A stretch of DNA of 32,000 nucleotides, taken from assembly GCA_018401935.1 (NCBI GenBank), contig JAGYJQ010000011.1, positions 41,840 through 73,839 of the forward strand. Direction: 5' to 3'. Source of the stretch: Balneolaceae bacterium. GTDB lineage: Bacteria; Bacteroidota; Rhodothermia; Balneolales; Balneolaceae. The translations under genes were made by a program, and so were the position numbers. Shown here piece by piece: positions 1-32,000 of the stretch. The first letter of the stretch is position 1; the number at the start of each line of letters is the position of its first letter. The notes beneath the pieces are model-generated. The model ran no database searches, was not told where the DNA came from, and worked only from the letters and a program-made list of their open reading frames with translations.

Positions 1-260
1 ATCACAATCTGCAGATTATTGCAGGGCTTGACAAAGTGGTAGAAATTGGCTTTCCTGTATTGTTAGGTGCCTCTCGGAAATCTATGTTTGGTCAGCTGTT
101 AGACGATCGTGGAGTGGAAGGACGATTGGCAGGAACACTAGCGGCACATTATCATGGATTAATGCAGGGAGTGCGTATATTACGTGTGCATGATGTGCAA
201 GAAGCGAGTGATAGTGTACGGGTGTTTGAAGCTTTACAAGCGGCTAAACAACCAGAATAG
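1..260 (+). CDS. folP: Dihydropteroate synthase, C-terminal fragment (5-prime end outside window)
   Basis: The frame is open from the window edge to TAG at 258-260. The tail GFPVLLGASRKSMFGQLL...RILRVHDV matches conserved C-terminal DHPS motifs (GxSRKS, RVHDV). Confidence 0.85.
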   Translation, partial: HNLQIIAGLDKVVEIGFPVLLGASRKSMFGQLLDDRGVEGRLAGTLAAHYHGLMQGVRILRVHDVQEASDSVRVFEALQAAKQPE

Positions 261-357
261 AATCTTAGCTTTTGTATAGATACTTTTGGGCCACGTATTA
301 GTTGGTTAGACGAACCTAGGACACACGCTATTATAAAACGTAAATTACCCTTTTGAA

Positions 358-1173
358 TTGAATCCTCTAGGCTTTCTCGATTTTGGATTATTGGATTTTC
401 TAGAGACGCTAATTATAGCAGGAGCTTTAGTTGGTGTCTACCGTTGGATCCGTGGAACCTACGCCATTCGCGCAGGTGTGGGTATTTTATTTCTCCTGCT
501 CATCAATTTTATTATCCGATTATTTGGATTCACCACCATCGATTTTATTTTAAGCGCCATTCTTGATGTAGGTATTTTAGCTGTATTTATCATATTTCAA
601 CCAGAAATAAGAGGGCTTTTATACCGAATAGGTCAGAATCCTTCTATTCGATTATTTGGTGGTAAGTCCAGTACGGAGCAGGTTATTGATGAAGTTATAA
701 ATGCGGTTAAGCATATGTCAACTGAGTATATCGGTGCCCTTATCGTGTTTGCGCCTCCTTCTGGTGCCTTGAATTATGACAATACAGGGACGCAACTCGA
801 TTCGGTAGTAAAACAAAAATTATTGGTGAGTATCTTTAGAAAAGAATCTCCACTGCACGATGGAGCTGTTATTATCCGCAATAACCGGATTACTGCGGCA
901 GGTTGCTTCCTGTCTTTGTCCGAAAATCCTAATTTAAGTAAATCACTAGGTACTCGTCACCGAGCAGCAATTGGCATGTCCGAAAATAATAATATGTTTG
1001 TTATTGTCGTCTCAGAAGAAACCGGCCGTATATCGGTAGCTCAAAACGGTAATTTAAACAGTGGACTTAGTATCCAGCGCCTCCGTAAAGAAATGGAGAG
1101 TAGTTTTTCTTTGACTAAGTTTAAAGAAGAAGTAGCCTTTTCAGCACCGCAAACGGAAATGAATCTGAAATAA
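358..1173 (+). CDS. cdaA: Diadenylate cyclase CdaA/DacA (c-di-AMP synthase), three N-terminal TM helices plus a DAC domain
   Basis: The DAC catalytic motifs are present (HDGAVII and GTRHRAAIG). The N-terminus is hydrophobic. The folP-cdaA arrangement is common in Bacteroidota-like genomes. The start is a TTG at 358 and is uncertain. Confidence 0.88.
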   Translation: MNPLGFLDFGLLDFLETLIIAGALVGVYRWIRGTYAIRAGVGILFLLLINFIIRLFGFTTIDFILSAILDVGILAVFIIFQPEIRGLLYRIGQNPSIRLFGGKSSTEQVIDEVINAVKHMSTEYIGALIVFAPPSGALNYDNTGTQLDSVVKQKLLVSIFRKESPLHDGAVIIRNNRITAAGCFLSLSENPNLSKSLGTRHRAAIGMSENNNMFVIVVSEETGRISVAQNGNLNSGLSIQRLRKEMESSFSLTKFKEEVAFSAPQTEMNLK

Positions 1174-1205
1174 TTTGGGGCCTGCTAACCAGCAGCGGGT
1201 CGTAA

Positions 1206-2549
1206 TTACCCGGAATTGCGTTCTAAGAAATGAGTATTTCCCTGTACTCTATATAGACTTCGAGCGGTCTGAACGGTGCCTTTTCCATAGCGATTATTGA
1301 TACGATCAATGGCTTGATAACGCTGAGTATGTTCGGCTTCGTCCCGAAAAAATAGATTCATTTGACTGGTTTTATCCATGTCTTGAGTGCTTATCATTAG
1401 ACTGCGAATGGCCATTTTTCGCCGGCAAAAAGAGTCAATGAGCTCAGCTAATTCTCTCATGCACGCGTCATACACATATTTGGTTATGTGAGTAAAACTA
1501 GGAGTTACAAAGCGGAACCCTATGCTAGGATAGTCATTTTTGTCAAAACCAATATGCCCCCCAAAACTACTCGATCGTATGCCGTAGGCCCGCATTCGGT
1601 AGCAGATCATCTCGATTCCAATAGCCAATTCACCTTTAATAGCTTCTGGGTCGGTACTTCCTTCGGAAAAGGTATGCCCATAACTGACGCCCCACTTAGG
1701 TGAATATTCATGATTTTCTTCGAGTATTCGGCCTTGATCTTGGCCGGTAATCGTTTCAAAAAGCATACGCCCAAAATGGGGTCCAAATAGACGTACAAAG
1801 GTGTTGGGCTCATTGTGTTTTACCACATCTCGTATACGCTCATATCCTTCGGCTAGGAGATGTTCATAGCGCCTTCGCCCTACGCCCCATACTTCGTTGA
1901 GCGGTAAAGGGTGTATATATATTCGCTCATCTTCCTTGCTTAGAATAAGAGAAATACCGCGGGGCTTATCCAATCCGCTGGCTAGCTTAGCATAGGTTTT
2001 GGATCGAGCAACTCCAATAGAGCCATACAGTCCCGTGGTTTCCACGATGTCGCGTTGCAGTTGTTGTGCAAACGTCCGGATTTGAGGTTCTTCTTTGCCC
2101 AAAAGAAAACTTGCGTCCATAAAATACTCATCCATCGAGTAGCGCTCTATTTGGTGTGAGTAGCGATTCATAATATGATGCACCTGCGTTGATATAGCGG
2201 CATAGCTAGCGTAGTCTACCTGAAGCATGCATACGTAGGGGCATCGCTTGTAAGCCTCATAGGCACTCATTCCTGTTTTAATCCCCATCGAACGTGCTTC
2301 ATAAGAGGAGGTGGCTACAATACCTTTAACGGTTCCATTTTCTTTTCTCCAGCCACCCACAATAAGGGGGATTCCGTACATATTCTTTCGGAGTTGCTCT
2401 ACTTGCGCGTAAAAACAGGCAAAGTCGAAATGCACATATAAGCGGTCTTTTCGATGGCGATGTTGGTGTTCTGGGTATACCGTATTGTAGAGAGTAATAC
2501 GATGTACATCTTGTTCGGCTTGATATGAATAGTCATTTTTTTTTGGCAT
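1206..2549 (-). CDS. Y-family DNA polymerase (Pol IV/UmuC-like translesion polymerase) with a ~36-aa N-terminal extension
   Basis: The Y-family catalytic motifs are present: HFDFACFYAQVEQ (motif I Asp) and SMDEYFMD (the Asp-Glu of SxDEAFLD). The start is ATG at 2547-2549. Length is 447 aa. Confidence 0.85.
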   Translation of the reverse strand: MPKKNDYSYQAEQDVHRITLYNTVYPEHQHRHRKDRLYVHFDFACFYAQVEQLRKNMYGIPLIVGGWRKENGTVKGIVATSSYEARSMGIKTGMSAYEAYKRCPYVCMLQVDYASYAAISTQVHHIMNRYSHQIERYSMDEYFMDASFLLGKEEPQIRTFAQQLQRDIVETTGLYGSIGVARSKTYAKLASGLDKPRGISLILSKEDERIYIHPLPLNEVWGVGRRRYEHLLAEGYERIRDVVKHNEPNTFVRLFGPHFGRMLFETITGQDQGRILEENHEYSPKWGVSYGHTFSEGSTDPEAIKGELAIGIEMICYRMRAYGIRSSSFGGHIGFDKNDYPSIGFRFVTPSFTHITKYVYDACMRELAELIDSFCRRKMAIRSLMISTQDMDKTSQMNLFFRDEAEHTQRYQAIDRINNRYGKGTVQTARSLYRVQGNTHFLERNSG

Positions 2550-2595
2550 AAATTACTCCGCTATTGATATGTACAATATATGTGTGTAATTTAAA

Positions 2596-3258
2596 ATGAC
2601 CAAACAAATATTGGTCATGAACAACTTTCCCCTTGTAGAAATGCTCGCTTTTTTCCCCCGCTATTCAGATGTGCACACTTTTGATTGGAGGCCCCGCTAT
2701 GTACGGCAGGTACGTCATATTAGATCCTGTCACACTAAGACGCTGGGAGGGGTGCAATATTCATTTTTTAGTATTGTGACTCAACAAGGAGAAGCCATGG
2801 ATGTACGCTTTAATCATGATGAATTACTTTGGGACATAGTAGCGCTGCCTGGATCCGAGTTAGCCATCCATAGCAAAGATGGCTCTCATTTTGTTATTGA
2901 TCGAATACTGGTGCACCAACAGCGGCACAAGCATCAGCCTTCTTTGGCGCATCGTATGCGCCCTATCCGTTTTGAGTGGCTTCCTTACGCCCAGTGCGCG
3001 AGACAGAGCCCTATTGAACATGCCAAGATAGACCGCATGCATCCGTATCGTTTTTTAAAAGGAAAAAATAGTTCCTATCAGGTCTATCGGATAGAAACGC
3101 GTCACCTAGAAGATGTGATGGTCACCCGGCATTTCCATTATGTTGTTGAGGATACCGAGCGGCGGTTCTATCATGTAGTATACATATTGGATCAGGGAGA
3201 TTGGCGGTTTATACAAGAAGTAGATGAACAGTTCTTATTTCATCGGTCTAGTCCCTAA
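2596..3258 (+). CDS. Hypothetical His/Arg/aromatic-rich protein with a possible internal duplication
   Basis: A 220-aa ORF lies 46 bp from, and divergent to, the Y-family polymerase. I recognise no family motif. Two halves share F(D/E)WxP and hydrophobic-xxDxxxWxhh patterns (FDWRP...VRFNHDELLWDIV versus FEWLP...VVYILDQGDWRFI). Confidence 0.55.
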   Translation: MTKQILVMNNFPLVEMLAFFPRYSDVHTFDWRPRYVRQVRHIRSCHTKTLGGVQYSFFSIVTQQGEAMDVRFNHDELLWDIVALPGSELAIHSKDGSHFVIDRILVHQQRHKHQPSLAHRMRPIRFEWLPYAQCARQSPIEHAKIDRMHPYRFLKGKNSSYQVYRIETRHLEDVMVTRHFHYVVEDTERRFYHVVYILDQGDWRFIQEVDEQFLFHRSSP

Positions 3259-3278
3259 TAGCGGGCCAAACAGTATGA

Positions 3279-3995
3279 TTAGAATAACCGTAATTCGGGT
3301 TCGATAAGATGAGGCCCGTTGTTACGTACGTTCCCAACAGCAGGAGGAACGATATGGCTTTTAAGTCCGTCGTCGGGATAGGGGTCCAATAGGTAGTTCA
3401 AATCTTCTATATTCAATTGTGGATTTAACCAATGAGTCCATTCAGATGAATGTAAAAAGACAGGCATACGGTCATGAATGTCTTGCATGGTTGCATTGGG
3501 TCGAGTGGTCAAAATAGAAAACGAGTAAAGAGAGTCCAATGGGCTTAAGGGAGAATAAAAGCCCGCTGCAAAAAGAATAGAGTTATTGACCGCTTGTATA
3601 TAGTGAGGAGTTTTATTCCCTTTTGTGCCGGACCATTCAAAAAAACCGTTCATTGGGACAAGGCATCGCTGCGTAGATACGGATCGCCACATGGGTTTTT
3701 CGACTATCTGTTCGGACCGCGTGTTAATGGGTAGTAGGGGGCGGCTTCCTGCCTTCGGTTTCCACCCCATAAATCCCCAATGCATGGGTATCCGTATTAA
3801 TTGGGGAGTATCGGTAGCGGGTTGAAGGATAACCGGTACGATATGGCTGGGCGCTATATTATAAGAAGGTAGTGTATGAGCGGTTTTCTGCAGATGTTGT
3901 TTTCCAAAAACTCCGTCGGCTTCGTTTGGTTCCGAAGATCCAGTCAGTGTGTCTATGGTATTCAAGTCACTAAAAAGAGTGTATCGTCCGCACAT
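3279..3995 (-). CDS. yedK: SOS-response-associated peptidase (SRAP; YedK/HMCES family abasic-site processing protein)
   Basis: The protein begins MCGRYTLF, the hallmark SRAP N-terminus in which Cys2 is the catalytic nucleophile. I therefore place the start at ATG 3993-3995 rather than the upstream TTG at 4076 used by the ORF track. SRAP-like motifs follow (YNIAP, PMxxWG, FFEW). Confidence 0.9.
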   Translation of the reverse strand: MCGRYTLFSDLNTIDTLTGSSEPNEADGVFGKQHLQKTAHTLPSYNIAPSHIVPVILQPATDTPQLIRIPMHWGFMGWKPKAGSRPLLPINTRSEQIVEKPMWRSVSTQRCLVPMNGFFEWSGTKGNKTPHYIQAVNNSILFAAGFYSPLSPLDSLYSFSILTTRPNATMQDIHDRMPVFLHSSEWTHWLNPQLNIEDLNYLLDPYPDDGLKSHIVPPAVGNVRNNGPHLIEPELRLF

Positions 3996-4129
3996 AATAA
4001 CAGGAGGGTTATGATGTTTTTCTAGGATAAACTTTCGACGTCGTACCTTATAAATTATCGTTTTTATAGGGCGCAAAACCAGGGTGCAAAAAGGGCAGTA
4101 TTAACCTGAGGGAAAAGCGATGGTTACAT

Positions 4130-4798
4130 CTAATAGTAAATGCGAATAACGATTCGACGATTCGCCGCTCTGTTCTCTACAATATCTCGGCCAAATTCGT
4201 CTACATGGGGAAGTACAGGCTTGGTGTCGGCGTAGCCTGAGGCTTTTAAACGATCACTTTCCACCCCTTCACGAATAAAAAATTTAACCACTTCAGAGGC
4301 GCGGGCCACAGAAAGTTCCCAATTCGATGGAAATCGAGGGGTATTAATAGGAACATTATCGGTGTGACCTTCCACATCAACCCGAAATTGGTAATAACCT
4401 AAAACATTAAGCGCCTGGGTTACCTTGGTAATGATACGCTCACCTGAGGGGAGTAACACAGCCTCTCCAGAGTTGTAGAGAGAGCTACTGTTAAAGGATA
4501 ATACAATTCCATTTTTGTCTAATACTATCCCAACTAAGCCTTGATTACGTTCTTCAAGGAGTAGAGAGTCTAGGTCAATTTTTATTTCGGCTAAAGGAGT
4601 CTCGACTTTTTCTTTACCCGCTACATCCGAGCGCATACCTTGTTTCATCTGCTCCCAGAGGGCAATATCCGTTTGAGAAACAGCAATCAACATGGCAAAA
4701 AAGGCGAGCAACAAGGTAATCATGTCGCTATAGGTCAATAGCCACTCCTGATCCTCTTCTGCCTCGTCTAGTCCACCGTTTTGTTGTCTGCGTTTCAT
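4130..4798 (-). CDS. motB: MotB-family stator subunit: single TM with the conserved Asp, a plug-like helix, and an OmpA-like peptidoglycan-binding domain
   Basis: WLLTYSDMITLLLAFFAML carries the proton-binding Asp equivalent. The C-terminal OmpA-like domain reads VEGHTDNVPI...SNWELSVARASEVVKF...GYADTKPV. Confidence 0.85.
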   Translation of the reverse strand: MKRRQQNGGLDEAEEDQEWLLTYSDMITLLLAFFAMLIAVSQTDIALWEQMKQGMRSDVAGKEKVETPLAEIKIDLDSLLLEERNQGLVGIVLDKNGIVLSFNSSSLYNSGEAVLLPSGERIITKVTQALNVLGYYQFRVDVEGHTDNVPINTPRFPSNWELSVARASEVVKFFIREGVESDRLKASGYADTKPVLPHVDEFGRDIVENRAANRRIVIRIYY

Positions 4799-4832
4799 AC
4801 TATAGTCTAGTTAGTATCTAGGATTACAGGCT

Positions 4833-5648
4833 TTATTCAGCCTTCTGCTTTTTAAAATCTCGCTGTAAGTAGGTACTTAACTTATCCTGAATATAGAAAG
4901 AGGACTTCTTATCGTTAATCAAGATGATACCCTCAAGTAAAAAATATTCTCGGAATTTATTGATTTGAGCGGCATTTTTAATTTTCTCTGCTAACGGATA
5001 AAATACAAAGCGCGCAAAAATAATCCCGTATAGAGTAGTCATCAAGGCCGCCGCTAAACCAGGTCCCATGTTGGATGGATCATCCAGCTCGCCCAGCATG
5101 ACGATAAGTCCGAATAGCGTACCAAACATACCAAATGAAGGGGCAGCTCCACCCATGGCACGTAGAACGTCTACAATGACCATTTGGCGGAAATAGTTTT
5201 CCTCGATATGATTAGATCCAAATGTTTCTATATCGTCGCTTGAATAGTTGGTGCTGAGTAGAGAGAAAAGATATCCCGAAATTTCACCCCCATGCTCACT
5301 CTCCAATTTGTTCAACGCCCCTACACGGTCTTTTTTAATATCATCACTCCACTCAACCACAGTTTCAAAATCTTTTTGAAGTGTTTTTTTGGATGTTTTA
5401 GCTTGGCTAAACAAGTGAATAATACCGACTAATGCTTTGCCCACATACCGTGGTTGATAAGTAATTAACGAGGCTTGTAATACTCCACCTAGTACGATGA
5501 ATAAACTTGGAATATTTAAAAAAGGATTGCCGGCCAACGCGGGAATAGATTCAATAAAGGTGGTTACACCTATAGTTTCGGTGACACCAATTGCCAGCAT
5601 TCCGAAACAGAACAGTACTCCAATAACACTTCCGATTGAAATTTTCAT
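4833..5648 (-). CDS. motA: MotA/PomA-family stator subunit with 4-TM topology and a ~100-aa cytoplasmic loop
   Basis: Two N-terminal TM helices are followed by a charged loop, then TM3 (AAPSFGMFGTLFGLIVML) and TM4 (GPGLAAALMTTLYGIIFARFVFYPLAEKI). Both conserved MotA prolines are present. The gene lies directly upstream of motB. Confidence 0.85.
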   Translation of the reverse strand: MKISIGSVIGVLFCFGMLAIGVTETIGVTTFIESIPALAGNPFLNIPSLFIVLGGVLQASLITYQPRYVGKALVGIIHLFSQAKTSKKTLQKDFETVVEWSDDIKKDRVGALNKLESEHGGEISGYLFSLLSTNYSSDDIETFGSNHIEENYFRQMVIVDVLRAMGGAAPSFGMFGTLFGLIVMLGELDDPSNMGPGLAAALMTTLYGIIFARFVFYPLAEKIKNAAQINKFREYFLLEGIILINDKKSSFYIQDKLSTYLQRDFKKQKAE

Positions 5649-5651
5649 AAT

Positions 5652-6308
5652 CTATTGTCCTCCGCGGATCTCTTGAATTAAGGTTTCTAATTCAGGAATA
5701 CTTGGAATAGGAATATTTGGGTCCATTTGAACCGCTCGGTTCCAGTTAGCGCGTGCCGCCGTAATATTTTCAAGCATAAAGAAAATAGTACCTTTTAATG
5801 CATAGGCATCTGCCGTTTCCTGTACCTCAAGGGTTTTGTCAATAAACTCTAAGGATTGTCGATACTCTCCTAGGTAAAACAAATCTTGAGCTTTTCGATA
5901 ATTAGAAAGCAACGATTGAATATCTTTTGCTCGATTCTGAACCAAACTAGAGTCGATTACCATCACAGAATCTTTATCTGCTGGTCGCATCCCGCGTAAG
6001 TCCAGATAAAATTGTTCTTTTGAAGGGTCTAGTTTAATCTGAATATTTGAACTTTCATTAAGGTAGTTTACCGTAATCACTTCATTTGAAGGACTATCTT
6101 CCGTGGTGTTTGCAGAACTACGCTGGGTATTGGTATTTACCGTACGCCGATTGGCGTTCTCTAACTGGTTAGAAGAATTGCTTTGAACCGACTCAGGTGT
6201 TGCGCAACTCATGGTGAATGCAAGCTGAAAAGCTACCAATAAAGCTACTAGAGTTGTCTTAGTGCTTAGTGCAATATGCTTAGAATCGTATGACGGCATG
6301 GAATCCAA
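5652..6308 (-). CDS. Predicted lipoprotein with a Ser/Asn/Thr-rich linker and C-terminal TPR-like repeats
   Basis: A signal peptide ends in the lipobox-like AFTMSC. A low-complexity linker follows, then TPR-like helices (AQDLFYLGEYRQSLEFIDKTLE...AYALKGTIFFMLENITAARANWNRAVQMDPN). Its start overlaps the upstream gene by 20-29 nt (ATG at 6308 or 6299). Confidence 0.6.
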   Translation of the reverse strand: MDSMPSYDSKHIALSTKTTLVALLVAFQLAFTMSCATPESVQSNSSNQLENANRRTVNTNTQRSSANTTEDSPSNEVITVNYLNESSNIQIKLDPSKEQFYLDLRGMRPADKDSVMVIDSSLVQNRAKDIQSLLSNYRKAQDLFYLGEYRQSLEFIDKTLEVQETADAYALKGTIFFMLENITAARANWNRAVQMDPNIPIPSIPELETLIQEIRGGQ

Positions 6309-7473
6309 ACCCTGATTTATTATAGGTTAAGCGATCTTTATTGGACAGTTTAATAGTCTCACCCGCTAACATAAGATTACCAAATACTGAGAGACCTATA
6401 TTCTTGCTAAGATGAAATTGTAGACCAGGTTCAAGCATGAACACCTCTCCCTGTCTATTATTTCCCAATGGAAATTGCACGTTGGCCCTTGAGTAAAAGA
6501 CCACCCTATATTCATCGATATCGGGTACTTTTTCGGATATAGCTTGATGATAAATCAAACCCACATCAAACAGTGACATATCAAAAACAGTTATATCCCG
6601 GTTCGTAGAGCGTAATACATGGTAACCAGCGGTAAATCCAATGTAAGCTTTGTTTTGCAAATCCAAAGGTTGACGGTAGGAAATCGTCATGCTAAAATCG
6701 GTCATTGCTTGGCGTAAAAGGGTATCGGCTTGATGTACAAACGTATTGCCGCTACCCGTATCCGTACTATCCGAACCTACCCCTGCTCCTGCTCCTACAC
6801 CTGTAGTATCGTTTTGGATAGACCCATTGGCATATTGGTTTCTGTACCAGCTATCGGACCCTCTAGAGGTGACGCCAAAGGTAAGGATGAATTGCGATCC
6901 CTGATTTAATGTAGGTAGTACTACTGGAGGATTCGAGATGAACGACTTACTCCATACCACTTCTCTGGATTGAGGATTCATCACCCGAATCCCTATGACT
7001 AGCCCTTCGGGTTCTCTGCGTTGTAGGCTTAATTCAACAAGGCCTTGTACACCGTACTTGTAGGCAATCTCTTCAAGCATTTCTGGTGAAACATCGGCCA
7101 ATGAACGACCTTGCATATTTAAAATCTGGAGGGTAGAATCATTACCAACAATTTTCAATTTATCGTTAGGCTCTAATTCAGGTGGTGATAACACAGTAAG
7201 ACCAGCGTATTGCCGTAGTGAATACTCTATTTCAGCTCTGATGTATTCAATTTCTTCATTGGTGAAGCGTAGAGCGGAATAGTTAATTTTGTAAATAGCG
7301 ACCCGACGTACCGAAGCTGGAAAGTCACTAAGTTCAGGGTTTAAGCGCTCTTGGATTTTTTCAACCATGTAAGGATCTCCTTGATCATGGGTGAATAACT
7401 GAGCGAGTCCATTTTTTGGCAGACCTAAACTGCCTAAAAGGATCAGAGTTAAAAATATAAACGTCCGTTTCAT
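6280..7473 (-). CDS. Predicted outer-membrane protein: signal peptide, periplasmic alpha/beta domain, and C-terminal beta-barrel-like region ending in Phe
   Basis: The signal peptide is MKRTFIFLTLILLGSLGLPKNGLA. The N-terminal domain shows the pattern VAIYKINY...GVQGLVELSL...LVIGIRVMNPQSREVVWSKSF, which recalls FlgO/LpoB/CsgG-type periplasmic domains (eyeballed only). The C-terminal half has alternating hydrophobic strands and the terminal residues AVIRF typical of OM beta-barrels. Confidence 0.5.
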   Translation of the reverse strand: MKRTFIFLTLILLGSLGLPKNGLAQLFTHDQGDPYMVEKIQERLNPELSDFPASVRRVAIYKINYSALRFTNEEIEYIRAEIEYSLRQYAGLTVLSPPELEPNDKLKIVGNDSTLQILNMQGRSLADVSPEMLEEIAYKYGVQGLVELSLQRREPEGLVIGIRVMNPQSREVVWSKSFISNPPVVLPTLNQGSQFILTFGVTSRGSDSWYRNQYANGSIQNDTTGVGAGAGVGSDSTDTGSGNTFVHQADTLLRQAMTDFSMTISYRQPLDLQNKAYIGFTAGYHVLRSTNRDITVFDMSLFDVGLIYHQAISEKVPDIDEYRVVFYSRANVQFPLGNNRQGEVFMLEPGLQFHLSKNIGLSVFGNLMLAGETIKLSNKDRLTYNKSGFGFHAVIRF

Positions 7474-7476
7474 TAC

Positions 7477-9381
7477 TTAGGCTTCCGTTTTCATTTTTCG
7501 GCGAACCGCATAAAGAACGGCTTTTTGAGCGTCTTCAATATCTGCTTTTGAAGCATCTGAAGGGTTATCTACTTCTGACAAAATAAGTTGTTGTTCCCGT
7601 TTTGGGCGCACCTTCAATATCTTCTCACGTACAGCAGCGGGGGCTGTGCGGAGTGCAAGTATAAGAGTCTCTGTGGGGATTTCGTCCAAGGCTGATTGGA
7701 CAAATTCATTTTTGACTTTGGGTAAATCATCGAATCCGATAAAGAAGCGGCGAATTTTCTTAGCCAGTTCTAAATCTTGCTCTGCAATGGAGCGAACATA
7801 CGCATCCTGATCAGACAGTGGCATAGTCTCAATGGTGTTTAGAATAGATTCAATTCCATCAGCGGCCACATATTTCATATCTGAAACAGCGAGTGCTTTA
7901 TTTGAGAAATGGGAAGCCACTTTCTTGTACACAGAGATAGGGATACTGTTGATTTTACCCATTTTTAACAGGATAGAAATCCGTTTCTCATCATCCATTT
8001 TTTGTAGAATAACTCCGGCTCTTTCCCCGGCTATCTGCGCTAATAAAATAGAAACCATTTCATCCGACTCATCCTTCATTAAATGCAAGAGTTGCTGATC
8101 GGTTAATTGGTCCACAAAATCAAATAGGCTTGCACCTCCACCTTCCGCTTCGGTGGGCGCTTTATATTGGGTCAGACTCTTGCGGAAGCTTTCTACTTCA
8201 TCTATGCGCTCTTCCAAAGGAATACTTTCGGCATTGTCTAAGCCGTAGTTGAGCATCTCAAAGGTTGTGGCGTCCATGTGTGGTCGTAGAATTTGAATGA
8301 GTTTATCGTCCACACTCACAAAACTTCGTACAGCCTTAACTACCCCTTGCTCTTCGTCTTCTGTAATCCATTTACTCACCACATTGGCGACAATTTTTGG
8401 TTTACTAATGCAATTATTGGCAATGAAGGTCTTATTTTCTTCGAATCTGGCAAGTTCCTTGGCAGAAGGTCCTTTAGGTGCTTCGGGGTCTTTTTGCCCC
8501 CCTTGCATAGGCATATTAGGGATATTCATTCCCTCATAGCCAGGAGGATACATACCAGGTAAGGTTTCTTTTCTCTTGGGTTTGCGAAGTAGTGCAAAAA
8601 GTAAAGCGACTAAGAATAAAATTCCCAATCCCAAAATAACAAATAGAAGGTGTTGTGGGTTATTCCAATCTATGCCCAAAAACATCTTTTTTTCAGGTTC
8701 AGCAGTAACGGTCTGAATAACTGTGTCAGGAACAGCTGGTATAATTTCATTTTGAACTTCTTCCTCAGGCTCTTCTTCTACAATCGTTGTAGTATCAATC
8801 AATTGGGCTGGGCTGGGTGCAGTGGGCTTCTTAATATCTTGTTCAATGGCACGACTGTTTCGTGGAAATACTTTTTTACTTACGGATACAATATCACCCC
8901 GAAATTCATCCGCGTTAGCAATTAATGAGGCTGCTTCTTCTACGAAATCTACATCTTCGTCACTGTATGAGGTATCTACGAGTACCTTGATGTTCAGTCT
9001 AGTGAGTTGAAAACGTGCATCAAATCCAGAAGCCTTTAGGCTATCCTGCCCCGTAGGCCTATTCGATTGAAGATTGGGTGGGATAAAGGGTAGGCCTGGT
9101 AAGTTTTCAATCTTAATATCTTCCTGTGGTTGAACGACTTGATACCCTTTAGGAACTAAAATCCGCTCTAGTGTGGCCTTAACATCTACAATAAAAGTAC
9201 CCTCTCGGTAGTAATCTGAGAGCGCATTGTCTAAAACAACTTCGTAATATCGTTCGTATTTAGCCGCTTCTTCCTGCACATCTGCAGACGAATTCTGTCC
9301 CGGCACTGTTTGCCCGGTTACGATCATACTCTGAAGCGCAATAATGCCCGTAAGAGCAAGAATTTTAAGGTTTCCTGCCAT
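7477..9381 (-). CDS. Membrane-anchored FliF-like/FliG-like fusion protein (putative rotor)
   Basis: - Residues 1-24 are a hydrophobic signal peptide or TM1.
- Residues ~25-243 are periplasmic and end in QLTRLNIKVLVD...ADEFRGDIVSVSKKVF. This resembles the end of the FliF periplasmic ring region (RLSVAVVVD...RGDxLxVxxSPF).
- Residues 244-265 form a TM helix (nt 8587-8652) followed by RKPKRK, then a Pro/Gly/Met-rich linker.
- Residues ~305-634 are colinear by eye with full-length FliG. Examples are LFDFVDQLTDQQLLHLMKDE..VSILLAQI..ERAGVILQKMDDEKRISILLKMGKINSI and RRFFIGFDDLPKVKNEFVQSALDEIPTETLILALRTA..AVREKIL.
- The torque-helix-like C-terminus reads PKREQQLILSEVD...KADIEDAQKAVLYAVRR. Confidence 0.7.
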   Translation of the reverse strand: MAGNLKILALTGIIALQSMIVTGQTVPGQNSSADVQEEAAKYERYYEVVLDNALSDYYREGTFIVDVKATLERILVPKGYQVVQPQEDIKIENLPGLPFIPPNLQSNRPTGQDSLKASGFDARFQLTRLNIKVLVDTSYSDEDVDFVEEAASLIANADEFRGDIVSVSKKVFPRNSRAIEQDIKKPTAPSPAQLIDTTTIVEEEPEEEVQNEIIPAVPDTVIQTVTAEPEKKMFLGIDWNNPQHLLFVILGLGILFLVALLFALLRKPKRKETLPGMYPPGYEGMNIPNMPMQGGQKDPEAPKGPSAKELARFEENKTFIANNCISKPKIVANVVSKWITEDEEQGVVKAVRSFVSVDDKLIQILRPHMDATTFEMLNYGLDNAESIPLEERIDEVESFRKSLTQYKAPTEAEGGGASLFDFVDQLTDQQLLHLMKDESDEMVSILLAQIAGERAGVILQKMDDEKRISILLKMGKINSIPISVYKKVASHFSNKALAVSDMKYVAADGIESILNTIETMPLSDQDAYVRSIAEQDLELAKKIRRFFIGFDDLPKVKNEFVQSALDEIPTETLILALRTAPAAVREKILKVRPKREQQLILSEVDNPSDASKADIEDAQKAVLYAVRRKMKTEA

Positions 9382-9645
9382 GATTTAACCCCCGTAGAAG
9401 GTGTTTTATTTAAGCCTAAATGTAGATGATAATTACTACTTCGTTTAGTATGCGAAAATTTTTTGAGTTTTCCACATTTCTACTTAAAAATAAGTAGAAT
9501 AATAATCTAATGGTAATATTCTACAAAATAATTGGTAATTAGATATATAGGTAAGAATAAGTCTCTCATATTACCAGCCTCCATAAACTTATCCACAATG
9601 TGAACTACGTAAAAACACTTAGCTTGTACGTCTTGGTATTGGAGG
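9382..9645 (-). promoter_or_regulatory. AT-rich upstream region of the rotor-stator operon, carrying clustered short repeats and a palindrome
   Basis: - A 9-bp perfect inverted repeat ttctactta/taagtagaa lies at 9478-9486 and 9491-9499, with a 4-nt spacer.
- GTAGAA/TTCTAC recurs at 9394-9399, 9478-9483, 9494-9499 and 9519-9524.
- TGGTAAT occurs at 9511-9517 and 9533-9539 (22 bp apart), and inverted as ATTACCA at 9570-9576.
- I could not pin down a defined -35/-10 or -33/-7 promoter. Confidence 0.3.
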
Positions 9646-10077
9646 TCATCTAGAGGAAAAGGCCATTGCGTAAATTTTCATTTGTTTTACCATAGATGCC
9701 AAGCCATTAGCTCTAGTTGGAGAGAGATGTTCATTCATCCCAATCTCGGTGATGAAGGTAGGCTCTGTTTCAAGAATAGCGGTAGGAGTTTGCTGACTGT
9801 ACAGGCGTACCATCAATGCAACAAGTCCTTTAGTGATAGCAGCGTCACTATCTGCCTCGAAAATAATCTGCCCATTGGTGTATTCTGCATGTAGCCAAAC
9901 TTGACTTTGACAACCCTTAACTATATTGCTATCTATTTTTTTAGAGCTATCGAGAGGAGGGAGTTTCGAGCCAAGCTTAATAATATGCTTATACCGGTCA
10001 GTCCAATCCTCAAAAAGATTAAATTCTCGTACAATTCTATCTTGTGTGTCTTTAATACTTGCCTTGGGCTGCGACAT
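9646..10077 (-). CDS. sufE: SufE/CsdE-family cysteine desulfuration (sulfur acceptor) protein
   Basis: The conserved active-site motif KGCQSQVWL is present, and the 143-aa length is typical of SufE. Confidence 0.85.
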   Translation of the reverse strand: MSQPKASIKDTQDRIVREFNLFEDWTDRYKHIIKLGSKLPPLDSSKKIDSNIVKGCQSQVWLHAEYTNGQIIFEADSDAAITKGLVALMVRLYSQQTPTAILETEPTFITEIGMNEHLSPTRANGLASMVKQMKIYAMAFSSR

Positions 10078-10085
10078 ATCGACGC

Positions 10086-10964
10086 TTAAATTTCTTTTAA
10101 CTCTAACTTACCGACTGACTTTACAGTTGAAATTTTAGTACTTGTATCGTCTTTTACGGGACTGAATGACTGATAAATTGTTTGGTATTCCTCAGAGCCG
10201 GGAACTTTATACCGAAATAACTCGGAGACTGTTTTCCCTTCAAACGCACTGCTTAGCGCTTGGTTTACCCTAGTAAAATCATCCGGATGTATAACACTAT
10301 CCAATCCTTTTTCAAAAATATCATCTGAGCTGAATCCAGTAACTTCCTCAAAGGCTTCATTGATATATTTGCAATTAAACCCTGATTCATCCTTTGAAAA
10401 CTTGAGAATAAATTCTTCTCGTTGTTTTAGTAACGAACCAAAATCGGTATTGAAAATTGCCTTTGCTGTTTCTTTTTTCTCTGTAACATCCCGTTGATAA
10501 GACACCCAATGAGTAACCTCTCCCAGAGTATTCATAAGAGGATGAATATCCCACTGATTAATGAACTCTGAGCCGTCTTTACGATAGTTAATAGTGTGAC
10601 CAAAGAATGCCTGACCTTCTATCAATCGTCTTTTGAGCCGTTCCAAAATAGCTCGGTCAGTTTTTGGTCCTTGAAGTATTCGCGGTGTCTTACCTAATAC
10701 ATCTTGTTTTGTATACCCAGTCATTCTTGTAAAACCGTCATTTACGTATACAATTCTTGGCCCAGGCTTCTCCAGACTTAATTCGGTGATAATGATAGAA
10801 TCATAATCATTCCGAATCGCACTTTCGAGCAGATCCAACTGATGTTTTAGTATAGCAATTTGATCAGCTTGGGACTGAAAGGCATCCTCTAGCCTTGCTT
10901 GAGCTTCGGCGTCTTTGGCAAAATTCTTGATGTCGTCTAATTCAAATGGTTTATTGTGCTTCAT
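10086..10964 (-). CDS. Stand-alone sensor protein: N-terminal coiled coil, a LOV-like PAS domain lacking the photoactive Cys, and a second PAS domain
   Basis: The first PAS reads IVYVNDGFTRMTGYTKQDVLGKTPRILQGPKTD...INYRKDGSEFINQWDIHPL...VSYQRDVT. It is colinear with the LOV consensus (GRNCRFLQG...NYRKDG..FWN...Q.DVT) but has TPRILQG, with the Pro codon at 10683-10685. A second PAS lies at residues ~175-285. There is no output domain. Confidence 0.8.
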   Translation of the reverse strand: MKHNKPFELDDIKNFAKDAEAQARLEDAFQSQADQIAILKHQLDLLESAIRNDYDSIIITELSLEKPGPRIVYVNDGFTRMTGYTKQDVLGKTPRILQGPKTDRAILERLKRRLIEGQAFFGHTINYRKDGSEFINQWDIHPLMNTLGEVTHWVSYQRDVTEKKETAKAIFNTDFGSLLKQREEFILKFSKDESGFNCKYINEAFEEVTGFSSDDIFEKGLDSVIHPDDFTRVNQALSSAFEGKTVSELFRYKVPGSEEYQTIYQSFSPVKDDTSTKISTVKSVGKLELKEI

Positions 10965-11100
10965 AGGGCCATTTTAGTCTTGATGGAGTTCTTACACTAC
11001 TAGTCAGCACTTTAACGACGAATAGTGATTAATCATTCCACAACTTCATACAATTAATGGGTGGACTAATATGAGCTTTTCCACGTACAATTGCAGGATA

Positions 11101-11127
11101 AAAAAAGGGGGACTATTGCCCCCCTTT
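11101..11127 (-). terminator. Rho-independent terminator (minus strand)
   Basis: The arms 11104-11111 (aaaggggg) and 11120-11127 (cccccttt) pair around an 8-nt loop. On the minus strand this gives a G/C hairpin followed by TTTTTTTA. Confidence 0.6.
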
Positions 11128-11419
11128 CCTCACTCACTCATCGAAGTAGCAGCTTCGCTATAGCTTAGCTGCACGCTCTTTAAACTGTATTTTAATCTAC
11201 TTGTTGATATGAACTCATTGAGCTCATTCTATCGCCCATATACCGTGATTTTAGATGCACACTAATTTGATCATAGTGGTTAATCGCATAACTTTCGTTG
11301 AGTTAAATATAATACTGTAAGCGCTTTTTTGCTAGTATTAAGTATGTTTTTAGGTAATTTTTTTTTCTGGCCATCAAAAGCTTTTCTAAATAGGCTAAAA
11401 CCTTAAAATGAACGGTTTA

Positions 11420-12430
11420 TTACCTATTAAATAGAGAGCGTGTGAATTCTTGAGCTGCTTCTACTACACTTTTTTTACCGGATTGTATCTCGTTTATGAG
11501 CGTGTTTCGGATAGAGGTAGTGTGCTTTGCTGTATGTAAATATTGAAGCCAGTAGAACTCACTTAATTTTTGGAACCAGTGCTTTTGTTGTAGTTTTCTT
11601 TTGTGCACTAAGAATCCTTCTGTTGCAGCTTGTTCTAGAAATTTACATACGGCTTCCCAGCTTTCAGCGATTCCTATCTCTTCGATGGCACTCATCCCTA
11701 AGGTGGGTACTTGATAGTTCTTAAGGGAATGATTAATAAGTTGAGAAGTAGATCGTAACGATTGTAGGGTTTGTTGAGCCAAAGATTCTGTCACTCCGTC
11801 CATTTTATTCACCAACAAGACATCTGCAAATTCTAATACTCCCCGTTTAATCCCTTGTAATTCATCCCCACTGCCGGGTTGGTTGAGCAGAACAAAACAA
11901 TCGACCATATCCGCTACAGCACCCTCATTTTGTCCTACGCCGACGGTTTCTATCAGAATGACGGAATAACCAGCTAATTCACACAAGCTCATGATGGATT
12001 GAGTAGCGTGGGTGACTCCACCAAGCACTTGCTGAGAGGGTGAAGGGCGTATAAAGGCATTTGGTTGGATACTTAATTTCTCCATTCTGGTTTTATCACC
12101 GAGAATTGAACCGCCAGATAGTCGGCTACTAGGATCAACGGCTAACACACACACTCGGTGTCCTAGCGATAGTAAATGCATCCCCAAAGATTCTATGTAG
12201 CTACTTTTCCCTACCCCTGGAGGTCCGGATATTCCTATTCTTATCACTGGTGTACGATCGGCTACGCTGAGTCGTGCCAAGGCTTTTTTAAGTAGGTTCC
12301 CGGCTCGATTTTGATCCTCTATCCGGGTGCTTTCTAGCAGTGTAATGGCGCGAGAAAGGCTTCTAATTTGCCCATCTTCAATGGAACTTATCCACTCCGA
12401 AATAGAGCTATGATCACTGGATTCCTTCAT
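11420..12430 (-). CDS. meaB: Methylmalonyl-CoA mutase-associated GTPase (MeaB/ArgK G3E family)
   Basis: It has the P-loop GISGPPGVGKSS and G3E-family motifs (VGVGQ, NKMD). It lies 3 nt downstream of the mutase gene. Confidence 0.9.
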   Translation of the reverse strand: MKESSDHSSISEWISSIEDGQIRSLSRAITLLESTRIEDQNRAGNLLKKALARLSVADRTPVIRIGISGPPGVGKSSYIESLGMHLLSLGHRVCVLAVDPSSRLSGGSILGDKTRMEKLSIQPNAFIRPSPSQQVLGGVTHATQSIMSLCELAGYSVILIETVGVGQNEGAVADMVDCFVLLNQPGSGDELQGIKRGVLEFADVLLVNKMDGVTESLAQQTLQSLRSTSQLINHSLKNYQVPTLGMSAIEEIGIAESWEAVCKFLEQAATEGFLVHKRKLQQKHWFQKLSEFYWLQYLHTAKHTTSIRNTLINEIQSGKKSVVEAAQEFTRSLFNR

Positions 12431-12433
12431 AGA

Positions 12434-14515
12434 TTAGCTCGAAGCTATTTTGTCTTCTAACGCTCCAAGTATAGATGCTGCCGCTTCGGTTATGGGTGTT
12501 CCTGGACCAAAAATTGCAGTTACTCCGTCTGCTTTCAACTGAGCATAATCCTGTTCCGGTATCACACCGCCTGCCACGATGATCATGTCTTCGACCCCCT
12601 GCTTGGTAAGCCCCTCGAGTAGTGCTGGTATTAAAGCTTTATGGCCACCGGCTAGGCTAGATATTCCCACAATATGCACATCATTTTCGATGGCCTGTTT
12701 GACCACCTCGTCCGGTGTGGAGAACAGGCTTCCCATATCCACGTCAAAACCTAAATCGGCAAAAGCGGTGGCAATGACTTTGGCCCCTCGATCATGACCG
12801 TCTTGTCCCATTTTAACAATGAGTATGCGAGGTTGGCGTCCTAGTGCCTTTGCTAATTTTCGTACCTGTTCTTTTAATTGTTCAAAAACCGGATCTTGTT
12901 CATACACTTTGCTATATACTCCTTTTATAGTAGAATGACGAGCGCTATGACGCCCCCAAACGCGTTCAAGAGCCTCAGAAATTTCACCGATGGTGGCTCG
13001 AGCCCGAGCGGCTTCAATAGCTACGGATAAAATATTTACCTCCGTTGATGTAGCCGCTTTTTCTAGAGCGATCAAACGGTTTTCCACTAGCTCATTATCC
13101 CTATTCTGTTTAAGAAGAGCAAGTTGTCTTTCTTGAGACTGGCGTACCTTTGAATGATCGATATCACGAACATCTATGGGGCCTTGAATAGGGCTCTTGT
13201 ATTTGTTTACCCCCACAATAGTTTCAATTCCTTTGTCTATTCGAGCTTGGCGCACGGCGGCAGAGGCCTCAATTTTCTTTTGTGGAAAGCCCTTTTCGAT
13301 AGCCTGTGTCATTCCCCCCAAGGCCCTGATTTCGACAATAAGCTCTTTGGCTTTGGTGTACAAATCATGGGTAAGTGATTCCATGGCATAGGATCCAGCA
13401 AAAGGGTCAATGATGTGTGTTAGATCGGTTTCCTCCTGTAAAATAAGCTGCGTATTACGCGCAATCCGCGCCGCTGTTTCTGTGGGAAGGGAAAGCGCTT
13501 CGTCGTAACTATTGGTATGAAGGGATTGGGTTCCCCCTAAAATAGCAGCGATAGCTTCGACCGTAGTTCGTACGATATTATTTAAGGGATCTTGAGCCGT
13601 CAATGACCAACCAGATGTCTGACAATGCGTGCGTAATAGGGTGGACTTGGGGTTTTTGGGTTCAAATAGCTCCTGCATAAGTTCCGCCCACAACTCTCGC
13701 GCAGCGCGTAGTTTTGCAATTTCTGTAAGCATATTCATTCCAATACCAAAAAAGAAGGAAAGCCGAGGAGCAAACTCGTCTACATCAAGACCTCGATCGA
13801 CGGCCGTTCCAACATATTCTAGACCATTTGCAATAGTGAAAGCCAATTCCAGTACTTCATTTGCACCTGCTTCTTGCATATGGTAGCCAGAAATAGAGAT
13901 TGAATTGAATTTAGGCATATACAGGCGTGTATAGTCAATAATATCGGAGACTAAACGCATAGACGGGGTAGGGGGATAGATATAGGTATTGCGAACCATG
14001 AATTCTTTCAAAATATCATTTTGAATCGTTCCACTAAGATACTCTTGGGAAACCCCTTGCTCTTCAGCTGCTACTATATACGCCGCCATAATGGGAATAA
14101 CGGCTCCGTTCATCGTCATAGAAACCGACATTTTATCTAGTGGAATCCCATTGAAGAGCTTCTTCATGTCTTCTACTGAATCAATAGCCACTCCAGCCTT
14201 TCCTACATCACCCACCACTCTAGGATGATCAGAATCATAGCCTCTATGTGTGGCTAAATCAAAGGCAACGCTCAGGCCTTTTTGCCCATTCTCAAGAGCA
14301 TTACGATAAAAAGCATTGGACTCCTCAGCCGTTGAAAAGCCAGCATACTGCCGAATAGTCCATGGCCTACCGGTATACATACTACTATAGGGCCCCATAC
14401 GATAGGGGAATTCACCTGGGCGCTGTGGTTTAATACCTCTTCTACTGAGGTCATCAGGCGTATATAAAGGCTTTTTTTGAATCTGTTCGGCGTCTTGGGA
14501 CGGAAATTCACTCAT
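12434..14515 (-). CDS. scpA: Methylmalonyl-CoA mutase, single-chain form (catalytic TIM barrel plus C-terminal B12-binding domain)
   Basis: Strongly conserved MCM blocks are present: [39 protein letters not shown] and [12 protein letters not shown]. The C-terminal DxHxxG-type cobalamin domain reads [11 protein letters not shown]. Confidence 0.92.
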
Positions 14516-14574
14516 CGAATACGAATTAAGAGGTTTTGATGGGTAGAATACGCAATAAACTAAGAAGCAGCCTT

Positions 14575-17500
14575 TTATGCTACATCTTCCATTCGAACTC
14601 CTACCAATCGACTGACACCGGTTTCAGGCATGGTGACACCATACATCATCTCTGCCTTACTCATGGTTTTTTTATTGTGCGTAATAATGATGAACTGAGT
14701 GTCATTTGAAAACTCTTTAATCATTTTAGCAAATCGTTCGATGTTTGCATCATCTAAAGGAGCATCAACCTCATCCAATACACAAAAGGGTGAGGGTTTT
14801 ACCAGATAGATAGCAAACAGTAACGCGATGGCGGTGAGTGTTTTTTCCCCTCCTGAAAGTTGGGAAATACCCGAGGGTCGCTTACCCCTAGGTTGTGCTT
14901 TAATTTCAATGCGAGCCTCGAGTGGGTCTTCGGCATCTTGTTCAATAATTAAATCACAAAAATCGTCTGCAAAAAACAGTGTTTTAAAAACACGTTGGAA
15001 ATTGGTTCTGACTGCCTCAAAAGTCTGGTTGAAGCGTTCGGTAGCGGTGGTATTGATTTCATCTATGGTTTCAAGAAGTTGAATCTCGGCTTTCCTTAAA
15101 TCTTCAATTTGTTCTTCATAGAAGTGTAATCTCTTGCTTTCCTCTTCATATTCTTCGATGGCAAGCGGGTTAACCTCACCGAGACTATTCACTTTTTGTT
15201 TGAGCCAACTAATTCGCTCTTTCACTTCCTCTGGGCTTTTGTCCTCGGGTAAAGGGTCACTCTGGAGTTGTTTAATGAGTAGCCCATAACTTTCCCAAAC
15301 ATGATCGCGAAGGCTTTCACTTTGTAGGTCCATTTTTTCCTTGGCCATATGTAAGTGATGAACCAGTTCGATGTTTACTTCTTTTTGGCGTCGAATTTCC
15401 TTCAGCTGTTTCTCTATTTCGTTTATACTACCCCGTTCTATTGCAGCAGCTTCCTGTGTTTTGGACAGAATCTGATCAGCCTCTTCTTTTTGGGTATTAG
15501 ATTCCGCTAATTTATCCCTCCAGCTAGCAACTTGTTCGGTGTTCAAGCCGATCTGAACATTTGCTTTGCCAATACGCTCCTCACGATGCTCGATGCGTTG
15601 TTCAACCCCATTTATACTAATCTGTGCTCGTTGGATTTCACGTTCGTGATTCTCAATCTTATTGGTAATGTCCTGATGTTTAAGTTGAGCGTCGTTATAC
15701 CGGCTTTGTGCACCAGAACGCTGTTCTTCTAATGATTCTAATAAGCTTTTTTGCTGTTCAAGTTTATGGTTATAGCTTTCAATTTTTTGTTCGATTTCTT
15801 TTTGAGAGGGGGCTATGTTAGCAAGTTCTTGTTGCGCATTTCCCTCATTGGATTGTAGAGAGTTTTTTCGGTTAACCCGATCGGTAATATTCTTTTGATA
15901 GACCTGCACCTTTGAACTCATGGAGTGTTTTTGTTGCTCTAATGCGCGAATTTGTTGCTCGAGATCTTTCAGCGCTTTATTGAGTACGGGTAGGTCAATC
16001 TGTGTGCTTTTACTTTGAATCTGTTCCAAGTAGTCAGTGAGCTTGTACAGTTCTTTCTGAATTTTAGCCTGTTGTTTCTCTAATCGTTCAATCTTAGTTT
16101 TTAAACTAACCCGCATACCGGCGTGGCTACTCTTGCTGCCCGATGTGTAAAAGGAGTATCCACTACGAACATCCCCCTGCAAACTCACCGAGCTCCACTC
16201 TTTTTTTAGCTCCGTTTTATTCATGAGCTCTACGTCTTCAAACACAAGCACATTACCCAGTAGGAGTTGCTTTAGAGCCGAGTACTTTGCTTTACAATCC
16301 ACCTGGTGAAATAAGCTGCCATCAGCAACATCATAGGTAGCGGCAAGTTGTTGAAGAGGAATAAAAGTAGCCAAGCCTTTTTTGTGTTCCTTTAATAGTC
16401 TAGCCGCAGCAATAGCCTCTTCCATCGTATCCACGACCAAATAATTTAGCATAGGACCTAGTGCCGATTCCAAAGCAACCGCATAGGTTTCATCGGTTGA
16501 AAAGACATCACTGACCGTTGTCATGCTTTTAAAATTAAATCGCTGTTCTTCTAACAGATATTGGACGCTCGATGGAAAGGCTTCATTGGAGGCGGCTAAA
16601 TCTTGAAGAAGCTGCGATTCAGACTCCGCGGATGCTAAGTCACTGCTAAGACTCCGAATCTGATCCTTCGTCTCGTTCTGGGTATGTGCAAATTGTTCTT
16701 TTTTTGCGCGGGCCTCTTCCAGTGATTTTTCCTGTTGGCTTCGTTGACTGAACATTGTCTCCAACTGTTCGTCTACCTGGCTTTGCTGCTGAGTAATGGT
16801 GGCTATCTCACTATTCAGGTTAGAAATTTCAGACTCGATACGTTCTAGGTCCCCTTCCGTATTTTCTAGTCTGGATTCAATTTTAATTCGCTTGGCCTGA
16901 AGCTGTGTTAATTCATTTTTAGCAGCACTAATTTGTACTTCGAGCTCATATATCTCATGGCGAACTTTGCTGTATTGTTGTTGAGTTTGGGTGTAAATAA
17001 CTCTCGAATCATCTAAGCTTTTCTCAGATCGTGCTTGTTCTGTAGCAAATTCCTCTAGTTTCTCCTGACTGTGTGTTCGAACCTGCTGTAACTCTGCTAA
17101 ATCCTTATTACCCTGTTCGATATCCCTTTTATATTCACTTAGAACTTTTTCTTCACTTTCAATTTTTTGCTGGGCAATACGGATTTGGGTGGTGGCCTCC
17201 TGTACAGCTTCTGCTAGTGACTGTACTCTACGTTGAGCTTCGGCCTGTGCTCGTTCTTTTTCGACAAGTGCTTTTCTAGCCAGCTCATCTTCGGCTTCAA
17301 GATGGCTCAGTTTTTGCTGAAGCTGAGTTTTTTCCAGCTCTGCAGAAGTAACGCGTTCAATTAATGGATTTAGTTCTTGCTGAATGCGCTCATAATCATG
17401 TAAGGTAAGCGCTTTATCTAGTTTTTCTAGTTCTTCTTTATATCCCTTTGCCTTGATTGCTTTTTCTGCTTGGATTTCTAAGCTTCGTGTTTTCTTGCGT

Positions 17501-18093
17501 AATTCAATCAATAAATCATCGATGCGTTGAAGATCCTTTCGTGTTTCCTCAAGTTTTCTGAGGCTTCTTTTTCGCTGATCTTTGTAGCGTGTGACACCTG
17601 CGGCCTCTTCAAAAAGTTTCCGGCGATCGTTGTTTTTATCATTTAAAATTTCCTCTACCATCTTAAGCTCAATTACTGAATACGCATCCGACCCCATTCC
17701 GGTATCCATGAACAGTTCCATGATGTCTTTCAATCGGCATGAAGTACCATTAATTAGGTATTCAGAATCTCCAGAGCGGTATAAACGGCGAGTGATGGTC
17801 AGTTCTGAGTATTCAATGGGTAAAATACCTTTGTCGTTTACAAAAGTAAGTGATACTTCAGCCATCCCAAGAGCTTTTTTCTTGGCAGTTCCATTAAAAA
17901 TCACGTTACTCATTGCCGAAGAACGCAATAATGAAGGTCGTTGTTCTCCGAGTACCCATCGTAAAGCATCCACAATATTGGATTTTCCACACCCGTTTGG
18001 ACCGACGATGGAGGTGATTCCACTATCAAAGCTCACTTTTGTTTTATGAGCAAAACTTTTAAATCCTTGTAATTCGAGTTCAGATATGTACAA
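14575..18093 (-). CDS. smc: Chromosome segregation protein SMC
   Basis: The N-terminal Walker A is FKSF...[19 protein letters not shown]. Long coiled coils flank a central hinge. The C-terminus has the signature [17 protein letters not shown] and Walker [13 protein letters not shown]. Length is 1172 aa. Confidence 0.95.
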
Positions 18094-18138
18094 CGTTTGC
18101 GGGGCTTAGGCTCTTGGTTTACATGGAAGCCAAGAAAT

Positions 18139-18708
18139 TTAGACGGTCATTATTTCCGATTCTTTTTGCTGTAATAGTTGATCTACATTGCTAGTGTGCC
18201 CATCGGTCACTTTTTGAACTTCCGCTTCTGCCTCAAATTTAGAATCTTCGGGCAACGAATGGAACTCTACAGCTTTTTTTACCGCATCATTAGCATCTCG
18301 GCGTACATTACGTATACTAATTCGGGCTTGTTCAGATTTATCCTTAGCCACTTTTACTAATTCTTTGCGTCGCTCCTCGGTTAAAATAGGCAGAGGTATA
18401 CGAATCAAATCACCATCATTCATTGGGTTGAGTCCCAAGCCTGAGGACATAATCCCTTTTTCTATATCTGTTATAATACTTTTATCATAGGGCTGTACTA
18501 ACAATAGTCGTGGCTCAGGAGCTGAAATATTCGCTAATTGCTGAAGGGGGGTTTGGGCCCCATAGTATTCTACTTGAATACCTTGAATTAATGCGGGGTT
18601 TGCCTTACCGGCTCGAATATGCGAAAATTCTTTTTTTAAATACTGAACCGCATCGTCCATTTTCATTTCTGCTTCATCTACTATTTCTTGCAGTTCGTCC
18701 GCAATCAT
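18139..18708 (-). CDS. frr: Ribosome recycling factor
   Basis: The 189-aa protein shows typical RRF sequence, and the pyrH-frr synteny is present. Confidence 0.95.
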   Translation of the reverse strand: MIADELQEIVDEAEMKMDDAVQYLKKEFSHIRAGKANPALIQGIQVEYYGAQTPLQQLANISAPEPRLLLVQPYDKSIITDIEKGIMSSGLGLNPMNDGDLIRIPLPILTEERRKELVKVAKDKSEQARISIRNVRRDANDAVKKAVEFHSLPEDSKFEAEAEVQKVTDGHTSNVDQLLQQKESEIMTV

Positions 18709-18852
18709 AATGTTCTCCTACCAAATTTTTGTTCAACTGAGTTATTATGGTATTGCCTTCCAGGCACATCTCCCTACGGGTTGATGTAGGCCATATACCA
18801 CCTTCGAAAATACTAAATGTGTGGTATAAATCTTAATAATTTGTGGGGGAGT

Positions 18853-19572
18853 TTATTCCCAAATGACCGTGGTACCATCATTGCTGCCTTCGCAGACAAT
18901 CTTCTTAAGTGTACCCTCTTTATTCATATTAAAGACGATGATGGGGGTTTCGTTTTCACGGCATAGAGTAAATGCTGTAAGGTCCATCACGGATAAGCGT
19001 CTTTTTAGGACTTCATCGCCCGTAATGGTATCAAATTTAGTGGCATCCGGATTAGTTTCTGGATCTGCGTCGTAAATTCCATCTACCCGAGTACCTTTGA
19101 GTATTACGTCGGCCTCTACTTCAATAGCGCGGAGGGCCCCAGCGGTGTCAGTAGTAAAATAGGGATTACCAGTACCGGCACCAAAGATGATGACGCGTCC
19201 TTTTTCTAGATGTCTGACAGCTCTACGGCGGATAAAAGGTTCGGCAATGGCTTCCATTCGAATAGCACTCATCAAACGAGTCATTATTCCACTACGCTCC
19301 AGCGCATCTTGTAGTGCCATCGCATTTATCATCGTTGCTAACATTCCCATATAGTCGCCTTGTACACGATCCATACCTTCGGTAGCCCCTTTTACACCGC
19401 GAAATATGTTCCCCCCACCAATTACGATACAAATTTCAATGCCTTGCTCATGAATAGATTTGATTTCTTTAGCGTACTGATGTAGAATCTTTCCGTCGAT
19501 ACCATGTCCTTGTTCTCCCAGTAAAGCTTCGCCACTGAGCTTCAAAAGTATGCGTTTATATGTATTTGCCAC
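18853..19572 (-). CDS. pyrH: UMP kinase
   Basis: It has [12 protein letters not shown] and the GGGNIFRG motif. The start is a GTG at 19570-19572. Confidence 0.95.
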
Positions 19573-19592
19573 GCTATTTGGATTTGTAGGAT

Positions 19593-19625
19593 AAAAAAAA
19601 GGCTGACTTGGAATTCAAGTCAGCC
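19593..19625 (-). terminator. Rho-independent terminator downstream of tsf
   Basis: A perfect 10-bp stem pairs 19601-19610 (ggctgacttg) with 19616-19625 (caagtcagcc) around a 5-nt loop. On the minus strand it is followed by a run of eight T (plus-strand A-run 19593-19600). Confidence 0.8.
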
Positions 19626-19644
19626 TAATGTAATGAAATTTTAA

Positions 19645-20478
19645 TTAAGCGTCTTCGCCTAATTGAATTCGATGAAAGGATACTACAAGAGGTGCCTTAT
19701 TATCCTCTAAGTATTTTTTAACAGATAAACTGTTATCCTTCACAAATTTTTGGTTCAGAAGAACACGCTCCTCATAAAACCGGCGCAGTTTTCCTACTGC
19801 AGCTTTTTCTGCTATTTCTTCTGGCTTCCCTTCATTGATTAAAAGTTCCTTAGCTATTTCAAGCTCTTTCTCCACTACAGAAGCGTCAACTTCAGCTTCG
19901 GTAACGGCAATTGGCTTCATGGCTGCAACTTGCATAGCGACATCTTTACCAATTTCTGGGTCAATGGAAGGTCCGTCGAATTCGACGAGTACGCCCAATT
20001 GGTTGCCTGGGTGAATGTAACTTACCATGGCGCCATCGGTGGTTGCAAGTATGGTCGTACTGATTTGAATTTTTTCACCAATCTTCCCCGTCATGTCTTG
20101 AAGGTGATCAGCTATACTACGGCCTTCGATCTCAATGGCTAACAATGCCTCAACGGAAGTAGTATTGTTGTCGTAGGCAGCGTTCAAGAAAACATCTGCT
20201 TGTGCCTGAAAATCTTCGTTTCTAGCGACGAAATCAGTTTCACAATTGATCTCAATGGCCACTGCTTTTTTAGCATCATCACTGATTCGAGTGAGTATTA
20301 GTCCTTCTTTGGCTTCACGATCGGCTCGCTTGTCAGCTACTTTTTGGCCTTTTTTTCTAAGAATCTCAACAGCACTGTCAAAATCACCTTCGGCTTCTGC
20401 CAAGGCTTTTTTACAGTCCATCATGCCCGCTCCGGTCATGTCTCTTAGCTTCTTTACATCTGCGGCAGAAATGCTCAT
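19645..20478 (-). CDS. tsf: Translation elongation factor Ts
   Basis: The UBA-like N-terminus reads VKKLRDMTGAGMMDCKKAL, and the EF-Ts core includes the TDFVARN motif. Confidence 0.95.
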   Translation of the reverse strand: MSISAADVKKLRDMTGAGMMDCKKALAEAEGDFDSAVEILRKKGQKVADKRADREAKEGLILTRISDDAKKAVAIEINCETDFVARNEDFQAQADVFLNAAYDNNTTSVEALLAIEIEGRSIADHLQDMTGKIGEKIQISTTILATTDGAMVSYIHPGNQLGVLVEFDGPSIDPEIGKDVAMQVAAMKPIAVTEAEVDASVVEKELEIAKELLINEGKPEEIAEKAAVGKLRRFYEERVLLNQKFVKDNSLSVKKYLEDNKAPLVVSFHRIQLGEDA

Positions 20479-20522
20479 TTGTATGTCTCCAAGATTGAAA
20501 GTTTGGTAATTAAGTCGGTGAA

Positions 20523-21455
20523 TTATGCTTTTTCTTCTGAAACGCTGTCGTCGGTTTTGGCTTCTTCTGAAGTACCGTCCTCAGAAGAGGCAATGGCTTC
20601 TTCGGCCTTATCAGCTGGGGCGTCTTGAGGTTCTAAGGTCTCAAGTTCGCTGGTGTCTTTTTTCTTACGGCGAGAACGCAATTTGGTTTTAGGTTCTTGA
20701 TCGTCGTCAGCATCTTCTTTGGCATCCATAGATAATTCTTCCATATACGCCTCTTCCTCATATGCTTCACGCTCAGCAGCACCTTCGATAATGGCGTCGG
20801 CTACTTGTGACGTCACTAATTGAATAGTTCGTGCAGAATCATCATTACATGGGACGATGTAATCAGGAACATCGGGGTCACTATTAGTATCAACCATAGC
20901 AATAATAGGTATATGTAATTTAATGGCTTCACTTACCGCTAAATGTTCCTTCTGAATATCTACGACAAAAATGGCGCCCGGTAGACGATTCATATTGGCG
21001 ATACCACCTAAGGTATTTTCAAGTTTTTCTTGCTCACGTGAAAGCATAAGTCGCTCTTTCTTGGTAAGCTCGTCAAAGGTGCCATCTGTTTTCAGGCGTT
21101 CGATTTCTTCCATTCGGGAAATACTTTTTCGTACTGTAGCAAAGTTGGTTAACATACCCCCTAACCAGCGGTGTGTAACATAAGGCATTCCTGCTCTAAC
21201 CGCTTCGTTGCGTATAATTTCGGTCGACTGTTTTTTAGTCCCTACGAATAAGATGGTTTTTCCAGCACGAGATAATTTTTGGATTTCATCGATGGCTTCC
21301 TGAAGATAGTTTTGCGTCTTATTTAAATCGATGATGTGAATTCCGTTGCGTTGCATAAAGATGAATTCTTTCATCTTGGGATTCCAACGACGGGTTAGGT
21401 GGCCAAAGTGGGCACCTGATTGAAGTAGTTCCTGAATGGAGGCTGCTTTAGGCAT
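20523..21455 (-). CDS. rpsB: 30S ribosomal protein S2 with a ~65-aa acidic/Lys-rich C-terminal tail
   Basis: The N-terminus LLQSGAHFGHLTRRWNPKM and the S2 core are present. The tail is rich in D, E, K and S. Confidence 0.95.
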   Translation of the reverse strand: MPKAASIQELLQSGAHFGHLTRRWNPKMKEFIFMQRNGIHIIDLNKTQNYLQEAIDEIQKLSRAGKTILFVGTKKQSTEIIRNEAVRAGMPYVTHRWLGGMLTNFATVRKSISRMEEIERLKTDGTFDELTKKERLMLSREQEKLENTLGGIANMNRLPGAIFVVDIQKEHLAVSEAIKLHIPIIAMVDTNSDPDVPDYIVPCNDDSARTIQLVTSQVADAIIEGAAEREAYEEEAYMEELSMDAKEDADDDQEPKTKLRSRRKKKDTSELETLEPQDAPADKAEEAIASSEDGTSEEAKTDDSVSEEKA

Positions 21456-21619
21456 GATATATATAAGTGTATTAGGTTATTCCTCTGTGTGGATCAACTC
21501 TTTAAACCTATTAACAGAGCTGCTGTATGAATCATACATTTTGCGCTGCTAACACCTAGTTAAAGATCACCACACATGTGTTTTAGTGTGTAGAGCTATG
21601 CTCTGCTGTCTTAGAACAA
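21456..21619 (-). promoter_or_regulatory. rpsB promoter and structured 5-prime leader (candidate)
   Basis: Long-range complementarity joins 21485-21504 (..tgtgtggatc..ctttaa) with 21560-21578 (ttaaagatcaccacaca). The enclosed region contains the palindrome tgtatga-a-tcataca (21524-21538). Confidence 0.3.
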
Positions 21620-21645
21620 CCTGTATAAAATAAAATTTATACAGG
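21620..21645 (-). terminator. AT-rich hairpin 22 nt downstream of rpsI (weak terminator candidate)
   Basis: A 10-bp perfect inverted repeat cctgtataaa/tttatacagg has a 6-nt loop. The trailing sequence on the minus strand is only moderately U-rich (TTGTTCT). Confidence 0.35.
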
Positions 21646-21666
21646 GTCATTCATGTTATGTTCGTG

Positions 21667-22053
21667 TTATCGTTTACTGAATTGGAAACGTTTACGCGCT
21701 TTTGGTTGTCCGTACTTTTTACGCTCAACCATACGACTATCGCGGGTAAGAAGTCCATGCTCTTTAAGACGTGAATGCATGCCTTCTTTTTCACCATCAA
21801 TAGCACGTGCAAGAGCATGCTGTATAGCGCCAGCTTGTCCTGCCTTTCCACCACCTCGAACGGTAACCTTGATGTCGAATTGTCCATCCATTTCAGTAAT
21901 ATGCATTGGTGAAAGGGCGATATTACGCATAGCTTTTACCGGAAGATATTCTTCGATGGGTACGTTGTTAACGATAAATACACCTGTTCCTGGCTTAATG
22001 TATAAGCGGGCAGTAGAGGTTTTTCTTCGTCCTAGATAATTTGCTTGGGCCAT
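21667..22053 (-). CDS. rpsI: 30S ribosomal protein S9
   Basis: The 128-aa protein has GRRKTSTARLY near the N-terminus and the S9 C-terminal signature ARKRFQFSKR. Confidence 0.95.
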   Translation of the reverse strand: MAQANYLGRRKTSTARLYIKPGTGVFIVNNVPIEEYLPVKAMRNIALSPMHITEMDGQFDIKVTVRGGGKAGQAGAIQHALARAIDGEKEGMHSRLKEHGLLTRDSRMVERKKYGQPKARKRFQFSKR

Positions 22054-22059
22054 GATAGT

Positions 22060-22503
22060 TTAGAGCTCTACAATTTCAGGATTCTGTGCAGTATGCTGAT
22101 GAACAGGACCGGCATACACACGTAGATTTTTTAAAATTTTTCTACCCAATTTGTTTTTAGGTAACATGCCTTTTACAGCCATAGTAACCAATGATGTTGG
22201 GTCTTTTGCCATTTTTGCTTCGGCACTTGTAAATCGTTCACCACCTGGATAAAAGGTGTGATGGAAGTACATCTTGTCCGTCATTTTTTTGCCGGTCAAT
22301 TTTACTTTTTCAGCATTAATTACAATGACATTATCCCCTGTATCCATATGAGGAGTAAAGGTAGGTTTGTTTTTGCCACGTAATATTGACGCAACTACAC
22401 TACTCAATCGTCCTAATGGTTGGTCTTCGGCATCCACTAAAACCCAGTTCTTATCGATATCACTGGCTTTGGCTGAGTATGTTTTGAAACTTAAAGTATC
22501 CAC
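22060..22503 (-). CDS. rplM: 50S ribosomal protein L13
   Basis: Homology starts at VDTLSFKTYSA...WVLVDAEDQPLGRLSS. I place the start at GTG 22501-22503 (147 aa). The 23 extra residues from the TTG at 22572 have no L13 counterpart and overlap a promoter-like box. Confidence 0.9.
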   Translation of the reverse strand: MDTLSFKTYSAKASDIDKNWVLVDAEDQPLGRLSSVVASILRGKNKPTFTPHMDTGDNVIVINAEKVKLTGKKMTDKMYFHHTFYPGGERFTSAEAKMAKDPTSLVTMAVKGMLPKNKLGRKILKNLRVYAGPVHQHTAQNPEIVEL

Positions 22504-22569
22504 AGTATTTGTGTTTAATTGCTTTTTTGGAAAGACGTAAAAATTACGGGAAAAAAAACTACTTATCAA

Positions 22570-22577
22570 CAAATATA
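22570..22577 (-). promoter_or_regulatory. Possible Bacteroidota-type -7 promoter element (TAnnTTTG) for rplM-rpsI
   Basis: The minus strand reads TATATTTG (plus-strand caaatata at 22570-22577), about 65 nt upstream of the proposed GTG start. Whether this lineage uses that consensus is not known. Confidence 0.25.
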
Positions 22578-22734
22578 ATTACAAAGCTGTGTAAAGATTT
22601 TTTTTCCTTGAATACCATTTTTATAAATATGTGGATACAGCAACATAATTTATCAAATTATGGCCTGTTACATTAGTATACTTAGTCATCACAAATTTAG
22701 TAGAAGTATTTTTTTCTAATCAAATGAAGTTTGC

Positions 22735-25434
22735 ATGGTCAGTTTTTGTAATCAATACCGTATAAAACGGGGGGTAATGCCGATTCTAGGTGTGACGGCA
22801 CTTTTTTTAGTTGTCTGCTTTGAGAATGAAATAGTAGCAGCTCAAAATGTACTACCTGAGCAACTGCACGAAGCCTTGCACATTCGTAGCATAGACCCCG
22901 TGCAAACTTCTAGTGTACAACAGGATGTACCTTTCGAGCTTAGCCCACCGCAAGGTTTTTATTCAGATTCGGTTGAATTAAGGCTGCTGAACAAGCAGCC
23001 AGGTTGGGACTATTATTTCAATGTTCAGGGGAAAAAACCAGTTGATTGGGTGTTCCCAGAAGAGGGCATTACACTCAAAGCTTCGAATGTACTGAGAATC
23101 TTGGCCATTCAACCCGAAGAACAGGATACCGTTGAAGGTTTTTATACCTATTTGTTGAACCAACAACACGACCTGCCAGTTTTATCTCTCATTTTTGAAC
23201 CGGATGATTTCTTTTCAGGGGACCGAGGTATTTATGTGAAAGGCTCAAACGGAATACCGGGTTATTGTAGAAGTACCCCACATAATTGGAATCAGGACTG
23301 GGAGCGCCCTATACAGATGACTCTTTTTGAGCTAGATGAAAACGCTTCAGGAGTTCCTGCATTCTCGGTGCCCGCAGGGGTAAAGATTGGGGGTGGATGT
23401 ACTCGTCTGTACGATCAAAAATCATTGGATTTTTACTTTCGTTCGGACTATGGACTCTCCCGGTTGAACTATCCGCTATTCCCAGATAAGCCGATTACCG
23501 AGTTCAATCGTCTATCGCTTCGAAATGGAGGACAGGACTGGTACCGCGCTATGATTCGAAATGCTTTTTCTCAAGAACTAGTACGTGGGAGGATGGACCT
23601 AGGATATCAATCCTACAAGCATGTGGCTGTTTATTTTAATGGGCAGTACTGGGGGATTCACACGCTTCGGGAAAAGCAAAACGAAGATTTTATTGAATCC
23701 AATTATGGAGTAGATGCCGATGCTATTGATGTACTATCGGGTAATGCATCAGTGGGTGAGGGTTCTTCGGCGCATTACGAACAGATGCTGGAATATGTGA
23801 GTGAGAATGGGTTAGAAGATTCGGTGCATTATGCATGGCTACAAGAACGTATGGATGTAGAACAATATATGGACTACCTCATTGCCGAAATTTTCTTAGC
23901 GAATGGGGACTGGCCGGCCAATAATATAAAGTATTGGAGGGCGCAATCGGATACGGGCAAGTGGCGCTGGATTTTGTATGATGCGGATATGACTATGGAT
24001 AGCCACTCTCGAGGTCGTCTAGAAACGAATATGTTTGAAAAAATGCATATGCTCACCGAAACCAATTATGAGCATCCGGCTTGGGCTACCCTACTAATGC
24101 GTAAACTGTTAGAGAATCCAGAATTTAGGGCTTCTTTTATACAGCGTTATAGTGTGCATTTACACCTTAGTTTTAATCCAAGCAGGTCACTGGCTTTAAT
24201 GGATAGTATGGCCGGATTAATAGCGGCTGAAGTGCCGGATCATATGCGACGTTGGTCCAAAACCATGCGCTTAGGTAATGATATGAATTGGGAAAAACAC
24301 TTGGAGGTCATGCGCGATTTTTTGAGCCAAAGACCCGACAAAGAAAGGGAACACATCGAGAGTTTTTTCGGAACGGGACCTTTACACAGCCTTATTACAA
24401 GGGTAAACCGTGCAAAATCGGGAGTTATTCGGGTCGAAGGGGTTCGAAGTGACACCACTGACTATGTGCTATTATATAAAGGTATACCTGTCCAACTTCG
24501 AGCTATACCCGCAGCGGGATACCGGTTTGTACGCTGGGAAGGCTTCATTGAATCTAATAGTACAGATGTGGAGATTATCCTAGAAGAAAATAGTGAGGTT
24601 AAAGCCATCTTCGAACCCATTACAGCCACGCAAACCAGTGAGGTGGTCATTAACGAGATTCATTATAATGCCGCAGATACCAAGGATTCTGGTGATTGGG
24701 TTGAGTTACACAATCCGAATGACTATGCAGTGGATGTGAGTTATTGGTTTTTCTCAGACTCAGACGATGCACATCGATACTACTTTGCTCCAGGTAGTTT
24801 GTTGGCAGAAGGAGGTTTCCGGGTATTGGTACGAAAGCCAGAAGATTTTGCTGCTGTGTATCCTACCGTGAGTGTGGCGGAAGGTCCCATTGGATTTGGG
24901 TTTTCTGGTTCTGGGGAGTTGTTGCGCCTGTTTAATGCGCAGGGGCAGTTAGTAGATTCAGTCCGATATGACGATCAGTCTCCTTGGCCAACGGCTGCGG
25001 ACGGACAAGGAGCTAGTTTAGCCCTTGTAAATCCATTATTAGATAATGCCCAGGCTCGATTTTGGAGTGCTTCTGCAAATGGAGGAACTCCAGGGGGACC
25101 TAATCTGGATGTATTAGTAGCCAATGAATTGGTTGAGAACCCCTTGAATAATGCAGATAGCCCGTACCAGACTCAGCTTGGCAACAATTATCCGAACCCG
25201 TTTAATCCGACCACAACTATCCCCTTTAGTTTAGAAAAAGCTTCAAAGGTGAAACTCACCGTTTATGACATGCTTGGGCGCTCAATACAAACATTAATGA
25301 ACGAATATCGTTCAGCAGGGACTCATGAAGTCCGTTTCAGTGCCGGCATGGCTGGGCTATCGAGTGGTTTATATATGTATAGTTTAGAGTTTGATGGTGA
25401 GCGAATAACAAAAACAATGCTACTTTTAAAATAA
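22735..25434 (+). CDS. Secreted multidomain protein: CotH kinase-family domain, lamin-tail domain (LTD), and T9SS C-terminal sorting domain
   Basis: - The N-terminus is a signal peptide.
- The CotH-like core includes VAVYFNGQYWGIHTLREKQNEDF and WRWILYDADMT.
- The LTD reads VVINEIHYNA...GDWVELHNP...GELLRLFN...SVRYDD..PWP..ADGQGASL.
- The last ~80 aa (NYPNPFNPTTTIPFSL...GLYMYSLEFDGERITKTMLLLK) match the Por/T9SS type-A CTD pattern. Confidence 0.85.
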   Translation: MVSFCNQYRIKRGVMPILGVTALFLVVCFENEIVAAQNVLPEQLHEALHIRSIDPVQTSSVQQDVPFELSPPQGFYSDSVELRLLNKQPGWDYYFNVQGKKPVDWVFPEEGITLKASNVLRILAIQPEEQDTVEGFYTYLLNQQHDLPVLSLIFEPDDFFSGDRGIYVKGSNGIPGYCRSTPHNWNQDWERPIQMTLFELDENASGVPAFSVPAGVKIGGGCTRLYDQKSLDFYFRSDYGLSRLNYPLFPDKPITEFNRLSLRNGGQDWYRAMIRNAFSQELVRGRMDLGYQSYKHVAVYFNGQYWGIHTLREKQNEDFIESNYGVDADAIDVLSGNASVGEGSSAHYEQMLEYVSENGLEDSVHYAWLQERMDVEQYMDYLIAEIFLANGDWPANNIKYWRAQSDTGKWRWILYDADMTMDSHSRGRLETNMFEKMHMLTETNYEHPAWATLLMRKLLENPEFRASFIQRYSVHLHLSFNPSRSLALMDSMAGLIAAEVPDHMRRWSKTMRLGNDMNWEKHLEVMRDFLSQRPDKEREHIESFFGTGPLHSLITRVNRAKSGVIRVEGVRSDTTDYVLLYKGIPVQLRAIPAAGYRFVRWEGFIESNSTDVEIILEENSEVKAIFEPITATQTSEVVINEIHYNAADTKDSGDWVELHNPNDYAVDVSYWFFSDSDDAHRYYFAPGSLLAEGGFRVLVRKPEDFAAVYPTVSVAEGPIGFGFSGSGELLRLFNAQGQLVDSVRYDDQSPWPTAADGQGASLALVNPLLDNAQARFWSASANGGTPGGPNLDVLVANELVENPLNNADSPYQTQLGNNYPNPFNPTTTIPFSLEKASKVKLTVYDMLGRSIQTLMNEYRSAGTHEVRFSAGMAGLSSGLYMYSLEFDGERITKTMLLLK

Positions 25435-25590
25435 GCCGCATGAAAAGGTAGGTTGGACTTCCCCAAATAGGGAAAAAATTCGTACCTTTCTATTCTGTAA
25501 AGGGTTAGCATGGGCCTAAAGAAAGGCGGATGCCAGCCTCTAAACAATTTTACATAAATACATCCAACACATTCACAAACAGACTCCTAA

Positions 25591-28296
25591 ATGAGCGATT
25601 TTAAGAACACAAGAGTAGCATTTGAAACGGGAAATGGCACGGCATATATGTTTAGTCTGGCCAAACTAAAAGAGATGGGGTATCAGGGGATTGATAGGCT
25701 TCCATTTTCAATAAAAATATTATTGGAAGCGGTGCTGCGTGAGTATGATGATTATTTAGTCACGGCAAAAGATATAGAAACTCTGGCCAATTATGCCCCG
25801 AAAAATCCCCAGGGTGAAATACCATTCAAGCCCTCCAGGGTAGTACTTCAAGACTTCACAGGAGTGCCTGCAGTAGTTGATTTAGCCGCACTTCGATCCG
25901 CCATGAAGCGCATGGGTGGAAACCCTGAAGCTATTAACCCGCAAGTCCCCGTTGATTTGGTTATTGACCACTCGGTACAAGTAGATATGTTTGGGCAAGA
26001 ATTTGCGTTTATGCATAATGTCGAAAAAGAAATGGAGCGTAATCGAGAGCGATATGAGTTTTTAAAATGGGGTCAACAGGCGTTTGATAATTTCCGTGTG
26101 GTACCTCCTGGGCGAGGGATTGTACACCAAGTAAATCTTGAATATTTAGCCCGGGGAATTTTCACAAGAACCGAGGAAGACGGGTCCATCACCGCTTATC
26201 CGGATACACTAGTAGGCACTGATTCACACACGACCATGATTAATGGTCTTGGAATTTTGGGATGGGGTGTTGGAGGTATTGAGGCGGAAGCAGCTATGCT
26301 AGGGCAACCTATTAGCATGTTGGTACCAGAGGTAGTTGGAATGAAATTGACAGGAAAGCTTAGAGAGGGTGTAACGGCAACCGATTTAACGCTCACTGTT
26401 ACTCAGATGCTTCGTAAGCACGGTGTAGTAGGGAAATTTGTAGAGTTTTATGGCGAAGGAATTAGCAATATGAGTTTACCCGACCGGGCAACCATCGCCA
26501 ATATGGCACCGGAATATGGAGCCACGATGGGATTCTTCCCTATTGATCATGAATCCTTACGGTACATGCGGCGCACTGGACGATCGGAAGAACTGGTGCA
26601 ACTTGTTGAGCACTATACCAAAGCCCAGGGGTTATTCCGTACCGATGATACCCTGGATCCACACTTTACCAGCACGCTTGAGTTGGACTTAAGTACGGTT
26701 GAAACCTCACTTGCAGGCCCAAAATTACCACATGACCGAATAACCTTAGGTAATATGAAGCGCACTTTTGAGGCGGCTTTAACGAGCGATAATCCCACGA
26801 TGGGCTTTGCTCTAGCTCAAGATCAGTTAGCCAACAAAGCGATGTACCGCAATGGCCAAGATATTGAAATGAAACATGGTGATGTAGTGATTGCAGCGAT
26901 AACTAGTTGTACAAACACCTCCAACCCAAGTGTTATGTTGGGAGCAGGTATAGTCGCCAAGAAAGCAGTTGAACGAGGCTTGAAAGTGCCAGCCTATGTC
27001 AAAACTTCGTTGGCGCCTGGTTCTAGAGTTGTGACCGAATATTTGAATGAAGCTGGACTAACCGAATACTTGGATACCTTAGGCTTTAATCTAGTAGGCT
27101 ATGGTTGTACTACCTGTATTGGGAATTCAGGGCCACTTCCTGCCCCCGTTGAAAAGGCGGTCAAGGAAGGGGATTTGATTGTAGCAGGAGTGTTATCTGG
27201 AAACCGAAACTTCGAAGGGCGTATTCATCCCTATGTGAAGGCCAATTTCTTAGCTTCACCCCCCTTAGTGGTGGCTTATGCATTAGCAGGGACCGTTGAT
27301 ATAGACCTGGCAACCGAGCCCCTTGGTACGGACAAAGACGGAAATGAGGTGTATCTAAAAGAACTATGGCCAACCACGGATGAAATTGCCGCAGAGCTTG
27401 ATAATGCCATACGTCCAGAGTTGTTTAATAAAATGTATGAGGATGTATTTGAATCACCCACTTGGGAAGAAATCCCAGTAAGCGGCGGGGAACTTTTTGA
27501 CTGGAAAGATTCATCCACCTACATACAAGAACCCCCTTTCTTCATGAATATGTCCGAAGAATACCGCCCTATTCAACCAATAAAGGGAGCTCGTGCGTTG
27601 GTGAAAGTAGGTGATTCAATTACCACCGATCATATTTCTCCTGCCGGGAATATTAAAGAAGATGCGCCTGCGGGTCTGTTTCTTAAGGAAAACGGGGTGC
27701 AAAATGCTGATTTTAATTCATACGGATCGCGTAGAGGAAATGATCGAATCATGACCCGAGGTACCTTTGCCAATGTTCGGTTCAAAAATCAACTAGCTCC
27801 AGGAACTGAAGGTGGGTTTACTACCTATTTCCCTGAAAACGAAGTGTCCAGTATTTTTGATGCTTCTCTAAAATACAAAGCTACTAATACCCCGCTTGTG
27901 GCTTTGGCTGGTAAACAGTATGGCTCGGGATCATCTCGTGATTGGGCGGCAAAAGGCACCAATCTGCTAGGCATAAAAGTAGTTATAGCCGAGTCCTATG
28001 AGCGTATCCACCGATCTAATCTGGTACAAATGGGGGTGCTACCTCTACAATACAAAGAGGGAGTAACCGCCGATAGCTTAGGGCTAGACGGCACTGAGCA
28101 TTTCGATGTTGCTGTGGATGATTCAGTACAAGCACGGCAAGAAATTCAGGTTGTTGCCACCAAAACGGATGGAACGGTGATTGAATTTACCACCGACTGC
28201 CGCATAGATACTCCAGTTGAAGTAGATTACTACCGCAATGGGGGTATTTTACACACGGTACTGTTGGATTACGTTCAAAAAAACCAAGCTAATTAA
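25591..28296 (+). CDS. acnA: Aconitate hydratase A
   Basis: The 901-aa protein has the Fe-S cluster ligand motifs [18 protein letters not shown] and [10 protein letters not shown], and the swivel-domain motif [10 protein letters not shown]. Confidence 0.95.
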
Positions 28297-28342
28297 AGAT
28301 AGCAGACCTACCAAAGCGTCAACAACGTAAGTTGGCTTTAGG

Positions 28343-29581
28343 TTATTTGGTTGGCAAATTGCTCATGGTGAAGCGCTCGGCTAATTTTCTCGAGCTGGGA
28401 GGAATGGACAATAGAATTTGGATAAAGAGTTGTTTAAGCCATTGAAGCTTGGATTTTCTCCCCATTCTCATATTCCAGTGAGCACGCCGAGCTACCTCAG
28501 TTATAACCGAATCGAAATCGCTGGAATACGATGTAGCAGGGATTGGATTTTCTGAAGGGCTATATAGAAAGCCTTTTTCATGTAGTTTCTTGACATCTTT
28601 GGCCAGTTGCCATGCGCCCAACCATCCTAAATTCATTCCTTGTCCGCCTATAGGACTAACAACATGGGCAGCATCGCCCACTAAGAATAAACGATTTTTC
28701 TGTCTCAATGCGGCTCTATGGTGTTGTACTCCAAAGCTACTAATCATAGTGCAGTTACTTGAGTCGGGCATTTCTCCAACCCGCTTATGTATGGCCTCAC
28801 TAAGCCAGGCTGGTTGTGGATTGGATTGATAGTGATCTGTCTTAATAACCCAACGTCTTTTTTGATCGGCAATGGGGAAAGATTCTACCAGTCCTTCAGA
28901 AGTGATATATACAAAAGGTGGGGACTGGGGAGTATCTGGGTCTGGAAAGTCTCCCATTGTATAGGTGTCGGGATATGGGCGTCCATTGTACTGTATCGCA
29001 GCATAGGTTCTTAACGCGCTATTTTTACCGTCACAAGCAATCAGCATAGGGGTTTTATGCTCCTGAACCTTGGGGCTTGCTGGACTCAGTGGATCATGAA
29101 CCATTTGCGAGTGAACTACTACATGACCGCCATGATCCTGAAAACCTATAACCTCACAACCATACTGTATTTTATTGGGTCCAATGTCGGTAAAGGCTCT
29201 CTTTAATAGAGCTTCGGTTTCATTTTGAGGATGAATCAAAATATATGGATGCTTTTGTCCAGATAGCTGAGTACTCGAAAAATTAATCTCTCCAAGCTTT
29301 TTTCTTCCATTATGGGCAATCCCTTTGTCCACTCGAATGCCTTTTTTTAAAAACTCACTCAATAGTCCCAATTCTTCCAGCATATCTAAGCATGGCGGGT
29401 GAATGCCGAGTGAACGGGTATCGGAGATGGCCGCATTTCTTCTTTCCATTATGAAACATTCAATTCCTTTTAGATACAAAGATAACGCCTGAAATAAGCC
29501 TACTGGGCCTGCTCCAACGACTATGATCGGCGCATTATTTCCTGCCACTTCAGACTTAGGCACGGCCACGTTCTCCCTCAT
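28343..29581 (-). CDS. FAD-dependent aromatic-ring monooxygenase/hydroxylase (UbiH/PHBH class; SrsC-like)
   Basis: The GxGxxG dinucleotide fold reads IIVVGAGPVGLFQALSL, and the DG and GD motifs are present (LIACDGKNS, LVGDAAHVVSPIGGQGMNLG). I prefer the ATG at 29579-29581. The ORF-track start at 29617 would give a 62-nt overlap with the upstream gene. Confidence 0.8.
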   Translation of the reverse strand: MRENVAVPKSEVAGNNAPIIVVGAGPVGLFQALSLYLKGIECFIMERRNAAISDTRSLGIHPPCLDMLEELGLLSEFLKKGIRVDKGIAHNGRKKLGEINFSSTQLSGQKHPYILIHPQNETEALLKRAFTDIGPNKIQYGCEVIGFQDHGGHVVVHSQMVHDPLSPASPKVQEHKTPMLIACDGKNSALRTYAAIQYNGRPYPDTYTMGDFPDPDTPQSPPFVYITSEGLVESFPIADQKRRWVIKTDHYQSNPQPAWLSEAIHKRVGEMPDSSNCTMISSFGVQHHRAALRQKNRLFLVGDAAHVVSPIGGQGMNLGWLGAWQLAKDVKKLHEKGFLYSPSENPIPATSYSSDFDSVITEVARRAHWNMRMGRKSKLQWLKQLFIQILLSIPPSSRKLAERFTMSNLPTK

Positions 29582-30311
29582 ATAGTAACAACAGCCGAAA
29601 AGGGAACCATCTTTCAACCCTCCAACCCCTAGAGGTCAGTACGTCCAGTTCGTCTTTTCGAAAACTTTTCTTAAGGCTAGTGCGCCCGTCCTCGTAAATA
29701 AACGAAGATCTAAATCGTAGAGGAAACAGGCAAAGGCTAAAGAGGTTGAAAGCCAAGCTACTGCGTTCTAAATCATTACATATAACAATCGTACCCAGTG
29801 CAGCACATTCGGTTAAAAAAGGCTTAATTTCATCTAAGGATATATGATGGAGGACATGGTTATTCATGACTAAGTCTACTTTGTGGCCACGATTTACCAG
29901 TTCAGTCGTAGAAAGGCATTCAAAAAATAGCCCAGTAGAGTTATTGTTGTTTATATGGGCTGTTTCGGTTTGCACTGACCTATTGGCCTTGGCCCACTGT
30001 ATTGCGCGGTCGTCAATATCAATACCGGTAATATGTGCGCTAATCCCGTCCTTTTTTAGCCACTGAAACAAAAAAAAGGCGATATCGCCACCTCCACAAC
30101 CTACATCTAGCACGTGAAATATTTTTCCCTGTTTCTGAATTTCTTTCGCCTTTGGACGAATATACTTGGCATACACTCTATTCCACTGAGACACGAATCT
30201 ATTTAAGGTATAGAAATCGGCATAGGTTTGTTCGAGTTGCTTGCTATCGGCGTTGGCAGCATCCATTTGTTCGGTGAGATGAGCTTGTCGTTGGCTCAAA
30301 AGAGTACACAT
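29556..30311 (-). CDS. Class I SAM-dependent methyltransferase (SrsB-like)
   Basis: Motif I is VLDVGCGGGDI. I prefer the ATG at 30309-30311, which lies 7 nt after the PKS stop, over the overlapping TTG at 30332. Confidence 0.8.
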   Translation of the reverse strand: MCTLLSQRQAHLTEQMDAANADSKQLEQTYADFYTLNRFVSQWNRVYAKYIRPKAKEIQKQGKIFHVLDVGCGGGDIAFFLFQWLKKDGISAHITGIDIDDRAIQWAKANRSVQTETAHINNNNSTGLFFECLSTTELVNRGHKVDLVMNNHVLHHISLDEIKPFLTECAALGTIVICNDLERSSLAFNLFSLCLFPLRFRSSFIYEDGRTSLKKSFRKDELDVLTSRGWRVERWFPFRLLLLYEGERGRA

Positions 30312-30318
30312 AGGCTTT

Positions 30319-31440
30319 CTAACTGTGTTCAATACGACGTAATAATGCCGTCTCTATACTTAAACCTGGGCCGAAGGCCATAGCTAATGCGGTATCTCGC
30401 CCACCGTGGGTGTGAGCCTGAGAGGGGGGGCGCCTGAGTAGTTCATCCAATACAAATAGTATGGTGGCACTACTCATATTACCATACTTTTTAAGTACCG
30501 TTCTAGATGCGTCCAAGGCTTGCTCTTCGAGCTCAAAGCTCAGTTCTACTTTGTCTAAAATAGCTCGTCCCCCTGGATGAATCGCCCAATATCCAATATC
30601 CTCTACCCCTAATCCAAAACGAGAAAATAAGGGCTCGGTAATTGAATTTAAATTATTTTTAATAATATCGGGTACATAGGATGATAAGGTCATATCAAAG
30701 CCTGTATCACCTATGGTCCAAGCCATATCACGCTCTCCTTCGTACGCTAAATCATTTGCAAAAGCCTCTATTCGAAAGGCAGAAGAAATCGGTTTTGTTG
30801 CTGAAACTATAGCGCCTGCAGATCCATCTGCAAAAACGGAACCAGCTATCAAGGTATCGGGATCAGTTTTAGGGTTAAAGTGTAAGGAGCAAAGTTCGGT
30901 GGCTACAATGAGTACAACCGCCTTAGCATCTTGATCGCAAAAAGCCTGCGCCATACGAAGTGCGGGAAAAGCGGCATAGCATCCCATAAAGCCTATATGA
31001 TAGCGCTCAACATTCGAAGCTAAGCCTAGCCCTTTAACAATTTCATAGTCTGGGCCCGGGGCAAAAAATCCCGTACAGGAAACCGTTATGACATGAGTTA
31101 TCGCAGGAAGGCCAGATTTTTTATGTTTCTCAACTAAGGCGCGAGCAGTTTTTAAAAAAAGCTGCTTTGCGGCTGATTCATATTTTTTATTTCGCTCACC
31201 AGTGCTTGGTATATGTCTTGGATCAAAAGAGCGATGAAAAAAGCTGTTAGGGTCTTCAGAGAAATAGTCTTCCAAAACGGTATGCCGATGTTCTATACCT
31301 GATTGAGTATAAATCCTATGCAGAATAGCTTGGGTTTTTCGGTCATCATGATGCAACTTTTTTAGTCGATCCAATAACTCGCGTTGATTACCCCGAGTCG
31401 CAGGGACGGATGTTTCTATGTGGTGAATGTAGCTGGGCAT
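30319..31440 (-). CDS. Type III polyketide synthase (chalcone/stilbene synthase superfamily; alkylresorcinol-synthase-like)
   Basis: The Cys-His-Asn triad contexts are present: VSCTGFFAPGPD, WAIHPGGRAILD and YGNMSSATILF. Length is 373 aa. Confidence 0.9.
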   Translation of the reverse strand: MPSYIHHIETSVPATRGNQRELLDRLKKLHHDDRKTQAILHRIYTQSGIEHRHTVLEDYFSEDPNSFFHRSFDPRHIPSTGERNKKYESAAKQLFLKTARALVEKHKKSGLPAITHVITVSCTGFFAPGPDYEIVKGLGLASNVERYHIGFMGCYAAFPALRMAQAFCDQDAKAVVLIVATELCSLHFNPKTDPDTLIAGSVFADGSAGAIVSATKPISSAFRIEAFANDLAYEGERDMAWTIGDTGFDMTLSSYVPDIIKNNLNSITEPLFSRFGLGVEDIGYWAIHPGGRAILDKVELSFELEEQALDASRTVLKKYGNMSSATILFVLDELLRRPPSQAHTHGGRDTALAMAFGPGLSIETALLRRIEHS

Positions 31441-31459
31441 AGTACTACTACAATAAAGC

Positions 31460-32000
31460 TCAGTTATTGGTTCGGCTTTTATGTAGGTTTTTATTCCGCG
31501 TTAGAAGGTGGAACCTTGTATTGTGTAACACAGCGGCGGTACTTAAGCCTGCAATAAGTCCTATCCAAAGTCCTTGAGGTCCATATCCTGCATTAAAACT
31601 CAGATAATAGCCCACAGAAAAACCAATAAACCAGTAGGAAATTAAGTTGAATACCATGGGCATACGCGTATCTTTTAAGCCTCGAAGGGCCCCAAAAGCA
31701 CCCACTTGTAAACCATCGGAGAGTTGAAAAACGGCTGCAAAAAAAACTAAACTCACCGCTAACGTAACGACTTCCACATCTTGTGTATACACACTCACAA
31801 TGGCTTCTGGAAAACTAAAGAGCAACACGGCAGTAATACTAGTAACTCCAGTACATACAGCGGTACCAGTAAACCCCCTAAAGCGGGCCTCTTGTAGCAG
31901 TCCTTTACCCATAGAAACCCCAACTCGCTGCGATATGGCAAGGGATAATCCTAGTGGAATCATGAATACGGTAGCAGCGATATTAATAGCCACTTGATGA
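31460..32000 (-). CDS. MATE-family efflux transporter, C-terminal part (5-prime end outside window)
   Basis: The frame is open to the window edge. Several hydrophobic helices carry MATE-like sequence (GALRGLKDTRMPM, GLWIGL). The stop lies 19 nt upstream of the PKS start. Confidence 0.75.
   Translation of the reverse strand, partial: HQVAINIAATVFMIPLGLSLAISQRVGVSMGKGLLQEARFRGFTGTAVCTGVTSITAVLLFSFPEAIVSVYTQDVEVVTLAVSLVFFAAVFQLSDGLQVGAFGALRGLKDTRMPMVFNLISYWFIGFSVGYYLSFNAGYGPQGLWIGLIAGLSTAAVLHNTRFHLLTRNKNLHKSRTNN

What the first reader, a model, noticed from the sequence alone, without database searches (positions are those of the whole stretch)
4130..9381. Self-contained five-gene rotor-stator operon (FliF/FliG-like fusion, OM barrel, TPR lipoprotein, MotA, MotB) with no other flagellar genes nearby
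**What the sequence shows**
- Five co-directional genes are joined by gaps of 3 nt, an overlap of 20-29 nt, 3 nt and 34 nt, so they are almost certainly one transcript.
- The first product combines a FliF-like periplasmic ring motif, a TM helix and a full-length FliG-like cytoplasmic region.
- The last two products are a genuine 4-TM MotA and a MotB with an OmpA-like domain. They are not the 3-TM ExbB/TolQ with ExbD/TolR.
- Between them lie a predicted outer-membrane protein and a TPR lipoprotein.
- Nowhere in the 32 kb is there an export gate (FlhA/FlhB/FliPQR), ATPase, rod, hook, filament or FliM/FliN gene. Both flanks are housekeeping or unrelated genes (sufE, SRAP).

**What established knowledge adds**
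- MotAB stators generate torque by acting on the FliG C-terminal helix.
- FliF-FliG fusions can be functional in Salmonella.

**Inference**
- This may be a minimal envelope-spanning rotary or energy-transducing machine that repurposes the flagellar rotor-stator interface for a non-flagellar task.
- That would be conceptually parallel to GldLM, Tol-Pal, AglRQS-Glt or ZorAB.
- I know of no described system with this gene set.
Basis: partly seen in the sequence, partly recalled or inferred. Interest (0 to 1): 0.9.

Follow-up and report, generated by a model that had tools for sequence, protein, structure and literature searches.

The report
Flagellum-free FliG–MotAB rotor-stator operon
A marine Balneolaceae bacterium carries a five-gene operon encoding a fused FliF/FliG-type rotor, a MotAB ion-driven stator, an outer-membrane barrel and a TPR lipoprotein; the set is conserved as a unit across two phyla with no flagellar genes beside it, so it looks like an undescribed envelope machine built from flagellar motor parts.

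Summary
Five co-directional genes lie on the minus strand with gaps of 3, -29/-20, 3 and 34 nt.

- **G1:** a cleaved signal peptide, a FliF RBM3/collar-like periplasmic domain, one TM helix and a full-length FliG N/M/C region.
- **G2:** a TolB-N/LpoB-like periplasmic domain joined to an 8-stranded OmpA/OmpW-like barrel.
- **G3:** a lipoprotein with an invariant Cys, a disordered tether and a TPR domain.
- **G4/G5:** a PomA-like MotA with the Na+-type Thr triad, and a MotB with plug, invariant Asp and OmpA domain.

**Conservation.** All 53 related loci long enough to judge keep the same five genes in the same order. They come from Balneolaceae and Fibrobacteria (G1 about 30% identical). Flanks differ, no sixth gene is conserved, and dN is far below dS.

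**Flagellar context.** No flagellar gene lies in the 32 kb window. The cluster is present in Gracilimonas tropica DSM 19535, which is described as non-motile and reported to lack flagellar-assembly genes.

**Literature.** I found no paper describing this system.

**Best reading.** PG-anchored stators turn a G1 ring that is coupled to the outer membrane through G2 and G3. Rotation and the biological output remain inferred.

The parts
7477..9381 (-). G1: 634-aa FliF(RBM3)-TM-FliG fusion, the candidate rotor subunit
   Evidence: ORF. Pfam FliG_C, FliG_M and FliG_N. PDB FliG alignment. AF2 model with pLDDT 69.5. Foldseek matches both full-length FliG and the FliF S-ring. More than 130 clusters at 50% identity share the ~600-aa architecture.
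9313..9381 (-). G1 signal peptide (aa 1-23), predicted cleaved before the invariant Gln24 (the Bacteroidetes 'Q-rule', my knowledge)
   Evidence: Hydrophobic helix at aa 3-23 in the model. Q24 is invariant in alignments A3 and A6. Cleavage itself is inferred.
8857..9312 (-). G1 periplasmic ring-building domain (aa 24-175): RBM3 plus a long beta-hairpin (collar-like), with the conserved LPGLP and RGDxxxVxxxxFP motifs
   Evidence: Strands 63-83, 114-135 and 164-169 and helices 33-55 and 141-154. Foldseek to FliF S-ring/RBM3 entries 8z5v, 7bk0, 6scn, 8z4g and 8zdt at E 1.6e-5 to 2e-4, and to SpoIIIAG at 0.056. Invariant P95, G96, P98, F146, G162, D163 and P173. YscJ_FliF_C in 9 of 17 members, sub-threshold.
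8659..8856 (-). G1 disordered acidic linker (aa 176-241) between the periplasmic domain and the TM helix
   Evidence: pLDDT below 50 for aa 175-228. Length and sequence vary across the family.
8587..8658 (-). G1 single transmembrane helix (aa 242-265)
   Evidence: Helix 242-265 in the model. The hydrophobic segment is conserved in the alignment.
7480..8463 (-). G1 cytoplasmic FliG-like region (aa 307-634; N, M and C armadillo domains)
   Evidence: Foldseek aligns 310-317 columns to full-length Salmonella and Aquifex FliG. TIGR00207 fliG scores 87 bits, below its 226.7 cut-off.
7570..7602 (-). G1 torque-helix equivalent (aa 594-604, KREQQLILSEV). R595 corresponds to Salmonella FliG R281 and E603 to D289
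   Evidence: Residue mapping from the alignment. R595 is R or K in 80 of 81 family members. E603 is acidic in 44 of 81 and position 605 in 53 of 81.
6280..7473 (-). G2: 397-aa outer-membrane protein with a signal peptide, a TolB-N/LpoB-like periplasmic domain (aa ~33-180) and an 8-stranded beta-barrel (aa ~195-397) ending in Phe
   Evidence: No Pfam or PDB match by sequence. AF2 model with pLDDT 73.8. Foldseek: TolB 1.5e-5, LpoB C-domain 1.1e-4 (TMt 0.64), GNA1162; OmpA TM domain 1.4e-4, OmpW, NspA and Ail. The C-terminal F397 is nearly invariant.
5652..6308 (-). G3: lipoprotein with invariant Cys35 (codon 6204-6206), an S/N/T-rich disordered tether, a conserved beta region and a C-terminal TPR domain
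   Evidence: TPR_1 and TPR_2. C35 is invariant in 15 orthologues from Balneolaceae and Fibrobacteria, and the TPR core residues are invariant.
4833..5648 (-). G4: MotA/PomA-type stator A subunit (271 aa)
   Evidence: MotA_ExbB. MotP and PomA families. phmmer to Vibrio PomA 8bri at 2.3e-24 over aa 30-263. Equivalents of PomA P151, G154, T158, T186 and P199 are invariant in 55 orthologues, and T185 is kept in 45.
4130..4798 (-). G5: MotB-type stator B subunit (222 aa) with a plug, the channel Asp25 (codon 4724-4726) and an OmpA-like peptidoglycan-binding domain
   Evidence: MotB_plug and OmpA. MotD and MotS families. PDB MotB and PomB hits. D25 is invariant in 56 of 56.
9382..9645 (-). 264-bp AT-rich intergenic region upstream of G1, the probable promoter region of the operon
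   Evidence: Sequence. It is the only sizeable gap in the cluster. The sigma-70 consensus scan was not above chance. This assignment is inferred.

Best explanation
The five genes encode a self-contained, ion-driven rotor-stator machine that spans the cell envelope and works independently of a flagellum.

**Stator (inferred from homology).** G4 and G5 form MotA5B2-type units. The OmpA domain of G5 fixes them to peptidoglycan. In the marine Balneolaceae they probably conduct Na+.

**Rotor (inferred).** G1 oligomerises through its FliF-RBM3/collar-like periplasmic domain. This gives a ring that carries a covalently attached FliG ring on the cytoplasmic face.

**Torque (inferred).** The MotA cytoplasmic domain pushes on the G1 FliG_C torque helix, whose R281-equivalent Arg is nearly invariant. 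The G1 ring therefore turns in the inner membrane.

**Coupling to the outer membrane (inferred).** G3 is an OM-tethered lipoprotein with a long flexible linker and a TPR domain. G2 is an 8-stranded OM barrel with a TolB-N/LpoB-like periplasmic domain. Together they connect the periplasmic ring to the outer membrane, so mechanical work is delivered to the periplasm or outer membrane rather than to a rod, hook and filament.

**What is shown.** Gene content, domain and fold assignments, retention of catalytic and pore residues, strict five-gene linkage across two phyla, and purifying selection.

**What is inferred.** Ring formation, rotation, the G1-G2-G3 contacts and the biological output.

**Most likely output, in order.** Envelope or division-associated outer-membrane maintenance (Tol-Pal-like), then movement of surface or OM components.
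For: **G1**
- It combines a FliF S-ring fold with full-length FliG.
- The R281-equivalent is R or K in 80 of 81 members. An MFXF-like hinge [FY][IV]TF is conserved.
- The FliM-binding EHPQ motif is not kept. This fits the absence of fliM and fliN from the window and from the flanks of every related locus.

**G4 and G5**
- They align over nearly full length with PomA and MotB structures.
- They score with flagellar stator families far above TolQ or ExbB.
- Pore residues are invariant, and MotB D25 is invariant in 56 of 56.
- The Na+ triad T158/T185/T186 described in PMC10374538 is present.

**G2 and G3**
- G2 has a TolB-N/LpoB-like domain plus an OmpA-like barrel.
- G3 has an invariant lipobox Cys, a tether and a TPR domain.

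**Conservation**
- The order G1-G2-G3-G4-G5 is identical in all 53 judgeable loci. Thirteen of these are Fibrobacteria, where G1 is about 30% and G2 about 20% identical.
- Flanks differ, and no sixth gene is shared across lineages.
- dN is 0.04-0.16 with dS saturated.

**Flagellar context**
- No flagellar genes lie in the window.
- The cluster is present in non-motile G. tropica DSM 19535 (L028; PMC5167729). That species is reported to lack flagellar-assembly genes (PMC9909488).
Against: - No experiment or multimer model shows a ring, rotation or any G1-G2-G3 contact.
- The AF2 models are of moderate confidence: pLDDT 69.5 with pTM 0.27 for G1, and 73.8 for G2.
- Only part of the canonical electrostatic interface is kept.
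  - On FliG, the K264 and R297 equivalents are not conserved, and D288/D289 are only about half acidic.
  - On MotA, the PomA D114 equivalent is an invariant Thr and the R232 equivalent is Phe. The R88 equivalent is basic only in Balneolaceae.
  - No clean compensatory charge pair emerged.
- The ~65-residue disordered linker between the periplasmic domain and the TM helix would transmit torque poorly.
- FliF homology is sub-threshold by sequence.
- The source genome could not be scanned for flagellar genes.
- Flagella are ancestral and common in Fibrobacterota (PMC4704652) and occur in some Balneolaceae. Co-existence with a true flagellum in some hosts is therefore possible.
Confidence: 0.55

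Rival explanations
1. It is a dispersed or accessory locus of a genuine flagellum. G1 would be an extra or alternative MS/C-ring component. G2 and G3 would be periplasmic scaffold parts, like Vibrio FlgT/MotX/MotY or Campylobacter PflA/PflB. G4/G5 would be a second stator set for a flagellum encoded elsewhere.
For: - All recognisable parts are flagellar in ancestry.
- TolB-N-like and TPR/Sel1-like proteins are known flagellar stator scaffolds (my knowledge of FlgT, MotX and PflAB).
- Flagella exist in Balneola vulgaris and in many Fibrobacterota.
- The source genome could not be scanned.
Against: - The module is never next to any flagellar gene in 53 loci.
- It is retained in G. tropica, which is reported non-motile and without flagellar-assembly genes.
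- G1 lacks FliF RBM1/RBM2 and the FliM-binding EHPQ motif. It could therefore neither house an export gate in the usual way nor bind a switch complex.
- A second FliF-type ring cannot simply be added to a flagellar basal body.
Confidence: 0.08
2. It is a non-rotary energy transducer or docking platform. The FliG region would only recruit and activate MotAB units. Ion flow would then be used for conformational force transduction or signalling to G2/G3, as in Tol-Pal or Ton, without sustained rotation of a G1 ring.
For: - Domain vocabulary parallels Tol-Pal: a 5:2 motor, a TolB-N-like domain, a TPR protein like CpoB and an OmpA-like PG binder.
- The Tol-Pal comparison draws on PMC12204202.
- A variant locus carries a MotB with a SPOR (septal PG-binding) domain (L061).
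- The flexible G1 linker is poorly suited to torque transmission.
- The canonical charge interface is incompletely conserved.
Against: - An RBM3/collar fold and a full FliG N/M/C are the parts that build rotating rings in the only known context.
- The torque-helix Arg and the hinge motif are conserved.
- The stator is of the flagellar PomA/MotP type, not the TolQ/ExbB type.
Confidence: 0.2
3. It is a decaying remnant of a lost flagellum with no current function.
For: - Balneolaceae are thought to have lost flagella (PMC9909488).
- 'Half motors' are common in non-motile genomes (PMC12199754).
Against: - All five ORFs are intact in more than 50 genomes from two phyla, and in the same order.
- dN is far below dS.
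- Catalytic residues are invariant.
- Two components, G2 and G3, are not canonical flagellar genes.
- The family has more than 130 clusters at 50% identity.
Confidence: 0.02
4. It is a Zorya-like anti-phage defence system built on a MotAB-type motor.
For: G5 matches ZorB models at 2.9e-19. This is expected for any MotB.
Against: - G4 does not match ZorA, and there are no ZorC/ZorD or other PADLOC components.
- G5 scores far higher with MotD and MotS, at 6.3e-47.
- The module sits in a stable housekeeping context and is vertically conserved, not in a defence island.
Confidence: 0.02

Closest known systems
Bacterial flagellar motor core (FliF MS-ring, FliG, MotAB/PomAB stator)
   Same: - RBM3/collar-type periplasmic ring-building fold.
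- FliG N/M/C armadillo domains, with the R281-equivalent Arg on the torque helix.
- A 4-TM MotA aligned over nearly full length with PomA.
- MotB with a plug, the channel Asp and an OmpA-like PG anchor.
- The Na+-type Thr triad.

   Different: - No export gate, ATPase, rod, hook, filament, FliM/FliN or FliL in the module or its flanks.
- FliF and FliG are one polypeptide.
- RBM1 and RBM2 are absent.
- There is a cleaved signal peptide and one TM helix instead of two.
- A ~65-residue disordered linker is present.
- The EHPQ FliM-binding motif is lost.
- Several rotor-stator charge residues are not conserved.
- Two non-flagellar partners, G2 and G3, are obligatorily linked.
Natural FliF-FliG fusion of Chlamydiaceae (Bergeron 2016, PMC4768692)
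   Same: - A natural fusion of a shortened FliF-type periplasmic RBM region, a TM helix and a FliG-like cytoplasmic domain.
- Found in a non-flagellated lineage.

   Different: - The chlamydial protein is ~330 aa. It keeps an RBM2-like domain plus one further RBM, has two TM helices and retains only the FliG middle domain.
- It is proposed to work with the injectisome, and no MotAB is linked.
- G1 has the RBM3/collar type and the complete FliG, including the torque domain.
- G1 is co-operonic with a stator.
Engineered FliF-FliG fusions of Salmonella and Vibrio (PMC6079021, PMC11481574)
   Same: They show that a covalent FliF-FliG chain can assemble MS/S-rings. PDB 8z4d/8z4g is such a fusion and is hit by G1.
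   Different: - They are laboratory constructs of full-length FliF, with all three RBMs, inside a flagellar system.
- G1 is a natural, shortened design without flagellar partners.
Tol-Pal system (TolQRA-TolB-Pal-CpoB)
   Same: - An inner-membrane 5:2 ion-driven motor.
- A TolB-N-fold domain.
- A TPR protein.
- An OmpA-like PG-binding domain.
- A five-to-six-gene envelope-spanning operon.
- A SPOR domain on the variant MotB hints at a septal location.
   Different: - The motor is of the MotAB/PomAB type, not TolQR.
- There is no TolA/TonB-like transducer, no TolB beta-propeller and no Pal lipoprotein.
- The partner of the motor is a FliG-type ring.
GldLM/PorLM motor of the type IX secretion/gliding system
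   Same: - A non-flagellar rotary 5:2 motor of the FCB group that delivers work to outer-membrane rings and lipoproteins.
- The host does have T9SS cargo: a Por_Secre_tail protein at 22735-25434.
   Different: - None of the five proteins gave a GldL/GldM/PorK/PorN hit among its Pfam matches at E <= 1.
- In T9SS the periplasmic GldM shaft transmits torque. Here a cytoplasmic FliG ring is the predicted target of the stator.
Vibrio/Campylobacter flagellar periplasmic scaffolds (FlgT, MotX/MotY, PflA/PflB) (my knowledge, not tested here)
   Same: They pair TolB-N-like folds (FlgT) and TPR/Sel1-like repeat proteins (MotX, PflA/B) with stators.
   Different: - Those proteins decorate a complete flagellar basal body.
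- G2 is an integral OM barrel and G3 a lipoprotein, and no basal body genes are linked.
- No sequence similarity was detected.

Membership tests
FliG (flagellar rotor/switch protein) | Three armadillo-type domains FliG_N, FliG_M and FliG_C | tested here: met
   Pfam FliG_C 2.8e-19, FliG_M 4.6e-8, FliG_N 1e-4. FliG_N is found in 15 of 17 family members. Foldseek aligns 310-317 columns to full-length FliG.
FliG (flagellar rotor/switch protein) | Charged torque-helix residues (E. coli/Salmonella K264, R281, D288, D289, R297) | tested here: inconclusive
   R281 maps to R595, which is R or K in 80 of 81 members. D289 maps to E603, acidic in 44 of 81. D288 maps to Ser. The K264 and R297 equivalents are not conserved.
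FliG (flagellar rotor/switch protein) | EHPQR motif that binds FliM | tested here: not met
   Salmonella EHPQ aligns to ESDE in G1. No fliM or fliN lies in the window or flanks.
FliG (flagellar rotor/switch protein) | Soluble ~330-aa protein scoring above the equivalog cut-off | tested here: not met
   G1 is a 634-aa membrane protein. TIGR00207 scores 87 bits against a cut-off of 226.7.
FliF (MS-ring protein) | RBM3 plus beta-collar fold that builds the S-ring | tested here: met
   The template-free AF2 model matches about 15 FliF S-ring/RBM3 entries at E 1.6e-5 to 2e-4, TMt 0.46-0.55. This is model-level evidence only.
FliF (MS-ring protein) | Sequence membership (Pfam YscJ_FliF / YscJ_FliF_C above gathering score) | tested here: not met
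   YscJ_FliF_C scores 13.4 bits against a cut-off of 23.8. Nine of 17 members hit it, best at 1.7e-4. A profile of the periplasmic domain finds no PDB FliF.
FliF (MS-ring protein) | RBM1 and RBM2 (SctJ-like) domains and two TM helices | tested here: not met
   Only one RBM-type domain lies between the signal peptide and the single TM helix. The N-terminal hydrophobic segment ends at an invariant Gln, typical of a cleaved signal peptide.
MotA/PomA flagellar stator A subunit | Four TM helices with a large TM2-TM3 cytoplasmic domain, and conserved pore Pro/Gly/Thr | tested here: met
   Aligned to PomA residues 14-244 at 2.3e-24. Equivalents of P151, G154, T158, T186 and P199 are invariant in 55 orthologues.
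MotA/PomA flagellar stator A subunit | Rotor-facing charges (PomA R88, E96, D114; PMC10374538) | tested here: inconclusive
   The R88 equivalent is K or R in all 41 Balneolaceae but Gln in most Fibrobacteria. The E96 equivalent is S/N/D in Balneolaceae and E/D in Fibrobacteria. The D114 equivalent is an invariant Thr.
MotA/PomA flagellar stator A subunit | Score above the NCBIfam equivalog cut-offs | tested here: not met
   Best hit is MotP at 115.8 bits against a cut-off of 394. PomA scores 109.4 against 341.
MotB/PomB stator B subunit | N-terminal TM helix with the channel Asp, a plug and a C-terminal OmpA-like PG-binding domain | tested here: met
   MotB_plug 1.4e-14 and OmpA 2.3e-13. D25 is invariant in 56 of 56. 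PDB MotB and PomB hits. Equivalog cut-offs are not reached: MotD scores 160 against 283.
Bacterial flagellum (whole system) | Type III export gate and ATPase, rod, hook, filament and FliM/FliN genes in the same genome | not testable with these tools
   These genes are absent from the 32-kb window and from ±10 kb of 53 related loci. The whole source genome could not be read. For G. tropica DSM 19535, the literature reports no flagellar-assembly genes and no motility.
Tol-Pal system | TolQ/TolR motor, TolA transducer, TolB beta-propeller and Pal lipoprotein | tested here: not met
   TolQ scores only 7e-4 against MotP at 1.7e-33. No TolA, beta-propeller or Pal is encoded. Only a TolB-N-like fold in G2 and a TPR protein resemble Tol-Pal parts.
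Zorya defence system | ZorA with a long cytoplasmic tail, ZorB, and ZorC/ZorD or other effectors | tested here: not met
   PADLOC matches only ZorB-type models to G5, at 2.9e-19. There is no ZorA, ZorC or ZorD.
T9SS/gliding motor (GldLM/PorLM with PorKN) | GldL/GldM-type motor proteins and PorK/PorN ring proteins | tested here: not met
   None of the five proteins gave a GldL/GldM/PorK/PorN hit among its Pfam matches at E <= 1.

The most novel reading that the evidence does not exclude
This may be the first free-standing rotary machine that uses the FliG-MotA torque interface outside a flagellum. A ring of FliF/FliG fusion subunits would be spun by Na+- or H+-driven stators. It would be wired to the outer membrane by a dedicated barrel protein and a tethered TPR lipoprotein, doing mechanical work on the envelope. 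Candidate outputs are OM/PG maintenance at division, or movement of surface components.

If so, the flagellar rotor-stator module can exist and be selected for without the type III export apparatus, rod or filament. [quoted passage not shown]
Probability: 0.4. Interest if true: 0.9.

Novelty: new variant of a known kind. Interest (0 to 1): 0.8.

Why it matters
**Why specialists would care**
- FliG and the MotAB/PomAB-type stator are known to work together only in the flagellum.
- Every other 5:2 motor system (Tol, Ton, Gld/Por, Agl, Zor) uses a different partner.
- A conserved, filament-less and export-less FliF/FliG-MotAB module with its own outer-membrane parts would therefore be a new class of envelope machine.

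**Evolutionary relevance**
- It would be a natural experiment on the modularity and evolution of the flagellar motor.
- It offers a concrete answer to why rotor genes persist in non-motile genomes, a question raised in PMC12199754.

**Tractability and practical consequences**
- The system is abundant in marine Balneolaceae; single protein clusters are seen on up to 73 contigs, including Tara samples.
- It occurs in a cultured strain, Gracilimonas tropica DSM 19535, so it can be tested.
- In genome annotation these genes can be miscounted as 'incomplete flagellar pathways' and so mislead motility predictions.

Tried and rejected
**Searches that failed or were uninformative**
- The search for related loci with the broad alignments A1 (81 sequences) and A2 (17) failed because no stretch was conserved enough. 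The 8-sequence A3 worked.
- A second homologous-protein run with profile A1 returned the same Balneolaceae set. It did not reach distant members.
- Sequence searches for G2 found nothing: Pfam on 18 orthologues and a PDB profile search. Only the predicted fold was informative.
- A profile of the G1 periplasmic domain against PDB gave no hit. FliF homology therefore rests on the fold and on sub-threshold Pfam hits.
- The listing of cluster members on 10 distant representatives gave no organism names. The taxonomic range beyond Balneolaceae, Fibrobacteria and one Chitinophagales MAG is unknown.
- The two 331-aa representatives that looked like canonical FliG are not canonical FliG. P0225 lacks a start Met and is a fragment of the fusion family. 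P0243 starts with Met but resembles the family's cytoplasmic region. This blocked a route to testing for a separate fliG.
- The supplement search of the flagellar-motility atlas (PMC11095265) had no Balneolaceae entries.

**Tests with negative results**
- I looked for compensatory charge swaps between the MotA cytoplasmic helices and the G1 torque helix across lineages. Both faces stay charged and differ between Balneolaceae and Fibrobacteria, but group D and the L061 variant break any simple pairing. No co-evolution claim is made.
- Sigma-70 promoter and terminator scans were not above shuffled expectation. FCB-group promoters differ, so this is uninformative.

**Explanations rejected**
- Zorya.
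- A decaying relic.
- A conserved sixth gene.

**Literature**
- Seven full-text searches found no description of this gene set.

Full report
**1. The observation**

The ORF table shows five co-directional minus-strand genes at exactly the reported positions.

| Gene | Coordinates | Length |
|---|---|---|
| G1 | 9381..7477 | 634 aa |
| G2 | 7473..6280 | 397 aa |
| G3 | 6308..5652 | 218 aa |
| G4 | 5648..4833 | 271 aa |
| G5 | 4798..4130 | 222 aa |

- The junctions are 3 nt, a 29-nt overlap (20 nt from the next ATG), 3 nt and 34 nt.
- A 264-bp AT-rich gap precedes G1.
- Pfam and NCBIfam confirm FliG_C/M/N in G1, TPR in G3, MotA_ExbB in G4, and MotB_plug plus OmpA in G5.
- G4 and G5 score with the flagellar stator families MotP, PomA, MotD and MotS (1e-31 to 1e-47). 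They score about 30 orders of magnitude better than with TolQ or ExbB.
- The other 20 large ORFs of the window are housekeeping or unrelated, and none is flagellar.
- The organism is a Balneolaceae bacterium (phylum Balneolota, FCB group).

**2. Anatomy of the parts**

*G1*
- phmmer aligns aa 402-632 to Salmonella FliG residues 92-318 at 3.2e-16.
- From that alignment, FliG R281 corresponds to R595 and D289 to E603. The MFXF hinge corresponds to FIGF. The FliM-binding EHPQ corresponds to ESDE and is not kept.
- In an 81-member family alignment, R595 is R or K in 80. Acidic residues occupy 603 in 44 members and 605 in 53. The hinge is [FY][IV]TF. The K264 and R297 equivalents are not conserved.
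- A template-free AF2 model (36-sequence MSA, pLDDT 69.5) shows these elements in order:
  - a signal-peptide helix;
  - an alpha/beta domain with two ~20-residue strands;
  - a disordered acidic linker (aa 175-228);
  - one TM helix (242-265);
  - a disordered stretch;
  - an all-helical region (307-633).
- Foldseek against PDB matches the helical region to full-length FliG: 8wiw at 2.4e-10 and 3hjl at 5e-8, over 310-317 columns.
- It independently matches the periplasmic domain to about 15 FliF S-ring/RBM3-collar structures at 1.6e-5 to 2e-4 (TMt about 0.5), and more weakly to SpoIIIAG.
- By sequence, the FliF link is only sub-threshold. YscJ_FliF_C hits 9 of 17 members, best at 1.7e-4, and there is no PDB hit by profile.
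- The conserved C-terminal motif RGDxxxVxxxxFP resembles the end of FliF RBM3 (my recollection of FliF sequences).
- The invariant Gln24 after the hydrophobic N-terminus fits the Bacteroidetes rule of Gln at +1 of signal-peptidase-I sites (my knowledge).
- Mature G1 is therefore probably a single-pass protein, unlike the two-TM FliF.

*G2*
- No Pfam or PDB relative is detectable by sequence.
- The AF2 model (44-sequence MSA, pLDDT 73.8) has an N-terminal alpha/beta domain and eight long C-terminal strands ending in Phe.
- Foldseek assigns the N-domain to the TolB-N / LpoB-C / GNA1162 fold. LpoB scores 1.1e-4 with TMt 0.64.
- It assigns the C-domain to 8-stranded barrels: the OmpA TM domain, OmpW, NspA and Ail.
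- The most conserved sequence stretch (SPPELEPNDKLKIVGxDSTLQIxN, aa 96-119) is modelled with low confidence. It may be a partner-binding loop (inference).

*G3*
- An invariant Cys35 follows a hydrophobic leader.
- Next come an S/N/T-rich disordered segment, a conserved beta region and a TPR domain.
- This is the layout of a lipoprotein on a flexible tether.

*G4 and G5*
- G4 aligns to Vibrio PomA over residues 14-244.
- Across 55 orthologues, the equivalents of PomA P151, G154, T158, T186 and P199 are invariant.
- T185 and M155 are kept in 45. The other 10 have Ala and Leu.
- PMC10374538 reports that T158/T185/T186 mark Na+-driven stators and that T158 and T185 are Ala in H+ stators. The marine Balneolaceae units are therefore predicted to be Na+-coupled (inference).
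- MotB D25 is invariant in 56 of 56.
- Rotor-facing charges are only partly retained. The R88 equivalent is basic in Balneolaceae only, and the D114 equivalent is an invariant Thr.

**3. Conservation and context**

- An exhaustive HMMER search of 1.84 billion representatives found 111 proteins at E ≤ 1e-30. Almost all of the best 150 are ~600-aa proteins with the same architecture, down to about 21% identity.
- A scan of one genome per species returned 63 loci:
  - Balneolaceae, including Gracilimonas tropica DSM 19535 and Balneola sp. EhC07;
  - about 20 Fibrobacteria MAGs;
  - one Chitinophagales MAG.
- Searching all ORFs of those loci with the five window proteins gave G1-G2-G3-G4-G5 in the same order in every locus whose contig is long enough. 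That is 53 distinct loci, 13 of them Fibrobacteria, where G1 is about 30% and G2 about 20% identical.
- An independent metagenomic contig shows the same.
- Flanking genes differ between lineages, and no additional gene family is shared across them. Only a PAS protein and SufE upstream are syntenic within two Balneolaceae subgroups.
- Between the window and an 89%-identical relative, dN is 0.04-0.16 while dS is saturated.
- Two loci show a variant module: a 994-aa CarboxypepD_reg/TPR protein, then G1, a small TPR protein, MotA, and a 578-aa MotB carrying a SPOR domain (L061).

**4. Flagellar or not**

- I could not read whole genomes, so I could not test this directly.
- Indirect evidence comes from two papers:
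  - G. tropica is listed with motility 'None' (PMC5167729).
  - A KEGG-based comparison states that G. tropica DSM 19535, Balneola, Fodinibius, Rhodohalobacter and Halalkalibaculum lack the flagellar-assembly genes found in the former Aliifodinibius species (PMC9909488).
- G. tropica nevertheless carries the intact module (L028).
- On the other side, flagella are ancestral and common in Fibrobacterota (PMC4704652). In some hosts the module may therefore coexist with a flagellum.
- The stator's affinity to the flagellar PomA/MotP type suggests descent from flagellar parts rather than the reverse (inference, using the FIT/GIT framework of PMC12505986).

**5. How it most likely works**

- *Shown:* the parts list, the folds, the retained ion-path residues, the obligatory linkage and purifying selection.
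- *Inferred:* MotA5B2 units anchored to peptidoglycan act on the FliG_C domains of a ring of G1 subunits. That ring is assembled through the RBM3/collar-like domain and turns in the inner membrane.
- *Inferred:* the periplasmic ring is engaged by G3 (OM-tethered TPR lipoprotein) and G2 (OM barrel with a TolB-N/LpoB-like domain). Work is thus delivered to the periplasm or outer membrane.
- With no FliM/FliN-binding motif, no switch is expected.
- The biological output is unknown. Three observations make an envelope or division-associated role my first guess: the Tol-Pal-like domain vocabulary, the SPOR domain in the variant, and the housekeeping context. Movement of surface components is second.
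- Weak points:
  - no multimer model or experiment;
  - incomplete conservation of the canonical charge interface;
  - the long flexible linker in G1;
  - moderate model confidence.

**6. Comparison with what is known**

- The closest system is the flagellar motor core. The module fails several membership tests:
  - equivalog cut-offs;
  - the EHPQR motif;
  - RBM1 and RBM2;
  - two TM helices;
  - presence of export, rod and filament genes.
- The closest natural fusion is the ~330-aa chlamydial FliF-FliG (PMC4768692). It has different RBMs, only FliG_M and no stator.
- Engineered FliF-FliG fusions show that such chains can form rings.
- Tol-Pal, GldLM/T9SS and Zorya share the 5:2-motor principle but not the parts.
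- Seven full-text searches found no description of this gene set.
- One paper notes in general terms that rotor proteins in non-motile genomes might have other functions (PMC12199754).

**7. Verdict**

- I class the module as a new variant of a known kind: a flagellar-type rotor-stator used without a flagellum and with dedicated outer-membrane partners.
- Interest is 0.8.
- The decisive work is whole-genome flagellar gene scans of the carriers, multimer modelling, and genetics plus cryo-ET in Gracilimonas tropica.

Noticed in passing
window 22735-25434 (+): An 899-aa protein with CotH kinase, Lamin-tail and Por_Secre_tail (T9SS C-terminal sorting) domains. The organism therefore has a type IX secretion system in addition to the module studied.
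   Followed up: no
window 28343-31993 (-): A run of a type III polyketide synthase (chalcone/stilbene synthase-like), a SAM methyltransferase, a FAD-binding monooxygenase and a MatE transporter fragment. It may be an alkylresorcinol or aryl-polyene-type lipid cluster.
   Followed up: no
window 9646-10964 (-); 18 loci of Balneolaceae groups A and B: A PAS-only 292-aa protein and SufE sit immediately upstream of the operon in 18 loci of two Balneolaceae subgroups. They are not upstream in Gracilimonas, Balneola or Fibrobacteria loci. The PAS protein could be a lineage-specific regulator.
   Followed up: partly
L061 6940-14903 (Balneola sp. OZ254085.1); L063 (Chitinophagales MAG): A variant module lacks G2. 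It comprises a 994-aa CarboxypepD_reg/TPR protein, a G1 homologue (25% identity), a small TPR protein, MotA, and a 578-aa MotB with a SPOR septal-peptidoglycan-binding domain.
   Followed up: partly
protein P0244 (754 aa): This representative has the G1 architecture fused at its C-terminus to a lipoprotein-like leader and a G3-like TPR domain. It is either a natural G1-G3 fusion or a read-through or frameshift. A real fusion would support a direct G1-G3 functional link.
   Followed up: no
window 4833-5648 (G4) and orthologues: The Na+-type signature (PomA M155, T158, T185, T186) is complete in 45 of 55 orthologues. Ten have Leu155 and Ala185, the H+-like states. I did not tabulate which loci these are, although MotA is otherwise most divergent in the Fibrobacteria. 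This suggests that ion coupling differs within the family.
   Followed up: partly
window 7093-7188 (G2 aa 96-127): The most conserved sequence block of G2 (SPPELEPNDKLKIVGxDSTLQIxNxxGRSLAD) is the least confidently modelled part of its periplasmic domain, with pLDDT 29-47. It is shortened by 9 residues in Fibrobacteria. It may be a partner-binding loop.
   Followed up: no
window 1206-4076: A Y-family (ImpB/UmuC-type) polymerase, a 220-aa ORF with no Pfam match (2596-3258, +) and an SRAP (SOS-response-associated peptidase) lie together just downstream of the operon. This may be a DNA-damage-tolerance cluster.
   Followed up: no
window 21653-22053: Two 128-aa ORFs overlap almost completely on opposite strands, next to ribosomal protein L13. 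One is presumably rpsI and the other a shadow ORF.
   Followed up: no
PMC9909488: The paper reads 'incomplete flagellar pathways' in non-motile Balneolaceae as relics of lost motility. Modules like this one (FliG, MotA and MotB hits) could contribute to such KEGG calls in some genomes. In that paper, however, the former Aliifodinibius genomes carry many true flagellar KOs.
   Followed up: partly

What the first reader, a model, noticed from the sequence alone, without database searches (positions are those of the whole stretch)
7477..9381. Natural FliF-like/FliG-like single-chain protein that retains torque-helix charges
**Architecture read from the translation**
- A hydrophobic N-terminus.
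- A ~215-aa periplasmic part ending with RLNIKVLVD-x26-RGDIVSVSKKVF, encoded at nt 8866-9021. This resembles the terminal ring-building motif of FliF.
- A TM helix at residues 244-265 with positive-inside RKPKRK.
- A P/G/M-rich tether (PGMYPPGYEGMNIPNMPMQGGQ).
- About 330 aa colinear by eye with the N, M and C domains of Thermotoga/E. coli FliG.

**Torque-helix region**
- It reads PKREQQLILSEVDNPSDASKADIEDAQKAVLYAVRR.
- Basic and acidic residues sit at positions that align by eye with the E. coli FliG charged residues known to contact MotA (Lys/Arg before the helix, an acidic pair, a terminal Arg-Arg).

**Differences from canonical flagellar proteins**
- The FliG_M EHPQ motif is replaced by DESDE.
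- The periplasmic part is far shorter than the FliF periplasmic region, which carries three ring-building motifs (FliF is ~560 aa in total).
- Both points argue for a divergent, non-canonical rotor.
Basis: partly seen in the sequence, partly recalled or inferred. Interest (0 to 1): 0.8.

Follow-up and report, generated by a model that had tools for sequence, protein, structure and literature searches.

The report
Flagellum-less FliF–FliG rotor with own stator
This gene encodes a natural fusion of the two flagellar rotor proteins (a cut-down FliF joined end-to-end to a complete FliG) and heads a conserved five-gene cluster with its own MotA/MotB stator and outer-membrane partners but no other flagellar genes, which suggests a flagellar-type rotary motor working without a flagellum.

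Summary
ORF 7477-9381(-) encodes 634 aa. In order it has a cleavable signal peptide, one FliF RBM3-like ring-building domain with a long beta-hairpin, one TM helix, a disordered P/G/M-rich linker, a FliF C-terminal-tail-like helix pair, and a complete FliG (N, M and C domains).

- **Homology:** sequence profiles, HH-suite and Foldseek on a confident AF2 model (pLDDT 84) all identify FliG and FliF RBM3/collar. MgtE is excluded.
- **Context:** the gene heads a tightly packed cluster with an outer-membrane 8-strand barrel protein that has an LpoB/TolB-N-like periplasmic domain, a TPR lipoprotein, PomA-like MotA, and plug-bearing MotB.
- **Distribution:** the family has more than 100 clusters at 50% identity. 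Seven of ten distant contexts keep MotA next to the fusion (six also MotB), and none has any other flagellar gene.
- **Conserved and lost sites:** the R281 equivalent is 98% basic across the family and the D289 equivalent is acidic in 54%. The FliM-binding EHPQR motif and RBM1/RBM2 are absent.

Best reading: an ion-driven rotor-stator machine without export apparatus, rod or filament, whose output is unknown. The only precedent I found is the much smaller Chlamydia FliF-FliG(M) fusion. Whether the host also has a canonical flagellum could not be tested.

The parts
7477..9381 (-). Gene 1: FliF(RBM3)-TM-FliF tail::FliG fusion protein, 634 aa
   Evidence: ORF. Pfam FliG_C and FliG_M. Profile hits to FliG and FliF in PDB. 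AF2 pLDDT 84. Foldseek to FliG and to FliF RBM3/collar.
9316..9381 (-). Signal peptide, aa 1-22 (predicted cleavage VTG|Q)
   Evidence: 118/125 family members have a hydrophobic core plus an AXA-like site, and 91 have Gln at +1. Cleavage is inferred, not shown.
8863..9285 (-). Periplasmic RBM3-like domain, aa 33-173: helix 33-55, long strands 63-82 and 115-136, helix 141-154, strand 164-170
   Evidence: AF2. Foldseek to FliF RBM3/collar chains 6sd1_A, 7cg7_A, 8ftf_A and 8z5v_A, E 2e-4 to 9e-4, TMt 0.46-0.55. hhalign to E. coli FliF 373-435, E=4e-7. Pfam YscJ_FliF_C in 21/46 members, best 1.6e-5.
9088..9102 (-). LPGLP motif, aa 94-98, in the loop joining the two long strands; candidate partner-binding tip
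   Evidence: L94 86%, P95 98%, G96 98%, L97 85%, P98 90% in 125 sequences. The functional role is inferred.
8866..8901 (-). RGDIVSVSKKVF, aa 161-172: last strand of RBM3, shared with FliF
   Evidence: R161 81%, G162 94%, D163 99%, F172 85%. Aligns to E. coli FliF 'KRGDSLNVVNSPF' and Vibrio FliF 'RGDLLNV'.
8587..8658 (-). Single transmembrane helix, aa 242-265, followed by RKPKRK (positive-inside)
   Evidence: Hydropathy 3.1. AF2 helix 242-265. A TM helix at the equivalent place in nearly all family members.
8464..8586 (-). Disordered P/G/M-rich cytoplasmic linker, aa 266-306
   Evidence: AF2 pLDDT 47-53 and no secondary structure.
8347..8463 (-). Helix pair aa 307-345 resembling the FliG-binding C-terminal tail of FliF (P328, W338, G346 conserved)
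   Evidence: hhalign: E. coli FliF 531-551 aligns to aa 323-343, E=7e-5, probability 63%. The Salmonella FliF match runs to its last residue. P328 78%, W338 80%, G346 82%. Moderate support only.
7480..8346 (-). Complete FliG (N, M and C domains), aa 346-634
   Evidence: hhalign: E. coli FliG 6-321, probability 99.1%, E=6e-19. Foldseek to full-length FliG chains 8wiw_3 and 3hjl, E about 1e-10, 307-327 columns.
7498..7605 (-). Torque-helix region, aa 593-628; R595 = E. coli R281, E603 = D289
   Evidence: Alignments. Family conservation: R595 98% basic, E603 54% acidic, P593 85%.
6280..7473 (-). Gene 2: signal peptide + periplasmic alpha/beta domain (LpoB / TolB-N / PelC-like fold) + 8-stranded outer-membrane beta-barrel, 397 aa
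   Evidence: No Pfam hit. Invariant C-terminal Phe. AF2 pLDDT 72.7 with barrel blocks mostly 84-96 (range 67-96). Foldseek to OmpA, OmpW, NspA and Ail (TMt 0.55-0.62) and to LpoB (0.63). The N-domain is conserved in distant L014 (hhalign 98%).
5652..6308 (-). Gene 3: probable lipoprotein with a small conserved domain and a C-terminal TPR pair, 218 aa (true start may lie downstream of the TTG)
   Evidence: Pfam TPR_1 6.7e-8. Cys after the hydrophobic segment, and conservation in L016 and L017.
4833..5648 (-). Gene 4: MotA/PomA-type stator A subunit, 271 aa
   Evidence: Pfam MotA_ExbB. PDB PomA 2.3e-24. NCBIfam MotP/PomA 1e-31 to 1e-33 against TolQ 7e-4. Equivalents of E. coli P173 and P222 are invariant.
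4130..4798 (-). Gene 5: MotB-type stator B subunit with plug, channel Asp25 and OmpA-like peptidoglycan-binding domain, 222 aa
   Evidence: Pfam MotB_plug 1.4e-14 and OmpA 2.3e-13. The WxxTY[SAGL]D...FF motif is kept in all 8 cluster MotBs examined.

Best explanation
The gene encodes the rotor subunit of a flagellar-type, ion-driven rotary (or torque-applying) machine that works without a flagellum.

**Shown here**
- The protein is an end-to-end fusion. It joins a FliF reduced to its last ring-building motif (RBM3 with a long hairpin), membrane helix and FliG-binding tail to a complete FliG.
- It is encoded with its own PomA-like MotA and plug-bearing MotB.
- The cluster also encodes a periplasmic/outer-membrane protein and a TPR lipoprotein.
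- The cluster is conserved across a large family, and no other flagellar genes lie nearby.

**Inferred**
- After signal-peptide cleavage, the RBM3 domains assemble a periplasmic ring like the flagellar S-ring. This places an equal number of FliG domains as a ring under the membrane.
- MotA5B2 units anchor to peptidoglycan through MotB. They conduct ions through the MotB Asp25 channel and push on the FliG C-terminal torque helix (R595, E603), turning the ring.
- With RBM1/RBM2 and the FliM-binding EHPQR motif gone, there is no export gate, rod or switch complex. The motor is probably unidirectional and not under chemotaxis control.
- The hairpin tip (LPGLP) would pass force to the gene 2 periplasmic domain, which is tied to the outer membrane by its barrel. 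The TPR lipoprotein may scaffold the assembly.
- What the force is used for (surface movement, secretion, envelope maintenance) is unknown.
For: **Identity of both halves**
-.
- The junction is precise: the FliF C-terminus aligns to aa 323-343, and FliG residue 6 aligns to aa 346.
- The AF2 model is confident (pLDDT 84).

**Flagellar-type stator**
- PomA 2e-24.
- MotP/PomA far better than TolQ.
- MotB plug and OmpA domain.
- Channel Asp kept in 8/8 cluster MotBs examined, and MotA prolines invariant.

**Conserved cluster**
- The five-gene order recurs in 10 Balneolaceae loci with gaps of -34 to +39 nt.
- MotA lies within four genes downstream of the fusion in 7 of 10 distant contexts, at 21-34% identity: L014, L016, L017, L019, L022, L024 and L025. 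Six of these also show a plug-bearing MotB; in L024 the contig ends just after motA.
- No context contains any other flagellar gene (same calls, plus for the window).

**Selection on the interface**
- The R281 equivalent is 98% basic, and the MFxF hinge is kept as [FY][IV]TF.
- In the window's MotA, R108 and E116 are spaced 8 residues apart, like E. coli R90 and E98.

**Family size**
- 111 representatives score below 1e-30, and all 150 best are fusions or fragments of fusions.
- This argues for purifying selection rather than decay.

**Non-flagellar features**
- EHPQR is lost across the family.
- Only RBM3 is present.
- The gene 2 family includes a Gracilimonas MAG, and cultured Gracilimonas species are non-motile (PMC5167729).
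Against: - Ring formation, stator docking and rotation are all inferred from homology; none was tested.
- No output element was identified.
- If gene 2 is fixed in the outer membrane, continuous rotation needs a slipping interface.
- Two of the five classical FliG charge positions are missing in this protein, and three are not conserved across the family.
- The MotA acidic partner is not conserved in distant members, and the alignment there is uncertain by about 3 residues.
- Two distant contexts show no stator nearby (L015 and L023). One has a split motA (L017).
- Balneola vulgaris is flagellated (PMC5167729). I could not scan host genomes, so co-existence with a canonical flagellum, or an interaction with it, is not excluded.
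- The FliF-tail match is only 63% probability.
Confidence: 0.6

Rival explanations
1. The parts are the same, but the machine does not rotate continuously. The FliG ring would be a docking platform through which MotAB applies PMF-dependent force or conformational change across the envelope, as Tol-Pal or TonB systems do. The purpose would be envelope maintenance or peptidoglycan/outer-membrane coordination.
For: - Gene 2's periplasmic domain has the LpoB / TolB-N fold and is tied to the outer membrane by a barrel.
- Gene 3 is a TPR protein, like CpoB of the Tol-Pal operon.
- MotB carries an OmpA/Pal-like domain.
- No axial or filament genes are present.
Against: - The stator is PomA/MotP-like with a plug, not TolQR-like (1e-33 against 7e-4).
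- A complete FliG with a conserved torque-helix Arg and hinge is retained. That is hard to explain unless the MotA-FliG torque interface is in use.
- The parallels to Tol-Pal are at fold level only.
Confidence: 0.2
2. It is the MS-ring/C-ring protein of a conventional but divergent flagellum, and the remaining flagellar genes lie elsewhere in the genome.
For: - Balneola vulgaris has flagella, and Balneolaceae are described as 'non-motile or motile by flagella' (PMC5167729).
- JGI annotates relatives as FliG.
- Laboratory FliF-FliG fusions assemble into MS-ring structures (PMC11481574, seen). From my own knowledge, Salmonella FliF-FliG fusion strains remain motile.
Against: - RBM1 and RBM2, which in known MS-rings sit around the export gate (background knowledge), are absent.
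- The FliM-binding EHPQR motif is lost across the family.
- No flagellar gene appears in the 32-kb window or in 10 distant contexts.
- The partners are an outer-membrane barrel/LpoB-like protein and a TPR lipoprotein, not rod or ring proteins.
- A gene 2 homolog occurs in a MAG of Gracilimonas, a genus whose cultured species are non-motile.
Confidence: 0.08
3. It is a decaying remnant of a lost flagellum with no present function.
For: - Rotor proteins without filament genes are reported in 11% of non-motile genomes (PMC12199754).
- motA is split in L017, and the stator is missing next to the fusion in L023.
Against: - ORFs are intact across more than 120 clusters, down to about 20% identity, with near-invariant motifs (LPGLP, RGD, FxF, R595).
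- Gene order is conserved and includes three non-flagellar partners.
- The AF2 folds are confident.
Confidence: 0.03
4. The cytoplasmic region is an MgtE-N-type helical repeat used for Mg2+ or ligand sensing, not a FliG.
For: Weak Pfam MgtE_N hits: E=0.94 in the window protein, 36 of 46 members hit, best 6.7e-8.
Against: - FliG beats MgtE by more than 40 orders of magnitude in the profile search: 9e-46 against 0.6-1.7.
- The FliG_C domain with the torque helix, which is not a feature of MgtE as far as I know, is hit in 46/46 members.
- Foldseek's top 13 hits are all FliG.
Confidence: 0.01

Closest known systems
Bacterial flagellar motor rotor: FliF MS-ring plus FliG, driven by MotAB/PomAB
   Same: - RBM3/collar-like fold.
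- FliF C-terminal tail motif.
- FliG N, M and C domains.
- Torque-helix Arg (R281 equivalent) and an acidic D289 equivalent.
- MFxF-type hinge.
- PomA-like MotA with both conserved prolines.
- MotB with plug, channel Asp and OmpA-like domain.
   Different: - The two rotor proteins form one polypeptide.
- RBM1 and RBM2 are absent, and the N-terminal TM helix is replaced by a cleavable signal peptide.
- The collar is reduced to one hairpin.
- The EHPQR FliM-binding motif is lost.
- No fliM/N, export-apparatus, rod, hook or filament genes lie nearby.
- The partners are an outer-membrane barrel/LpoB-like protein and a TPR lipoprotein.
Chlamydiaceae FliF-FliG fusion (Bergeron 2015/2016, bioRxiv 10.1101/023564)
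   Same: A natural single-chain FliF-FliG with a shortened periplasmic region, found in a lineage not thought to be flagellated.
   Different: - The Chlamydia protein is about 330 aa.
- It keeps an RBM2-like domain plus one further RBM, and two TM helices.
- Its cytosolic part matches only the FliG middle domain, so it has no torque helix.
- No stator association is described. It is proposed to work with the T3SS.
- The protein here has RBM3, a full FliG and a dedicated MotAB.
Engineered FliF-FliG fusions of Salmonella and Vibrio (e.g. PDB 8z4d; PMC11481574)
   Same: - End-to-end FliF::FliG in one chain.
- They assemble into MS/S-rings.
- PDB chain 8z4d_1 matches the family profile in three stretches.
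   Different: - Laboratory constructs of about 945 aa with all three RBMs, working inside a complete flagellum.
GldLM motor of the Bacteroidota type IX secretion/gliding system, and Tol-Pal
   Same: - An ion-driven inner-membrane 5:2-type motor that passes energy across the periplasm to outer-membrane components without a flagellum.
- Similar host lineage (T9SS substrates are encoded in the window).
- TPR and TolB-N/LpoB-like parts recall Tol-Pal.
   Different: - The stator here is a true flagellar-type MotAB.
- It is paired with a FliG ring in the cytoplasm.
- To my knowledge, GldLM and TolQRA have no FliG or FliF-like rotor; they transmit through a periplasmic arm of the motor itself.
Zorya ZorAB (MotAB-like anti-phage system)
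   Same: MotB matches ZorB models.
   Different: No ZorA, ZorC or ZorD matches. The MotA is PomA-like.

Membership tests
FliG (flagellar rotor protein; Pfam FliG_N/M/C, TIGR00207) | Three-domain N-M-C architecture homologous to FliG | tested here: met
   hhalign to E. coli FliG 6-321, probability 99.1%. Foldseek to full-length FliG over 307-327 columns. Pfam FliG_C and FliG_M are above cut-off; FliG_N is just below (23.3 against 25) in this protein but is hit in 39/46 members.
FliG (flagellar rotor protein; Pfam FliG_N/M/C, TIGR00207) | Equivalog-level similarity to flagellar FliG (TIGR00207 cut-off 226.7 bits) | tested here: not met
   87 bits. It is a homolog, not an ortholog-grade FliG.
FliG (flagellar rotor protein; Pfam FliG_N/M/C, TIGR00207) | Charged torque-helix residues K264, R281, D288, D289 and R297 (E. 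coli numbering) | tested here: inconclusive
   In this protein they are R, R, S, E, S. Across the family: 11% basic, 98% basic, 17% acidic, 54% acidic, 14% basic. The key Arg is kept and the set is incomplete.
FliG (flagellar rotor protein; Pfam FliG_N/M/C, TIGR00207) | EHPQR motif of the middle domain that binds FliM | tested here: not met
   DESDE in this protein. Across the family only the Glu is kept (101/125); the H, P and Q positions vary.
FliG (flagellar rotor protein; Pfam FliG_N/M/C, TIGR00207) | Soluble protein encoded among flagellar genes (fliE-fliF-fliG-fliH...) | tested here: not met
   It is membrane-anchored by fusion. No flagellar neighbours other than motAB.
FliF (MS-ring protein) | RBM3 with beta-collar and the RGD-containing last strand | tested here: met
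   Foldseek to RBM3/collar chains, TMt 0.46-0.55. hhalign to FliF 373-435, E=4e-7. Profile against Salmonella FliF, E=4e-7.
FliF (MS-ring protein) | RBM1 and RBM2 (PrgK-homology region) | tested here: not met
   The periplasmic region is about 215 aa with a single alpha-beta-beta-alpha-beta domain. No Pfam YscJ_FliF (PF01514) hit.
FliF (MS-ring protein) | Two transmembrane helices (uncleaved N-terminal TM1 and TM2) | tested here: inconclusive
   The TM2 equivalent is present. The N-terminal segment looks like a cleavable signal peptide in 118/125 members. Cleavage was not tested experimentally.
FliF (MS-ring protein) | C-terminal FliG-binding tail | tested here: inconclusive
   hhalign: E. coli FliF 531-551 aligns to aa 323-343, E=7e-5 but probability 63%. 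P328 and W338 are conserved.
FliF (MS-ring protein) | Assembly into a ring of about 33-34 subunits | not testable with these tools
   Needs multimer modelling, purification or cryo-ET.
Flagellar-type stator MotAB/PomAB ('FIT' group of PMC12505986) | MotA with four TM helices, conserved prolines and an enlarged cytoplasmic torque-generating interface; closer to MotA/PomA than to TolQ/ExbB | tested here: met
   PomA 2.3e-24 over residues 30-263. NCBIfam MotP/PomA 1e-31 to 1e-33 against TolQ 7e-4. P170 and P218 are invariant. All scores are below the equivalog cut-offs.
Flagellar-type stator MotAB/PomAB ('FIT' group of PMC12505986) | MotB with plug, channel Asp and OmpA-like peptidoglycan-binding domain | tested here: met
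   MotB_plug 1.4e-14 and OmpA 2.3e-13. Asp25 lies in WLLTYSD and is kept in all cluster MotBs examined.
Flagellar-type stator MotAB/PomAB ('FIT' group of PMC12505986) | MotA charged pair R90/E98 (PomA R88/E96) | tested here: inconclusive
   The window MotA has K105, K106, R108 and E116, E118 with the right 8-residue spacing. The alignment is uncertain by about 3 residues, and the acidic site is not kept in distant members.
Zorya anti-phage system | ZorA plus ZorB together with ZorC/D/E | tested here: not met
   Only generic MotB-to-ZorB hits; no other PADLOC match.
MgtE N-terminal domain | Better match to MgtE_N than to FliG | tested here: not met
   MgtE E=0.6-1.7 against FliG 9e-46.

The most novel reading that the evidence does not exclude
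A widespread, previously undescribed envelope-spanning rotary nanomachine. It would be a free-standing flagellar-type rotor (a FliF-RBM3::FliG ring) turned by its own MotAB stator, independent of any type III export apparatus, rod or filament. It would be coupled to an outer-membrane barrel/LpoB-like protein and a TPR lipoprotein. If its FliG and MotA branches fall outside, rather than within, the flagellar clades, it could be a surviving relative of the rotor-stator module that pre-dated, or evolved alongside, the flagellum.
Probability: 0.4. Interest if true: 0.95.

Novelty: new variant of a known kind. Interest (0 to 1): 0.82.

Why it matters
- FliG and MotAB are normally understood only as parts of the flagellum. 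A large, conserved family in which a minimal FliF-FliG rotor travels with its own stator but without export gate, rod, hook, filament or switch would show that the torque-generating core can be used on its own.
- That would give a naturally minimised system for studying rotor assembly and the MotA-FliG interface, with 1:1 FliF:FliG stoichiometry fixed by fusion.
- It would point to an unknown PMF- or Na+-driven function in the envelope of marine Balneolaceae and of related uncultured lineages that are not yet placed taxonomically.
- It would make a long-standing question testable: could a rotor-stator module have had a selectable function independent of type III secretion during flagellar evolution?
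- It also warns that genome surveys which score 'FliG' and 'MotAB' as flagellar markers will misclassify these organisms.

Tried and rejected
1. **MgtE-N reading.** Rejected.
2. **Zorya or another defence system.** Only MotB-to-ZorB hits.
3. **SctJ/PrgK-type origin of the periplasmic domain.** PrgK reaches only E=0.077, against FliF RBM3 at 2e-4, and no PF01514 hit.
4. **Profile search of the 5.8-billion-protein database with the diverse alignment A1.** It returned the same close relatives, so that search was wasted. Organism names for distant members could not be obtained.
5. **N-terminal-only 13-sequence profile against PDB.** FliF hits were not significant on their own (E=0.07-0.11). The 125-sequence profile and hhalign were needed.
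6. **hhalign of cluster MotA to E. coli MotA.** It aligned only TM3-TM4, so the R90/E98 mapping rests on less certain MAFFT and phmmer alignments.
7. **Sigma-70 promoter and terminator scan.** No better than shuffles.
8. **The 331-aa hits P0225 and P0243.** I considered them as canonical FliGs or unfused intermediates. They are contig-end fragments.
9. **DUF6588 (L014) and the 388-aa protein (L019) upstream of the fusion.** Not homologous to gene 2.
12. **Literature.** Nine full-text searches found no description of this system. The only precedent was the Chlamydia fusion.


Full report
**1. The observation**

ORF 7477-9381 on the minus strand encodes 634 aa.
- a hydrophobic N-terminus (aa 5-23);
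- RLNIKVLVD (aa 128-136) and RGDIVSVSKKVF (aa 161-172);
- a TM helix at aa 244-265, followed by RKPKRK;
- a P/G/M-rich tether (aa 275-296);
- DESDE (aa 437-441);
- the torque-helix string (aa 593-628).

Two details need correcting. The spacer between the two periplasmic motifs is 24 residues, not 26. The motif spans nt 8866-9000, not 8866-9021.

**2. Identity of the cytoplasmic half**

| Test | Result |
|---|---|
| Pfam FliG_C | E=2.8e-19 |
| Pfam FliG_M | E=4.6e-8 |
| Pfam MgtE_N | E=0.94 |
| TIGR00207 (fliG equivalog) | 87 bits, cut-off 226.7 |
| Salmonella FliG (phmmer) | E=3e-16 |
| 125-sequence family profile (A2) vs T. maritima FliG | E=9e-46 |
| Same profile vs MgtE | E=0.6-1.7 |
| HH-suite vs E. 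coli FliG 6-321 (query 346-634) | probability 99.1%, E=6e-19 |

The TIGR00207 score makes this a homolog of FliG, not an ortholog-grade FliG. An AF2 model built on the 125-sequence alignment is confident (mean pLDDT 84.1). Its best Foldseek matches are full-length FliG chains, at E about 1e-10 over 307-327 columns. All three FliG domains are therefore present.

**3. Identity of the periplasmic half and the junction**

The AF2 model shows helix 33-55, two strands of about 20 residues (63-82 and 115-136), helix 141-154 and strand 164-170. This is an alpha-beta-beta-alpha-beta ring-building motif with an extended hairpin. The evidence that it is FliF RBM3:
- After FliG, the next Foldseek hits are FliF RBM3/collar (S-ring) chains: 8z5v, 6sd1, 7cg7, 8ftf and 7d84. 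E-values run from 2e-4 to 9e-4 and TM relative to the target from 0.46 to 0.55. PrgK reaches only E=0.077.
- The family profile hits Salmonella FliF at E=4e-7 (residues 404-560) and Vibrio FliF at E=2e-7.
- hhalign aligns E. coli FliF 373-435, including its RGD strand, to query 125-178 at E=4e-7.
- Pfam YscJ_FliF_C is hit by 21 of 46 diverse members.

The junction is close to end-to-end. The last residues of E. coli FliF (531-551 of 552), which form the FliG-binding tail, align to query 323-343 (E=7e-5, probability 63%). FliG residue 6 aligns to query 346. So the protein reads as a FliF without RBM1 and RBM2, joined directly to FliG.

The N-terminal hydrophobic segment looks like a cleavable signal peptide. 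118 of 125 members have an AXA-like site, and 91 of these have Gln at +1. That pattern is typical of Bacteroidota as far as I know. The mature protein would then be single-pass, with FliG in the cytoplasm.

**4. Context**

Four genes follow directly downstream on the same strand, with gaps of +3, -29, +3 and +34 nt:

| Gene | Window coordinates | Product | Evidence |
|---|---|---|---|
| 2 | 6280-7473 | 397 aa, no Pfam domain; invariant C-terminal Phe. AF2 (pLDDT 72.7) gives a periplasmic alpha/beta domain and an 8-stranded barrel. | Foldseek: OmpA, OmpW, NspA and Ail for the barrel; LpoB, TolB-N, GNA1162 and PelC for the N-domain |
| 3 | 5652-6308 | Probable lipoprotein with a TPR pair | |
| 4 | 4833-5648 | PomA/MotP-like MotA | PomA E=2.3e-24; MotP/PomA 1e-31 to 1e-33 against TolQ 7e-4 |
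| 5 | 4130-4798 | MotB with plug, channel Asp25 and OmpA-like domain | |

The 32-kb window has no other flagellar gene.

**5. Distribution**

- Close relatives are all Balneolaceae, and all ten complete Balneolaceae loci examined keep the five-gene order.
- The exhaustive search of 50%-identity representatives found 2,742 hits, 111 of them below 1e-30.
- All 150 best hits are proteins of about 580-750 aa with the same signal / about 200 aa / TM / FliG layout, or fragments of such proteins. Canonical FliGs rank below them.
- Ten distant contexts were sampled, at 21-34% identity. MotA lies within four genes downstream of the fusion in seven: L014, L016, L017, L019, L022, L024 and L025. Six of these also show plug-bearing MotB; in L024 the contig ends just after motA.
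- An eighth context (L018) has a MotB-like gene at the contig edge. Two (L015 and L023) show no stator.
- None of the ten has any other flagellar gene.
- The gene 2 periplasmic domain is conserved even where the barrel is missing (L014, hhalign 98%). Gene 3 is conserved in L016 and L017.

**6. Functional residues**

Positions across the 125 members:

| E. coli FliG position | This protein | Family conservation |
|---|---|---|
| K264 | R578 | 11% basic |
| R281 | R595 | 98% basic |
| D288 | S602 | 17% acidic |
| D289 | E603 | 54% acidic |
| R297 | S611 | 14% basic |

- The MFxF hinge is kept as [FY][IV]TF.
- The EHPQR FliM-binding motif is lost except for its Glu.
- In the periplasm, LPGLP (aa 94-98, in the loop between the long strands) and R161-G-D163...F172-P173 are nearly invariant.
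- In MotA, both prolines are invariant.
- The window's MotA has K105, K106, R108 and E116, E118, with the 8-residue spacing of E. coli R90/E98. That alignment is uncertain by about 3 residues, and the acidic site is not conserved in distant members.

**7. Interpretation**

*Shown:* a natural truncated-FliF::FliG fusion, conserved together with a flagellar-type stator and envelope proteins, in a non-flagellar gene context.

*Inferred:*
- The RBM3 domains build a periplasmic ring that organises an equimolar FliG ring.
- MotAB units anchored to peptidoglycan turn this ring through the conserved Arg/Glu of the torque helix.
- Without RBM1/2 and EHPQR there is no export gate, rod or switch.
- The hairpin tip probably contacts the gene 2 periplasmic domain.

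The output is unknown. A Tol-Pal-like, non-rotary force transducer is the main rival, because of the LpoB/TolB-N fold, the TPR protein and the OmpA domain. A divergent true flagellum and a decaying relic are unlikely, for the reasons listed under the rival explanations.

I could not test whether the host also carries a canonical flagellum. Balneola vulgaris is flagellated, while Gracilimonas, Fodinibius and B. alkaliphila are non-motile (PMC5167729). A gene 2 homolog occurs in a Gracilimonas MAG.

**8. Comparison with what is known, and novelty**

- The parts belong to known families. The protein fails ortholog-level FliG and FliF membership: the TIGR00207 cut-off, EHPQR, RBM1/2 and the flagellar gene context.
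- The only natural FliF-FliG fusion I found in the literature is the roughly 330-aa Chlamydiaceae protein. Its cytosolic part matches only the FliG middle domain, and no stator link is described (bioRxiv 10.1101/023564).
- Engineered full-length FliFG fusions assemble rings (PMC11481574).
- A 2025 survey noted rotor proteins in 11% of non-motile genomes and raised the possibility of 'an alternative function', without describing a system (PMC12199754).
- The 2025 MotAB phylogeny treats plug-bearing stators with an enlarged torque interface as flagellar (PMC12505986). This cluster would be an exception.
- Nine full-text searches found no description of this cluster.

I rate it a new variant of a known kind, of high interest.

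Noticed in passing
window 28343-31993 (-): FAD-dependent monooxygenase, SAM methyltransferase, type III polyketide synthase (chalcone/stilbene synthase family) and a MatE transporter in a row. This looks like a small aromatic polyketide cluster.
   Followed up: no
window 22735-25434 (+): An 899-aa protein with CotH kinase, lamin-tail and InlB-B-repeat-like domains, ending in a type IX secretion C-terminal sorting domain. It marks the host as an FCB-group (Fibrobacterota-Chlorobiota-Bacteroidota) bacterium with a T9SS.
   Followed up: no
window 1206-4076: SRAP peptidase, an unknown 220-aa protein with no Pfam hit, and a Y-family (IMS) polymerase lie just downstream of motB. ORFs of matching length (~238 and ~447 aa) follow the cluster in L002-L007 (L001: 237 and 470 aa; L012: the 239-aa ORF only), but not in L010, L011 or L016. 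They are neighbours, not part of the module.
   Followed up: partly
window 4833-5648 (-), MotA residues T177, T204, T205: The cluster MotA keeps threonines where PomA has T158, T185 and T186 (motifs GTL and MTTLYG). From my own knowledge these positions are linked to Na+ coupling in PomA, so the stator of this marine organism may be sodium-driven. Untested.
   Followed up: no
L017 10000-10783; L023 7820-8826: In one distant cluster motA is split into two ORFs (142 and 137 aa). In another, two short unknown ORFs (132 and 78 aa) sit where motA-motB would be. This is either local decay of the stator or assembly error.
   Followed up: no
L018 393-7922 and L022 1420-7966: A second cluster type. Five similar-sized unknown genes (179-281 aa) and a protein of about 1000-1200 aa precede the fusion gene; in L018 this large protein has OmpA and CarboxypepD_reg hits, whereas the L022 one has no Pfam hit. 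In L022 the fusion is then followed directly by MotA-MotB. The accessory set appears to be modular.
   Followed up: no
L015 (GCA_043820105.1), gene at 998-3172: A 724-aa family member from a MAG labelled Pseudomonadota is flanked by TPR proteins (332 and 945 aa) and a 212-aa unknown protein. No MotAB is visible in the 11 kb available. It may be a stator-less or differently organised variant.
   Followed up: no
window 358-1173 (+): CdaA-type diadenylate cyclase (DAC domain plus CdaA_N), i.e. c-di-AMP synthesis.
   Followed up: no
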